From positions 59,533 to 123,532 of the forward strand of contig JAFGTS010000044.1 of assembly GCA_016933965.1 (NCBI GenBank): a stretch of DNA of 64,000 nt, read 5' to 3'. The translations under genes were made by a program, and so were the position numbers. Positions 1 through 64,000 of this stretch are shown here, in pieces. Below the pieces are notes generated by a model, which had not been told where the DNA came from, ran no database searches, and saw only the letters and a program-made list of their open reading frames with translations. How positions within the stretch are numbered: position 1 is the stretch's first letter; each line of letters starts with the position of its first letter. The DNA comes from Deltaproteobacteria bacterium (GTDB lineage Bacteria > Desulfobacterota > Syntrophia > Syntrophales > UBA2210).

Positions 1-201
1 TAACGGCTCACCGGCCGTACCGTTCATTCAATGTTCCTGAAATCAAAAGGTTACGGAAACCACACCCGGTCTGCCGGTCCAGAATTTTATTGACGGGGGT
101 CTTCTCCTGTATTAGGTTTCATTCAATGGAAGATACGATGTGCCCGGGAACAGGGGCATGCGGGTAACTAAAGGAAATCAGGGGGAGTATCATTCGGCTT
201 C

Positions 202-1566
202 ATGGCGGTAGAGAACGGGAGAAAGCGACTGTACATACGAACATTCGGCTGCCAGATGAATGTTCATGATTCGGAACAGATGGCGGTCCTGCTTGAAGAT
301 GCAGGTTTCACACGGACCGATCAGGTGGAGACGGCCGATCTTGTCATCATCAATACGTGCAGTGTCCGGGAAAAGGCCGAGCAGAAAGCCCACAGCTATC
401 TGGGGCGGCTCCGGCGGCTGAAGAGAAGGAACCCTTCTCTCATCATCGGTATTGCCGGGTGTCTCGCGCAACAGTGGGGAGGTGATTTCCTCGAGAAAGC
501 GCCCCACCTTGATTTTGTGCTCGGTACCCACAATATTCACGCGCTTTCCGAAGTGGTCGATGAGATACAGGGAACGGGAAGACGGGTCGTGAGAACGGAC
601 TTTCAGGAACAGGTGACATCGATCGGCATTCCGGTACCGGCCCGTCGTGAACAGGTAAGCGCATATGTAACAATAATGCAGGGCTGCAACAATTTCTGCT
701 CCTACTGTATCGTCCCCTATGTCAGGGGCCGTGAACAGAGCAGAAGTGACGGGGACATCATGGAGGAGATCCGGATGCTGGCCGAAGGCGGCATCAGGGA
801 AGTGACGCTTCTTGGTCAGAACGTGAATTCATACTGCAGCAACGGCAGCGGAAATCCCGATTTCCCGGAACTGTTGCACGAAGTGAACGATGTCGAAGGA
901 ATTGAGCGGATACGTTTCACCACGTCCCATCCGAAAGACCTGTCGGAAGAGCTGATGCAGTGTTTCCGGACGGTGGACAAGCTCTGCGAGCATATTCATC
1001 TGCCCCTTCAGTCCGGTTCCGATGAGGTTCTCACGCGAATGAACCGCAACTATTCGGCCGGGACCTATCTTGAAAAGGTGGCGCGTCTCCGGGATATCTG
1101 TCCGGACATCAGCGTATCGACGGACCTCATTGTCGGATTTCCCGGTGAAAGCGAGGCGGATTTTCAAAAAACTATTGACGTTATGGAAAAAGTGAGGTTT
1201 GATAACGCTTTTTCCTTCGCCTATTCCGACCGGCCCGGCATAGCCTCTGAGACGTATGGTGACAAGGTCGAAGATGGGGTAAAACGGGATCGGCTTCGAC
1301 GGCTGCAGATGCTGCAGGAATGTCACACAATGGAGAGGAATCACGGGCTTGTTGGCAGGGTCGAGGAGATACTTATCGAAGGGGTCAGCAGGAACAGCCC
1401 CAACGATATAACAGGAAGGACAAGGACGAATAAAATCGTAAATGTTCCCGGTGATATTGAATTGACGGGTACGATCATCTCCGTCAGGATCACCGGTGCC
1501 TATGCACATTCATTGAGGGGCGAAGCACTCGATGAGAGGGAGGTACGGGGATGCTTATTCAGATGA
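202..1566 (+). CDS. miaB: tRNA-i6A37 methylthiotransferase MiaB (radical SAM)
   Basis: 454-aa ORF; N-terminal YIRTFGCQMN motif, radical-SAM cluster motif CNNFCSYC, C-terminal TRAM-like region. Confidence 0.9.
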   Translation: MAVENGRKRLYIRTFGCQMNVHDSEQMAVLLEDAGFTRTDQVETADLVIINTCSVREKAEQKAHSYLGRLRRLKRRNPSLIIGIAGCLAQQWGGDFLEKAPHLDFVLGTHNIHALSEVVDEIQGTGRRVVRTDFQEQVTSIGIPVPARREQVSAYVTIMQGCNNFCSYCIVPYVRGREQSRSDGDIMEEIRMLAEGGIREVTLLGQNVNSYCSNGSGNPDFPELLHEVNDVEGIERIRFTTSHPKDLSEELMQCFRTVDKLCEHIHLPLQSGSDEVLTRMNRNYSAGTYLEKVARLRDICPDISVSTDLIVGFPGESEADFQKTIDVMEKVRFDNAFSFAYSDRPGIASETYGDKVEDGVKRDRLRRLQMLQECHTMERNHGLVGRVEEILIEGVSRNSPNDITGRTRTNKIVNVPGDIELTGTIISVRITGAYAHSLRGEALDEREVRGCLFR

Positions 1567-2051
1567 AGGTGTTCGGACTGGCCATTGATCCCATAACGAG
1601 CACCCCCATCGTCATACTGAAGGATCTTGAGGAGAAGAAGGCGGTTCCCATATGGATCGGCCTGTTCGAGGCGAGTGCCATAGCGACGCAGCTTGAAAAG
1701 ATAGATCTGGCGCGTCCCATGACGCATGATCTCATGAACGACCTTCTGCGGTCCCTGAATGTCAATGTGACGAAGATCGTCATCAACGACCTGCGGAACA
1801 ACACCTTTTTCGCCGTCATACACATTCTGAAGGATGCGGCGAACATTACCGTCGATTCCCGCCCGAGTGATGCCATAGCCCTTGCCCTTCGAGCCAATGC
1901 GCCGATCTTTGTCGATGAAAAGGTGATCGAGAAGTCGACGAAGATCGACCTGGGGCAGTCATCACAGGAGCTTGACAAATATTCGAAGGACCAGCTGAAG
2001 GAATTTCTGGAAAATCTTTCAAACGACGCCTTTGGAAAATATAAAATGTAG
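1563..2051 (+). CDS. Bifunctional nuclease (BFN/DUF151) family protein
   Basis: ORF 1551..2051; KVFGLAIDP...PIVILKD...PIWIG..EA.AI pattern typical of DUF151; ATGA overlap with miaB stop at 1563-1566 favours start 1563 (1551 is the alternative). Confidence 0.7.
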   Translation: MKVFGLAIDPITSTPIVILKDLEEKKAVPIWIGLFEASAIATQLEKIDLARPMTHDLMNDLLRSLNVNVTKIVINDLRNNTFFAVIHILKDAANITVDSRPSDAIALALRANAPIFVDEKVIEKSTKIDLGQSSQELDKYSKDQLKEFLENLSNDAFGKYKM

Positions 2052-2053
2052 AG

Positions 2054-2320
2054 GTGAGGAGATACATACCATCCGGCGTGGCGGTCATCATGAAGGAAGA
2101 AATTCGACGGCTGTACCTGAAGACAGGTGATCAGGTTTTTCACCTGCGGTATCCCGAATGGGGGTTCGGTGTTGTCGTGGAAGAACGCAATTCCTCGGTG
2201 GTCGGCGGCATGTCCTATGTAAAGATCACGTTCAGGGACGGCCACACCCGGGTGTTTGATAATAATTTCGCGAATTCATGCTGCTGTTACTATGCCGGCG
2301 TACGGCGGTGTTCTGATTGA
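2054..2320 (+). CDS. Small DUF3553-like protein (start uncertain; GTG 2054 or ATG 2090)
   Basis: 88-aa ORF between two real genes on the same strand; GDQVFHLRYPEWGFGVV...YVKITFRDG resembles the SH3-like DUF3553 pattern; family assignment from memory. Confidence 0.45.
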   Translation: MRRYIPSGVAVIMKEEIRRLYLKTGDQVFHLRYPEWGFGVVVEERNSSVVGGMSYVKITFRDGHTRVFDNNFANSCCCYYAGVRRCSD

Positions 2321-2357
2321 CCGGGATGAGTATTCCGCATCCCCGGGTGAGCGGCAT

Positions 2358-3281
2358 ATGAAGAACACGATGAAAGAAAGTCCTGACATGGCACAGGCGC
2401 TCAAGGATTTCGAATCCTATATCGAGATCGAAAAAAACTTTTCCCGTCACACGAAACGCGGGTATCTGGCCGATCTGCATCAGTTTCAGGAGTTTCTTTC
2501 CGAGAAGGGCATCACAAGCGTCGGCGAGGTGGACCGGTCGATCATCAGGGCCTTTCTGGCATTGCTCTATCGCAGGGAGAACAAGAAAGTGACCGTGTCA
2601 AGAAAGATAGCGAGCCTGCGGGCGTTCTTCAAATATCTGCTGCGCGAGGGAAAGATATCATACAGTCCCGCCGAAATGGTGCAGGCGCCCAAGGCTGACC
2701 GGTACCTGCCCACGGTACTGTCCGTGGATGAAATATTTTCGGTCCTGGGGATCGCTTTTCCCGGTGACCTCTTCGGGTTGAGGGACCGGGCGATAATTGA
2801 ACTCATGTATTCGTCAGGTGTCAGGGTCAGTGAATTGACGGGCCTCAACGACGGCGACGTGAACAGCCGGCAGCAGGTGATGAAGATCCGGGGAAAGGGA
2901 AAGAAGGAACGGATCGTACCTGTCGGGAATCATGCCCTGGCGGCGATCGACGCATATCAGGCGAAACGGAAAGAGCTCTTCGGGGCGACGGAAGAGGCCC
3001 CTCTTTTCGTGAACAGCCGGGGTGGACGCCTGTCGACTCGCAGCGTGAGGAGGATCATCGACAAGTATATCCTGCAGAGCGGTGTGAATCGGAAGATCTC
3101 CCCCCATGTGCTGCGGCATACCTTCGCCACGCACTTGCTCGATGCCGGTGCGGACATGCGGGTGATCCAGGAACTGCTCGGTCACGAAAGCCTCTCGACG
3201 ACCCAGAAGTACACATCGCTGAGCGTAAGCCGTCTCATGGAGATATACGATAAAAGCCATCCACGGGCACAGAAAGGGTAG
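2358..3281 (+). CDS. xerC: Tyrosine site-specific recombinase XerC/XerD family
   Basis: ORF 2256..3281; C-terminal catalytic [12 protein letters not shown]...GH....TT..YT motif; sits upstream of hslVU as codV/xerC does in other bacteria; the first 34 codons overlap the previous ORF, so ATG 2358 is preferred. Confidence 0.85.
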
Positions 3282-3289
3282 CAGGAACG

Positions 3290-3874
3290 ATGCACATGAA
3301 GGGAACAACCATTCTGACCGTTAGAAGAAACGGAAAGGTCGCCGTTGCCGGAGACGGTCAGGTGACGCTTGATGTGACCATTCTCAAGCACACGGCCAGG
3401 AAGGTGCGTCGTCTCTATCACGACAGGGTGATCGTCGGGTTCGCCGGGGCTACGGCCGATGCCTTCACTCTTTTCGAGCGCTTTGATCAGAAACTCGAGC
3501 AGTATAACGGCAATCTCCTGCGTTCGGCGGTGGAACTGGCGAAGGACTGGCGGACAGACCGGGTCCTTCGACATCTGGAGGCCCTTATGATCGCGGTCAG
3601 TTCCGAAAAATCCCTGATCATTTCGGGTAACGGCGATGTGGTCGAGTCGGACGACGACGTCATGGCCATCGGTTCCGGCGGCCCCTATGCACTCGCGGCG
3701 GCGCGGGGACTCATGCGGTTCACGGACATGACGGCTTCGGATATCGCACGGGAAGCAATGGGCATTGCGGCGGAGATATGCATATACACCAATGATTCCG
3801 TGACCATTGAAGAACTTTCGGAGGACGAGGAGGAAAGCGGGGAAAACAAGACGCCTCGAAGCAGAAAGTCATAA
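3290..3874 (+). CDS. hslV: ATP-dependent protease subunit HslV
   Basis: [26 protein letters not shown] is the classic HslV N-terminus with a catalytic Thr after a short propeptide; followed by hslU. Confidence 0.9.
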
Positions 3875-3968
3875 TCGAACGGGTTTTTTCGTGCGGCCAT
3901 CAACGGGGATATCACGTCGTTGGTGGCTTATTGCGTATGGCCTGTGAAAAAAAACAACAGAGGAACGC

Positions 3969-7503
<3,535 letters not shown>

Positions 7504-7511
<8 letters not shown>

Positions 7512-8421
7512 GGATTTATTATCACTGGACAGGCTCAGCGCCGGTGACTTCGATGTCATCCTCGATCGCTCCCGGGTCCTGAAGAAAATATTGTATGAGG
7601 GGACGCCACGGGATTCGCTCGCGGGGAAAACCCTGGGGCTGCTTTTCGATAAGTCTTCGACGCGGACGAGGCTCTCCTTCGAGGCCGGTGTAAACCAGCT
7701 CGGCGGAACGTCGACGTTTCTCAGCCGGCGCGATATGCAGCTCGGCAGGGGCGAAACGGTGGCCGACACGGCACGGGTCATGTCGAGATACCTGGATGGT
7801 ATCGTGATCAGGACCTACGAGCAGGACCTCGTGGAAGAGTTCGCCCGATGGGCTTCGATCCCGGTCATAAACGGCCTGACGGACCTGGTACATCCCTGCC
7901 AGATCCTGAGCGACCTGTTTACCATAGAAGAAAAGAAGGGGACCTGCCGGGGGATAACCGTCGCATACATCGGTGACGGAAACAACGTGGCGAATTCATG
8001 GATAAACGCCGCGGGCAAGCTTCCCTTCAGGCTGAACCTGGCCTGTCCCGATGGATATGACCCGGACGGGCCGCTCATGGAACGGGCCTTGAATGAGTCG
8101 CCCGAGGGGATCAGACTGTATCGATCACCCCGTGAAGCCGCCGCCGCCGCCGATGTCATCTATACCGACGTCTGGGCCAGCATGGGGCAGGAGGACGAGC
8201 GTGAACAGAGGATCGAACGGTTCAGGGAGTACCAGGTCAACCAGGCGCTTGTGGACTGTGCCGCCGATGACGTCATCGTGATGCACTGCCTTCCCGCGCA
8301 CCGGGGCGAGGAAATAACCGACGAGGTAATGGAAGGACCGCATTCCGTGGTCTTTGACCAGGCTGAAAACCGCCTTCACGTGCAGAAGGCGATACTGGAG
8401 ATATTAATGAGAGGAGAATAA
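7504..8421 (+). CDS. argF: Ornithine carbamoyltransferase
   Basis: 305 aa; SSTRTRLSFE carbamoyl-phosphate motif and HCLPAHRGEE motif; 8-nt overlap with argD. Confidence 0.92.
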
Positions 8422-8424
8422 ACG

Positions 8425-9633
8425 GTGAAACAAGAGGTGAAAAAAGTCGTTCTTGCTTACTCCGGTGGGCTTGACACGTCGGTGATCGTGAGATGGCTCA
8501 TCGATACCTACGGATGTGAGGTTATCTGCTTCGCGGCGGATGTGGGACAGAAAGAGGAGCTTGACGGTCTGGAGGAGAAAGCTCTCAATACGGGAGCAAG
8601 TAAAATATATATCGAAGACCTGCGCGAGGAATTTGTTCGGGATTTTGTCTTTCCCGCCCTGCGGGCGAACGCCGTCTATGAAGGGACCTATCTTTTGGGG
8701 ACGTCACTGGCGCGGCCGCTGATCGCCAAACGACAGATAGAGATTGCACGAAAAGAAGGAGCCGACGCCGTCTGTCACGGGGCGACGGGAAAAGGGAACG
8801 ACCAGGTGAGATTTGAAATGACCTACTATGCCCTGGAACCGAATATCCGGATCATTTCCCCCTGGAAGCTCGATGAATGGACACTGCGTTCACGGGAAGC
8901 CATGATCGACTACGCGGAAAAACATGACATACCGGTCAGCATCACGAAAAAGAGGCCCTACAGCGAGGACCGCAACCTTCTTCACATTTCCCACGAAGGA
9001 GGCATGCTCGAGGACCCGTGGGTCGAGCCCGATGAGGACGTGTTCGTCCTCTCAGTGTCGCCGGAAGAGGCGCCCGATGGGGCGACCTACGTTGAGATCG
9101 ATTTCGAAAAGGGTAACCCTGTAGCCGTCGACGGCAGGAAGATGGGCCCCGCCGAGCTCCTCGATCATCTGAACGGTGTGGCGGGAAAGAACGGCGTGGG
9201 CAGGGTGGACATGATAGAGAACCGGTTCGTGGGAATGAAATCGCGGGGAGTGTACGAGACGCCGGGCGGAACCGTTCTCTGGGCGGCGCACAGGGCGTTG
9301 GAATCGATCACCATGGACCGGGAGGTCATGTTCCTGAGGGATTCGCTGATACCGAAATACGCCCAGCTCGCGTACAATGGTTTCTGGTACGCCCCCGAGA
9401 TGGAAGTCCTCCAGGCGTTCATGGACGAAACGCAGAAGGATGTGACGGGAACGGCCCGTATCAAGCTTTACAAGGGCAATTGTATCGTGGCCGGCAGAAA
9501 ATCGCCCCATTCCCTCTACAGCGAGGACTTTGCCACCTTTGACAGGGATGCGGTGTATGATCAGAAGGATGCCACGGGATTCATAAAGCTCAACGCCCTG
9601 AGAATGAGGATCCGGGCAATGCTGAACCTGTGA
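8425..9633 (+). CDS. argG: Argininosuccinate synthase
   Basis: 402 aa, GTG start; [12 protein letters not shown]-pyrophosphatase motif. Confidence 0.95.
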
Positions 9634-9720
9634 CGCACGGCGCGGAACGCATCGGGAAACATTCCGGGACCGGATGAACAGGACCGGCGGAAGACGGCCG
9701 GGAAAAGGCGGGACACTCCT

Positions 9721-11106
9721 ATGAGTAAAAGCAAAAAGCCCTGGGGAGGGCGGTTTCGGGAATCCACCGATCAGCAGGTGGAGGAATTCACCGCCTCCAT
9801 CCACTTCGACAAGCGGCTCTTCCGTTACGACATCGAAGGAAGCATCGCCCATTGCAGGATGCTGGCGCGCAAAAGGATCGTCACGGCCGCGGAGTCGAAA
9901 AAGATCATAGCCGGCCTCAGGGAGATCGGCCGCGACATGGAAGAGGGAACCTTTTCCTTTCAGGCCGATTGTGAAGATATCCATATGGCCGTGGAGAAGG
10001 CCCTGATCAAGCGTGTCGGCGAGGCGGGCGGAAAACTGCACACGGGGCGCAGCCGGAACGATCAGGTGTCGCTGGATGTGCGGCTTTATCTGCGGAGTGA
10101 GGTGCGTGGGATACGGAAGATGCTGGGCGCGTTCATGGGGACGCTCACCGCCGCGGCCCGGCGGGAGCTGGACACGATCCTCCCGGGGTACACCCACCTC
10201 CAGCGGGCGCAACCGGTCCTGCTGGCCCATTATCTTCTTGCCTTCCGGGAGATGTTGCGGCGCGATAGCGAGCGGCTCGAGGAATGCCTGGCGAGGATCA
10301 ATGTCATGCCTCTCGGTTCGGCGGCCCTCGCCGGTACGGGGATCCCCGTCGACCGGGAATACGTGGCACGGCTCCTGAAATTCCCCGGGATCTCCCGGAA
10401 CAGTATGGACGCCGTTTCGGACCGTGATTTCATTGCCGAGTTCATCTTTGATGCGGCGCTGCTCATGATGCACCTGAGCCGCTTCTGCGAAGACCTGATC
10501 ATCTGGTCGAGCGACGAGTTCGGTTTCGCGGAGATTTCCGATGCCTTTACGACAGGGAGCAGCATCATGCCGCAGAAAAAGAACCCTGATGTGGCGGAAC
10601 TCATCAGGGGCAAGACGGGACGGATCTACGGTAACCTCGTCACCCTGCTGACGGTGCTCAAGGCATTGCCGATGACCTACAACCGGGACCTTCAGGAGGA
10701 CAAGGAACCGCTCTTCGATACGGTCGATACCGTGAAGGCCTCGCTGTCGGTTCTCGACGCCATGGTGAAGAAGGTACGGTGGAACCGGAAACGGATGCGC
10801 GAGGCGGCGACGGAAGGGTACGCGACGGCCACGGACCTCGCGGAATGCCTCGTGAAAAAAGGCGTTCCCTTCAGGGAAGCCCACGGCATCGTGGGACGCC
10901 TGGTCGCGTATGCGATCGAAAAGGGAGTGCTTCTGGGTGACCTCGACCTGGACGAGATGCGACGTTTTTACCCGGCTGCGGATGAAGGGATATACCGGTG
11001 CCTTGACGTGGAACATTCCCTGCGGGCGCGGGCCGGTGTCGGGGGAACGTCAAGACAGTCCGTCCTGGCGAGGCTGAAAGAGATAGATGATGAAAAAGCG
11101 TCATAG
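9721..11106 (+). CDS. argH: Argininosuccinate lyase
   Basis: 461 aa; fumarate-lyase signature GSSIMPQKKNPD. Confidence 0.95.
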   Translation: MSKSKKPWGGRFRESTDQQVEEFTASIHFDKRLFRYDIEGSIAHCRMLARKRIVTAAESKKIIAGLREIGRDMEEGTFSFQADCEDIHMAVEKALIKRVGEAGGKLHTGRSRNDQVSLDVRLYLRSEVRGIRKMLGAFMGTLTAAARRELDTILPGYTHLQRAQPVLLAHYLLAFREMLRRDSERLEECLARINVMPLGSAALAGTGIPVDREYVARLLKFPGISRNSMDAVSDRDFIAEFIFDAALLMMHLSRFCEDLIIWSSDEFGFAEISDAFTTGSSIMPQKKNPDVAELIRGKTGRIYGNLVTLLTVLKALPMTYNRDLQEDKEPLFDTVDTVKASLSVLDAMVKKVRWNRKRMREAATEGYATATDLAECLVKKGVPFREAHGIVGRLVAYAIEKGVLLGDLDLDEMRRFYPAADEGIYRCLDVEHSLRARAGVGGTSRQSVLARLKEIDDEKAS

Positions 11107-11320
11107 AGCGGCCCTTCGGATCGCGCTTGCGCTTGCCCTGAGCGCGGTTCTCTTCATGTGTCCGGGATGCGGGAAGAAGGCGGATCCGATCTGCGCCGGG
11201 GCGGGGCATCGATTCCAGGCGGACACGGTGAAGACCTTTACCGCGGGAGAAAGCGCCGTACCCTGCCGGCCTGTTCAGGAGACCCTCTCACCCAATGAGT
11301 CCCGGGATCGCGAAGGATAG
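11087..11320 (+). CDS. Small putative lipoprotein (LptM/LppL-like position upstream of lysA)
   Basis: 77 aa; basic N-terminus, hydrophobic core and a lipobox-like LFMC; a small lipoprotein directly upstream of lysA is a recurrent arrangement in proteobacteria; overlaps the argH end by 20 nt and abuts lysA. Confidence 0.45.
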   Translation: MMKKRHRAALRIALALALSAVLFMCPGCGKKADPICAGAGHRFQADTVKTFTAGESAVPCRPVQETLSPNESRDREG

Positions 11321-12589
11321 GTGACAATGGATTACTTCCATTATCGTGACAATCAGCTCTGGTGCGAGGATGTCCCGCTGAGTTCCGTGGCGGACGCGGT
11401 GGGAACGCCTCTGTATGTGTACAGCCATCGGACCCTGAAGCGGCATTACAACGTGTTTGACTCGGCCTTTTCCGATATTCCCCATATCGTCTGTTTTTCA
11501 GCGAAGGCCAATTCCAACATCGCTATCATGCGCATATTCGTCAGGGAGGGAAGCGGCGTCGATATCGTTTCGGGAGGAGAACTGTACCGGGCGCTTCACG
11601 CCGGCGCGGACCCGGGAAAGATCGTTTACTCCGGCGTGGGAAAACGAAATGACGAGATCGAATATGCCATCGAAAACGATATCCTCATGTTCAACGTCGA
11701 ATCTCCCCAGGAGCTGAGGGTCATCAACGCCTGTGCCATGCGACTTGGCAGGCGTGCGCGGATATCGCTGCGGGTCAATCCCGATGTGGACCCGCTGACC
11801 CACCCCCATATCTCCACGGGGATGAAGGAGAACAAATTCGGCATAGACATCCAGAAATCTCTTGAGGAATACCGGGAGGCCCGGAAACTGAGCAATATCG
11901 ACATCGTGGGGGTCGACTGCCACATCGGGTCGCAGATAACCGAAATATCTCCCTTCGTGGATGCCCTTCAGCGGCTCAGGAAATTGATCATCCTGCTCCG
12001 GGAGGAGGGTATCGCGATCTCATACCTTGACCTCGGCGGCGGGCTCGGCATCCCCTATAATCAGGAAAAGCCGCCCCATCCCGTTGAATATGCCCGGGTC
12101 ATAATGGAACAATCCCGGGATATGGACTGCACCTTCATTTTCGAGCCGGGAAGGGTGATCGTGGGGAACGCGGGTCTGTTGATGACCCGGGTCCTCTTTA
12201 CGAAGACGGGCGGTAACAAGAACTTCGTCATCGTCGACGCGGGCATGAACGACCTGATCAGGCCGAGCCTGTACCAGTCATATCATCAGATAAAACCCGT
12301 CATTGAAGGGGAGAAGAGCACCATCGTCGCCGACGTGGTCGGGCCGATCTGTGAATCCGGCGACTTTCTGGCGAAGGGGAGGGAAATCCCCCGATGTGAA
12401 CGGGGAGACCTTCTGGCCGTGATGAGCGCCGGTGCCTACGGGTTCACCATGTCTTCCAATTACAATTCGCGGCCGCGGGTCGCGGAGGTCCTCGTCAGCG
12501 GTGACCGCTTTGATGTGATCAAAAAACGGGAAGATTATGAAGATTTGATCAGGGGCGAGGAAATGCCTGACTATTTGGCGATATCATGA
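11321..12589 (+). CDS. lysA: Diaminopimelate decarboxylase
   Basis: 422 aa (GTG 11321 or ATG 11327); GTPLYVYS N-terminal motif, PLP-dependent Orn/DAP/Arg decarboxylase family. Confidence 0.95.
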   Translation: MTMDYFHYRDNQLWCEDVPLSSVADAVGTPLYVYSHRTLKRHYNVFDSAFSDIPHIVCFSAKANSNIAIMRIFVREGSGVDIVSGGELYRALHAGADPGKIVYSGVGKRNDEIEYAIENDILMFNVESPQELRVINACAMRLGRRARISLRVNPDVDPLTHPHISTGMKENKFGIDIQKSLEEYREARKLSNIDIVGVDCHIGSQITEISPFVDALQRLRKLIILLREEGIAISYLDLGGGLGIPYNQEKPPHPVEYARVIMEQSRDMDCTFIFEPGRVIVGNAGLLMTRVLFTKTGGNKNFVIVDAGMNDLIRPSLYQSYHQIKPVIEGEKSTIVADVVGPICESGDFLAKGREIPRCERGDLLAVMSAGAYGFTMSSNYNSRPRVAEVLVSGDRFDVIKKREDYEDLIRGEEMPDYLAIS

Positions 12590-12628
12590 TAGAGAGAAAA
12601 GGAAACAAACCCATGAGGAGGAAGTACC

Positions 12629-13501
12629 ATGATCAGGGGATCAATAACGGCGCTGGTGACGCCCTTTAGGAACGGGGCTGTCGACGAGGAGAAATACCGG
12701 GAGCTGATAGAATTTCAACTCGCGAACGGGACCGATGGGATCGTTCCCTGCGGAACGACGGGAGAATCAGCGACCCTTTCGCACGAGGAGCATGACAGGG
12801 TCATAGAGATCGCCGTAGAAACCGTCAACAAGCGGGTTCCCGTCATTGCCGGAACGGGGTCGAACAGCACGCGTGAGGCTATCCGGTTGACGAGGCATGC
12901 CAATGAGGTCGGAGCCGACGCGGCCCTGATGGTGACGCCCTATTACAACAGGCCGACCCAGGAAGGGCTGTACCGGCATTTCAAGGAAGTGGCCGATGAA
13001 GTCCCCATCCCCATAATCCTCTATAACGTTCCGAGCAGAACCGGGGTCAACCTGCTGCCCGAAACGGACGCTCGTCTCTCTCGGGTCAGCAATATCGTTG
13101 GAGTGAAAGAGGCGTCGGGTGATCTGAAACAGATCAGCAAGGTCGTTGAACTGTGCGGGGATGATTTTACCGTGCTCTCCGGGGATGATTTTACGGTGCT
13201 GCCGATCCTCGCCGTGGGAGGCAAAGGGGTGATCTCCGTTGTTTCCAACGTTATCCCCGCTGACATGGCGGTCATGTGCGACGCCTTTGAAGCGGGTGAT
13301 CTCGCAAAGGCCCGTGAACTGCATCACGCGATGCGGCCCGTCATGGATGCCTGTTTTTTCGAGACGAACCCTATTCCGGTGAAAGCGGCACTGTCGCTCA
13401 TGGGCAAGATAGAATACGAACTCAGGTCTCCCCTCTGCCCGATGGCCGAAGGGAACTTTGAAAAACTGAAAAAGGTCCTGCAGGAGTACGGGCTCCTGTA
13501 A
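12629..13501 (+). CDS. dapA: 4-hydroxy-tetrahydrodipicolinate synthase
   Basis: 290 aa; GTTGESATLS motif and conserved KEASGD (Schiff-base Lys region). Confidence 0.95.
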   Translation: MIRGSITALVTPFRNGAVDEEKYRELIEFQLANGTDGIVPCGTTGESATLSHEEHDRVIEIAVETVNKRVPVIAGTGSNSTREAIRLTRHANEVGADAALMVTPYYNRPTQEGLYRHFKEVADEVPIPIILYNVPSRTGVNLLPETDARLSRVSNIVGVKEASGDLKQISKVVELCGDDFTVLSGDDFTVLPILAVGGKGVISVVSNVIPADMAVMCDAFEAGDLAKARELHHAMRPVMDACFFETNPIPVKAALSLMGKIEYELRSPLCPMAEGNFEKLKKVLQEYGLL

Positions 13502-13549
13502 CAGGGACGGACGTTTCTTCACCCCTGTCGGACAGGGAGGATAACTTCT

Positions 13550-14359
13550 ATGGTAAAGGCGATCGTGATGGGAGGGGCCGGGAAAATGGGGGGCAGGATC
13601 ATGTCGCTCATGTCGGCCACCGATGGCATCGAACTGGCGGCGGCTGTTGAGAAAAAAGGACACGGTCTTGTCGGAACGGATGTGGGGGAGCTCCACGGCC
13701 TTGGTAAAACGGGCGTCATACTTGAAGATGGTCTGTCATCCTGCATTGAAAAAGGCGATGTCGTCATCGATTTTACCCATCGTGACGCGACGCTCGACAA
13801 TCTGAGGATAGCTGCTGATCACGGGCGGGCCATCGTCATCGGCACCACGGGAATCACCGCCGATGACATGAAGGAGATACGGGCCATCGCTCCCCGGACC
13901 CGCTGTGTCCTCGCCCCGAACATGAGCGTCGGTGTCAATGTCCTGTTCCAGGTCCTTGAAGAGGTAACCCCCATTCTGGGTGATGATTATGATGTGGAGA
14001 TCGTGGAGGCACATCATAACCAGAAGAAGGATGCGCCGAGCGGTACGGCGGTGAAAATGGCCCAGATCATAGCCGGGGGGTTGGAACGGGACCTCGATGA
14101 AGTCGGCATTTACGGAAGAAAGGGCATGATCGGCGCCCGTCCGAAACAGGAGATCGGTATTCAGACGGTCCGGGCCGGTGATATCGTGGGAGAGCACACG
14201 GTCATTTTCGGCGGCATGGGAGAACGTCTCGAATTCATTCACCGGGCGCACAGCCGGGACAACTTCGCCCGCGGTGCCCTCCGTGCGGCACTGTGGATCG
14301 TCGGACAGGGAAAAGGGCTCTACGACATGCTGGATGTCCTGGGGTTGCGCAGCCGGTAG
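13550..14359 (+). CDS. dapB: 4-hydroxy-tetrahydrodipicolinate reductase
   Basis: 269 aa; GAGKMGG NAD(P)-binding N-terminus, EAHHNQKKDAPSGTA signature. Confidence 0.95.
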   Translation: MVKAIVMGGAGKMGGRIMSLMSATDGIELAAAVEKKGHGLVGTDVGELHGLGKTGVILEDGLSSCIEKGDVVIDFTHRDATLDNLRIAADHGRAIVIGTTGITADDMKEIRAIAPRTRCVLAPNMSVGVNVLFQVLEEVTPILGDDYDVEIVEAHHNQKKDAPSGTAVKMAQIIAGGLERDLDEVGIYGRKGMIGARPKQEIGIQTVRAGDIVGEHTVIFGGMGERLEFIHRAHSRDNFARGALRAALWIVGQGKGLYDMLDVLGLRSR

Positions 14360-14373
14360 TGCCCTCACCCCCG

Positions 14374-14919
14374 ATGGGGGAAACAAACTCGACGAAGACA
14401 AAACAGGTTTCTTTGAAAACGGTGGACCAGGGAATAGTCTGTTATATCGGAGTCGGTTCGAATCTCGGCGAACCGGACGTCAACTGTCTCGAGGCGACGG
14501 CTCGCATGGAGGCATCGAAAGGGATCGATGTTCTGAGAAGATCGTCCCTGTACCGGACCGAACCGGTCGGTGATACCGGCGGGGACTGGTTCGTAAATGC
14601 CGTTGTCGAGGTCAGGGCGGTCGCTCAGCCGAAGGAGCTTCTGGAAATTCTTCAAGGGATCGAACATGCCATGGGCAGGGTTCGTGACCGGCGGTGGGGA
14701 CCCCGTGTCATCGATCTTGATATTCTTTTTTACGGTCAGAATATCCTTACCGAGGAGGCATTGACCATACCCCATCCCGAATTGCACCGAAGGGCCTTTG
14801 TGCTCGTACCGCTGATCGAGATAGCGCCCTATGTGATACATCCCGTTTTCGGGGTATCCGTCAAAGGGCTGCTCTCGAGGCTTTCCTCGACGGAAGCGGT
14901 TGAAGTTCTTTCGCTGTAA
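14374..14919 (+). CDS. folK: 2-amino-4-hydroxy-6-hydroxymethyldihydropteridine pyrophosphokinase (HPPK)
   Basis: ORF 14293..14919; YIGVGSNLGEP...LYRTEPVG...GPRVIDLDIL motifs; start uncertain (ATG 14374 or GTG 14422). Confidence 0.85.
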   Translation: MGETNSTKTKQVSLKTVDQGIVCYIGVGSNLGEPDVNCLEATARMEASKGIDVLRRSSLYRTEPVGDTGGDWFVNAVVEVRAVAQPKELLEILQGIEHAMGRVRDRRWGPRVIDLDILFYGQNILTEEALTIPHPELHRRAFVLVPLIEIAPYVIHPVFGVSVKGLLSRLSSTEAVEVLSL

Positions 14920-14977
14920 GTTCGGTGCCGGACGTCCGGGCATTACGGGAACCTGTGGATGTGATGGTGTAGGATCC

Positions 14978-15253
14978 ATGATCTTTCGTTTACTGCTTGC
15001 AATCATTATTGTTTATCTGATATACCGTCTCGCAAGGTCACTGGTGCCGGCCGGGGGTACGCGGGGTCGGCGTGAGAGAAAGATCGCGCCCGCCGGGCCG
15101 GGTGAGGAACTTGTTCAGGACCCGTACTGCGGCACCTATGTGCCGATCAGTGATGCCTATCGGGTCAGTGACGGGGGGAAAACCCTTTTTTTCTGCAGCG
15201 AGGAATGCTGGCGGAAATACCATGATGCACAAAAGGGCGGACAGGAAGGATAG
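14978..15253 (+). CDS. Small membrane-anchored TRASH/YHS-type metal-binding domain protein
   Basis: ORF 14900..15253; ATG 14978 gives one N-terminal TM helix (IFRLLLAIIIVYLIY) followed by DPYCGTYV...FFCSEECWRKY, a YHS/TRASH-like Cys motif. Confidence 0.55.
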   Translation: MIFRLLLAIIIVYLIYRLARSLVPAGGTRGRRERKIAPAGPGEELVQDPYCGTYVPISDAYRVSDGGKTLFFCSEECWRKYHDAQKGGQEG

Positions 15254-15276
15254 AACACTGCGGTGAGGGACAGTAA

Positions 15277-15924
15277 ATGAAGTTTTTTCTTGATACGGGG
15301 AATATCGATGAGATCAGGGAAGGGATTGAGCTTGGAATGGTCGACGGCGTGACGACGAACCCTACCCTGGTAGCGAAGGAGAACAAGGATTTCGATACGG
15401 TCGTCGAGGAGATCCTGAAAATAGTGAAAGGCCCCGTGAGCCTGGAAGTTGTGAGCGAAGATGCGGCGGGAATGGTGGAGGAGGGCAGGAAACTTGCCGG
15501 CCGTGCCGAAAACGTGGCGGTGAAGGTCCCGCTGACGACGGAGGGGCTGAAGGCGACCAAGGTCCTCTCCGAAACGGGCATCGCCGTCAATCAGACCCTG
15601 GTCTTTTCACCCCTGCAGGCCCTGCTCGCGGCAAAGGCGGGGGCGTCATATGTGAGTCCCTTCATCGGGAGACTTGATGACATATCCCAGCGGGGAATGG
15701 AACTGGTGGAGCAGATCATCACCATTTTCGACAACTACGGATACGATAGCGAAGTGATCGTGGCGAGCGTCAGGAATCCCGTTCATGTCCTGGATGCGGC
15801 CCTGATCGGAGCCGATATCGTCACCATGCCCTTCAAGGTAATGACGCAACTTGCCAGACATCCCTTGACGGATATAGGGATCGAGCGGTTTCTCGCTGAC
15901 TGGCGGAAGGTGCCGAAAAAATAG
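15277..15924 (+). CDS. tal: Transaldolase / fructose-6-phosphate aldolase (short type 3B)
   Basis: 215 aa; [13 protein letters not shown]...GVTTNPTL and the Schiff-base Lys region VKVP. Confidence 0.9.
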
Positions 15925-15925
15925 C

Positions 15926-16534
15926 ATGATGGATTTTGTTAAGAATTACTTTGATAAACTTCCCATATCGCGGCGCAACAGGGAGATCGTGAATCTGCCG
16001 AACTGCATCTCACTGCTGCGGATCGGCGTCATTCCGATCCTCTTCCTCCTGCTTCTGTCGCCGGGAAGGATACTCAGCCTCATCATTGCCTTCTTTTTTA
16101 TCGTGGCCGCCCTGACGGATCTGGTGGACGGCTATATCGCGCGGAAATATGACATGGTCACCACCCTGGGCAAATTCCTCGATCCCGTGGCGGACAAGCT
16201 GATAGTCAGCGCCGCCATGATCCTGATGATCCCCATCGGCCGGATCCCCGTATGGATGGTAGTCGTTATCGTTATGCGGGACCTGATGGTCGACGGGCTC
16301 AGAAGCGTCGCGTCGGCCGAGGGTATCGTGATCCCCGCCGGAGCCCTTGGCAAACAGAAAACGATCTGTATCGACATCGCGATATCGGCCCTTTTGATCC
16401 ATTATCCCCTCTTCGGTCTCAACGCGCATGGCGTGGGGATCGCCCTCATGTATGTCGGCGTGGTCCTGGCCGTCTGGTCCGCCGTGAATTACTTCAGGGA
16501 GTTTCACCGGGAGACCTTTACGAATCGACAATAG
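15926..16534 (+). CDS. pgsA: CDP-diacylglycerol--glycerol-3-phosphate 3-phosphatidyltransferase
   Basis: 202 aa membrane protein; CDP-alcohol phosphatidyltransferase motif DLVDGYIARK....G.FLDPVADK. Confidence 0.85.
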   Translation: MMDFVKNYFDKLPISRRNREIVNLPNCISLLRIGVIPILFLLLLSPGRILSLIIAFFFIVAALTDLVDGYIARKYDMVTTLGKFLDPVADKLIVSAAMILMIPIGRIPVWMVVVIVMRDLMVDGLRSVASAEGIVIPAGALGKQKTICIDIAISALLIHYPLFGLNAHGVGIALMYVGVVLAVWSAVNYFREFHRETFTNRQ

Positions 16535-16558
16535 ACGGTCTTTCATGAAAAGTTTTTA

Positions 16559-16587
16559 TTGACAATTGAAAGGTATTCTACTATTAA
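16559..16587 (+). promoter_or_regulatory. sigma70-type promoter for the tRNA-Gly/tRNA-Cys pair
   Basis: TTGACA (16559-16564), 17-nt spacer, TATTAA (16582-16587); about 13 nt upstream of the mature tRNA 5' end. Confidence 0.55.
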
Positions 16588-16600
16588 CGAAACCCTCTGA

Positions 16601-16675
16601 GCGGGCGTAACTCAGCGGTAGAGTGCCACCTTGCCAAGGTGGACGTCGACGGTTCGAATCCGTTCGCCCGCTCCA
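16601..16675 (+). tRNA. tRNA-Gly (anticodon GCC), CCA encoded
   Basis: Hand-folded cloverleaf: acceptor gcgggcg/cgcccgc, anticodon arm ccacc-ttGCCaa-ggtgg, T-arm cgacg? region with ggttcgaatcc loop, terminal tcca. Confidence 0.93.
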
Positions 16676-16688
16676 ATTTATTTATACG

Positions 16689-16764
16689 GGCGGCATAGCC
16701 AAGTGGCTAAGGCAGCGGTCTGCAAAACCGTTATTCACCGGTTCGAATCCGGTTGCCGCCTCCA
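16689..16764 (+). tRNA. tRNA-Cys (anticodon GCA), CCA encoded
   Basis: Acceptor ggcggca/tgccgcc, anticodon arm gcggt-ctGCAaa-accgt, T-loop ggttcgaatcc, terminal tcca. Confidence 0.93.
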
Positions 16765-16775
16765 GTGATATCAAG

Positions 16776-16809
16776 GACCTGCCTGTAACAAGGCAGGTCC
16801 TTCCTTTTT
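16776..16809 (+). terminator. Rho-independent terminator after the tRNA pair
   Basis: 9-bp stem gacctgcct/aggcaggtc with a 6-nt loop, followed by cttccttttt. Confidence 0.8.
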
Positions 16810-17018
16810 GTACACCGCTCAACCGTTACCAAGCATTCTGACGGCAAGGCAAAGCGATGGATCGGCAGTGTGAAGGTAACAACCTCTTCGGGTCCGAGAT
16901 CAAAGAGAAACCTTGCTTCATCAACAAATATCTATTAGAAATAGTGTTTATCCGAGGTTTTACGGACCGGCAGGTGGGACTGTCGGAATCATTTGGAAAG
17001 GAATGTGGTGAGGGACAA

Positions 17019-17291
17019 ATGGACTTAAAGGTACTCTTGATGGTGTTTGGAGCGATTTTTGTTGCCGAGCTTGGTGACAAAACGCAGCTTGCGACACTTC
17101 TCTTCGCCACCGACCGTGAGGTCAGCAAGCTCGTCGTTTTCATCGGTGCCTCCCTGGCGCTGATCATGACGTCGGCGATCGGTGTCCTGGCGGGAAGTCT
17201 TCTTTCCAACTATATAAACGAAAAGTACCTTGCCTATGCGGCGGGTATCGGATTTATCGTCATCGGTATCTGGACCATTGCCAGGGCATAG
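17019..17291 (+). CDS. UPF0016 (GDT1/TMEM165) family half-size membrane protein, putative Mn2+/Ca2+ transporter subunit
   Basis: ORF 16857..17291; ATG 17019 gives 90 aa with 3 TM segments and the family signature AELGDKTQ (E-x-G-D-K-T). Confidence 0.75.
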   Translation: MDLKVLLMVFGAIFVAELGDKTQLATLLFATDREVSKLVVFIGASLALIMTSAIGVLAGSLLSNYINEKYLAYAAGIGFIVIGIWTIARA

Positions 17292-17396
17292 CGGATCATA
17301 TGAAGGACTGTACGGTGCATATCAAGAAATCATCTGAGCGATCGTTTCCATCATCCTGTCAGATAAAGAGATTGCTTTTTCAGTGAGAAACCGATA

Positions 17397-17421
17397 CATC
17401 TGTTACAATTGACAACAGATG
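17397..17421 (+). promoter_or_regulatory. Palindromic operator overlapping an extended -10 (TGtTACAAT)
   Basis: catctgtt-N9-aacagatg perfect 8-bp inverted repeat; TG-n-TACAAT at 17401-17409 lies inside it; about 30 nt upstream of the RHH-like ORF. Confidence 0.4.
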
Positions 17422-17451
17422 ATGATTGCTGTCACATGTTACGGAGGAGCC

Positions 17452-17733
17452 ATGGGGTTACCGGGCAAAGAGCGCCAGAGAAAATACGTGGAGAAACGAC
17501 GGGCGGAGGGGAAACGCTCGGTGACAATCCTTATATCACATGTGACAAAGGATATTCTCGATTCCGAGCGTGCCGTGTCGGGTGAGACCTTTTCATCGAT
17601 CATTGAAAAGGCGCTTCTGGTGTATCGGGGACACCGGAAACCGGTCAAGGGGGAAAAAACCGGAAAGATACCAGCGGACAAGGGGGAAGAAAAGGCGGAG
17701 CGGCTCGGCGAGCAGGGTACCTTCGAATTTTGA
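17452..17733 (+). CDS. Small ribbon-helix-helix-like hypothetical protein
   Basis: ORF 17419..17733; SD ggaggag at 17443-17449 favours ATG 17452; KRSVTILISHVTKDILD...FSSIIEKALL fits a beta-strand/helix/helix RHH layout; Lys/Glu-rich tail. Confidence 0.4.
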   Translation: MGLPGKERQRKYVEKRRAEGKRSVTILISHVTKDILDSERAVSGETFSSIIEKALLVYRGHRKPVKGEKTGKIPADKGEEKAERLGEQGTFEF

Positions 17734-17814
17734 TCTTCACGCCGCGCCGTATGCTTTCCAGGGGGCCTGAGAGGCCGATGGTTTTTCGACCCCCATGAAA
17801 CAATGGATTGAAAA

Positions 17815-17847
17815 GGGGCACCCGCCACAGGGCGGGCGCCCCTTTTT
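17815..17847. terminator. Bidirectional rho-independent terminator between convergent genes
   Basis: ggggcacccgcc-acag-ggcgggcgcccc stem (one mismatch), flanked by aaaa on the 5' side and ttttt on the 3' side. Confidence 0.75.
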
Positions 17848-17901
17848 CATTTCAGATGGTAACGGCTCTGTCGGCTTCGGAATACGGAAGCCGCCGTACC
17901 G

Positions 17902-19599
17902 CTATTTTTCAATACCCTTTGCCATGACCTTTTTCAGCTCGCGCTTGAGCACCTTGCCGACACCGCTGGTGGGAAGCTCGTTCATGAACTCGATGACCTT
18001 CGGTACCTTGTAGGGGGCCATGTTTTCACGCATGAATGTCAGGAGTTTTGCCTTTTCCGCTTCATCGCGCGCCACACCGGGCTTGAGAACGATGGCCACT
18101 CCCACCCGCTCAGAACCCGGTCTTGCGGGATCGGGTATACCGACCGAGGCGGCCATGTCGACGTCAGGGTGTTTTGAAAGAACGTCATCGAGCTCGCGGG
18201 TGAATACCTTGAACCCGGAGACAATGACCATATCTTTCACCCGGTCGACGATGTAAAAGTATCCGTCCTCGTCCATCTTGGCCACGTCTCCCGTGAACAT
18301 CCAGCCGTCCCTGACGGCGTTGGCGGTTTCCTCCGGTTTTCCGTGATAACCCGTCATGAGCTGTGGACCACGGACGGCGATCTCGCCGGGTTCCCCGAGT
18401 TTCGCCGGCTGCCCCGTTTCGGGATCGATGAGCTTGAATTCCGTGTCGGGCATGGGCATGCCGATGGATGCCGGTTTTTTTGTCCCGTAACGGGGATTGC
18501 AGCAACTTACCGGTGATGTTTCGGTCATGCCGTAGAGTTCAATGAAACGGTTCTTGCCGATGACGCTTTCGAGCTCACCGATATAGTCGGGCGGGAAGGG
18601 TGCCGCCGCGCTCAGGCACCATTTGACACCGCTGAGGTCCAGTTCCTTGAATGCCGGTCGTTTCATCAGTTCAAAGAACACGGTCGGCACGTTCACGATG
18701 ATGGTCGGTTTGTTCGCCTTTATGGCCTTGATAATGAATTCAGAATCCCGGGGATTGGGAACACAGATCTGGGTGGCTCCGTAGGTCATGGAAAATCCAC
18801 CCAGGGCGAGCCCGGCGATGTGAAAGAGCGGAAATGCGGACAGGGCGACCTCTTCCGGTACCATGTCGAGCCACTTCAAAACCTGGAGGCGATTGGACAT
18901 GTAACCGCGATGGGTAAGAACGGCGCCCTTTGCGGGACCTGTCGTTCCACCGGTATACATCATGAATATGGTGTCATCAAAGGTTCGCTTGATATTGACG
19001 GGTTCCGTCGGCATTCCCCGAATGGCGTCCATGAAGCGGATAACGGTCTTTCCCGCGAGAGGGGTTACTTCCGCAGTCGGGATCTTTTTCAGGAGCTTGC
19101 CGAGGACACGTTTCACTCCGGGAAGAAAATCGGCGACCTCCGCGACGATGACCGTCGAGAATTTCGTTTTCCCGGCAACTTCGGCGATCTTTTCATACAG
19201 GAGATCGATGGTCATGATCACTTTCGCGCCGGAGTCGTTCAACTGGTGTTCCATCTCATATGGTGTAAGAAGCGGGCTCAGGCCGGTCGAGACGCATCCC
19301 GCCTTCTGTACCCCGACAATACCGATGTAGTGGGCCGGTATATTCGGCATGTGGAGCCCGACGACGTCATCGGGTTTGAGACCGATCTTGATCAGGTATT
19401 GGGCGAGCTGATTCGACAGCAGGTCGAGCTCCCGGTATGTGATATGTTTGCCCATGTAGATCAAGGCCGTCTTGTCAGGATATTTTGAGACGACGTCCTT
19501 GAATTGTTCCGCGAACGTCTTTTCCTCATAGGTCAGTGTGGGAGGGACATGTTTGTCGTAATGTTTCAACCATGGTTTTTCCGCATAGATATCGCTCAT
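17902..19599 (-). CDS. Long-chain/medium-chain acyl-CoA synthetase (AMP-forming, ANL superfamily)
   Basis: 565 aa; AMP-binding motif MYTGGTTGPAKGA, later TGD and GWMFTGD motifs, C-terminal PTSGVGKVLKREL. Confidence 0.88.
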   Translation of the reverse strand: MSDIYAEKPWLKHYDKHVPPTLTYEEKTFAEQFKDVVSKYPDKTALIYMGKHITYRELDLLSNQLAQYLIKIGLKPDDVVGLHMPNIPAHYIGIVGVQKAGCVSTGLSPLLTPYEMEHQLNDSGAKVIMTIDLLYEKIAEVAGKTKFSTVIVAEVADFLPGVKRVLGKLLKKIPTAEVTPLAGKTVIRFMDAIRGMPTEPVNIKRTFDDTIFMMYTGGTTGPAKGAVLTHRGYMSNRLQVLKWLDMVPEEVALSAFPLFHIAGLALGGFSMTYGATQICVPNPRDSEFIIKAIKANKPTIIVNVPTVFFELMKRPAFKELDLSGVKWCLSAAAPFPPDYIGELESVIGKNRFIELYGMTETSPVSCCNPRYGTKKPASIGMPMPDTEFKLIDPETGQPAKLGEPGEIAVRGPQLMTGYHGKPEETANAVRDGWMFTGDVAKMDEDGYFYIVDRVKDMVIVSGFKVFTRELDDVLSKHPDVDMAASVGIPDPARPGSERVGVAIVLKPGVARDEAEKAKLLTFMRENMAPYKVPKVIEFMNELPTSGVGKVLKRELKKVMAKGIEK

Positions 19600-19671
19600 A
19601 CCTCAACCCCCTTTTGTGAAATTTCACGTGGCCATGCGATCACACCGCACATGGCGATTCACCACTCTCTT

Positions 19672-19716
19672 TTTTCATGGCGATGCGCTTTCCTTCCGTG
19701 CATCGCGGCATGAAAA
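19672..19716. promoter_or_regulatory. 15-bp imperfect inverted repeat (candidate operator or leader hairpin) upstream of the acyl-CoA synthetase
   Basis: ttttcatggcgatgc (19672-19686) pairs with gcatcgc-gg-catgaaaa (19700-19716), with a 2-nt bulge and 13-nt loop; related half-sites catgcgatcac (19633) and catggcgattcac (19650). Confidence 0.3.
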
Positions 19717-20023
19717 TCACAAAGAAACCTTCTATTCAAAGGGCTGCCGCCGGCCGTGTTGTGTGACGCCCTCGGACGTCGGGCCCGTTACAGGAATGGT
19801 AGTCGTGAGATGATGCTTCTCTTTCAAGAAACCCTGTTTATACAAAAAAACCAGAGCGTGCCGATAGAGATGTCGCTGACCTCTTGAACACGAGCCGGGT
19901 TCCCGCGTGAAGAGGAGTGCGAATACGATGTTGTGTACGAGATGTCTACTCATACTATATTCCGGCGATAAAATGCCAGTAATTTGTTTCAGGTGCTCAG
20001 CACGTCCGCATGCCGCGCAGGGG

Positions 20024-20056
20024 AAAAAAAAGGGGTGAGGCCGCCGGCCTCACCCC
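20024..20056 (-). terminator. Rho-independent terminator downstream of the nitronate monooxygenase-like gene
   Basis: 11-bp stem ggggtgaggcc/ggcctcacccc with a 3-nt loop; on the minus strand it is followed by an 8-nt U run (plus-strand aaaaaaaa 20024-20031). Confidence 0.8.
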
Positions 20057-20076
20057 TGTGATACCCATATTTTCCT

Positions 20077-21066
20077 TTATCCTTTGATCTTTGCCTGTAC
20101 CGCGGCGATCTGTTCTTCCGCTTCTTCGGTGATTCGTTTTACCAACTCTCCCACACTGGGAATATCGTGGATCAGGCCGATGGACTGTCCCACCATCATG
20201 GGGGCGTAATCGACATCACCCGATTCCCAGGCCTTTACAATGCGATCCCCCGTTATCAGAGGAAGGATGGCCTCGAGGCCGCCGCCCTGGGCCTCCACTT
20301 CGAGGATGTTTTCCACGTTAATGTTCCGGAGCGCCCGTGCCTGCAGGTGGATGGTCTTGCAGATGAGAGTGGTTTCGAACTCCTGCCTCCTGATGAGTTC
20401 CTGCTTGATGTTGTCATGGACGTTGCATTCCTTCGTCGCCATGAACCGGCTTCCCATCATGACCCCGTCGGCACCGAGCATCAACGCCGCCGCCAGGTTT
20501 TTCCCGTTGGCTATACCGCCCACGGTGACAACGGGTAGGTTCGTTTCCTCCTTGATCCTCGGCGTGAGCACCATGGAGGTGACGTCGTCATTCAGCGGAT
20601 GCCCGCCTTCTTCGATGCCGGCGGCGTAGACGCCGTCATACCCTGCCTTCATGGCGTGGACGGCATGTCGAACGGAACCGACCTTATGGAACATCCGGAC
20701 ACCCGCCTTTTTGAGCATTTCCACATATTCGGGACCGCAGGCCTTGTCCGCGGGGGCGCCCGAAAACTCGATCCCCGCCACCTTCTCTTCAGCACAGACG
20801 CGGACGTACATCTTGTAATGTTCACCGGTGATGCGCACTGAGGGAAGGATGGTCACCCCGACCATGAAGGGGTTGTCCGTGAGGCTCCTCGTCTCCCTGA
20901 TGGCGGCCCTGAAATCTTCTTCAGTCTCATAGTTCGCGGCCGTCAGGTTGCCCATGGCCCCCGCGTTCGAAATTGCTGCGCAAAATGGTGGTTTGCAGAG
21001 CCACATCATGGCGCCGCAGATGATCGGGTACGTGATGCCGAACATTTCAGTGATGGCGGTCTTCAT
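20077..21066 (-). CDS. Nitronate monooxygenase / FabK-like FMN-dependent oxidoreductase (NMO family)
   Basis: ORF 20077..21132; conserved N-terminus MKTAITEMFGITYPIICGAM starts at M23 (ATG 21066, SD aaaggagag upstream); TIM-barrel NMO pattern GGIANG. Confidence 0.8.
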   Translation of the reverse strand: MKTAITEMFGITYPIICGAMMWLCKPPFCAAISNAGAMGNLTAANYETEEDFRAAIRETRSLTDNPFMVGVTILPSVRITGEHYKMYVRVCAEEKVAGIEFSGAPADKACGPEYVEMLKKAGVRMFHKVGSVRHAVHAMKAGYDGVYAAGIEEGGHPLNDDVTSMVLTPRIKEETNLPVVTVGGIANGKNLAAALMLGADGVMMGSRFMATKECNVHDNIKQELIRRQEFETTLICKTIHLQARALRNINVENILEVEAQGGGLEAILPLITGDRIVKAWESGDVDYAPMMVGQSIGLIHDIPSVGELVKRITEEAEEQIAAVQAKIKG

Positions 21067-21100
21067 AGCAGTTCTCTCCTTTTCTTTTCTGCACATAATG

Positions 21101-21138
21101 AAAAGGGGCTGAAAGTCCTCTGGAAGACTCACAACCCC
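21101..21138 (-). terminator. Probable terminator after the tRNA-Arg/tRNA-Lys pair
   Basis: On the minus strand, a long imperfect hairpin ggggttgtgagtcttc...gaggactttcagcccc followed by tttt. Confidence 0.45.
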
Positions 21139-21148
21139 TGAAGTTTCA

Positions 21149-21225
21149 TGGTGGGCCCTGTCGGGTTCGAACCGACGACCTACTGATTAAGAGTCAGTTG
21201 CTGCTACCAGCTGAGCTAAGGGCCC
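21149..21225 (-). tRNA. tRNA-Lys (anticodon CTT), CCA encoded
   Basis: Reverse complement folds: acceptor gggccct/agggccc, anticodon arm actga-ctCTTaa-tcagt, T-arm gtcgg-ttcgaac-ccgac, acca end. Confidence 0.92.
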
Positions 21226-21261
21226 ACATTGGTATTTATCCCAGCAATGCGGGTTCATGTC

Positions 21262-21338
21262 TGGTGCGCCCGGTAGGATTCGAACCTACGACCAACAGAT
21301 TCGAAGTCTGCCACTCTATCCAGCTGAGCTACGGGCGC
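21262..21338 (-). tRNA. tRNA-Arg (anticodon TCG), CCA encoded
   Basis: Reverse complement folds: acceptor gcgcccg/cgggcgc, anticodon arm gcaga-ctTCGaa-tctgt, T-arm gtagg-ttcgaat-cctac, acca end. Confidence 0.92.
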
Positions 21339-21451
21339 CGCTGTTCACAGCTCGTTAGACAGTAGAAGCGTGAGAACCATTACCGAACAACGTTATCAAA
21401 ACCGGTAAAAACAGTTTCAAAGAGGTATGCGCGTCAGCAATCAGGTTCCCC

Positions 21452-21480
21452 TATTTAGACTGTTGGGTTTCTTTCGTCAA
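21452..21480 (-). promoter_or_regulatory. Candidate sigma70 promoter for the tRNA-Arg/Lys pair
   Basis: Minus strand reads TTGACG (21480-21475), 17 nt, TAAATA (21457-21452); lies just downstream of the ABC ATPase stop. Confidence 0.35.
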
Positions 21481-21483
21481 GAA

Positions 21484-22503
21484 TTATTTTGACCGTTCCG
21501 GGGGTGCCTGAAGATGACATGCCGAATGATGTCCGCCGCCTCTGTCCGTGAGGACCGGTTCGACCTGCCGGCAGATATCCATTCTATAGGGACATCGCGG
21601 GTGAAACAGACATCCCTTCGGCAGATCGATGGGACTGGGAATATCTCCCGTGAGGCAAACCGGTTTCTTTTTGCGCGCCGGGTCGGGCACCGGCACCGCT
21701 GAAAGGAGGGTTTCCGTGTATGGATGGCGGGGTGACGCATACACCTGCTCGGCCGCGCCGAGTTCAACGATCATGCCGAGGTACATGACGGCGATCCGGT
21801 CGCTCATGTGACCGACGACACCCAGGTCGTGACTGATGAAAAGATAGGTGAGCTCAAAGCTGTCCTGGAGGTCTTTCAGCAGATTGAGGATCTGTGCCTG
21901 TATCGACACATCGAGGGCGGAAACGGGCTCGTCGGCGATGATGATATCGGGATCCAGTGCAAGGGCCCGGGCGATCCCGATCCGCTGGCGCTGTCCGCCG
22001 CTGAACTCATGGGGGTAACGTCCCATCTGTTCCCGCGAGAGTCCCACCACTTCCAGGAGGCGGGCCACGCGCGCTTCCCGTTCTTTCCCCCGGGCGAGGT
22101 CATGTATGAAGAGCGGTTCTCCCACGATGTCGGCGGCGCACATGCGGGGATTGAGCGAGGAAAAGGGGTCCTGGAATATGATCTGGACCGCTTTGCGGTA
22201 TTCTTTTAACCGGGCCTTCCCGAAACGGAGGATGTCTTCTCCCCTGAATCGGGCGGACCCGCCGGTCGGTTCTTCGAGCCGGGCGAGGATCCTGCCCAGG
22301 GTCGTTTTCCCGCACCCCGATTCGCCGACCAGGCCGAGGGTCTCACCGCGGAAGATCTGAAGGTTTACGCCGTTGAGCGCCTTGACGCTCCGGCTCTCAC
22401 CCGAGAGAAATCCGCCCGTGACGGGGAAGTATTTCTTCACATCTCTGATGTCCAGCAGCGGTTCCACAATAATCTCCCGGTACTGATATAACCGGAGCGA
22501 CAT
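21484..22503 (-). CDS. Peptide/nickel ABC transporter ATP-binding protein (DppF/OppF-like)
   Basis: 339 aa; Walker [10 protein letters not shown], signature FSGGQRQR, Walker B IIADEP, C-terminal oligopeptide-ABC Cys/His extension. Confidence 0.88.
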   Translation of the reverse strand: MSLRLYQYREIIVEPLLDIRDVKKYFPVTGGFLSGESRSVKALNGVNLQIFRGETLGLVGESGCGKTTLGRILARLEEPTGGSARFRGEDILRFGKARLKEYRKAVQIIFQDPFSSLNPRMCAADIVGEPLFIHDLARGKEREARVARLLEVVGLSREQMGRYPHEFSGGQRQRIGIARALALDPDIIIADEPVSALDVSIQAQILNLLKDLQDSFELTYLFISHDLGVVGHMSDRIAVMYLGMIVELGAAEQVYASPRHPYTETLLSAVPVPDPARKKKPVCLTGDIPSPIDLPKGCLFHPRCPYRMDICRQVEPVLTDRGGGHHSACHLQAPPERSK

Positions 22504-22550
22504 GACCCCGGCCGTTCATTTCCGGCGGTCACCCGCCGCGGTCTTTCCTC

Positions 22551-23525
22551 TTACCGGTATTTCCAGCACCGGACCCGGTGATGTGCTCCTTCTTCCGTGA
22601 GGTCCGGTTCTTCTTGCCTGCATATGTCCATCACCGAGGGACAGCGGTCCTGGAAACTGCATCCCCGGGGAAGATGATACAGGCTGGGGACCGTACCCGG
22701 TATGGTGTGGAGTCGCGCTTCCCGGCGGGATTTCTTTCCGGGATCCGGTGTGGATGCGATAAGGCCTTCTGTGTAGGGATGCAGGGGTGCGTTGAAGAGC
22801 TGGTCAACGGCACAGTATTCCACGACCTTCCCCGTGTACATGACCGCCGCGAACTGCGCCGCCTCGGCGATAACTCCCAGGTCATGGGTTATGAGGATGA
22901 CCGACGCTCCCCGTTCGCTTTTGATCCGGTTGATGAGTTCCAGGATCTGCGCCTGAATGGTCACGTCCAGGGCCGTTGTGGGCTCATCGGCAAGCATGAG
23001 CCGGGGATTGCAGGAGAGGGCCATGGCGATCATCACCCGCTGCCGCATTCCGCCGCTCATCTGGTGAGGATAGCTCCTCAGGCGATCCCCGGCCGAGGGC
23101 ATGCCCACGAGTTCCAGCATTTCCCGGGCCCGTTCGAGGGCGTCCCTGCGGGAAAGTCCCTGATGGAGCCGGATGGCCTCGGTCATCTGGTCGCCGATCC
23201 TGATGACGGGGTTCAGTGAGTTCATGGGTTCCTGAAAGATCATCGAGATCTCTCCGCCCCGGATCGCTCTCATTTTGTCTTCGCTGAGACGCAGAAGGTC
23301 CGTTCCGTTCAGAAGAACGGAGCCGGAGACGATCCTTCCCGGCGGTGACGGTACCAGGCGCATGATGGACAGGGCCAGGACCGTCTTCCCGCATCCTGAT
23401 TCGCCGACGATCCCGAGCGTTTCTGCGCCGTCGAGCGACAGGGTGACGCCGTCGACCGCCCTGACCGTCCCGTAGCGTGTTTCGAAGAACGTCTGCAGCT
23501 GTGATATCTCAAGAACGGGATTCAT
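22551..23525 (-). CDS. Peptide/nickel ABC transporter ATP-binding protein (DppD/OppD-like)
   Basis: 324 aa; Walker [10 protein letters not shown], signature MSGGMRQR, Walker [12 protein letters not shown]-terminal PLHPYTEGL...RCP motif. Confidence 0.88.
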
Positions 23526-25029
23526 TGCTCTTCCGGGTGTGATCGATCAGAAATTGTGTGATCAGGCGCACCCCCACGCCGGATGCACCCTTGGGAGTAT
23601 AGGTCCTGTCCTTTTTCAGAAAAGCCGGTCCGGCGATATCCAGGTGGACCCATGGCCGGTCTTCGACGAAGGAACTCAGGAAGAGAGCGGCCGATATGGC
23701 CCCCGCCTCTCTCCCGCCCGAATTTTTCAGGTCGGCCACGTCGCTTTTTATGAGTTCCCGGTACTCTTCCCGCAGGGGGAGCTCCCAGACCGCCTCTCCT
23801 GTTCTGTCGGCGGCCCCCCTGATCAGCTGTTTCAGGGATTCATCGTTTCCGAGCATGCCCGTCACGTCCCGTCCCAGGGCAACGACGCAGGCTCCCGTAA
23901 GGGTGGCCATATCTATGACAGCCACGGGATCGTAACGGAGCGAGTAGGTGAGGGCGTCGGCGAGGATCAGCCGTCCCTCGGCGTCGGTGTTCTTTATTTC
24001 AATCGTTTTCCCCGAAAGGGACCTCAGGATATCACCCGGCCTGTAAGCCCTGCCGTCGGGCAGGTTTTCCGCGGCGGGGACGATGCCGACGATATTGGCG
24101 GGGAGTTTCAGGTCCGCCGCCGCCTGGATGATGCCGATCACGGCGGCGCCTCCCGCCATGTCATCCTTCATCTCATCCATGTCGGCCGGCGGTTTTATGT
24201 CGATACCGCCGCTGTCGAAGGTTATTCCCTTGCCGACGAGAACGATCGGCCGGTCCTTCTGCTTTCCGCCGCGGTATTCCATGACGATCAGTCGCGGCGC
24301 GTTGGTGCTTCCCCCGGCGACGCCGAGAAGGGCGTGCATGCCGAGCCGTTTCATCCGTTTCTCATCCAGCACGGTAAGCTTGATCGCCCTGTGCCGCGCC
24401 ACCCCTTCCGCCGCCGCCGCAAGTGCCTGCGGTGTCAGTTCGTTCCCGGGGGCTGAAACGAGATCGCGTACCAGCAGAACGGCCCGGGATATGATCTCGG
24501 CCCTTCCGATGGAATCCCGGATATCCTTGAGCGATCGGCTTTTGTCATCAACGATGACGAGGCGCTCGATGTCGGTCCGTTCCTTGTCGTTCTGCGTCTT
24601 GTGAGCGGTGTACCGGTAGAGGCCCAGAAGCGTTCCCTCGATGGCTGATTCCGCGAGCTCCGCCGGTGAAAGGGCCGATGTGCCGAGATCAAGGGACGCG
24701 GCGAACTCCCGGATCCGGAACCCCCGAACGGCCCGTGCCGCCCCGGCGAAGACGGCGCGAAGACGGTCGCGGGTAAAGTCTTCTTTTTTGCCCATGCCGA
24801 CGAGAAGGACCCGTGGCGCGGGGATCATGGTTTCCGTGAAGAGCAGCAGGGTCTCGTTCAGCGTGCCCTTGAAATCGCCCCTGTCCAGGACCCGCTTCAC
24901 CATGCCCCGGCACTCGCTGTCGATCACCGCCGCGGCACCCTCCGGGCCGGCAGCATCTTCAAAAAGGAATGCCAGGACCACGGGGCAATCGATCTGGCTG
25001 AGCGGTGTTTTTTTTATTACAATGTTCAT
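23509..25029 (-). CDS. pepA: Leucyl aminopeptidase (M17)
   Basis: 506 aa; M17 signature [12 protein letters not shown] and [11 protein letters not shown]. Confidence 0.92.
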
Positions 25030-25086
25030 CGGCGGCCTCCACTGCCTGTTTATCGAGGACGAAACATACCACAGGACCGGTAAAAG

Positions 25087-26583
25087 TCAATTGCCGGGAA
25101 ACAGGTTCGGCCGGAACGACTCCGGTTTCTGTGCGGGATCGGTATGAGGCGACCTGTCCGGGGAGCGGAGGGCGTCGAGCCCCTTTTTGATATCGCGGGC
25201 CAGATCACTTTCCGGAGGGGCATGTTTCAAGGCTTCCTCGAAATGAAAGACGGCGCTCTTGACCTTGTCCTGCTTTTTGAAATAGATGCCGAAATTGTAG
25301 TGGGACTCGGGCTGATCGTTCATCTTTCCGTAGACCATGGCGAGATTGTAGTAGATGTCGGTGTCGGCGGGCATCCTGTCACGATATTGCCGATACAGAT
25401 CGAGGGCTTCCGGGTATTCTTCGAAAACCTCGCAGGTCCTTCCAAGATAGAAGAGGGTTTTCGGGTCCGTCGCGTTGAGCTGATGGGCGTGTTCCAGGAA
25501 GGTGCGTGCTTCCTGGATGTCTCCCTTGTTGAAATAACTGATCCCGCGGTCCCTGATGATATCGGGGTCATCCGGTGACCGTTCAAGTGCCCGCTTGAAA
25601 TACTTCCCGGATTCTGCCGATCTTCCGAGCCTGTCCAGTATCACGGCCGATCCATAGAGCCCCTCAACGTCATCGGGATCGGTGTCCAGCCGGTTCTGGA
25701 AATACTTCAGTTGTGATTCCGGGTTGTCCTTTTCCAGCTCAAGGATCGTCTGGACCCGGTCGAACTCATTGAATATGCGCTCGCTTCCTCCCTGCCGGTA
25801 ACGGGTCTGGAGCAACCCGTCGATATATCTGATCCGGTCACCCGTACCGGGGTGCGTGAGAAAATAGGATGGAACCGAGTTCGAGATGTATTCGTGCTGT
25901 CTCATGATCTTCAGAAAATCGAGCATTCCCTTTCCGTCATAGCCGGCGCTGACCAGATAGGACAGGCCCATCAGGTCCGCTTCCTCTTCATGCTCCCGGC
26001 TGTACTTGAGATTCAGGGTCGCCGCCGTGGCGAGTGAGAGGCTGGCGACCGCCGCCGTTCCCTCGCCGCCGCCGCCCAGAAAGGCGCCGGCCAGGATCGC
26101 GGCCAGCGCCGCGATATTGACCTTCCCCGATTTTTCTATGATCTGCGCGATATGACGCGCCCTGACGTGGGCTATCTCGTGCGCGAGAACACCGGCAAGC
26201 TCGTTCTCGTGCTCCGCCAGCGTTATGAGGCCGCTGTAAACATAGACATAGCCGCCCGGTGTGGCGAAGGCGTTGATTCCCGGATTATCAATAACGGTAA
26301 AGGTGAAATCAAAGGGGGAGGCACCCCCCTGGGAGAGAATGCGTTCACCCAGGTCCGTTATGTATTTCTGAACACGGCTGTCGGTGACGAGCATTCCCTT
26401 CCGTTCGAGCTTTTCATAGAACTCCTTGCCGATCCGTCTCTCGTCGTCGACGGACAGGCCGGCGGCGGTCCCCGCCGTCCAGGCAAGGAACAGGAACACA
26501 CTGATACAAATAAAAAGGGGTCTTGCGATCGATCCGTAACGATGGGAATCCATAGTGGCGGAGAATACCTCCTTTCCTTCCAT
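25087..26583 (-). CDS. M48-family Zn metalloprotease with C-terminal TPR repeats (BepA/YfgC-like), secreted
   Basis: 498 aa; N-terminal signal/TM region, HEIAHV zincin motif, TPR-like repeats in the C-terminal half. Confidence 0.85.
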   Translation of the reverse strand: MEGKEVFSATMDSHRYGSIARPLFICISVFLFLAWTAGTAAGLSVDDERRIGKEFYEKLERKGMLVTDSRVQKYITDLGERILSQGGASPFDFTFTVIDNPGINAFATPGGYVYVYSGLITLAEHENELAGVLAHEIAHVRARHIAQIIEKSGKVNIAALAAILAGAFLGGGGEGTAAVASLSLATAATLNLKYSREHEEEADLMGLSYLVSAGYDGKGMLDFLKIMRQHEYISNSVPSYFLTHPGTGDRIRYIDGLLQTRYRQGGSERIFNEFDRVQTILELEKDNPESQLKYFQNRLDTDPDDVEGLYGSAVILDRLGRSAESGKYFKRALERSPDDPDIIRDRGISYFNKGDIQEARTFLEHAHQLNATDPKTLFYLGRTCEVFEEYPEALDLYRQYRDRMPADTDIYYNLAMVYGKMNDQPESHYNFGIYFKKQDKVKSAVFHFEEALKHAPPESDLARDIKKGLDALRSPDRSPHTDPAQKPESFRPNLFPGN

Positions 26584-26663
26584 TTCGCAAGAGCAGTTTG
26601 CTGTTGTGCGGCCATGGCGGCTGTGTTATAGAGTGGCGGCAGAGGGTTACAGGGGGTGCCGGA

Positions 26664-27230
26664 TTGAAAAAAAAGGAGCTCATTCACAGAAGAACCATCA
26701 CCATAGAAACCTATGAGATCGCTGAAAACACACTTATCGTCGAGGGAGAGCTGAAAGACGACCGTTTCTTTGAGTCCTATCTGTATACCGCTCACAAATA
26801 CCGAGAACCCGGCGTTGTCCATGACATGGTCGTCAGGTGGACCGTGTCACTGCCCGGCCCCCGTATCGATGACGTTACCGTGGACATGAAGACGCTTCCG
26901 AACGAGTACTGCACGGACGCGAAGGGGGCCTTGCAGAAGCTCCGGGGTTTGACCATCAAGCCCGGATTTACGCAGAGGTCCACGGAGCTCATCGGCGGCA
27001 TCGCGGGATGCATTCATCTGACCAATCTTGTACAGACAATGGCCTCAGCCGCCGTTCAGGGCCAGTGGGCCTATTTCCTGAGAAAACGTGATTCGGCGAC
27101 GCCGGGAATGCCTGATTTCGATTCATCACTGCTTGTGAACAGCTGTTGGCTCTGGCGCGAGGACGGGCCCCTCATCCAGCAGATCCGCGAAATGGAAAAA
27201 GGCAATGGAAAAACGGAGGAGCATCGCTGA
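26664..27230 (+). CDS. DUF2889-like protein
   Basis: ORF 26598..27230; TTG 26664 with SD aggggg 8 nt upstream gives MKKKELIHRR...; GGIAGCIHLTNL resembles the conserved GC(T/I)HL block of DUF2889 (from memory). Confidence 0.5.
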   Translation: MKKKELIHRRTITIETYEIAENTLIVEGELKDDRFFESYLYTAHKYREPGVVHDMVVRWTVSLPGPRIDDVTVDMKTLPNEYCTDAKGALQKLRGLTIKPGFTQRSTELIGGIAGCIHLTNLVQTMASAAVQGQWAYFLRKRDSATPGMPDFDSSLLVNSCWLWREDGPLIQQIREMEKGNGKTEEHR

Positions 27231-27259
27231 GGGAGGCCGGAATCGAGCCGGCGACGTGC

Positions 27260-27967
27260 ATGTCCATGAAAGACCAGCTTCTGATAACAATCGACGGACC
27301 CGCGGGGTCCGGGAAAAGCACCCTGAGCCGGCTCCTGGCCCGGCGCCTGTCGTATCTGTATCTCGATACGGGGGCTCTCTATCGGACGTTCGCTTACGCC
27401 GTGCTTCAGCACGGCATTTCTCCCCGGGATGAGGCGGCTGTCTCGCGGCTGTGTTCCACGGTGAAGATATCCTTTCAAATGAGCGGCGGTGAGCTGCGGA
27501 TCATTCTTGACGGCCGGGACGTGACGGACCACGTTCGAGCGGAGGAGGTCGGCATCGCCGCGTCGATCGTGTCCGCCTACCCGGCGGTTCGGAAGGAACT
27601 CCTGCCGCTGCAGCGTGATATCGGTGTGTCCGGCGGCGTCGTTGCCGAGGGACGGGACATGGGAACCGTCGTTTTTCCCGGCGCCGACATCAAGTTCTAT
27701 ATCGATGCCTCTCCCCGGGAACGGGCCGGGCGGCGTTACCGGCAGCTACTGGGGCAGGGGGTCGACGCTGATTTTGAAGAGATCATGAAATGGCTTGAAA
27801 TTCGGGACCGCCAGGATACTCAGCGGGACCTGGCACCCCTGAAACCCGCGAAAGATGCTCATATTCTTGATACGACGGACATGGAGGCCGCCGATGTGGT
27901 GGAGGTGATGCTCCGTATCGTCACCGCGCACCGTGAAAAAATCAAGGCAAGTCGTACCGTTAATTAG
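27260..27967 (+). CDS. cmk: Cytidylate kinase
   Basis: ORF 27146..27967; conserved start MKDQLLITIDGPAGSGKST (P-loop) at 27260/27266; cmk-rpsA-ihfB synteny. Confidence 0.92.
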   Translation: MSMKDQLLITIDGPAGSGKSTLSRLLARRLSYLYLDTGALYRTFAYAVLQHGISPRDEAAVSRLCSTVKISFQMSGGELRIILDGRDVTDHVRAEEVGIAASIVSAYPAVRKELLPLQRDIGVSGGVVAEGRDMGTVVFPGADIKFYIDASPRERAGRRYRQLLGQGVDADFEEIMKWLEIRDRQDTQRDLAPLKPAKDAHILDTTDMEAADVVEVMLRIVTAHREKIKASRTVN

Positions 27968-28047
27968 CTTGATATTTAGAAATATGTATGTTAGCGTTCA
28001 ACATTTACGGAGACAGGAAATAATGAATGCCAGGGGGTACTTAGTCA

Positions 28048-29784
28048 ATGGTTAACGATGATACCAAAATAACCGAACATGAAGAAAGCACTGCCGGCGA
28101 GCAGAGGGAGGTGGAACAGGAAAAAAGCACCGAAGATATGAATTTCGTCGAACTCTATGAACAGAGCCTGCAGGAAATACCGGTCGGCCAGATCGTAACG
28201 GGGCGGGTGGTACAGATCAACGATGATATGATCATGGTCGATGTCGGATATAAGACCGAGGGGCGGCTCGATATCAATGAGGTGAAGAACAGCGATGGTA
28301 AGGTCGACCTGTCGGAGGGCGATGAAATAGAGGTCCTCGTTGACCGTCGAAAAGACGACGACCTGATCCTTTCCCGCGATAAAGCGGTTCGCATAAAAGC
28401 CTGGGATGACATAATCAAGACATATGAAGCCGGGAAAACGATCACGGGCACTGTTGTAAGCCGCGTCAAGGGCGGCCTGTCCGTTGATATCGGCTTTACG
28501 GCCTTCCTGCCCGGCTCCCAGGTCGATCTCTACCCGGTCCGTGATCTTGACCGGTACGTGGGGCAGACCCTTGAATTCCAGATACTCAAATATGACCGGA
28601 AGAGGAACAACGTGGTCCTTTCCCGCAAGACCATACTGGAACGGGAGAAGGAGGAGCTGAAGAAACAGACGCTCGAGACCCTCGAAGAAGGCGTCATCAT
28701 CGAGGGAGTCGTTAAAAATGTAACGGATTACGGCCTTTTTATAGATCTTGGCGGCATAGACGGCCTGCTCCACATTACCGATATGTCCTGGGGCAGGATA
28801 CGCCATCCTTCGGAGTGTCACTCCAAGGATGAAAAGATACGGGTGAAGGTTCTCAGCTTCGACCGCGAGAAGGAGCGGGTTTCTCTGGGGCTGAAACAAC
28901 TGACGGAAAATCCCTGGGATTCCATTGTAGATCGCTATCCCGTCGAGTCCATTGTTGAGGGGCGGGTGGTCAGTATCGTCGACTACGGCGCCTTTGTCGA
29001 ACTGGAACCGGGCGTTGAAGGGCTGATCCATGTGTCAGAGATGTTCTGGACAAAAAAGATCAAGCATCCCTCAAAGGTCGTATCCCCCGGTGATACGATA
29101 CACGTCATGGTCCTTGACGTGGATATGGACAGCAAGAGGATATCCCTTGGCTTGAAACAGACATTGCCCAATCCCTGGGAGGAGTTGCGCGAGAAATATC
29201 CTCCCGGAAGCATTGTGGCGGGCAAGGTCAGGAATATTACCGATTTCGGCGTGTTCGTCGGTGTGGACGGCGATATCGACGGCCTGATCCATGTGTCCGA
29301 CATATCCTGGCGGAAGCGGGTACGGCATCCCTCGGAATTCTTCAAGAAGGGCCAGGAGATAGAAGCGGTCGTCATCAATGTCGATGTGGAGAACGAGAAA
29401 TTCTCCCTGGGTGTGAAGCAGCTTGAAAAGAACCCCTGGGAGGAGCTCGCGGAAAAGTACGGTATTGATGCCGTGGTCTCAGGCAAAGTGACGAACGTGA
29501 CCGACTTCGGCATATTCGTGGAGATCGAGGAAGGTATCGAAGGCCTTGTACACATATCGGAATTGAGCCAGAAGCGGGTGAAATCGTCGAAGGATCTCTA
29601 TACCGTTGGTGATGTCGTATCGGCGGTCATCAAGAACATCGACGTGGAAAATCAGAAAGTGGGCCTGAGCATCAAGGATTTCGAAGCCTCGACCGAAGAT
29701 TCGTCACAGAAACGATATGTGAACAACGACAAGAAAGTCGTTTCAAATCTCGGTGACATCTTAAGCGGCATGAAACAATTGTAA
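28048..29784 (+). CDS. rpsA: 30S ribosomal protein S1
   Basis: 578 aa; six tandem S1 domains (repeated G..V.G.V....FG.FV......GL.H.SE pattern). Confidence 0.95.
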   Translation: MVNDDTKITEHEESTAGEQREVEQEKSTEDMNFVELYEQSLQEIPVGQIVTGRVVQINDDMIMVDVGYKTEGRLDINEVKNSDGKVDLSEGDEIEVLVDRRKDDDLILSRDKAVRIKAWDDIIKTYEAGKTITGTVVSRVKGGLSVDIGFTAFLPGSQVDLYPVRDLDRYVGQTLEFQILKYDRKRNNVVLSRKTILEREKEELKKQTLETLEEGVIIEGVVKNVTDYGLFIDLGGIDGLLHITDMSWGRIRHPSECHSKDEKIRVKVLSFDREKERVSLGLKQLTENPWDSIVDRYPVESIVEGRVVSIVDYGAFVELEPGVEGLIHVSEMFWTKKIKHPSKVVSPGDTIHVMVLDVDMDSKRISLGLKQTLPNPWEELREKYPPGSIVAGKVRNITDFGVFVGVDGDIDGLIHVSDISWRKRVRHPSEFFKKGQEIEAVVINVDVENEKFSLGVKQLEKNPWEELAEKYGIDAVVSGKVTNVTDFGIFVEIEEGIEGLVHISELSQKRVKSSKDLYTVGDVVSAVIKNIDVENQKVGLSIKDFEASTEDSSQKRYVNNDKKVVSNLGDILSGMKQL

Positions 29785-29804
29785 GGGATGCGTATCGGCA
29801 CCAC

Positions 29805-30710
29805 ATGAGGAGACACCCCGTTATTTTCGGTTTGACCATTCTTGCGCTGGCAGGGGTGCTCTGCTTTCTCGCCATTTATGTTATCACGGCCCTGACGGAA
29901 GAGAAGTCACCTTTTGCCATGCAGGAGAAGGTAGGCGTCATCCCCATTGAGGGCGTCCTGAGAAGTTCTGAAAAGGTCATTGAAGACCTTGATGCCTTCA
30001 AGGAGGACGATGACATCAGGGCCGTCGTCCTGCGGATAGACTCTCCCGGTGGGGCCATCGTCCCCGCCCAGGAAATATTCGATAAAATTCTGGATGTCAA
30101 AAAGAAGAAGGTCGTGGTGGCATCCATGGGGTCCGTGGCCGCCTCGGGCGGGTATTACGTGGCCTGTGCCGCCGACAGGATCGTCGCGAACCCGGGCACC
30201 ATCACGGGAAGCATCGGCGTCATCGTCCAGTTTTCTCAGGTGGACGAGCTTCTCGGGAAGATCGGGCTGAAGTCACGGGTGATAAAGCGGGGAGAGCACA
30301 AGGACATCGGCTCACCCACGCGGGACATGACCCCCGAGGAAGAAAAGATAATCCAGGGCCTCGTCGATGACATCTATGACCAGTTCATCGACATGGTCAC
30401 CGCGAACCGGACGATCTCCGAGGAGACCCTGCGGACGATATCTGATTCCCGCATTCTCTCGGGGAGGCAGGCCGTGGAGCTCGGGCTTGTGGACGAGCTC
30501 GGCACGCTGCGCAATGCCGTCGACCTTGCATCGGTACTTGCCGGGATCGAAGGCGAACCGGAGGTCGTTTACCCCGAAAAGGAACGCACGGGGCTTCTTG
30601 AATACCTTCTTGATGAAGTCGTTTCATCGATCCTCAGAGCAGTGGAGGGGCGTGGAACGGGCATCGAGTACCTGTATCCCGGCGGGGCCGGCGGAACACT
30701 TTACCGATGA
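29805..30710 (+). CDS. sppA: Signal peptide peptidase SppA (36K type)
   Basis: 301 aa; N-terminal TM, IDSPGG and ASGGYY motifs of the S49 family. Confidence 0.88.
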   Translation: MRRHPVIFGLTILALAGVLCFLAIYVITALTEEKSPFAMQEKVGVIPIEGVLRSSEKVIEDLDAFKEDDDIRAVVLRIDSPGGAIVPAQEIFDKILDVKKKKVVVASMGSVAASGGYYVACAADRIVANPGTITGSIGVIVQFSQVDELLGKIGLKSRVIKRGEHKDIGSPTRDMTPEEEKIIQGLVDDIYDQFIDMVTANRTISEETLRTISDSRILSGRQAVELGLVDELGTLRNAVDLASVLAGIEGEPEVVYPEKERTGLLEYLLDEVVSSILRAVEGRGTGIEYLYPGGAGGTLYR

Positions 30711-31006
30711 GAAAGAAAGACCTGATACAGGCGATCGGGGGAAAAATTCAGCATTACCCGAAAAGGGACGTGGCCAGTGCCGTGGAAGCCGTCTTCAGTG
30801 CCATGAAAGAGGCCCTCACTGAAGGACAGAGGATCGAACTCCGCGGGTTCGGCGTTTTCAGCGTCGTATCGAGAAAGGCGCGGATGGGGAGAAACCCGAA
30901 GACCGGCGAATCCGTATATGTTCCTTCTTCGAGGCACCTCCTTTTCAAGACCGGCAAGGACCTGCAGACCATGATCGGCGGGCGGGACGGAAGCGATGAA
31001 GTATGA
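30707..31006 (+). CDS. ihfB: Integration host factor beta subunit / HU-family DNA-binding protein
   Basis: 99 aa; RIELRGFGVFS...GRNPKTGE motif; ATGA overlap with sppA; position after rpsA as in the E. coli cmk-rpsA-ihfB order. Confidence 0.75.
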   Translation: MRKKDLIQAIGGKIQHYPKRDVASAVEAVFSAMKEALTEGQRIELRGFGVFSVVSRKARMGRNPKTGESVYVPSSRHLLFKTGKDLQTMIGGRDGSDEV

Positions 31007-31763
31007 TTCCATACTGGTGACGGTGGAGGAGAACGTTGCCACGGTAACCCTGAACCGTCCCGAGGACATGAACGCGCTCTCGGAAAAGATGCGGTCCGAG
31101 CTGGCCGGTTGCTTCGAAAACCTTGAACGGAACGATACGGTCAGGGCCGTTGTTCTGACAGGAGGAGACCAGGTCTTTTCCGCCGGTGTGGACCTGAAGG
31201 AACTGGCCGGGCTGGGTGAGGGTGAGGTTGGAGATTATATCGGGTCCGTCACCCGCTACCTCAATAAAATATATACCTTCAAAAAACCGGTCGTCGCGGC
31301 CGTTGGGGGGATCGCCCTCGGCGGAGGTTTCAATCTTGCCACGGTGTGTGACATCATCATCGCGTCGGAAACGGCCATATTCGGGCATCCGGAACTGAAA
31401 TTCGGACTGAACCCCCTGATAGACCCGCTTCGACGGATCGTCGGTCTTGCGCGGGCGAAAGAGATCGCCATGCTCGGCGAACCCCTGGGCGCCCGGGAAG
31501 CGCTGCGGATCGGACTGGTGAACAAAGTGGCGCCGCCCGAGCGATTCATGGAGGAGGCTCACGCGATCGCCCGGGAGCTTTCACGACGGTCGCCGAAGGC
31601 CCTTGAAGCGGTCAAGCGGATAGCCGATATCGTTCCCCGTCTTGACAGGAGCAGCGCTATCGAGCACGAGTTCGAGATTTCAGCCCTTCTTTTCTCGCGG
31701 AGCGAAAGCAGGGAACACATGGAGAAATTTCTTGAGGAACTGAGGTCAAGAAAGAAGAAGTAG
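30996..31763 (+). CDS. Enoyl-CoA hydratase/isomerase (crotonase) family protein
   Basis: 255 aa; crotonase-fold pattern VVLTGGDQVFSAGVDLKE ... AAVGGIALGGGFNLA. Confidence 0.85.
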   Translation: MKYDSILVTVEENVATVTLNRPEDMNALSEKMRSELAGCFENLERNDTVRAVVLTGGDQVFSAGVDLKELAGLGEGEVGDYIGSVTRYLNKIYTFKKPVVAAVGGIALGGGFNLATVCDIIIASETAIFGHPELKFGLNPLIDPLRRIVGLARAKEIAMLGEPLGAREALRIGLVNKVAPPERFMEEAHAIARELSRRSPKALEAVKRIADIVPRLDRSSAIEHEFEISALLFSRSESREHMEKFLEELRSRKKK

Positions 31764-31774
31764 TCGCCGCGATC

Positions 31775-32053
31775 TTACCGTTTATTAAAACTTTCCATCG
31801 CAAAATCGACCAGCTGATCTTTTCTTTTTTTATGCTGGAGTTTCTTGAGGGCCTTTGCCTCTATCTGGCGGATGCGCTCCCGGGTGACCCCCATCATCTC
31901 TCCCACTTCCTCAAGCGTGAAGGGGCCGTAATTACATGCCACCCAGGTGCAGTTACAGAAGGTTTCGTTTTTCAGCCACCACTCACATGCCCTGTCATGG
32001 CAAGGTTCTGTGATGAATTCGTTCGTCTTTTTGCATCTGTACAGGTTTGTCAA
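31775..32053 (-). CDS. Small Cys-rich protein with a stand-alone sigma-70 region 4.2-like HTH
   Basis: 92 aa, TTG start with SD aaaggag; C-terminal [30 protein letters not shown] nearly matches primary-sigma region 4.2; N-terminal 40 aa contain 6 Cys and 1 His. Confidence 0.65.
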
Positions 32054-32117
32054 GTGCCCCTTCTCCTTTCTCTCTGTTTTGAAGGTTCACGGAAAAAATT
32101 CGACACAATATGAACGT

Positions 32118-32146
32118 AACATAATCATTGAATGCGAACGAATCAA
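32118..32146 (-). promoter_or_regulatory. Candidate sigma70 promoter for the small region-4 gene
   Basis: Minus strand reads TTGATT (32146-32141), 17 nt, TATGTT (32123-32118); lies between the addA-like stop and the small ORF. Confidence 0.35.
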
Positions 32147-32164
32147 GGCCGGTCGTAAAAAAAA

Positions 32165-35100
32165 TCACGACAGCTCCTTCCATTTTTTCAGTGCCGTGAA
32201 ATAGAGCCCGCAGGTGACGACCGACCGGTCGATCCCTTCAAAACGAGACAGCATCGCCTGGTAGTCTTCCAGCTGTGAACGATACCGCCGCAGTTCCTCA
32301 TCCATGAACTCTTCCGCACCTTGCCCCGCCGCCGGCCGTGAGGTCTTGAAATCGATGACCCACCAGGAGGTTCCGTCAAAAACGGTCAGGTCGATGGTGC
32401 CCGAGCGGATGCGCTCGTCTGTTTTTCTGTCCTCGAGGGACCACTCGCAGCGTACGACGGGGTGCCCGCCGCCGGTCAGATCCGAGAGAAACGGATCCTC
32501 AAACGAGCGTCGTGCCTCTTGAAGAATGTCCGCCGCCATTGATGAAGCCTGGGTGGCGGAGAGCCCTTCAAGGCGGAGCGCCGACCGGACGGCAACTTCC
32601 CCGGGCAGGCCTCCCGTTTCAATTCCCCGTTGCATGAGCCGGTGAATGACCGTTCCCCTGACGCGGTCGCTCAGGCCCGCCTTCGGCGATTCCGCTTCCA
32701 CGGGCCTTGCTTCATCATCATCGAATGCCCCGGAAGAGGGGTTTTCTATCATGCAGGGAATTTTTTCCGGCGTCAGAGGATAGGGGGCCGGCAGTTCGGG
32801 ACGGAACGAACGTTTTGCCAGTGCCGGGGCCTCACAGGGGGGATTGACGGCGATCTCCAGCCCGGATGCGGATACTCCCGCCACGTCCGCCGCCGTCTTT
32901 CCCGTCATGCCCTGATAATTCATGATCCAGCCGAGCGGGTTCTGCGTGCCGGCCTTGAAGGCCCCCTCCTTCAGGGTCGTGACACCGCTCAGATACAGGC
33001 TCTCCCGCGCCCTTGTCACGGCGACGTAGAACCAGCGCCTTGCCTCGCCGATCTTCCGTTCCTTCCTGATGTTCCTGAGGAGATTGTAGAACAGTGACGG
33101 CTGGTCGATCCGCCGGTCCGGTGACATGGCGATCAGGCGTTCACCCTTCGTGCCGGGAATGCGCTCGAGCAGATAGGGCGGGGCATGTCGGGACTCTCCC
33201 GACAGGGGGTTCCAGTCCAGGAAAGGGAGAAACACGATATCGAATTCGAGGCCCTTTGCCCGGTGGATGGTCATCAACTGGACGGGCGACCTGGCCGTCG
33301 TGGGGTCTTCCGGCTCGTAGTGGAAGTCCAGAAGAGTTTCGACCCGGTTGAGGGTTTCCAGGGGGATCCCTCTCTCCGCCTCGTCAAGAAGCTCAAGGAA
33401 CCGCCTGCAATTTGCGATCCCCGCCATGTCGTACCGTGATGCCGTCCGGGCGGGGCCATCGAGCTCCTCCCACATTTTTCGAACAATGACACCCAGGTGG
33501 TCCCGTCCGATCCGCCTATAGGCGCGATCCACGGCATCTTCGACGATGGAAAGGCCGGGCAGTTTCCCTGAGGCTTCGGCGATCTTTTCCCGCCAGCTTT
33601 CGGGTGCTTCCAGCGCCGTTTCCAGGAGGGCCGCCGTATCGTACCACGACCAGGGAGAGCGAAGCAGCGATGCCCAGGCAAGGTCGTCGTGGGGTTTGAC
33701 GAGAAGGCGGGCCATCTGCATGAGGTGCGCCACCTCCGGTCGCTCCTTCAGGAGCAGCCCTTCCTGAACCCGCACGGGGATGCCGGCCTGCTTGAGCGCC
33801 CGGAGATAGACGGTCAGCCTGGTACGGGTGAAGAGAAGGATGCCGATGGATCTCTCTCCTCCCGTTTCAGTGACCACCTGGCCGATCCTGCCGGCCAGCC
33901 AGAGGGCCTCGTCGGTTTTCGCCCGCTCCTTCTCATCCCTGACGAAGAGGTTGAGGGACAGGGTCGTATCGGCCGTTCCTTGCTTCACCGGCGACCCGGG
34001 ACTGAAGGACACTTCGTCGGCTTCCACCCGGGGTTCCCGCATGACCTCCTCGCCGAAAAGGCCGTTCGTCCATTCGATCAGTTTTCCCGTGGAGCGGAAA
34101 TTCGTTCTCAAAAGGAGCGATTCCAGGGGGATCGACCCCCGGCCGGGCAGGGGGATCCCTTTCAGGGCTTCGTAAAAGAGGGCGACCTCGGCGTTCCGGA
34201 AGGCATAGATGGATTGCTTCGGGTCACCGACGATGAAGACCGTCCTGCCGTCGCCCGGACCCCACCCGCTGCACAGCCGCTGGATCAGGTCCCACTGGTT
34301 TCTGCTCGTGTCCTGAAATTCATCGACCAGCAGGTGCTGTATCCGATGGTCGAGATAGAGATGCAGCTCCGAGGGGTCGCTTTCATTCAACACCCTGAGG
34401 GCGGCCTGTTCCAGCCCCACGAAATCGATACAGTGCCGGCTCCCGCAGAGTGACTCGTAGTCTCCGATGACCTCGGCGGCGAGGATAATGAAATCGTCCA
34501 GGTCGTTCATATTCACTGGCATGTCGTCCATCGCCGGATAGAAGCGTGTTGCCTGGAGCAGTGCCGCTGTTTTCGGCGGCATCCCGGTGATCGCTTTGGC
34601 CCATGCCGTTTTCCCGAAACCGCTGTAGAAGCCGCTCTTGGGTCCAAAGGTCCTTCTCGGCCTGCCATCCTTGGTCAGCAGGGACGCGGCGATGCTGCGC
34701 CATGCCGGCAGGTTCTCCCAGGAACTTCCGGGAAGGCGGGAGGGGAAAACCGATGCGTTCTCTGCGTCGTTGGACGCCAGGTCGGCGATGAACCGCGGCC
34801 ACTGCGAACCGGGCTCTTTCTTCGCGAAATCAGCTGCAAGCCCGGACAGGCGTTCTTCCAGATACCCTGCGAGCCGTTCACGGATGATGGATGTGAGCGC
34901 ATCCCTGTTTCCGTACCCGGCTTCCCTGAGCGCCCGGACAAGGTCGGTGAACTTGTCGCGCTGAGAGATAATATCCTTCAGCTCCGCCGCCAGCGCGCTC
35001 CAGTTGTTATTGTAATGAAGGAGGCGGTTCGTGAAGGCCCGCCGCGTTACATCGCCGGAGGGCAGGGCAAAGAGGCGGTTCGAAGTCTTCCTCACCGATT

Positions 35101-35566
35101 CTTCCAGCAGAAGGGGCTGGTCCTGGTCCGCCGAGATGTCGAAGCCGGGGACGATGCCGGCTTCCAGCGGCGCGTGGCTGACGAGGTAACTGCAGAAACC
35201 ATGAAAAGTCATCACGTTCAGGCCCTTCGACGACAGGAGGACGTCTTTTCGCTCATAGTGCTTTTCAAGGGCCCGCGCGGCGTATTCCAGCAGAAGGCTG
35301 TCGGGAAGGTCCGTGTCCGTCGTTTCGTGAACCTCTTCCGCCCTGCGGAGAAAGGTCTGGATGCGGCCCTGCATCTCTCCCGCCGCCTTTTCGGTAAAGG
35401 TCAGAGCTATGATGTCGCGGGGGTGGTCGACCTCTCCCAGCAGTTTCAGAAATCTCATGGTGAGGAGAAGCGTTTTCCCCGAGCCGGCCGGTGACTCCAC
35501 ATGATAGGACGCCCCTGTATCAAGCGCCATCGATCGTTCCCGCGAATCGCCGAGCTCAGGTTTCAT
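32165..35566 (-). CDS. addA: AddA-like UvrD/Rep-family helicase with C-terminal PD-(D/E)XK nuclease
   Basis: 1133 aa; Walker A SPAGSGKT, UvrD motifs (LVDEFQDTS, FIVGDPKQSIY, TIHRAKGLEFD), C-terminal GTIDL...VIDFKT nuclease motif. Confidence 0.85.
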   Translation of the reverse strand: MKPELGDSRERSMALDTGASYHVESPAGSGKTLLLTMRFLKLLGEVDHPRDIIALTFTEKAAGEMQGRIQTFLRRAEEVHETTDTDLPDSLLLEYAARALEKHYERKDVLLSSKGLNVMTFHGFCSYLVSHAPLEAGIVPGFDISADQDQPLLLEESVRKTSNRLFALPSGDVTRRAFTNRLLHYNNNWSALAAELKDIISQRDKFTDLVRALREAGYGNRDALTSIIRERLAGYLEERLSGLAADFAKKEPGSQWPRFIADLASNDAENASVFPSRLPGSSWENLPAWRSIAASLLTKDGRPRRTFGPKSGFYSGFGKTAWAKAITGMPPKTAALLQATRFYPAMDDMPVNMNDLDDFIILAAEVIGDYESLCGSRHCIDFVGLEQAALRVLNESDPSELHLYLDHRIQHLLVDEFQDTSRNQWDLIQRLCSGWGPGDGRTVFIVGDPKQSIYAFRNAEVALFYEALKGIPLPGRGSIPLESLLLRTNFRSTGKLIEWTNGLFGEEVMREPRVEADEVSFSPGSPVKQGTADTTLSLNLFVRDEKERAKTDEALWLAGRIGQVVTETGGERSIGILLFTRTRLTVYLRALKQAGIPVRVQEGLLLKERPEVAHLMQMARLLVKPHDDLAWASLLRSPWSWYDTAALLETALEAPESWREKIAEASGKLPGLSIVEDAVDRAYRRIGRDHLGVIVRKMWEELDGPARTASRYDMAGIANCRRFLELLDEAERGIPLETLNRVETLLDFHYEPEDPTTARSPVQLMTIHRAKGLEFDIVFLPFLDWNPLSGESRHAPPYLLERIPGTKGERLIAMSPDRRIDQPSLFYNLLRNIRKERKIGEARRWFYVAVTRARESLYLSGVTTLKEGAFKAGTQNPLGWIMNYQGMTGKTAADVAGVSASGLEIAVNPPCEAPALAKRSFRPELPAPYPLTPEKIPCMIENPSSGAFDDDEARPVEAESPKAGLSDRVRGTVIHRLMQRGIETGGLPGEVAVRSALRLEGLSATQASSMAADILQEARRSFEDPFLSDLTGGGHPVVRCEWSLEDRKTDERIRSGTIDLTVFDGTSWWVIDFKTSRPAAGQGAEEFMDEELRRYRSQLEDYQAMLSRFEGIDRSVVTCGLYFTALKKWKELS

Positions 35567-38207
35567 CGGGTTCCTCGTGGTTCGGTAATTCAGTTGCCTG
35601 CAATCCTTTTCGGCAGACGGTGCGGACAGGGCAGCCCCGGCAGACGGCCTCCGGGTCCTTTACGTCCGAAAAGGGACAGGGTTCAGCCGGGAACCGAGCC
35701 TCTTTGAGGAGCTCCCCCAGCCGGGATATGACAGCGGTCCACTCATCAAGCGATGCCGTGATCTCCGGGACCTCCCGGAATGTGACCTCCCGGAGTGACT
35801 TCACCTGCACGTATCCCGCCGACGCGCCCGTCACGTCACCCGCATTGATATCCAGGCCGCGTGTCTTCCCCTCGCGGACGGCCATGAGGTACAACGGGAG
35901 CTGAGGCGCTTTGAAGGCTTTCGTGATGTCCGCCTTTGCCGGAAGATTTCCCGTCTTGTAATCCCAGCAGGCAATGCCGCCCGTCCCGCTGACATCGATC
36001 CGGTCTATCCTGCCGCGAAGCGAAAAGGGCCAGTCGGACAGTTTCAGGTCCTGAAAGCTGATCTCTTCCCCGACGCATTGCCAGCCTTCCAGCCGGTGCT
36101 CGGCTTCCTTTTCGAGCCAGGCCGTCAGGAGGCCCGGCTGCGCGGAGTCTTTCAATTCAAGCCATCGTTCCCGTTCCACGACCCACCGGGGGTCACGGGA
36201 CAGCGCTCCCAGGACCGTATCCACGCATGATTCAATGATCTCCCGTGATGCAGCACGCTCCCGGGTCACATCAAGACCGGCTTCCCGAATTTTTCTCGTG
36301 AACGCCGACAATACCCGGTGGAGCGCGATCCCCCGTTCACGCGGCGGGATCCCCGGTCCTGCGTCGTCAAGGGGTTCGATCCCGGCGATGGTCTCGACGA
36401 AGTACCGGAAGGGACAGGAAAGGGCCGCTTCCACCTGGGTCGGTGAAAGGACGTCCCTTTGCGCAATGGCGGGGAGCACGGGGTCTTCGGTGTCCTCGAT
36501 GTCCGTCCCCAGACCGCGGAACGCCGCCTGTAGCCAGGTCGCCCGGCTCCAGGCGGGTCCCGGATCGTTCCAGATGTCAATGCCGGTCGTCTCTGCGTGC
36601 CGCGGCCAGAACGGCGAGGGCGTCAACGGCTTTGACTGTTCCTGTTCGGCCCGTGTCAGGATCACGCCTTCCGCAGAGCGCAGGAGCCGGGAAAAGCTCC
36701 GCCGCGCGAAATCATGCTGGCTTTCCACGGTTCCTCCCTGGACGAGAGCGCGTTCACGCCCGTCGAGAAGGGGAAGGGGTCGCGCCGGCTGGGGAAATGA
36801 ACCGTCATTCATGTCCAGCAGGTAGAGCCGTTCGAAATCAAGGCCGCGGGACTCGATGATACCAATGACCTGGATGCCGGCCTCTTCCGATGCAGAGACC
36901 TGCGCCGTCGTTCGGGATGCCAGGTACTCCAGCCAGGAAAGGAACTCACGCCCGTTCATGAGGACCGCTGACAGATGGGCCGCAAAAATGTCGAGGATGC
37001 TTACGAGGTGCCCCTGATCGACGGTATCCTTTTCGTCGGATATCACGGGAAAGCCGAGGTGCTTCCAGAGGGTGTTCATTTCTCCCGCCCAGAAGGCCCC
37101 CTCTTTTCTTGTTTCAAGATCCCGCTCCAGGAATGAGAAGAGATGCTCCGCCGGTTCCGGGCGGACCTGTTCCAGGATGTCGGGCCGCTCTTTCTTCAAT
37201 GCCCGCATGAGATGTCCGAGGCCGGAATCGACGGCGGCGGCACGCCAGACGCGGTCCGCACGGGCTATGGCGTGACGCTTTCCCTGCCAGCAGCCGTAAT
37301 ACGGTGAGAGAAGAAGGGCCATGAACAGGTCTCGATCGTATCCCTCAAGGGCGAAACGCAGGGGAAGAAGGGCCGCCCGTACGAGGGCCGTTTCGCTCAG
37401 GGGGACGCCGCGGGTCATGTTGAACCACTGGCTGCCCCGCGCGGGGACCTCGGCGGTGACTTCCGCAAGGGCTTTTTCGATCATCCCCACGTAGCCGTCC
37501 ATATCGGGGACGACGACACCGATCCGGTGAAGCGGTATGGACCGGGCGTCTTCGACCAGACACCGCGTAAGATACTGCACTTCCTGCTCCCGGGTGGGGA
37601 GTGCCACGGCCCGGGGAACGGCCGCCTGTGAGAGCGGATCATCGATATGTTCACAGTTGCCTCTCATGCGGAACAGGGCAAAGAGATCCTCTTCCAGCGG
37701 CGCCGGGAGATCGAACCCGGCAAGCCGGACCTTGGCGGGGCAGGGGATCCTGTCCGCTTCGATGGCCTGCCGGACGTGGAGAGGAAGTTCCGCGGGGTGG
37801 AAATACCCGTCTTTCCGAAGGGCTTCTTCAAAGGCACGGCTGATGGTTCGCCGCCATTCGACAAGGGGGGGCGCAGGAGCGCCTCTTTTCGGGTCGATCC
37901 GATGTCGAACCAGGGTCTTATAGGTTTCGTCAAGGAGGGTGAATATACCGAAACCACCCTTCAGAGGCTCCGGCGGTGGTATTTTTTCCGACAGGGTTCT
38001 CCACAGGTTGATACGGTGCGGTTCCGGGGCGGGAACACGTTCGGGCCACGCATCGGCCCAGGCCGCTGAGAGCCACACGTTCAGGCTGACCGCCGGCGGG
38101 CGTTCCCAGGCCGTTTCATCCTCGAGCACGCGGGACCGTCGGAAACGATGACGCAATCTGCGGGCAAGTCTCCCCGTCGCGGTAAGGTACAGGTGATCAG
38201 GGTCCAT
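35556..38207 (-). CDS. addB: AddB-like PD-(D/E)XK nuclease subunit with a Fe-S cluster Cys set
   Basis: 883 aa; no intact Walker A; C-terminal nuclease domain with SCPFRYF ... GRIDRID...WDYKTG ... CPF...CRGCPVRTVC (C..CxxCx5C pattern); 11-nt overlap with the addA-like gene. Confidence 0.8.
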   Translation of the reverse strand: MDPDHLYLTATGRLARRLRHRFRRSRVLEDETAWERPPAVSLNVWLSAAWADAWPERVPAPEPHRINLWRTLSEKIPPPEPLKGGFGIFTLLDETYKTLVRHRIDPKRGAPAPPLVEWRRTISRAFEEALRKDGYFHPAELPLHVRQAIEADRIPCPAKVRLAGFDLPAPLEEDLFALFRMRGNCEHIDDPLSQAAVPRAVALPTREQEVQYLTRCLVEDARSIPLHRIGVVVPDMDGYVGMIEKALAEVTAEVPARGSQWFNMTRGVPLSETALVRAALLPLRFALEGYDRDLFMALLLSPYYGCWQGKRHAIARADRVWRAAAVDSGLGHLMRALKKERPDILEQVRPEPAEHLFSFLERDLETRKEGAFWAGEMNTLWKHLGFPVISDEKDTVDQGHLVSILDIFAAHLSAVLMNGREFLSWLEYLASRTTAQVSASEEAGIQVIGIIESRGLDFERLYLLDMNDGSFPQPARPLPLLDGRERALVQGGTVESQHDFARRSFSRLLRSAEGVILTRAEQEQSKPLTPSPFWPRHAETTGIDIWNDPGPAWSRATWLQAAFRGLGTDIEDTEDPVLPAIAQRDVLSPTQVEAALSCPFRYFVETIAGIEPLDDAGPGIPPRERGIALHRVLSAFTRKIREAGLDVTRERAASREIIESCVDTVLGALSRDPRWVVERERWLELKDSAQPGLLTAWLEKEAEHRLEGWQCVGEEISFQDLKLSDWPFSLRGRIDRIDVSGTGGIACWDYKTGNLPAKADITKAFKAPQLPLYLMAVREGKTRGLDINAGDVTGASAGYVQVKSLREVTFREVPEITASLDEWTAVISRLGELLKEARFPAEPCPFSDVKDPEAVCRGCPVRTVCRKGLQATELPNHEEPDET

Positions 38208-38238
38208 GGAGCGTTTCCGGTGCCGGTGAGCCGGCGGC

Positions 38239-39051
38239 TCAGTGAGTTTTCCCCTTTATCAGTTCGACGATGCGGGGCAGGGCTTCACCGGTTCTCATGG
38301 GAATATACACGTCCGATACCGATGAAAAAGCGTTTTCCGTGGGATTGATAACGATAACCTGCGACCCCGCCTTTTTCGCTTCCATCGGGAACGCCGCGGC
38401 CGGATAGACGACACCCGACGTACCCAGGACCAGCATGACATCGCATTCCGCCGAGCACTTCAGCGCCCGGGGCAGGTTCTGGACCGCCTCTCCGAACATG
38501 ACGACGTCGGGACGGGTGATGAACCCGCAGACGCTGCACCGGGGGGCGATGGACATGAGCGAGTTGATAGTATATTCACTCAGGGAATTGATGGTCTCTC
38601 TCACCCTGCCGATGAGAGGTTTCCTGTCGTAGCTTGTGACAGTGTTGCAGGCGAGACATTTCATGCGGAACACGTTTCCGTGAACCTCTATGACATCGGT
38701 GCTGCCCGCTTCCTGGTGAAGATTGTCTGCATTCTGCGTGATGACCGTTTTGAGAACGCCCATTTTTTCAAGATCCGCCAGGGCGAAATGACCGCGGTTC
38801 GGCTCGGCCCCTTCGAAGGAGTCAAGGATTTCCATGAAAAGGGGGAGCAGCTTCCCCGCATCGCGTTGCAGCGTTCTGATCAATCCGTCCGGTGTCCCCA
38901 CTTCCATCGGGTCGATCCGGTCCCAGATGCCGCCGACGTCCCTGAAGGTGGCGATGCCGCTCTCAGCCGAAACACCCGCTCCACAGGAAGCGACGGTACG
39001 TGTCGACCGTGACAGGATCGCGGCCGCCTTTATCAATCCTTCTTCCCCCAT
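38239..39051 (-). CDS. cobB: NAD-dependent protein deacylase (sirtuin, CobB/Sir2 family)
   Basis: 270 aa; canonical GAGVSAESGIATFRD, TQNADNLH and EVHG motifs, plus a Zn ribbon CLAC...CSVCG. Confidence 0.88.
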   Translation of the reverse strand: MGEEGLIKAAAILSRSTRTVASCGAGVSAESGIATFRDVGGIWDRIDPMEVGTPDGLIRTLQRDAGKLLPLFMEILDSFEGAEPNRGHFALADLEKMGVLKTVITQNADNLHQEAGSTDVIEVHGNVFRMKCLACNTVTSYDRKPLIGRVRETINSLSEYTINSLMSIAPRCSVCGFITRPDVVMFGEAVQNLPRALKCSAECDVMLVLGTSGVVYPAAAFPMEAKKAGSQVIVINPTENAFSSVSDVYIPMRTGEALPRIVELIKGKTH

Positions 39052-39110
39052 CAGTAACTTCCTCCTTTTTGCATCATCGGAATACCGCCGGCTCCGCGGT
39101 CAACGCCGCG

Positions 39111-39485
39111 TTATCCGCGCAGCTCGCCTATGGCAAGGGCCGGTTTCCCCGACCGGGTTTGTATGTACAGTACATCATCGCTCCCGTGGAAGATGCGCAG
39201 GCGGACCTTCCCGCCACCCTCTTGTCGGATATAGCCTTCCTGGAGCAGCGTGCCGATGTGGAGCTTGAAGATGCCGATGAACTCGGCGGCGCCGTCGGCG
39301 TGACGTTTCCAGGACAGGTGCAGGTACAGCGGGTCATGATCGAGGGGGACAGCTATATGGTAGTGATGCTCGAAATCATCGTTTCCCGTCCAGTGCCTGT
39401 TCTTCTGAAGAAGCGAGCCCTGCTGGACCCGCTGCGCGAGATGGCCGAACTGCGGAAGCGGATATCTGTCGCGTATCATGGTCAC
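39111..39485 (-). CDS. Hypothetical protein (no family recognised)
   Basis: 124-aa ORF; start overlaps the Nudix stop by ATGA (39482-39485); same strand as, and tightly spaced with, its neighbours. Confidence 0.5.
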
Positions 39486-39949
39486 GTTTCCCCCGTACCC
39501 CTCGTTTCGCGCCGTTTGAAATAATCGGCGAGGATCTCTTCGTGATCGAACATGACAGGCTTCGGCAGGGTCGTCCTGGTAAAGAGACCGATGTCGCCGG
39601 CATCATCGGCGGCCCGGGGAACACCAGTTCCCCGTGCTATGAAGACGGTGGATATCGTGTGATGCCGGGGATCGCGGTCCGGACGCGAATAGGTGTGCAT
39701 CTGCTCGATGAGCTCCACGTCGAGTGATGTTTCCTCCCGCGCCTCCCGCCGTGCCGCCTCTTCCAGGGATTCTCCATAGTCGACGAACCCTCCCGGCAAT
39801 GCCCATCCCACGGGGTCGTTGTTCCGCCGGATCAGAACGATGCTTCCCTCCGGCATTTCTATGATTATGTCCACCGTCGGAACAGGGTTCCGGTAATAGG
39901 GTATCTCACGGCCGCAGTGCGGGCAGGGTTTTGTGGTCTTGATCGACAT
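39482..39949 (-). CDS. NUDIX hydrolase with an N-terminal Zn-ribbon-like CPHC motif
   Basis: ORF 39482..40084; ATG 39949 gives [19 protein letters not shown]...; Nudix box [24 protein letters not shown]. Confidence 0.85.
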
Positions 39950-40083
39950 GAACGTCCCCGGTGTTCCGGCAGAGAAAGTGACACCTATATTGTTGTATGG
40001 ACTGTCAAATGTCAAGGAGGGAATTGCTTGACAATTCAGGGGGAATACTTTAGCCTGAGCACCACTTTCAGGCAGGTGGAACA

Positions 40084-40497
40084 ATGATAGGCGTCCTTAT
40101 CATAACTCACGGAAATCTGGGCCGGGAACTCATCAGGGCCGCGGAACTCATAAAAGGGGAACTGAAGGGGGTTATCCACGTCTCGATCGACGCGTCGCAT
40201 GCCGTCGAGGATCTCAACAGGGAGATCACGGCGGCGATGAAAAAGGCGGATTCGGGGCAGGGCATCCTTATCCTGACGGACCTTTTCGGGGGAACGCCCT
40301 CGAATATATCCCTGTCATTTCTGAAAAAGGGGAAAGTTGAGGTAATAACGGGGGTGAATCTGCCGATGTTGCTGAAGGTGTCGGAACTGAACAAGAAGGC
40401 CGGTGACCTTGAGGAATTCGCGAAGGCGGTCAAAGAATACGGCACCAAGAACATCAACCTGGCCAGTGAAATATTGAATAGAAAGGTCGGGGCGTGA
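40084..40497 (+). CDS. PTS mannose/fructose/sorbose-family EIIA component
   Basis: 137 aa; [13 protein letters not shown] with the phospho-His region typical of EIIA-Man. Confidence 0.85.
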
Positions 40498-40533
40498 CAC
40501 GGCACATCCCGGCGATTCCTTCCTCTGTGTTCA

Positions 40534-41022
40534 ATGAATTCCATCCTTGTCCGCGTTGACAACAGACTTGTTCACGGACAGATACTGGAAGCCTGGGTTC
40601 CCTACTTCAGGGCGAACTGTATCGTTGTCCTCAATGATGATGTGGCCGGAGATGTGTTTCGTGAGTCGGTCATCAGGATGGTGGTGCCCAGCGAGATAGA
40701 GGTACAGGTCCACGGCGTTGAGGAATTCGCGGAACATTTCAACCCCGGCGAGTGGAGCGGCAGGCGGACCATCGTTCTGATCAGGGATATACGGGACGCG
40801 CTGCGGGCCTTCCGGAAGGGGTTTTCCTTTTCACGGATCAACATCGGCAACGTGCATAATGACGACGGCAAATGCTGCGTGACGGCATCCATCTTTCTCG
40901 ATGAGCTGGATGTGAAGGCACTGAATGAACTGGTCGGATCGGGGGTGACCGTTGAACTGCGATGCATACCGCAGGACAACCCGATCGGTTTCAGTGATGC
41001 CGCCGCAAAGATCTCATTATAG
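40534..41022 (+). CDS. PTS mannose/sorbose-family EIIB component
   Basis: 162 aa; VRVDNRLVHGQ active-site His motif of EIIB-Man/Sor. Confidence 0.85.
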   Translation: MNSILVRVDNRLVHGQILEAWVPYFRANCIVVLNDDVAGDVFRESVIRMVVPSEIEVQVHGVEEFAEHFNPGEWSGRRTIVLIRDIRDALRAFRKGFSFSRINIGNVHNDDGKCCVTASIFLDELDVKALNELVGSGVTVELRCIPQDNPIGFSDAAAKISL

Positions 41023-41039
41023 AGAACGGTGAAACGGCC

Positions 41040-41726
41040 ATGTGGAAAACCGTCCTTGAGGTGGCCCTCCTGGGAGGAATCGTCTGCCTGGACAGGATTT
41101 TTCTGCAGGCGCTCATCTCCCGTCCCCTCGTTGCCGGTTCCATAACGGGGCTGTTCCTCCATGACCCGCTCACCGGCATGATCGCCGGTGCCTATATCGA
41201 ACTGCTCTGGATCGACCGGCTGCCCATCGGCTCGTACCTGCCCCCCAACGATTCCATTGTCGCCATCCTTGCCGCGGCGTCGGCGATCCTGGTGGGAAGA
41301 ACGATCGAGGCGACGTCCCCCGTCCTGATCACCCTGGCGATACTCCTCTTTCTTCCGGCCGGGCTTCTGGGACGGCGGCTGGACGGGATGCTTGCCGCGA
41401 CGAACACCGGCCTGGCCCTCAGGGCCGAAGAGGCCGCCGCTGAAGGGAATACCTCGAAGATCACGCGATACCATCTGACGGCCCTGCTGAGGCACTTTGT
41501 GACCACCGCGACGGCGCTCTTCGTCCTTCTCATGGTCGGGCTTTTCCTGATCGAAAGGATCGTGCCTCATTTCCCCGAGGGCATTCACCGGGCCCTCGGC
41601 GTGCTGTACTGTTTCATCCCGGTCCTCGGTATCGGCGTGGCCCTGAACACCATCAAGGTCCGGGGGGCGCTGCCGCTTTTCTCGGGTCTCTTTCTGGTGG
41701 TCATGGTGATGCGGTATCTCTGGTAG
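41040..41726 (+). CDS. PTS mannose/sorbose-family EIIC membrane component
   Basis: 228-aa polytopic membrane protein; GGIVCLDR...SRPLVAGSITGL..GD pattern resembles EII-Sor (IIC). Confidence 0.7.
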   Translation: MWKTVLEVALLGGIVCLDRIFLQALISRPLVAGSITGLFLHDPLTGMIAGAYIELLWIDRLPIGSYLPPNDSIVAILAAASAILVGRTIEATSPVLITLAILLFLPAGLLGRRLDGMLAATNTGLALRAEEAAAEGNTSKITRYHLTALLRHFVTTATALFVLLMVGLFLIERIVPHFPEGIHRALGVLYCFIPVLGIGVALNTIKVRGALPLFSGLFLVVMVMRYLW

Positions 41727-41743
41727 AACACCGGCGGGGAAGG

Positions 41744-42214
41744 GTGAGAACATTCATGGATGACGTGATGGTTCGTGACATGACGGAGAACGACCTGGCG
41801 GAGGTCATGGGGATCGAGCGTTCCTCCTTCGTTACCCCCTGGACGGAAAAGCTCTTCAGGGAAGAATTCTCCCTGCCGTTCTGCCACGACCTCGTGGCCG
41901 AAAAAGACGGAACGATACTGGGATATATCAGCTTTGCCGTGGTTGTCGATGAGATCCACCTCAGGAACCTTGCCGTGCGGGAAGATCAAAGGAGGCAGGG
42001 TGTCGCCTCGTCGCTTCTGTCGGCGATGGCGGCGAGGGGCCGCGGGCAGGGTGCCCTGAGGGCGACCCTGGAAGTGAGAAAATCCAACAGGGCGGCGATA
42101 AACTTGTACACAAAAAGGGGTTTTGTGATACAAGGGATTCGCCCCTTCTATTATACGGACACCAGGGAAGACGCCCTGATCCTCTGGGGGGATCTGGCGG
42201 ACAAAGGAGCGTGA
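41744..42214 (+). CDS. rimI: Ribosomal-protein-alanine N-acetyltransferase (GNAT)
   Basis: 156 aa; GNAT motif A LAVREDQRRQGVASSLL; RimI-like length and N-terminus. Confidence 0.75.
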   Translation: MRTFMDDVMVRDMTENDLAEVMGIERSSFVTPWTEKLFREEFSLPFCHDLVAEKDGTILGYISFAVVVDEIHLRNLAVREDQRRQGVASSLLSAMAARGRGQGALRATLEVRKSNRAAINLYTKRGFVIQGIRPFYYTDTREDALILWGDLADKGA

Positions 42215-42224
42215 GGTCGTCGCG

Positions 42225-43049
42225 ATGGAAGAGAAGGCCGTCCATTCGGTCCGGGTCCTGTCGAACATGGAAACCGTCAAGGGACATTACCTCATGACGC
42301 TTGCAGTCCCCCCTTCCTTTACCGGGGCGGTGCCGGGGCAGTTCATCATGGTTCGGATCGCGGGAAGGGATACCCCCTTTCTTCCCCGCCCTTTCAGCAT
42401 TCATTCCCTCTCGTCACAGAACGGTGAAACGGTGATGGAGGTGCTCTACCGGACGGTGGGTGCCGGGACCGCCGCAATGGCGACCCTTGCCGCCGGCGAC
42501 CGGCTGGCGCTGACGGGCCCCCTGGGCCGGGGCTACCGCCTCATGCCGGAACGGAAACAGGTGGTCCTTCTGGCCGGCGGGATGGGTGTGGCGCCGCTTG
42601 CCTTTCTTGCCGAGCGACTCGGAAATGGTGATGCCGGGGAAGGTTGCCGGATGACCTGCTACCTGGGGGCGCGGACCGCCTCCCTGCTCCACGGTCTTGA
42701 AAAACTGGAACGGACCTGCGACGAGGTGAAAGCCTGCACCGACGACGGCAGCAGGGGGCATGCGGGCCTCCTGACGGAACTTTTCCGGCGGGAGATGGAC
42801 GGATATGCCCCGGAAGACACGATCATCTATGCCTGCGGCCCACGGGAGATGATGAAGGAGCTCGCACGGCTGCTGGCGGGGACCGCCCTGGACTGCCAGG
42901 TCTCCCTTGAGGAGAGAATGGCCTGCGGCATCGGGGCGTGCCTGGGATGCGCCGTCGAAGTAAGGACCGCCGCGGGCGGCTCCACATATAAGAGAGTGTG
43001 CGCCGACGGTCCCGTCTTTGACATCGGCGATATTCTCTGGGGTGAATAG
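42225..43049 (+). CDS. pyrK: Dihydroorotate dehydrogenase electron-transfer subunit
   Basis: 274 aa; FAD/NAD-binding ferredoxin-reductase fold (RPFSI) with a C-terminal 2Fe-2S Cys cluster CGIGACLGC...C; directly upstream of pyrD. Confidence 0.88.
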
Positions 43050-43050
43050 C

Positions 43051-43977
43051 GTGGGAGAGAAGAAGACACCGAAAACCAGTGTCGTCATTGGAGAACTTGC
43101 ACTGAAGAACCCCGTCATGACCGCTTCGGGGACCTTCGGATACGGAGAGGAGTTCGCCCCCTATATCGACCTGAACCGCCTGGGCGCCATCGTGGTGAAG
43201 GGTATCTCACGGAGGCCGAGACGGGGGAACCCGCCGCCCCGCATCATGGAAACGCCCGCGGGGATGCTCAATGCCGTGGGGCTCGAGAACGTGGGTGTCG
43301 ATGTTTTCATCGAGCAGAAACTGCCCTTCCTGCGGACCTTTGACGTGGCGGTCATCGTCAATATTTTCGGTGAGTCCGTCGAGGAATACGCCGAGGTCGC
43401 CCGCATCCTCGACGGGGTCGACGGGGTGCATGGTGTTGAGGTGAACATTTCCTGCCCCAACGTGGTCCGCGGCGGCATCGATTTCGGGATCGACCCGGAA
43501 GCGACCCGCGCCGTGACGTCGGCGGTCCGGGCCGTTACGACGCTTCCCCTCATCGTCAAACTGACGCCGAACGTAACTGACATCACGAAAATAGCCCTGG
43601 CGGCCCAGGAAGGCGGCGCCGACGCCCTTTCCCTTATCAACACCCTGAAAGGCATGGCGGTTGATATCGAAACACGGAAGCCGCGCCTGCGAAACATAAC
43701 GGGAGGTCTCTCCGGCCCCGCCATCAGGCCCATCGCCCTCCGGATGGTCTGGGAGGTCGTCCGGGCGGTCACCGTGCCGGTTATCGGCGGTGGCGGCATC
43801 ATGACGGCCGCCGACGCCCTTGAATTCCTCATCGCCGGTGCCCGGGCGGTCCAGGTGGGGACGGCCGGATTCATCGATCCCCGAGCGGCGATAGGCGTCA
43901 TCGGAGGCATTGAAGCATACCTCGTCAAACACGGTATTCCCGATATCAACGACCTCATCGGCAGCCTGGAAGTGTAA
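43051..43977 (+). CDS. pyrD: Dihydroorotate dehydrogenase 1B catalytic subunit
   Basis: ORF 43018..43977; GTG 43051 starts 2 nt after the pyrK stop; [13 protein letters not shown] and LINT motifs. Confidence 0.92.
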
Positions 43978-44140
43978 CGCACTTCGGACGACACCCGCCT
44001 TGACCGGATTTCACACAGGCTGCCGCCATCTGAATAAGCCATTGACTACATTGAACAAATAGTATATTTCAACAGCATATCGTTCGGACATATTTGCCTG
44101 ACCTCACTGACACCGTGGGATCCTTAAAAAGGAGGAGGAA

Positions 44141-45250
44141 ATGAACATTCTTGTTCTCGGTGGCGCGGGTGACATGGCCAGGGATGCTCTTGATGAACTT
44201 CAGAAAGAGAATACGGAACCGGCCGTGACCATTGCCGACCTCAACCTGGACAAGGCGGGACGGGAAGCGGCGAACAGGGGACCCCGTTTTTCCGCTCAGG
44301 GCATCAATGTCGAAGACCATGGCCGGCTCGTGGAGCTTATGAAGCAGCACGACATCACGCTGGGGTTTGCCGGGCCTTTCTATTATTACGAGAAGCGGAT
44401 CGCGCAGGCCGCGCTGGACGCGGGAAGACCCTATGTCTCCATAGCCGACGATTATGAGGCCTATCTCGATGTTATGTCCCTCGACGAGGCTGCCAGGCTC
44501 AAAGGCGTGCGCGTCCTGACAGGCTGGGGGAATTCACCGGGCATCACCCAGGCCCTTGCGCGCAAGGGATATGATTCGATGGATACGCCCCGGCGCATCA
44601 ATGTGCACTGGGCTGCCGGTTCCAACGAGGCGGCCGGCCCGGCCAACCTGACCCATCTCTTCAACATATTTCACGGTACGACACTCCAGACCATACGCGG
44701 CGGAGAGATACGGGTCCCCACCGGAGGGGGCAGGAAGGTTGTGAAGTTTCCCTTTCCCATGGGAGAACTGCCCGTGTACTACACGGGACATGCAGAGAGC
44801 GTTTCCATCCCGCGCAACCTGCCCGGACTTTCCGAGGTCACCCTGCACGGCGGTGTCCAACCGGCCTATATCCCGCTCCTCATCATGCTGATCGACAAGA
44901 CAGGCCTTTTCAGCACACACGCCCGCAGGAAGAAGGCGGCGGAGTTCTTTTACAGGATCGAGAGCATTTTCGGAACAGGCGGATTGGACAGATCGGTGGG
45001 CCGGGTGGATGTGTACGGCTTGCATGCGGGCAAGACGGCACACCGCACCTACACATATATCGGGCACATTGCCCAGATCACCTCCATCCCCTGTGTGGTG
45101 GCGGCCCTGTGGGAACTCGGCGGAACGTTCAGAGACATCCCCGGGGGTGTCTATTCCGCGGAACGGCTGCTTGCCGACCCCGCTCCGTTCCTGGCGGAGA
45201 TCATGAAAAGAGGTGTAGAGATATTCTTCCATGAGAACGGCCTCGAATAG
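44141..45250 (+). CDS. Saccharopine dehydrogenase-like NAD(P)-binding oxidoreductase
   Basis: 369 aa; N-terminal Rossmann MNILVLGGAGDMA; SD aaaaggaggagg upstream; family call from overall pattern. Confidence 0.6.
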   Translation: MNILVLGGAGDMARDALDELQKENTEPAVTIADLNLDKAGREAANRGPRFSAQGINVEDHGRLVELMKQHDITLGFAGPFYYYEKRIAQAALDAGRPYVSIADDYEAYLDVMSLDEAARLKGVRVLTGWGNSPGITQALARKGYDSMDTPRRINVHWAAGSNEAAGPANLTHLFNIFHGTTLQTIRGGEIRVPTGGGRKVVKFPFPMGELPVYYTGHAESVSIPRNLPGLSEVTLHGGVQPAYIPLLIMLIDKTGLFSTHARRKKAAEFFYRIESIFGTGGLDRSVGRVDVYGLHAGKTAHRTYTYIGHIAQITSIPCVVAALWELGGTFRDIPGGVYSAERLLADPAPFLAEIMKRGVEIFFHENGLE

Positions 45251-45424
45251 GCAGCATTGGGACAATACAGATCCAAATCAAATTCTCAATTCGCAATTCC
45301 GATAGAATTACAGGGGCACGATACTGAATTTATTAACTATATGTAGCGGGCACGTAAAAAGAAATGTAAATGGTGTCTTCGGAATGCTGGGAGGCTTCTT
45401 AGGGGCATGTCGGGGTAAGGGATA

Positions 45425-45826
45425 ATGATCGGTGTGCAAGTAAAGGTGATAGGCGTTTGGCTCGTCATGGTAATCGCAGCCATTTTTAATGCCGCTGTTC
45501 GCGAAAAGGTGCTTTCACCTGTGATCGGTTCTGAAACGGCGCTTCCTGTGAGCGGGTTGCTGCTGTCCACTTTGATCTTTTTGATTGTGTTTTTATCAAC
45601 ACCATCCTTTGGCCCTTTAGAAAGTAAAATGTATTTTTTTATTGGTCTTGAATGGTTTGTATTAACGCTGTCATTTGAATTTTTGTCAGGCCATTTTGTG
45701 GCGGGAAAACACTGGTATGAAATAATACAGGTCTTCAACGTAAAGAAAGGTGATTTGTTCATTGCGGCTCTGCTTACAACGTTGATTTCACCATGGTTGT
45801 CTGCAAAACTGAGAGGCCTGGTATAG
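45425..45826 (+). CDS. Small integral membrane protein (about 4 TM), unknown function
   Basis: 133-aa hydrophobic ORF in a low-GC stretch; four hydrophobic segments. Confidence 0.55.
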   Translation: MIGVQVKVIGVWLVMVIAAIFNAAVREKVLSPVIGSETALPVSGLLLSTLIFLIVFLSTPSFGPLESKMYFFIGLEWFVLTLSFEFLSGHFVAGKHWYEIIQVFNVKKGDLFIAALLTTLISPWLSAKLRGLV

Positions 45827-45948
45827 ATCAAACAGCTCCTGACAAAGCGTATGCACAGGGATTCCGAAAAGCTGCGCGTCTTTTTCGCTCAGTTTTTTGA
45901 TGACGGCGACCTGCAGGCGTTATGACAGGACAATCGAAAGGAGGTCCC

Positions 45949-46230
45949 ATGTTACCCCGGAAACAAAAACAGAGGTACGAAGCGTTCTTCGGGTCAACAG
46001 CCCAGAATGGTATTTTAGATCCAAAAACAACCGTTATGGTCCAGTTGGCAGCCTCGTTCGCCATTGGTTGTTATCCATGAATGGAGCACTTCTTTGGCGT
46101 TGCCAAAGAAAACGGCCTTACGGACGATGAGATCGGTGCAGTGCAATCCATAACTATGGCAGTATCGGCAGGAAGAATAAGAGCACAGTTCAGACAGGTA
46201 AGAGAAAACATGGGCATTGATGGGAAATAA
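45949..46230 (+). CDS. AhpD/carboxymuconolactone-decarboxylase-family putative selenoprotein (in-frame TGA at 46078-46080 read as Sec; C-Y-P-U motif)
   Basis: ATG 45949 preceded by SD gaaaggagg. Codons 1-43 end in AASFAIGCYP, then TGA, and the same frame continues MEHFFGVAKENGLTDDEIGAVQSITMAVSAG... to TAA 46228-46230. The joined 93 aa equals one CMD domain with TGA at the second Cys of the CxxC motif. A hairpin follows. Confidence 0.7.
46090..46110 (+). promoter_or_regulatory. SECIS-like hairpin downstream of the in-frame UGA
   Basis: Perfect 9-bp stem ttctttggc/gccaaagaa with a GUU apical loop; the stem starts 9 nt after the UGA, and the loop G lies 19 nt after it. Confidence 0.55.
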
Positions 46231-46414
46231 CGGCATACCATCAGGTTATGAAGAACCGAGCTGTACTTATGTGGCAAGGCACAGACAGGAGATCGAGCGG
46301 TCCTTGAGGGACCGGTGATGCATGACAAGGCGCCGAACCGGGACACGGTCCTTACGGACCACGCCCGATCAACGCCGTGTGGCATAAAACAGGGACGATG
46401 GAGGGCATGGACGA

Positions 46415-46942
46415 ATGGGTGTACTCGATGAAGTTGAAAGAACAGCGATCAGGGATGTACTGGGGAAAGGCTGGCTGACCCATGATGGAATGTGGTTTTT
46501 TCACACGTGCCGTGAATTCGGCATAGAGAAAGCCAATGAATTGAACAAAGCGGCCATAAGATCCTTGGCGCCGATCGAGATGGGGAGGATGAAGCGGCTT
46601 CTGGGGGTCACGGGGGACCGTTTCGAAACGTTCGATGACCTCGCGCAATTCATGCTTGCGGGCCTGGAATTGACCCTGCCGCATTCGGTCTTCAAGCAGT
46701 TTCGCTGCACTCCATCAGCAGGAAATGTAATACACTGGAAATGGGAAAACTCTCAATGCTTCGCTTACAAGGGCATGAAACAGATCGGGGTGATCGATGG
46801 ATACAGTTGTGGCGTGATATACAGGATCGAATGCTGGCTTGAGTCGCTGAATATCCAATACTCGATACAACCGGAGATCAAAGGCTGTCTCATGCATGAG
46901 AAAGGCGAATGTGAAGGAGAAATTCATGTTCTTCTTACGTAG
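46415..46942 (+). CDS. Cys-containing cytosolic hypothetical protein (possibly DUF6125 / ATC-hydrolase-like)
   Basis: 175-aa ORF; WLTHDGMWFFH N-terminal block, and C-terminal Cys residues (CFAYKG, SCG, ECW, GCLMHEKGEC); family assignment tentative. Confidence 0.5.
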   Translation: MGVLDEVERTAIRDVLGKGWLTHDGMWFFHTCREFGIEKANELNKAAIRSLAPIEMGRMKRLLGVTGDRFETFDDLAQFMLAGLELTLPHSVFKQFRCTPSAGNVIHWKWENSQCFAYKGMKQIGVIDGYSCGVIYRIECWLESLNIQYSIQPEIKGCLMHEKGECEGEIHVLLT

Positions 46943-47088
46943 GATCGCAGAAAAAAAAGACGGGAGTGACGACTTCCTTCACCCGATCGGGGACCTGAGA
47001 CGATCACACGCGTAGGTTTGTTCAGCCGAAGCAGCAAGCGGCGCGACCGATAGGGAGCATGAGGAACCATACAGGGGAGGGAACGAAG

Positions 47089-47499
47089 ATGGCCGTACGC
47101 ATTGTAAGACTGGGCAGTCCCAGAGCGAAAGGTGAGGGTATCCGGATAGGAACGGTTCGTCGTCCGCCGCGAGGGGTGCCGAAGACAGAGTTTGCATCGC
47201 GGGACTGGTATGACCTGTGGTACCCTCATCTGGCCCCGAGTTTAGAGACCATGAAGCTGGGAAGATCGGCTTCGACTCCGGCTCAGTGGCGGGAATTCAT
47301 GAAGAAGTACCAGCGTGAGATGGCAACGCCGGAGAACAGCCGCACTATTGAACTGCTGGCTGCTCTTTCGCACCGCTGCAACTTCTCGGTCGGGTGCTAT
47401 TGTGAAGATGAGACGCGCTGCCACCGGTCGGTGCTGCGCGAGCTAATGGCCGCGGCGGGTGCGAAGATTGAACAAAAGGGGTCGGGTCTTGTACTATAA
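47089..47499 (+). CDS. DUF488 (YeaO-like) family protein
   Basis: ORF 47059..47499; ATG 47089 preceded by SD ggggaggg; RRPPRGV...W...LAPS..L...F...Y..E pattern of DUF488. Confidence 0.6.
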   Translation: MAVRIVRLGSPRAKGEGIRIGTVRRPPRGVPKTEFASRDWYDLWYPHLAPSLETMKLGRSASTPAQWREFMKKYQREMATPENSRTIELLAALSHRCNFSVGCYCEDETRCHRSVLRELMAAAGAKIEQKGSGLVL

Positions 47500-47549
47500 C
47501 ATTGAAACCCCGTATAGGGCAGTAACATGAGAGTATTGGAGGAGCGGCC

Positions 47550-47942
47550 ATGAATCCAACATCACGAAGCATCATTGCGGTGGCAGTGACCGGGATATGG
47601 GTAAATGCATCCGAGTTCTTAAGAAACGAGGTCCTTCTGAAAACATACTGGGTGGACCATTATCGATCACTCGGAATGATTTTTCCCTCTGAACCAAAAA
47701 ACGGAATGATATGGCTGGTTTGGGGGTTTTTATTCGCCATCGCCATGTATGTCCTCTCAAGAAAATTCGACGTGATACAAACGGCGCTTATCAGCTGGTT
47801 CATGTCATTTGTTCTGATGTGGCTGGTCATATTGAATCTGAACGTGCTCCCCGTTGCTCTTCTTCTGTATGCCGTTCCGCTCAGTCTGCTGGAAGTCTTT
47901 GTCGGATCGTACCTGTGTATCAGGATATCCCCGAAGGGATGA
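47550..47942 (+). CDS. Small integral membrane protein (about 4 TM), unknown function
   Basis: 130-aa hydrophobic ORF; similar in size and layout to the 45425 gene, with a shared N-A-x-x-(R)-(E/N)-x-V-L element after TM1. Confidence 0.55.
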   Translation: MNPTSRSIIAVAVTGIWVNASEFLRNEVLLKTYWVDHYRSLGMIFPSEPKNGMIWLVWGFLFAIAMYVLSRKFDVIQTALISWFMSFVLMWLVILNLNVLPVALLLYAVPLSLLEVFVGSYLCIRISPKG

Positions 47943-47986
47943 GCTTTTGATCATAAATGACCCCTGCCGGCACCGATTGTTATTTC

Positions 47987-48015
47987 TTGACAGCCCCCTG
48001 CCGTTTTTTTATACT
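47987..48015 (+). promoter_or_regulatory. Strong sigma70-type promoter for the TPR protein gene
   Basis: TTGACA (47987-47992), 17 nt, TATACT (48010-48015); about 47 nt upstream of the SD aggagg and ATG 48069. Confidence 0.55.
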
Positions 48016-48068
48016 GCGTCCTGCAATAGGGGGTTCAATGTGACTATTAAAAAACAGGAGGTGATTGG

Positions 48069-48809
48069 ATGAGAAAGCTGTTTGTTCTTGGTATCATTTT
48101 TTCGTTTATCGTATTTCTTGCTCCCGGGTCCCTGATGGCGCAGGATTATCTGGCTGAAGGCGATGCCTACTTTGAAAAAGGTGGTGTGGAAAACTACGGA
48201 AAGGCGATAGAGGCCTATGGAAAGGCTCTTGAGCAGGATCCGGAAAGTTTCGAGGCAAATTGGAGGATGGCACGCGCCTATCGCTGGTACGGGGAACAGT
48301 CCAAGAGGGACAACGTTACGGATTGGGAGGACATCTGCGCCAAGTACGGGAAAGAGGGCATGAAATATGCCGCCAAGGCGATCGACCTGGATCCCGAGAA
48401 GCCGGAGGGATACTTCTGGTACGGGACAAACGTCGGTGTGTATTCCGATGGTGTCAGCATTCTGACGGCCCTGAAAGAAGGCCTGAAGGACAAGACCCAG
48501 GAAAGCTTCGAGAAGGTCTACGCCATGGATAAGGAGTTCGAAGAGGCGGGCGCCGTTCTCGCGCTGGGCCGTTTCTGGTCGGTGCTGCCCTGGCCGCTTC
48601 GGGACAGGGAAAAGGCGATCGTATACTTTGAAGAGTTCGAGCAGTACTATCCCGAAAAACCCGATTACCTGGTCTATTATGCCGAGACGCTGATCGGTGA
48701 GGGTGGAAAGGAAAACAAGGCGAAGGCGAAGGAACTGCTGGATAAGGCCGTGAACGCCGATGAAAAGTGGTGGAGCGACTGGGCGAAGCGCCTTATGGGA
48801 GATCTGTAA
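48069..48809 (+). CDS. Secreted TPR-repeat protein
   Basis: 246 aa; signal peptide MRKLFVLGIIFSFIVFLAPGSLMA-QD; TPR-like AxxxYxKAL repeats. Confidence 0.7.
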   Translation: MRKLFVLGIIFSFIVFLAPGSLMAQDYLAEGDAYFEKGGVENYGKAIEAYGKALEQDPESFEANWRMARAYRWYGEQSKRDNVTDWEDICAKYGKEGMKYAAKAIDLDPEKPEGYFWYGTNVGVYSDGVSILTALKEGLKDKTQESFEKVYAMDKEFEEAGAVLALGRFWSVLPWPLRDREKAIVYFEEFEQYYPEKPDYLVYYAETLIGEGGKENKAKAKELLDKAVNADEKWWSDWAKRLMGDL

Positions 48810-48834
48810 TGTACGCTTGAGTTATGGATTGCCG

Positions 48835-48864
48835 GGCGCCGCGGAAGACAGCGGCGCCTTTTTT
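48835..48864 (+). terminator. Rho-independent terminator after the TPR gene
   Basis: 8-bp GC stem ggcgccgc/gcggcgcc with an 8-nt loop, followed by tttttt. Confidence 0.8.
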
Positions 48865-48874
48865 ATGTGCTCTG

Positions 48875-49780
48875 TTATTTGTCCGTGGAACCTGTGGTTT
48901 CTTTCGCCTGCTCGTACAACTCCCGCGCCCGGTAGGAACTCCTGACGAACGGTCCGCCGGCGACGGCCGGGAACCCCAGACCTTCAGCATGGCGGCGCAG
49001 GTCGTCGAATTCGGTGGGATGGACAAAACGCTCCACGGGCAGGCAGGATCCGGCCGGTTGGAGATACTGGCCGACCGTCAGGACATCGCAGCCCGCGGCC
49101 GCCAGGTCTTCAAAGGTACGCCGGATCTCTTCGTCCCCTTCGCCGAGGCCGACCATCATGCCCGACTTCGTTACCATGGAGGCATCCATTTTTTTTGTTG
49201 ACTCCAGGAGCTTCAGTGAGCGGTGATAGTCGGCGCGGGGCCGGACGGTATCATAGAGCCTGCTCACCGTTTCGATATTGTGATTGATAACCTGGGGTGC
49301 GGCATCAACGACGCGGCGAAGGGCCTCTTCGCTGCCCTGGAAATCGGGGATGAGCACTTCGATGCAGACACCGGGACAGCATTGCCGGATCGCCTCAATA
49401 GTGTCGGCAAAGACCCCGGCGCCGCCGTCGGAAAGGTCGTCCCGCGTCACGGAAGTGATGACCACGTAATCAAGGCCGACCTCGGCGACCGTCTCGGCCA
49501 GACGGCGCGGTTCCCCGCGATCCACCGCACCGGGGATGCCGTGTCTGACGGCGCAGAATCGGCAGTTTCTGGTGCAGATGTTTCCCAGTATCAGGAAGGT
49601 GGCCGTCCTGCGTGCGTAACATTCCCAGATATTCGGACACCGTGCTTCACGGCAGACCGTGTTCAGACGGTTCTTTTTCAGGATGGCCCGCATTGTTTCA
49701 TAACCGGCGCCTGATGGAAGATTCCGCGAAAGCCAAGAAGGCTTTCCTTTCCGGTTCTCCTGCTGCTTTTTCAGGGTCAT
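48875..49780 (-). CDS. lipA: Lipoyl synthase (radical SAM)
   Basis: 301 aa; auxiliary cluster motif CREARCPNIWEC and radical-SAM motif CTRNCRFC. Confidence 0.95.
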   Translation of the reverse strand: MTLKKQQENRKGKPSWLSRNLPSGAGYETMRAILKKNRLNTVCREARCPNIWECYARRTATFLILGNICTRNCRFCAVRHGIPGAVDRGEPRRLAETVAEVGLDYVVITSVTRDDLSDGGAGVFADTIEAIRQCCPGVCIEVLIPDFQGSEEALRRVVDAAPQVINHNIETVSRLYDTVRPRADYHRSLKLLESTKKMDASMVTKSGMMVGLGEGDEEIRRTFEDLAAAGCDVLTVGQYLQPAGSCLPVERFVHPTEFDDLRRHAEGLGFPAVAGGPFVRSSYRARELYEQAKETTGSTDK

Positions 49781-49825
49781 CGCGTGCGTCCAACGCCGAC
49801 TGCCGGGGCAGCGGCGGTACTGAGA

Positions 49826-51208
49826 TCACAGGATCAGTTCTTCCACGAATTCGATCAGCTGGTTCAGGTTCCGGCACGGCCTGAGTTCGTGGCAGTAAGG
49901 TTTGTAGGCGAACATTTCACTGTCTCCGGAATTCCACTCACTTTCCGGTTCCGGATTGAGCCATATGACCCGGCGGCTCTTCTCGCGCATTTCCGAAAGT
50001 ATCCTGTCCTCCGGATGGAAGTAGTTCGTCCTCGCGTCGCCGATGATAATGAGGGTTGTCTTCTTGTTCAGAATATCCAGGTAATCTCTTTTGAAGTGCC
50101 GGAATGTTTCGCCGTAGTCCGTTGGAGCGTAGTATTCAATGTCGGTTTCGTGAAGCACCTTTTCAATGGCACTGTTGATCTCGTGATTTTCGAAGATGTC
50201 CGTTACCTCGGCGAGACCGGAGACGAAGATGAAACTGTTCACCTTGGTGAAGCATTCCTGGAGGGAATAGAGGATGTTGAGCATGAAACGGGCCGCCGAC
50301 CACACGGAACTGGAAACGTCACAGAGGGTAACTATCTTTCCCCTGCGGGGCGGACGTTTCTTGAAGGCCAGTTCCACCGGTGTTCCCTGGTAGCGCATCG
50401 CCTTGCGGAGGGTCTTTTTGATATCAAGGACACCTCGGCTCCTGGCCGCGTAGCGGCGGCTTACGATATCCTTGAGCTTTCTGACGAGCCGGTCCACCAC
50501 GTCCCGGACCTCCTCGACCTCCTGTTGGGTCAGGGCGGAAAAGGGACGTTCGCCCAGGTACTTGAGATGCTGCTCGTAACTTCTGATGTTCTGCAGGTCA
50601 TCATAGAGGGGGCGCGGTTCATGCATGAGGAGCGAGTAGGCGCTGTCGAGGTGTCTGTTGAAGAAGTCGACCGCGTTGTGTCGCTCGATCCCCGCCGTGG
50701 AAGCGTACCGGTCATCGAGAAACTGGATCACCTTGGCGCGGACGGCATTGATCTGCATGAGAATTTCGAGGCGGCCGGCGAGTGGCCCCAGGTTGAATCT
50801 GACGTTCTGTGGCGCGTCATGGTCCATGTTCCGCATATGTCGGAGTGCGGTCAGGTACGCCAGGGGGTCTCCCGAGAGAAAATCCAGAAGCGACCGGTAG
50901 AGCATATCTCCGTTCGCCCGCTGGTAAAGAATTTCCATGGTGTCCCTGATAAGCCCGGCAAAGGGGTCGTCCTCGGACAGACCGCTGTCTTTGCCCATTT
51001 CATGAAAGAAGAGATGGTAGAGACGGTCGAATTTCGCCTGGTCGCGGCGGCTCTTGACGAAGTTTGTTCGCAGGACGGTTCTGAACTGGACCTCGTCGAT
51101 GGTGTCGATCAGCTCGAGCTGGTTCAGGCAGTCCAGCACCTCCGCCGTCGACACGCGAAGGTCGGCGGCGCGGCAGCTCGACACAAATTTCAATATAAGG
51201 TTAACCAT
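49826..51208 (-). CDS. VWA domain-containing CoxE-like protein
   Basis: 460 aa; C-terminal VWA with a MIDAS-like LCDVSSSV, then IIIGDARTNY and VIWLNPEP...W..GDS blocks typical of the CoxE family. Confidence 0.8.
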   Translation of the reverse strand: MVNLILKFVSSCRAADLRVSTAEVLDCLNQLELIDTIDEVQFRTVLRTNFVKSRRDQAKFDRLYHLFFHEMGKDSGLSEDDPFAGLIRDTMEILYQRANGDMLYRSLLDFLSGDPLAYLTALRHMRNMDHDAPQNVRFNLGPLAGRLEILMQINAVRAKVIQFLDDRYASTAGIERHNAVDFFNRHLDSAYSLLMHEPRPLYDDLQNIRSYEQHLKYLGERPFSALTQQEVEEVRDVVDRLVRKLKDIVSRRYAARSRGVLDIKKTLRKAMRYQGTPVELAFKKRPPRRGKIVTLCDVSSSVWSAARFMLNILYSLQECFTKVNSFIFVSGLAEVTDIFENHEINSAIEKVLHETDIEYYAPTDYGETFRHFKRDYLDILNKKTTLIIIGDARTNYFHPEDRILSEMREKSRRVIWLNPEPESEWNSGDSEMFAYKPYCHELRPCRNLNQLIEFVEELIL

Positions 51209-52127
51209 TCAATCCCGCCCGGGGGGTTATTGAATCGATATGTTCCCGGACCTTTTGTGAGTCCGCCCGATATTTGCAGATCACGTTCAGGGTTTCCAGG
51301 ATAACACCGGGCGTTATGTCCTCCACCTGAAGGGCGATAAGCGATTGGGCCCAGTCAAGGCTTTCCGATATGCAGGGTTTTTTCTTCAGGTCCAGGTCCC
51401 GTATCTTTCGAACGGTTTCGACGAGTTGCTGTACCAGCCGCTCCCCGATGCCGGGGATCTTGAGCCTGATAACCCGCATTTCAAGCTCCCGTTCCGGATA
51501 TTCGATGTAGATGTGAATGCACCGCCGTTTCAGGGCATCGCTCATGTCACGATAATTATTCGACGTGAGCACCACAAAGGGAATGTTCATCGCCCGCCGG
51601 GTCCCCAGTTCCGGGATGGAAACCTGAAAGTCGCTCAGAAGTTCCAGGAGAAACGCCTCGAATTCCGGGTCGGACTTGTCCACTTCGTCTATCAGGAGAA
51701 CCACCGGTGCCGGTGAACTGATCGCCTGGAGAAGGGGGCGGGGCTGGATGAACCGCTCGGAAAAAAAGGCGTCTTCCTGTTTCGCGATGCGGTCAACGGC
51801 ATCAGACAGCGTTCCGGCGCCGGCGATGACGTCCTGTATTTTCTCCTTTACCATCTGCGTGTAGAGAAGCTGTTTCGCGTATTCCCATTCGTACAGCGCC
51901 TTTGCTTCGTCAAGGCCTTCGTAACACTGGAGCCGGATCATCTCCCGTTCAAGGCCCCGTGCCACCGCCTTGGCAAGCTCCGTTTTCCCCACTCCCGCGG
52001 GTCCCTCCACCAGAATGGGCTTCCCCGTGGCTCCCGCGAGAAACACGACGGTGGCGATCTCCCGTGAGGAAATGTATCCCGCCTGTTCAAGTCTTTTTTC
52101 AACATCTTCAACGGATTTGAATGCCAT
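51201..52127 (-). CDS. MoxR/CoxD-like AAA+ ATPase
   Basis: 308 aa; Walker A GPAGVGKTELAKA, Walker B LLIDEVDK; 8-nt overlap with the downstream VWA gene. Confidence 0.85.
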   Translation of the reverse strand: MAFKSVEDVEKRLEQAGYISSREIATVVFLAGATGKPILVEGPAGVGKTELAKAVARGLEREMIRLQCYEGLDEAKALYEWEYAKQLLYTQMVKEKIQDVIAGAGTLSDAVDRIAKQEDAFFSERFIQPRPLLQAISSPAPVVLLIDEVDKSDPEFEAFLLELLSDFQVSIPELGTRRAMNIPFVVLTSNNYRDMSDALKRRCIHIYIEYPERELEMRVIRLKIPGIGERLVQQLVETVRKIRDLDLKKKPCISESLDWAQSLIALQVEDITPGVILETLNVICKYRADSQKVREHIDSITPRAGLNG

Positions 52128-52237
52128 GCGCGATATCCTTTCGATTCAAGACAGTCAATACACCAGAAGAGGGAAGGGGTCAACCGGTATAACCGGGCAT
52201 GCCGGAAAAGGTCGCCGGGAGAAAGTTGCACTCATGG

Positions 52238-53143
52238 TCAATACACTCTGCCCATTCCATGGCGGGTACCGAGTACTTCCAGGGTGTCGTTGACCACGAT
52301 GAACGCCTCGGGGTCTTCAGCGAGGATGAGCTCCTTCATCTTGGGAAGCTCCATGAGGCTGGTGATGGTGAAAATTATCTTTTTGTCAGTTCTTGTGAAG
52401 GCGCCTTCCCCTTTCAGAAAGGTCACCCCCCGTCCCTTGCTCTCCAGGATGCGGTGGGCGATCTCTTCCGCCCGGTTGGATACGACGAGGATCGATTTTC
52501 TCTTGTTGAATCCGGTCAGTACGGCATCGGTGATCTTGCCGCTGGTGAAGAGATAGACCAGTGAATAGAGAGCGATTTCCAGGTTGTAGAAGAACACACC
52601 GGTCAGAAGCACCGCCGCATTAAAGAAAAATATGATGGCCCCGATCCTGAAACCGAACTTCTTGTTCATGTAAACGGCGAGGATATCAAGACCGCCGGCG
52701 GATCCCGCCGAGCGCAGGATGAGCCCCGCGCCGGCCCCGCAGATGACCCCCGCGAGCAGTGCCGCAAGCATGGGATCGCGAACCGGGGGAAGGGAATAGT
52801 GTACGAACGTGGCGGACCAGGAAAAAAACCCCATCCCAAACAGAGAGTAAAGCATGAAACGCCTGCTGACGTGTTTCCATCCGAGATAGACCAGAGGGAG
52901 GTTCAGGCACAGGTAGACGAAGCCGATCCCCAGAAAGGGGTACTGGTAATGAGCAATGAGGGAAAGTCCCGTCAATCCGCCGGTGAGGAATCCCTGGGGG
53001 ACGAGGACGCCCGTCAGCCCGATCATGAAAACGATACAGCCCATGGCGATCAACGCCGCGTTGACAGTGAGGTCCTTCAGGGGAGTGATCATTTTTTCAC
53101 AATTTTCTTTAAGCGGAAGGGGATTGTTTTTCATGGAAAGCAC
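52238..53143 (-). CDS. YitT-family membrane protein (with C-terminal DUF2179 domain)
   Basis: 301 aa; 5-6 TM N-terminal part and a soluble C-terminal domain (VTFLKGEGAFT...); typical YitT layout. Confidence 0.75.
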   Translation of the reverse strand: MLSMKNNPLPLKENCEKMITPLKDLTVNAALIAMGCIVFMIGLTGVLVPQGFLTGGLTGLSLIAHYQYPFLGIGFVYLCLNLPLVYLGWKHVSRRFMLYSLFGMGFFSWSATFVHYSLPPVRDPMLAALLAGVICGAGAGLILRSAGSAGGLDILAVYMNKKFGFRIGAIIFFFNAAVLLTGVFFYNLEIALYSLVYLFTSGKITDAVLTGFNKRKSILVVSNRAEEIAHRILESKGRGVTFLKGEGAFTRTDKKIIFTITSLMELPKMKELILAEDPEAFIVVNDTLEVLGTRHGMGRVY

Positions 53144-53228
53144 CTCCGCTGCCGGTGGGGTGTTATGAGGTGGCGAACGTTAGAGCATCCCTGTTCGAGA
53201 GTCAAGAAAAAAATGGAACAGCCGGGTA

Positions 53229-54074
53229 TCACCGCTTATTGAGGATTTCGAGTACCTTTCGGTAGATATCCTTGCGCGGGACCTTCAATTCCTTCGAAAC
53301 GGCCGATACGATGTCCCGCGTCGAAAGACCGGGATCCGCACCCAGTCGCCGGACCATGCTCTCGATGCCTTTCGGCGGGATCCCCGGCTCGATCCTCTTT
53401 TCTCCGGCGATGACAAGGGTTATCTCGCCTTTTATCTCCGCCCGCTGGCGGAGTTCCCCGATCAGCACCGAAATGGTTCCCCGCAGGGTTTCTTCATGGA
53501 TCTTCGTCATTTCCCGCGCCAGGGCGGCGGGCCGGTCACCGAACACGTCGAGGCATTCCTTCAGAAAGGCGGTTATCCGGCGGGGAGATTCGTAGAAAAT
53601 GAGCGTCCGCTCCTCTTTTTTGAGGGATTCCAGGAACTGGTTGCGCTTTCCCTTTTTCGAGGGCGGAAAGCCGCAAAAGATGAAATTGTCCATGGGGAGC
53701 CCGGATACGCAAATGGCGGCCACGGCCGCGACAGGGCCCGGAACGGCAACGACGTCGATATCGTTTTCAAGGGCGTTTTTTATGAGCAGGTATCCCGGAT
53801 CGGATATTCCCGGGGTCCCGGCATCGGACACATAGGCGATATTCCGCCCCTCCAGCAGCTTCGAAACGATGAGCGGACTTTTCCGTGCTTCCACTTCATC
53901 ATAGAGACTTTCCAGCGGGGTCGTAATGCCATAGAAATTGAGAAGTTTTCTTGTCCTTCTCGTGTCCTCGGCGGCGATACCATCGACTTCACGGAGGATA
54001 CGAAGGGCCCGCAGGGTGATATCCTCGAGGTTCCCGATCGGCGTGGCGACGATGTAAAGTGTCCCTCTTTTCAT
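53229..54074 (-). CDS. rsmI: 16S rRNA (cytidine1402-2'-O)-methyltransferase
   Basis: ORF 53229..54161; conserved start MKRGTLYIVATPIGNLEDITLRA at ATG 54074; the longer ORF runs into tandem repeats. Confidence 0.9.
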   Translation of the reverse strand: MKRGTLYIVATPIGNLEDITLRALRILREVDGIAAEDTRRTRKLLNFYGITTPLESLYDEVEARKSPLIVSKLLEGRNIAYVSDAGTPGISDPGYLLIKNALENDIDVVAVPGPVAAVAAICVSGLPMDNFIFCGFPPSKKGKRNQFLESLKKEERTLIFYESPRRITAFLKECLDVFGDRPAALAREMTKIHEETLRGTISVLIGELRQRAEIKGEITLVIAGEKRIEPGIPPKGIESMVRRLGADPGLSTRDIVSAVSKELKVPRKDIYRKVLEILNKR

Positions 54075-54090
54075 AATAAAAGGACCGTAT

Positions 54091-54143
54091 AACGTGAATC
54101 GTAAAACGTGAATCGTAAAACGTGAATGTTGAAACGTGAGGCG
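54091..54143. repeat. 14-nt tandem repeat (about 3.8 copies) aacgtgaatcgtaa
   Basis: aacgtgaatcgtaa x2 exact (54091-54118), then aacgtgaatgttga and aacgtgaggcg; 17 nt upstream of the rsmI ATG. Confidence 0.9.
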
Positions 54144-54170
54144 ATTTCCCGAAGCATCCATCCCCCCGCG

Positions 54171-54248
54171 TTAATCCGTTAATCCGCTAATCCATAATCC
54201 GCTAATCCGTAATCCGCTAATCCGTAATCCCCTAATCCATAATCCCCC
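54171..54248. repeat. 7-9-nt tandem repeat array, 10 x TAATCC core (GGAUUA on the minus/transcribed strand)
   Basis: ttaatccg ttaatccgc taatcca taatccgc taatccg taatccgc taatccg taatcccc taatcca taatccccc, read directly from the sequence. Confidence 0.9.
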
Positions 54249-54268
54249 AAGAAAATATAGTCTTTAAG

Positions 54269-54343
54269 TTTTCCCCTTTGCCACTGATTATATCATCTTC
54301 AAGTTTTTCACTCTGCCCCTCTGTCGCTTTGCCCCTTTGTCGC
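54269..54343. repeat. 16-17-nt direct repeats (tt)tgcccct(c/t)tgtcgc x2 plus a degenerate third copy
   Basis: ctctgcccctctgtcgc (54311-54327), tttgcccctttgtcgc (54328-54343), ttttcccctttgccac (54269-54284); the copies flank the candidate -10. Confidence 0.8.
54287..54295 (-). promoter_or_regulatory. Candidate extended -10 promoter (TGaTATAAT) for rsmI
   Basis: Minus strand reads TGATATAAT; weak -35; would give a leader of about 200 nt containing the TAATCC and 14-mer repeat arrays. Confidence 0.35.
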
Positions 54344-54350
54344 TTATTTA

Positions 54351-54716
54351 TTATTCCACCAGATCAAAAGCGTTCATGAAGTGGTCCACCTGGTGACCCT
54401 CCGGCGAAAAAAGGATGGCGACCACATCGAACCGGGCTTTGCTGTCCATGCTTTTCCGTTCTTTCAGGAAGTGAAGGGCGACCTTCGATAATTTTTTCTG
54501 TTTTCGTTCGTCGACGGCCGCTTCGGGCGGTCCGAACTTCAGGGACGTCCGGCTTTTCACTTCCACAAAGACGAGGATTCCTCCGTCCAGGGCGACGATA
54601 TCGATCTCGCCCATGCGGCACCGGTAGTTCTTTTCAACGATGGTATAGCCCCTGTCCAGCAGATACCGGACGGCCGTGTCTTCCCCTCTTTTTCCCCCTG
54701 TGATGGGACCGGTCAC
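54351..54716 (-). CDS. yraN: YraN-family (UPF0102) putative endonuclease
   Basis: 121 aa; GEDTAVRYLLDRGYTIVEKNYRCRMGEIDIVA...VFVEVK pattern. Confidence 0.85.
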   Translation of the reverse strand: MTGPITGGKRGEDTAVRYLLDRGYTIVEKNYRCRMGEIDIVALDGGILVFVEVKSRTSLKFGPPEAAVDERKQKKLSKVALHFLKERKSMDSKARFDVVAILFSPEGHQVDHFMNAFDLVE

Positions 54717-55306
54717 AGCTCCCCCCTGATGCGGAAGGAGTTTCTGTGTATGTCACAGCGGCCGCAGGTCGCGATCGCCTCACGGTGTTCCTTCGTCGGG
54801 TATCCCTTGTTTTTCCTGAAATTATACTGGGGGTACCGGTCATGATAATCATCCATGATACGGTCACGGGAAACCTTGGCGATGATCGATGCTGCGGCCA
54901 CCGAGAGGGACCGTGAATCGCCCCGGATGATCGCTTCCTGCGGTATCGGCAGGGTCAGCGTGTTCAGACCGTCTATGAGAAGGTAGTCGGGAACGACGGA
55001 AAGGGAGGCGACGGCCTGTTCCATGGCCAGCAGGGTCGCCTGGAGGATGTTTACTCTGTCTATGACATCGTGTTCGGCTGTTCCGATGCCGACGGCACGG
55101 GCGTCATGAAGGATGCGGGAATAGAGACGTTCGCGTTTCAGGGGTGTCAGTTTCTTCGAGTCGCCGATCTCTTCGTTCCGGTATCCCGGGGGGAAGATGA
55201 CAGCGGCGGCCACAACAGGACCCGCCAGGGGCCCCCTGCCTGCCTCGTCGATCCCGGCGATGAACCGGTAGCCGAGCCGGCGGGCCTTTCGCTCGAAGCT
55301 GTCCAT
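54713..55306 (-). CDS. rnhB: Ribonuclease HII
   Basis: 197 aa; AGIDEAGRGPLAGPVVAAAV active-site motif; 4-nt overlap with yraN. Confidence 0.92.
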   Translation of the reverse strand: MDSFERKARRLGYRFIAGIDEAGRGPLAGPVVAAAVIFPPGYRNEEIGDSKKLTPLKRERLYSRILHDARAVGIGTAEHDVIDRVNILQATLLAMEQAVASLSVVPDYLLIDGLNTLTLPIPQEAIIRGDSRSLSVAAASIIAKVSRDRIMDDYHDRYPQYNFRKNKGYPTKEHREAIATCGRCDIHRNSFRIRGEL

Positions 55307-55307
55307 G

Positions 55308-55655
55308 TTACCGGCGACCCAGTTCCTTGATGCGAGCCTTCTTGCCTCTCAGTCCTCTCAGGTAGTACAGCCGTGACCGACGGACCCGTCCCCGTGTCAC
55401 CACTTCTATCCTGTCGATGATGGGTGAGTGAAGAGGAAAAGTTCGCTCCACGCCGATCCCCGATGATATTTTTCTCACCGTGAAGGTCGCACGGTTCTGG
55501 CCGCGTTTTTTCCTGATAACCGTTCCCTGAAAGACCTGGATTCGTTCCTTCTGTCCCTCGACTATTTTTACGTGGACCTTTACGGTGTCTCCCGACCGGA
55601 AAGCGGGAATGTCCACGCGCATCTGTTCTTTTTCGAGCATGTCAAGAGCATTCAT
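55308..55655 (-). CDS. rplS: 50S ribosomal protein L19
   Basis: 115 aa; [24 protein letters not shown] motif. Confidence 0.95.
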
Positions 55656-55728
55656 TGGTACACAACCTCCTCAATCTATGAGCTGTCAGCCGGCGGCTGT
55701 AAGCTTTCGGTTTTTTTCGGTGCTTCTC

Positions 55729-56295
55729 CTACCGTTTCCCCAGCAATCTGTCAAGAACAATAGCGACGGCTGAACGGACCGAAAGATGATTATAATCGGT
55801 CAGTCCCATGATCGGTTCCAGGAGATAATCGGCACCGTCTATCACCTCCGTGGCAGATCCCCAGCCCGTTCCAAAGACCAGGAGATAGGCGTCACGTCCA
55901 CGGGCCATGATCCTTTTCAGTTCCTTGAAAGATGTCGTTTTCAAACGGGGTTCGGCGCTGGTCGCGACCGTTTGAACGCCGCGTCCCGCCCCCTGTTCGA
56001 TGTCGGCAACCACGTCTTCCAGGGTACATTTCACCGTGACACGCTGAAACGCTTCACCGCGGGAGGGGTTATAGGTGACCCCGTACCCTTCCTGCCAGTG
56101 GTGGATGATCCTGTTCACGTAATCATGCTGTTTCAGGATCGGTGTGACGATATAGAACCGCTCGATACCGTAGGTCCTGACAGCCCTGGAAATATCGTGG
56201 ATGTCCATGTTCGTCACCGACGTGGTGACGATGTCTCCCCGTTTGTTGAGAACGGGGAAGTGTAAAAGAGCGAGATACAGACGGTCCGTGTTCAT
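55729..56295 (-). CDS. SPOUT-type SAM-dependent RNA methyltransferase-like protein (Methyltrn_RNA_4/DUF2168-like)
   Basis: 188 aa; LALLHFPVLNKRGDIVTTSVTNMDIHDISR pattern; inserted between trmD and rplS, as reported for this family (from memory). Confidence 0.6.
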   Translation of the reverse strand: MNTDRLYLALLHFPVLNKRGDIVTTSVTNMDIHDISRAVRTYGIERFYIVTPILKQHDYVNRIIHHWQEGYGVTYNPSRGEAFQRVTVKCTLEDVVADIEQGAGRGVQTVATSAEPRLKTTSFKELKRIMARGRDAYLLVFGTGWGSATEVIDGADYLLEPIMGLTDYNHLSVRSAVAIVLDRLLGKR

Positions 56296-56341
56296 GGGGT
56301 GCTGTGTCTATGAACTGCGGTCGCTGACAACGGCGGTTCCA

Positions 56342-57097
56342 TCAGGATGTTCCATCCTCCCGATTCGGCTCGCCGGTCAGCTCCTCCAGCATTTCTCTGT
56401 CTTCCTTCGAGAGGCCGGCCGATGCCAGCAGATCGGGCCTTCTTGCCAGGGTCCGCCTGAGCGCCTCCTTCCGGCGCCACTTGTCGATATTTTTCTGGTG
56501 ACCCGAGAGCAGGACGGCGGGCACCTCCCATCCCCTGAACTCTCGCGGCCTCGTGTACTGGGGACCCTCGAGAAGACCCGTGGAAAAGGAATCATATATG
56601 ACCGATTCCGTGTTTCCCACGAAACCCGGGACAAGCCGAGAAACAGCGTCGACGACCACCAGCGCTGCAAATTCTCCCCCGGAAAGAACGAAATCGCCGG
56701 CGGATATTTCCCGGTCGATAAGGTGCTCCCGGACCCGCTCATCAACGCCCTCATACCGCCCGCAGACAAGTACGAGCTGCTCGTGCCGCGCCAGTTCTTC
56801 CGCGGTCTCCTGGCAGAAGGTTTCCCCCTGGGGAGACAGCAGAATGACGAGGGCTTTTCCCCGGTCAGGTGCCGCTGCCTCGATCGCCCGGGCGATGGGC
56901 TCTACCTTCATGACCATTCCGCCGCCGCCGCCGAAGGGAGTGTCGTCGGTCACCCGGTGCCGGTCGAACGCGTGATCTCGAATATTATAAAGGTTGACCG
57001 CCACTATTCCTTTGTCGAGAGCTTTCTTCAAAAGACCGTGGTTGAGGGTCGATTCAAATATCTCGGGAAAGAGCGTTAAAATATCGAACCGTATCAT
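56342..57097 (-). CDS. trmD: tRNA (guanine37-N1)-methyltransferase
   Basis: 251 aa; [14 protein letters not shown]...[13 protein letters not shown] motifs. Confidence 0.95.
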
Positions 57098-57103
57098 CCC
57101 GCC

Positions 57104-57607
57104 TTATAACCCGTCGATCAGCGTCACGGTCATTCGTCCCTTTTCAAGGTCGATTTCCCTGACAACGTCGGAAAGCGCCGGCAGCAGGATCTCCCGTTCT
57201 CCACCACTTACCAGGTACACATCGTTACTTCCCGTGGGGAGGATATTTTCAATATGACCGAGCCATTGTCCTTCCCCGGTAAAGACATCGAGACCGATTA
57301 TCTGGTGCCAGTAATATTCTCCTTCCGGCAAGGCCCCCAATCTGTCGGAGTACATGAAAACCGATAAACCTATCAGGACATTTGATGTTTCGATATTGGA
57401 AACACCTTCAAGGTCGAGAAAAAAACTCCTTCCCCGATTCGTGACGGACGTAACCGTGAAAGGAGTTGCCCCATCGCTCCGGTTTCCGATGAATACTTCA
57501 TCAAGGGATTCCAGCAGATCGGGAGAATCCAGAAAGGAGCGAACTTTAACTCTGCCCTTCAACCCGATGGATTTGACGATTTTCCCTATTTCGAGCAGGT
57601 TTGTCAC
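57104..57607 (-). CDS. rimM: 16S rRNA processing protein RimM
   Basis: 167 aa, GTG start sharing 1 nt with the KH-protein stop (TAGTG); IGKIVKSIGLKGRVKV N-terminus and PRC-barrel C-terminus. Confidence 0.9.
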   Translation of the reverse strand: MTNLLEIGKIVKSIGLKGRVKVRSFLDSPDLLESLDEVFIGNRSDGATPFTVTSVTNRGRSFFLDLEGVSNIETSNVLIGLSVFMYSDRLGALPEGEYYWHQIIGLDVFTGEGQWLGHIENILPTGSNDVYLVSGGEREILLPALSDVVREIDLEKGRMTVTLIDGL

Positions 57608-57852
57608 TATTCAATTATTTCAAGAACCGCCCTCTTGTGAAGTTTGGAGGATGCGGCGCTCAGGATCGTCCTCATGGCTTTTGCTGTTTTCCCCTGTTTG
57701 CCGATAACCTTACCAAGGTCTTCTTTCGCCACTCTCAGTTCGATAACGGAAGTCTGTTCGCCGATAACCTCGGAACAGTCAACCTGCTCAGGATAATCCA
57801 CCAAAGCTTGAGCAATGTACTTGATCAAATCTTTCATCGTAACAACCTCCAC
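57607..57852 (-). CDS. KH-domain RNA-binding protein (YlqC/UPF0109)
   Basis: 81 aa; [21 protein letters not shown] motif; conserved position between rpsP and rimM. Confidence 0.85.
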
Positions 57853-57879
57853 TCATTGTAAAAGGTTAACAGAAGATTA

Positions 57880-58149
57880 TTATCCTGCCTCAGCCTTCCT
57901 TTCCTCCGTCATGAGCCCTTTTTTTCTCAGCAGATCCGAAACGGTCGCTGTGGGTTTCGCCCCCTTTGACAACCATTCTGCTATACGGTCCTCTTTGACG
58001 TTTATTTCCGGCGGATCCTGAAGGGGATCGTAGTTTCCGACGATCTCAATGAACCGGCCGTCCCGCGGCGCCTCACTGTCGGCCACCACGATCCTGTAAT
58101 ATGGTTTTTTCTTTGCGCCCATTCGCGTCAATCTGATTTTAACTGCCAT
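57880..58149 (-). CDS. rpsP: 30S ribosomal protein S16
   Basis: 89 aa; [26 protein letters not shown]-terminus. Confidence 0.95.
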
Positions 58150-58214
58150 TCCGTCCGCTTATCACCTCCTGTAATTATTCGAGAATAAACACCGTTTTTA
58201 TCACATGTTATCTG

Positions 58215-59549
58215 TTAATTAAAGGGAAAATTGCCACGTCGAAGGGATTTCATGCCACCCTTCGTCAATTTTTTCATCATTTTCCTCATCTCGACATAGT
58301 TCTTGAGCAGCCGATTCACGTCTTGCACCGTGGTACCGCTTCCTCGGGCTATCCTTTTTCGCCGCTGGCCGTCTATGATCTGGTAGTTCATGCGCTCCTT
58401 CGCCGTCATGGAATCGATGATCGCCATGGTCCTGACAAGTTCTTTCTCATCGGGCGCGGCGTTCTTGAGGGCCTTGATCTTACCGAAACCGGGTATCATT
58501 CCGAGAATATCCTGGAGGGGCCCCATTTTCCGTATCTGCATGAGCTGATTTTTCAGGTCGTCGAGGGTGAACGAATCCTTTCTGAGCTTTTTTTCCAGAT
58601 CCCGCGCCGCTTTTTCATCGATGGTCATCTGGGCTTTCTCGACCAGCGAGAGAATGTCACCCATGCCCAGAATTCTTGAGGCCATGCGCTCGGGGTGAAA
58701 TACTTCCAGTGCGTCTATCTTTTCCCCCGTACCGATGAACTTTATCGGCCGGTCGGTCACCTTTTTCAGGGACAGCGCCGCCCCGCCGCGGGCATCGCCG
58801 TCCATTTTGGTGAGGATCACCCCACTGATGCCAAGCAACTCGTCAAAGGTCGATGCAACATTGACGGCATCCTGGCCGGTCATCGCGTCGGCGACGAAGA
58901 TGATCTCCGTGGGTTTGACCGCCTCCCTGATCCGTTTCAGCTCATCCATGAGGGCTTCGTCTATATGCAGGCGACCGGCTGTATCGATGAGAAGGGTGTC
59001 AAATCCTCTGGAATCGGCATCTTCAAGGGCGTTCAGGCATATTTTCACGGGGTCTTCCTGATTTCGAGAATCGTAGAATCCCGCCTTGACGCGTTCGCCC
59101 AGGACCTTGAGCTGTTCGATGGCCGCGGGCCGGTATATGTCCGCGGAAACAAGGGAAACCCGGTGTCCCTGGCGCATCAGATGACGTGCCAGCTTTGCCG
59201 CCGTCGTTGTTTTCCCGCACCCTTGAAGTCCGACGAGCATGACAGGCGCCGGGAACCGGCCGGACAGCCGAAGAAGGCTGCTGTCGGTTCCCATCAGGTC
59301 CACCAGGCGTTCATGGACTATCTTGACGATCTGCTGGCCGGGGGTGATGCTCTCGAGAACTTCCTGTCCCACGGCCCGTTGTCGCACATCTTCGATGAAT
59401 TCCTTGACGACCTTGAAATTGACGTCCGCTTCGAGCAGGGCGATCCTGATGTCCTTCAGGGCCAGACGGACATTCTCCTCATCCAGAATACCCCTGCTTT
59501 TGAGGTTCTTGAAAACGGAGTCGAGTTTCTCGGTCAGGTTCTCAAACAT
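58215..59549 (-). CDS. ffh: Signal recognition particle protein Ffh
   Basis: 444 aa; NG domain with GLQGCGKTTTAAKLA and DTAGRLH, plus a Met-rich M domain. Confidence 0.95.
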   Translation of the reverse strand: MFENLTEKLDSVFKNLKSRGILDEENVRLALKDIRIALLEADVNFKVVKEFIEDVRQRAVGQEVLESITPGQQIVKIVHERLVDLMGTDSSLLRLSGRFPAPVMLVGLQGCGKTTTAAKLARHLMRQGHRVSLVSADIYRPAAIEQLKVLGERVKAGFYDSRNQEDPVKICLNALEDADSRGFDTLLIDTAGRLHIDEALMDELKRIREAVKPTEIIFVADAMTGQDAVNVASTFDELLGISGVILTKMDGDARGGAALSLKKVTDRPIKFIGTGEKIDALEVFHPERMASRILGMGDILSLVEKAQMTIDEKAARDLEKKLRKDSFTLDDLKNQLMQIRKMGPLQDILGMIPGFGKIKALKNAAPDEKELVRTMAIIDSMTAKERMNYQIIDGQRRKRIARGSGTTVQDVNRLLKNYVEMRKMMKKLTKGGMKSLRRGNFPFN

Positions 59550-59573
59550 TTGTTGTACTTCCTTTTTCCTTCA

Positions 59574-60281
59574 TCAGCCGCCGGTTTTTCTGACCAGGCA
59601 GTTTATTCCCCTGATCCTGACCTCGATGGTTTCGGAGACGGCCTCTGCCTCCTGAAAGGTCCCGTATCCCTCGAGTATGAGCCGGTACCAGGTCCCCTTT
59701 GCTCCGAGCTCCACCTGTTCCACCCGGGGCGTGTACCCCAGGGAGGCGAGGCGTTCTTTCATCCGTTCCACCCGAACCGTGTCCTTGAAAGAGGCGACCT
59801 GCACAGAATATGGACCAGAAGCGGTCTTTACCGGTTCTTTCACCACCGGTGCGGACGCCTGTTCGACAGGCGCTGCCGTCGTTACCTTCTCCTGCGGTTT
59901 TTCTACTGCCACTGGCGGTGCTCCCTGCGGCAGTTTCTCTTCGGCCTTCGGTTCTTCTTTTTCCTCGGAGCGCGGCAGGGTTTCATAAAAGGTCAACCGT
60001 ATGTCGTCGCTCTCCTGTGGAGACGTATCCTTTTCGGATGTCCGTGCCCGGGCAAGCATATCAGCCGATGTTTCGATGATCTTTTTCGCGACGGCGTCGG
60101 GAATTTCCTTTGCGATCTTCTGCGGATAGCTTTCTATGTTCTTACCCACCATGACGCCGCCGATGAATGCCCCGGAAACCATCAGGGCTATCCCGATGGT
60201 AAAGAGAACGAGGCCGAGTTTTCCCAGCCTGAACTCGAAGGCTTTTGAATTCCGTGCCGGCATCAGAAAGGTCACTTTCAT
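59574..60281 (-). CDS. SPOR domain-containing membrane-anchored protein
   Basis: 235 aa; N-terminal TM, a low-complexity linker, and a C-terminal SPOR-like block YSVQVASFKD...A......L...GY. Confidence 0.7.
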   Translation of the reverse strand: MKVTFLMPARNSKAFEFRLGKLGLVLFTIGIALMVSGAFIGGVMVGKNIESYPQKIAKEIPDAVAKKIIETSADMLARARTSEKDTSPQESDDIRLTFYETLPRSEEKEEPKAEEKLPQGAPPVAVEKPQEKVTTAAPVEQASAPVVKEPVKTASGPYSVQVASFKDTVRVERMKERLASLGYTPRVEQVELGAKGTWYRLILEGYGTFQEAEAVSETIEVRIRGINCLVRKTGG

Positions 60282-60338
60282 GTAGCAGTTTCAGGCCGAC
60301 CGGTTCCTGAAAACTGAATTCAGGAGCCCGGCGGCGGG

Positions 60339-62006
60339 TCACATCCGTTCCGGTGCCGTGACTCCCAGTAACGTCAAGGCGTTCCTCAAAACCGTACCAA
60401 CGCATTTGACAAGGAACAATCGTGCCAGTGAAAGTGCCTTGTCATCGGTAACGACGCGGTGCTTATTGTAATAGCTGTGGAATTTCGATGCAAGGTCATT
60501 GCAGTAAAATGTGATGCGGTGCGGTTCGAGCGATACGGCGCTTCCCTCGATAAGTTCGGGGTACCGGTCGATTATCTTCACCAGTTCATGTTCCTCCGGA
60601 ATAGACAGCAGAGCGACGTCGATATCGTCATATCCCGGAATTCTTTCGTAACCACGCTCCGCCGCGGTTCTCATGATGCTTGCGATCCTGGCGTGGGCGT
60701 ACTGGACGTAATAGACGGGGTTTTCGTTCGATTGTTCCTTGGCGAGCTCCAGATCGAAATCAAGGTGGCTGTTCGAACGGCGCATGAGGTAATTATACCG
60801 TGCGGCGTCCCGGCCCACTTCGTCGATGACCTCGCGGAGGGTTACGAACTCGCCGGCTCTCGTGGACATGGCGATGGGCCTGCCCCTCCTGAGGAGATTG
60901 ACGAGCTGGACGAGAATGATCTCCAGGTCCTCCTTCTCCCTGCCGAGGGCCTGTATGCCGGCGTACATGCGGGGTACGTATCCGTGATGATCGGCCCCCC
61001 AGACATCGATGACCCGTTCGAATCCCCGGGAATACTTGTTCAAATGATAGGCGATATCGGCGGCAAAATAGGTCGGCTCACCGTTCTCCCGCACCACGAC
61101 CCGGTCTTTCTCGTCACCGAAAGCGGTCGTTTTGAACCAGAGTGTTGCGCCGTCACGGTAGATGAACCCCTTTTCCTCCAGCTCGCCGAGCAGCGCCGAT
61201 ACCCCGTCGTCCCGGTAGAGCTCCCTTTCACTGAAGTAACAGTCGAAGACGACGCCGAACTCCTTGAGGTCATCCTTGATTCCTTCAAGAATGGAAGCGG
61301 CGGCATAGTCCGTCATGAGCGGGACGACCTCATCATCACTTTTTAAGAGAAGGGTGTCGCCGTACTGTTCTTTCATGTCCCGCGCCAGGCCGGAAATGTA
61401 ATCCCCCTGGTAACAGGTTTCGGGAAACTCAACCGCTTCGCCGGACAGCTCGCGGTATCGAAGCCAGACCGACCTGCCGAGAATGTTCATCTGCTTCCCT
61501 GCGTCATTGATGTAATATTCTCTCGATACCTCATGGCCCGTTGCGGCCAGGATCGCCGCCGTCACATCTCCGATGACGGCCCCCCGGGCATGGCCGACGT
61601 GGAGCGGACCCGTGGGGTTGGCGCTGACGAATTCAACCTGAACCCTCATGCCTCCACCCATGTCCGATTTCCCGTAGTCATCTCCCCGCTCGTCCACCTC
61701 TTTGAGCAGTGTGACCCACACATCTTCTCTGATGAAGAAATTTATGAATCCCGGCCCGGCTATTTCCACGGAATCCAGGATTGCGTCATGATCATCGATA
61801 TTCTCCACGATGGCGGCCGCTATTTTCCGTGGGTTCGTCCGCTGGAACGATGCAATGGCCATGGCGATGTTCGTCGCATAGTCGCCGTGGGTCCCCTCGC
61901 GGGGGAGTTCCACTTCGACGGTCGGAAGGGTGCAGGGCGAAAGAAGTCCCTTTTCAAAGCAGGAATGGATTGATTCGGTGATAAGGGTGATCAATTTCTT
62001 TTTCAT
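60339..62006 (-). CDS. argS: Arginine--tRNA ligase
   Basis: 555 aa; class I HIGH-type motif [14 protein letters not shown] and the MSTR variant of KMSKS ([10 protein letters not shown]). Confidence 0.95.
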
Positions 62007-62292
62007 GAGGGTTCCGATTCCTCCAGGACATAAAAAATGAAAAAGTTGGCAACAGGGCCAACCTTTTCAGGGCTCTCAAGTTGCGAGGTTTTTACAAATA
62101 TTCTCCATGTCCTGTCAACTCATTTTTTCATGCTTGTTCGTTGGAATGATCGTCATCAATTTACCAAATTTTGCCACTCCGGTATATGAGGATATAGAAA
62201 CAGTGACGAAAATGACAAGAAGCGTTCCCAAAGACCACAGACCGATTTTATTATTCAGCATGAAGAGGAATCCGCCAGGGGGCCGTTCTTTA

Positions 62293-62322
62293 TTGACTTT
62301 GTTGCAAAAGGGCCTTTATAGT
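62293..62322 (+). promoter_or_regulatory. Candidate sigma70 promoter for the secreted coiled-coil protein gene
   Basis: TTGACT (62293-62298), 18 nt, TATAGT (62317-62322). Confidence 0.4.
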
Positions 62323-62410
62323 AACTAACATCTGTTGTGGGATAGTGGTTGGCGAAATCTCTTCTCGTCGTTTCAATCATTATTATTCACCCTGTGATAC
62401 GGAGGGCTTT

Positions 62411-62950
62411 ATGAGGAAAATCATTATCACATCAATGATGATCGTCCTGTTTTTCTGCCTGCATTCTCAGGTGCTGGCGGCCTATCACATCGTTCTTGAG
62501 AACGGTGCGGAATTTTACACGCATCACTACTGGGAAGAGAACGGTCAGATCATGTTCTATGCCCGTGGGGGAATTATCGGTGTTGAACGGAGTGCCGTGA
62601 AGAGAATTGAAAATTCAGATATGCCCTCCCGAGAGCAGAAACCGGAACCAGTGTCACTTCCTGCCGGGGAAGAGACACCGGGGAAGCCATCTGTGGCCGG
62701 TGAAAAGAGTGATGCAGTGCAGGCCGACATCCCGTTGATGATGGCAAAAAAGAAACAGCTTGACAAAGAAATAGCTGAGGCTGAAGAAGCTTTTGGCAGA
62801 GTCCGCAACAGTGGAAACGAGAAGGAACTGGAAAAAGCCCGAAACCGCCTTTCCTCGCTTCTCTATCGCGAGTCCCAACTGTTCAAGGAGGCCAAGGAAG
62901 CGGCCGGCGGAAAGGTCCCCGACTGGTGGAATGCAAAGCCCGGTATATAA
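62411..62950 (+). CDS. Secreted hypothetical protein (small N-terminal domain plus charged coiled-coil tail)
   Basis: ORF 62345..62950; ATG 62411 preceded by SD ggaggg; signal peptide MRKIIITSMMIVLFFCLHSQVLA-AY; Lys/Glu-rich helical C-terminus. Confidence 0.6.
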   Translation: MRKIIITSMMIVLFFCLHSQVLAAYHIVLENGAEFYTHHYWEENGQIMFYARGGIIGVERSAVKRIENSDMPSREQKPEPVSLPAGEETPGKPSVAGEKSDAVQADIPLMMAKKKQLDKEIAEAEEAFGRVRNSGNEKELEKARNRLSSLLYRESQLFKEAKEAAGGKVPDWWNAKPGI

Positions 62951-63001
62951 CCAACCCTGAAGGTGAATTCGGGTTGATGGTACGGTTCACGGTTAATACC
63001 A

Positions 63002-64000
63002 TTAATTCCGGACTTCCTCCCGCCAGGCAACGATTGAAAGGTCATTGAGGGGTACAATATATTTGTCCTTCAGAGCCGTATCATAAAAGAGGTCTCCGCC
63101 GTTGTGCATGAGGACTGTGGAACCCCAGACGGAACCGCAGAAATTGGAAGAGCTGTTCAGTTCAATTTCATCAGCCCGCGGAGCATAGATGAGCCCCTTG
63201 AGGGTTCCTGTATTGTGAAACCGGATGCCCGCAGCTGAGTTGGAAAAGAGAGAGAAATTTGCGGGGTCCCCGGAAATTTTGATAACCGACGAATCTCTGG
63301 CATTGAAGATGTCGAGACCGGTAAAACAGCAGTCCGGTTCCTTGAGATACATATGTACCTCATTATGCGCGTTCATGATTTCGAGCATCTGCCCCTGATT
63401 GAGCGTGACCGAACCCTCGACATAAATATTGACCGGTCCCTCCGAGGCGTCTATCACAAGTTTTCCGTTTGCCCCTTCTTTTTTATCGATGATGATTTCA
63501 TTGAAATAGTAAGTCCCTGCTGTGATTGTTGCTGTAATGCCTTCCACGTTCAGTATCCCTGGAAGTGAGCCGTTGTCATTATTGAATTGCACATGATCAA
63601 AAGAGTCATTGTAACACTGGTTTAGAACACCCAGTGGATCAGGATTGATCCACCCTGATTCAATTCCTTCGACGCCGGTAACGGTGTACTTTCTTTCCGG
63701 TGTTCTGAAATCTGCCCGTTCGTCCGGGTTGTCCCCGTCGGTACCGAGAATCACGTCACCGTCGATATAGGTGCCATCCTCGATTTTCACTTTCCCATTG
63801 GAACCTATGTCACCTTCACCGGTTGAAACAAAGTCCGCGTCACCCGGTTGCGGTCCCCGGCGGTGATCGTAACTGTATACATGTCCCCTCGATTTTCCAT
63901 CGAATTTATTGTTGCCGAATGCCGCAAAAGGAATTGCTGGGCCTGTTTCCCTGATAAAGTGCACAGCCACTGTAACGGATGCATTTTCAGGCCCTGTTCC
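63002..64000 (-). CDS. Partial (N-terminus off-window) PilX/TadG-like putative pilus-associated beta-rich protein
   Basis: The frame stays open to the window edge; the C-terminal block GLIYAPRADEIELNSSSNFCGSVWGSTVLMHNGGDLFYDTAL resembles the conserved tail of PilX/TadG-like (DUF7305-type) proteins (from memory). Confidence 0.45.
   Translation of the reverse strand, partial: GTGPENASVTVAVHFIRETGPAIPFAAFGNNKFDGKSRGHVYSYDHRRGPQPGDADFVSTGEGDIGSNGKVKIEDGTYIDGDVILGTDGDNPDERADFRTPERKYTVTGVEGIESGWINPDPLGVLNQCYNDSFDHVQFNNDNGSLPGILNVEGITATITAGTYYFNEIIIDKKEGANGKLVIDASEGPVNIYVEGSVTLNQGQMLEIMNAHNEVHMYLKEPDCCFTGLDIFNARDSSVIKISGDPANFSLFSNSAAGIRFHNTGTLKGLIYAPRADEIELNSSSNFCGSVWGSTVLMHNGGDLFYDTALKDKYIVPLNDLSIVAWREEVRN

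Follow-up and report, generated by a model that had tools for sequence, protein, structure and literature searches.

An 'AhpD-like protein' and a 'CMD domain-containing protein', both selenoproteins with a CxxU motif, were described from the Sargasso Sea in 2005 (PMC1088965). Further examples are the GOS selenoproteins 'AhpD-like 1' (COG2128) and 'AhpD-like 2' (pfam02627) (PMC2398784) and the 'Distant AhpD homolog' of Geobacter (PMC1794560). AhpD/CMD families with CxxU are tabulated together with an ArsM/AhpD fusion in a 2026 review (PMC13188914), and BSepDB includes an AhpD-like family. The AhpD domains of MduS and of the ArsM/AhpD fusion carry a CxxU of their own (PMC13188914). For the stand-alone CMD-like/'AhpD-like 2' proteins, no linkage to arsM is reported (PMC1088965, PMC2398784, PMC13188914). 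In canonical AhpD, the proton relay is formed by a Glu at −12 relative to the first Cys and by an invariant His at +4 from the second (PMC3141380). A sequence-only reading of the locus studied here had named AhpD-like proteins as a bacterial selenoprotein family, notably in Deltaproteobacteria; the family is indeed a known one, and Deltaproteobacteria are rich in selenoproteins (PMC1088965, PMC2398784, PMC1794560, PMC13188914).

The window, that is, the whole 64-kb stretch of DNA that was analysed, very probably contains one more gene of this kind. Judging from comparative sequence evidence, positions 45949–46230 of the forward strand are predicted with high confidence to be a single functional gene encoding a small, SECIS-dependent selenoprotein of the CMD/AhpD fold. 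The gene is unannotated, yet it belongs to a selenoprotein class described since 2005. The coding sequence (45949–46230) specifies 93 residues through an internal UGA, and its delineation draws on the PF02627 match, the orthologues and an AF2 model of a Cys form. It begins with ATG at 45949, which is preceded by the Shine-Dalgarno sequence AAAGGAGG (45937–45944, forward strand) with a 4-nt spacer, as read directly from the DNA. The frame runs for 43 codons to an in-frame TGA (46078–46080), resumes with ATG as the next codon and continues for 49 codons to the true stop TAA at 46228–46230, also read directly. The redox motif C41-Y-P-U44 occupies positions 46069–46080 of the same strand, with TGT at 46069–46071 and the putative Sec codon TGA at its end. 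A SECIS-type hairpin lies within the coding sequence, on the forward strand at 46090–46110. Direct reading of the DNA bore out all coordinates given earlier for the ATG, TGA, TAA and hairpin.

The chosen start is backed by the orthologues, among which the MLPxxQ N-terminus is kept. At the start position, 59 of the 80 orthologues have Met (ATG-type), 18 have Leu and 3 have Val; the Leu codon was TTG in 4/4 orthologues inspected. The terminal stop over 81 loci is TGA in 40, TAA in 27 and TAG in 14. In the mechanical list of open reading frames, the locus appears only as pieces of 52 and 49 codons. A public assembly of the same sequence, a 7.5-kb metagenome contig, leaves the gene in a 588-nt uncalled gap, and elsewhere in public protein sets the subfamily is represented by 'hypothetical' half-proteins, by code-4 Trp mistranslations or, again, by an uncalled gap. 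The expectation that gene callers would miss or split this gene is thus confirmed on both counts, by the gap in the public assembly and by the half-proteins in databases.

The joined protein, with U entered as C, matched the Pfam CMD family PF02627 at 46.1 bits (cut-off 23) over residues 8–79 and profile positions 5–77 of 84. This agrees with the original assignment of the joined 93-aa sequence to a CMD/AhpD domain. The protein shares with CMD-like/'AhpD-like 2' the PF02627 domain, a CxxU motif whose second Cys is replaced by Sec, a bSECIS directly downstream and abundant Cys homologues. The gene falls within the class defined by PF02627 and CxxU, its resemblance to the published examples of CMD-like/'AhpD-like 2' (e.g., MBW1767730.1) being one of description.

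For the subfamily, none of the curated NCBIfam models is matched above its cut-off. The best matches were MduS (NF045649, 54.7 bits) and the ArsM/AhpD fusion (NF041537, 48.7 bits), which cover residues 8–86, corresponding to the AhpD domain only, and fall short of the cut-offs of 380 and 510, respectively. Both of these are fusions, whereas the window protein is stand-alone, has no methyltransferase domain and is not encoded beside arsM. The GSU3128 family (NF041047) likewise comprises small single-domain AhpD-like proteins with CxxU, of about 84–93 residues, from Deltaproteobacteria. The match to it is partial (E = 1.4e-8, residues 20–82), and since its 34.7 bits stay below the equivalog cut-off of 110, the window protein represents a sister subfamily of GSU3128 and not a member. 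Neither TIGR01926/COG2128 (AhpD-like) nor NF041238 (AhpD-related) gave an NCBIfam match at E ≤ 1.

An AF2 model of P0007, a close homologue that is naturally in the Cys form, had a pLDDT of 91.3 and consisted of four helices. In this model, the third helix (residues 42–54) carries C41-x-x-C/U44 at its N-terminal end. All meaningful PDB matches of this model were proteins of the AhpD/CMD fold: 3bey (O27018), RclX (7y4r), TM1620 (1vke/1p8c), the AhpD core (2ouw) and M. tuberculosis AhpD (1gu9/1knc). The best of them was 3bey, with TM values of 0.79–0.81 and an rmsd of 1.3–2.3 Å. This protein, O27018 of Methanothermobacter, is a single-domain member of the CMD family, about 96 residues long, has the same size as the window protein and carries C-x-x-C in the same place; it differs in having Cys instead of Sec and in its low identity of 21–23%, and there are six chains in the entry.

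The M. tuberculosis AhpD and AhpD-like structures (1knc/1gu9, PA0269; PMC3141380) have the all-helical fold and a C-x-x-C at a helix start, within a helix-turn-helix core, in common with the predicted protein. The canonical AhpD C-x-x-C stands at the start of the second helix of a two-helix motif, and its counterpart here is C41-x-x-U44 at helix 3. In contrast to M. tuberculosis AhpD, the window protein is about half as long, would have Sec for the second Cys, and shows Leu/Val and Tyr/Phe in place of the relay Glu and His. The orthologue alignment shows no canonical relay of Glu (−12) and His (+4): position 29 is Leu, Val, Ile or Thr and position 48 is Tyr or Phe. Of the motif CxxC(xxH) originally proposed, the CxxU part therefore stands and the His part does not: in C-Y-P-U-M-E-H, His at +3 occurs in only 59/80 orthologues, and the canonical AhpD His is at +4. 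The protein has the AhpD fold and redox motif, yet it is not a canonical AhpD. With the proton relay absent, AhpD-type chemistry is an analogy for this protein.

Conservation of the TGA was evaluated in two collections. Homologues were retrieved from 5.8 billion predicted proteins, and orthologous loci were collected by scanning one genome per species, which yielded at least 196 relatives confirmed by tblastn; the best 80 of the 196 were fetched. The 81 loci referred to throughout are the window plus these best 80 of 196 relatives from species-representative genomes. The TGA was found at exactly the same column in 81/81 of them (window and best 80 of 196). Record titles suggest about ten phyla for the loci and name Desulfobacterales, Syntrophobacteria, Anaerolineae, Acidobacteriota, Gemmatimonadota, Bacteroidota/Ignavibacteria, Fidelibacterota, Zixibacteria, WOR-3 and others. 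After the TGA, the frame remains open for 43–62 codons and is conserved in 80/81 loci. Invariant residues occur on both sides of it, with T28 and C41 before the TGA (C41 in 80/80 translated orthologues) and seven residues after it, namely G63, I68, M70, V72, A74, G75 and Q80. The lone exception to the open frame, L011, has two extra in-frame stops and looks like a decayed copy.

Matches in the protein search fell into three classes. Full-length proteins of 60–82% identity had 'W' in the TGA column, full-length proteins of 45–55% identity had Cys there (CYPCM), and about 30 half-proteins either ended in ...GCYP or started with MEH.... Among the 47 full-length database homologues, the column was Cys in 23, 'W' in 23 and Leu in 1, with no gap. 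The one 'W' call that was checked at the DNA level (L088) proved to be a TGA translated with code 4, while the Cys-form DNA had TGC at the column in all three loci checked (L082, L084, L086). The proposal that the TGA takes the place of the second Cys of CxxC thus held, on the 23 Cys homologues, the three TGC loci and the gapless column. A check on split relatives likewise turned up no case of two genuine separate genes, and the Cys forms are one continuous open reading frame with the invariant residues in both halves. These comparisons show that the UGA at 46078–46080 is a conserved sense position that matches the second Cys of C-x-x-C, and the gene and its homologues form a putative Sec/Cys pair in the standard sense.

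The inverted repeat that starts 9 nt after the TGA is a perfect one of 9 bp, ttctttggc-GTT-gccaaagaa. Its conserved stem core comprises 7 bp, in which 46092–46098 pair with 46102–46108, and the apical loop GUU is at 46099–46101. The two outer pairs of the window hairpin are limited to its own clade, in which Tyr (UAC) has given way to Phe (UUC). By itself, the energy of the window hairpin is unremarkable: single-sequence folding gave −13.2 kcal/mol with z = −1.26, and 22/200 shuffles folded equally well. Placement is more informative. Perfect hairpins of at least 9 bp occur at only 4 sites across the 64-kb window, so that chance placement of one after the chosen TGA is unlikely; by our own arithmetic, the chance of one such hairpin 16–37 nt after a given TGA is ~0.001.

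Hairpins were scored by the criteria of the bSECIS model (PMC13188914). The model specifies an apical loop of 3–9 nt on an upper stem of 4–16 bp (PMC13188914), with G in the first two loop positions, typically as N1-G-[G/U]-N-N2 with N1 and N2 paired (PMC13188914), as well as a distance of 16–37 nt from the UGA to the loop and an MFE of −7.5 kcal/mol or lower (PMC13188914). The window hairpin lies within all four limits, with C-GUU-G, 9 bp, 18 nt and −11.1 kcal/mol. The loop distance had been put at about 19 nt from the UGA; the measured loop start is 18 nt after the TGA. The hairpins of 76/81 loci passed the criteria, and the other five fell just short, their stems being interrupted or their energies lying between −5.6 and −7.1 kcal/mol.

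Around the TGA, the alignment of the 81 sequences is free of gaps, and pair counts were taken from the 79 distinct sequences among them. The pair of columns 22 and 36 is U-A in 48 sequences, C-G in 28 and U-G in 3, and is never unpaired. Columns 25 and 33 are also never unpaired (G-C 74, A-U 4, G-U 1), columns 24 and 34 are U-A in 75 and C-G in 3 with a single unpaired case, and columns 26 and 32 are invariant G-C in all 79, with none unpaired. The covariation score was 0.224, which 0/500 shuffles reached; the shuffled mean was 0.154, and slid registers gave 0.03–0.19.

Since the stem lies within coding sequence, synonymous sites could be tested directly. At codon 53 (Lys AAA/AAG, Arg AGA/AGG), the synonymous third base can be predicted from the first base of codon 49 (Phe UUU or Leu CUU), with a contingency table of [[49,3],[0,28]] (p = 1.5e-18); the control codon Lys26, located outside the stem, showed no such dependence (p = 0.62). 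Ala52 is GCC in 74/78 sequences, whereas the remaining Ala positions in these genes use this codon at 35% (p = 3e-25), and Gly50 is GGC in 68/76 versus 31% (p = 7e-21). Where Gly50 is replaced by Ser (AGC), Ala52 switches to GCU and the pair is preserved. The Cys-form genes whose DNA was compared are without the hairpin, their local energy being about −4 versus about −10 kcal/mol. The peptide encoded by the hairpin, F/L-G-V-A-K/R-E, is absent from the Cys forms and conserved in the Sec forms alone; its role in encoding the SECIS is the apparent reason. The element is thus a dual-coding example in which an RNA constraint shapes the protein sequence.

No relevant Rfam family was found, either in the whole window at the gathering threshold or in 46040–46170 at permissive E-values; the snoRNA and sRNA matches returned by these scans were attributed to chance. 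With its conservation and covariation in the orthologues and the 76/81 loci within the bSECIS limits, the hairpin initially noticed in one sequence can be retained. The comparative data show an mRNA hairpin, 12–30 nt downstream of the UGA, under selection as an RNA structure and with the geometry expected of a bacterial SECIS.

It is very unlikely that the UGA is decoded as an amino acid other than Sec, be it through recoding to Trp or Gly (codes 4/25) or through hairpin-stimulated near-cognate read-through with insertion of Trp, Cys or Arg. In public gene calls, 23 orthologues do carry Trp at the position, and Sec machinery was not found within the 64-kb window: Pfam and NCBIfam scans of its ~50 open reading frames revealed no selA, selB or selD, and ARAGORN predicted no tRNA-Sec, neither for the window nor for the sequence flanking 60 related loci. 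However, TGA terminates 13 of the 31 Pfam-supported genes of the window and 40 of the 81 orthologues, which indicates that the code is standard. Moreover, the column pairs with Cys and not with Trp in homologues, the position is a redox-active one at which Trp would be inactive, and the hairpin fits the SelB-type SECIS model.

An even lower probability is given to two small genes, or re-initiation at UGA-AUG, which would yield peptides of 43 and 49 residues that perhaps assemble. The codon after the TGA is ATG in 77/80 orthologues, as such an arrangement would have it, and many half-proteins beginning with 'MEH...' are present in public databases. Yet the Cys forms (CYPCM) keep Met45 just as invariantly, although it cannot serve as a start there, and the codon is GTC in L062 and CTG in L080. 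Jointly, the two halves make up a single four-helix domain whose redox motif spans their junction, and the hairpin with its covariation would be left without explanation. That the locus is a pseudogene, an AhpD-like gene killed by a Cys-to-stop mutation (TGC/TGT to TGA), has a negligible probability: the TGA is one base from a Cys codon, gene callers report no gene here and the orthologue L011 is decayed with two further in-frame stops, but the same TGA recurs in 81/81 loci of roughly ten phyla by record title, the downstream frame is intact and conserved in 80/81 with invariant residues past the stop, and the RNA hairpin is under selection. Taken together, the conservation of the TGA, the open frame downstream, TGC in the Cys forms and the use of TGA as a stop elsewhere effectively exclude a pseudogene, recoding and two genes.

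With the locus read as a single selenoprotein gene, the source organism would be expected to decode Sec, on the strength of the gene and of a taxonomic neighbourhood rich in selenoproteins. A crude and noisy scan of the window for other TGA-interrupted open reading frames produced 139 candidates; the Cys/Sec context was convincing in none of them.

In the window, the selenoprotein gene follows, in order, genes for PyrK, PyrD, a saccharopine-dehydrogenase-like protein and an unknown 130-aa open reading frame, and it is followed by DUF6125, DUF488, an unknown open reading frame, a TPR protein and lipoyl synthase (LipA). These neighbours recur beside none of the orthologues and, not being conserved, provide no functional clue. 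The upstream gene is co-directional in 61/72 loci. The only neighbour family that recurs is an ArsM-type methyltransferase, which accounts for 14/72 upstream genes and stands immediately upstream and co-directional in 14/68 loci with enough upstream sequence. The ArsM-linked loci come from Syntrophobacteria/Deltaproteobacteria, Anaerolineales and Terriglobia. A representative ArsM scored 360 bits on NF008823, the model for arsenite methyltransferases (cut-off 263), and genes for an ArsR/SmtB regulator and an ACR3 arsenite exporter (462 bits) flank it, as is often the case at these loci.

The arsenic linkage is limited to ~20% of loci. Neither the window gene nor its closest relatives L001–L012 adjoin arsM, and no ars gene is present within the 64 kb of the window. 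A recurrent counterpart to the ahpC linkage of the M. tuberculosis AhpD type is also missing, as no peroxiredoxin or ahpC was found when the 25 most frequent families on each side were listed for 72 upstream and 74 downstream genes; near the window gene itself, there was no peroxiredoxin gene. Two other candidates were rejected. The top 'conserved neighbour', present in 36 loci, turned out to be an antisense shadow open reading frame of the gene itself, and the adjacent ArsM genes, considered as possible UxxG selenoproteins that would have been independent evidence of Sec decoding, were of the Cys type with no in-frame TGA.

The arsM neighbourhood and the domain fusion of ArsM with AhpD both point to arsenic metabolism. 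From them we infer that the protein may act as a thiol/selenol oxidoreductase serving arsenic methylation or detoxification, at least in the arsM-linked genomes. An ArsM-type arsenite methyltransferase would be the most likely class of partner, as suggested by the neighbourhood in other genomes and by the fusion. A more specific and tentative possibility, which we regard as rather doubtful, is that the stand-alone CxxU protein is the trans counterpart of the ArsM-fused AhpD domain, that is, a selenol reductant that would recycle ArsM cysteines or reduce methylated As(V) intermediates. If so, microbial arsenic methylation would make active use of selenium in anoxic sediments, and copies outside an ars operon, such as that of the window, would serve a different partner.

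A mechanism can be proposed on the established bacterial model of Sec insertion. As the ribosome approaches, SelB carrying Sec-tRNA(Sec) would bind the G-U-N apical loop, and selenocysteine would be delivered at the UGA instead of release factor 2 acting there. The product would bear C41-Y-P-U44 at the N-terminus of helix 3. By analogy with AhpD chemistry, Sec44 would be the attacking nucleophile and Cys41 would resolve it via a selenenylsulfide. The protein would thus be a small thiol/selenol oxidoreductase that reduces a disulfide, sulfenate or peroxide on a partner. In M. tuberculosis AhpD, it is the second Cys (Cys133) that is the attacking nucleophile, and selenocysteine has a low pKa; Sec44 as a nucleophile that functions without a general base would fit both.

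The current understanding of these selenoproteins is not overturned by the gene described here, and its main use lies in annotation and in a lead for arsenic metabolism. Many annotations would be corrected by a dedicated, Sec-flagged family model, which would also increase the selenoproteome counts of Desulfobacterota, Chloroflexota, Acidobacteriota and Gemmatimonadota. Recurring in three phyla, the arsR-arsM-ahpD(U)-ACR3 arrangement provides a testable functional lead for a selenoprotein class described since 2005.

Public gene calls pass over the selenoprotein gene ahpD(U) (45949-46230, + strand). In L089, the public Logan assembly of run SRR13394437, calls on the same sequence leave a 588-nt gap (2283-2870, corresponding to about 45827-46414 of the window) exactly at this gene. 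Upstream of the gap, the L089 calls place a 130-aa ORF on the + strand instead of the longer minus-strand ORF of 164 aa, which comes from the mechanical ORF list. An antisense ORF of 104 codons (46071-46385, − strand) overlaps ahpD(U) and appears 'conserved' in 36 loci; it was rejected as a gene and is a shadow ORF, cast by the conserved gene on the sense strand.

Among the 81 loci (80 from species-representative genomes plus the window), a decayed orthologue was found in L011 alone. In this copy, from a Thermodesulfovibrionia MAG (L011:10001-10255), the TGA is followed one codon on by TAA, and the frame meets a third stop close to its end. With 79% identity to a Desulfobacterales-type sequence, this fragment may have been transferred or mis-binned. 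Two metagenomic orthologues depart from the TGA form at the Sec column. P0005 (L081:2097-2375) has TTA (Leu) where others have TGA, with the hairpin intact, and the protein sequence of P0007 has Cys at this position yet retains FGVAKE, the peptide whose codons make up the hairpin in the Sec forms. In both, Sec seems to have been given up recently, or else the difference is a sequencing error.

Besides the selenoprotein hairpin, only three perfect hairpins with stems of 9 bp or more occur in the window (16775-16800, 20031-20057 and 25493-25517). The first sits just past a tRNA-Gly/tRNA-Cys pair (16601-16764), for which it may serve as terminator.

Elsewhere in the window, a tyrosine recombinase with phage-integrase-family domains (2256-3281, + strand) and a pair of genes for a UvrD-type helicase and a PD-(D/E)XK nuclease (32165-38207, − strand), possibly AddAB-like, are ordinary chromosomal content. 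Three large ORFs had no Pfam match at 1e-5: 9052-11016 (−, 654 codons), 40602-41753 (−, 383 codons) and 58695-60248 (+, 517 codons). A fourth (49784-51304, +, 506 codons) had none at 1e-3, nor any NCBIfam match. Opposite the 654-codon ORF, the + strand is open from 8422 to 11106 save for one TGA at 9631.

The gene order arsR - arsM - ahpD(U) - ACR3 is seen repeatedly, in genomes of Syntrophobacteria, Anaerolineales and Terriglobia (L023, L027, L031, L037, L038, L039, L042, L049, L051, L060, L068, L069, L070 and L073). In each of these 14 loci arsM stands upstream of the orthologue, at about 0.5-1.3 kb, and the ArsM genes are Cys-type, with no in-frame TGA. Seven of these ars loci also encode, ~2 kb downstream, another small AhpD-like protein, 84-86 residues long (L031:3306-3566, L038:12418-12672, L039:10361-10621 and four others). 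Its motif is Cys-Ile-Pro-Cys, and it weakly matches the AhpD domains of the fusion selenoproteins MduS and ArsM_AhpD_UU (31.7 and 29.8 bits, respectively).
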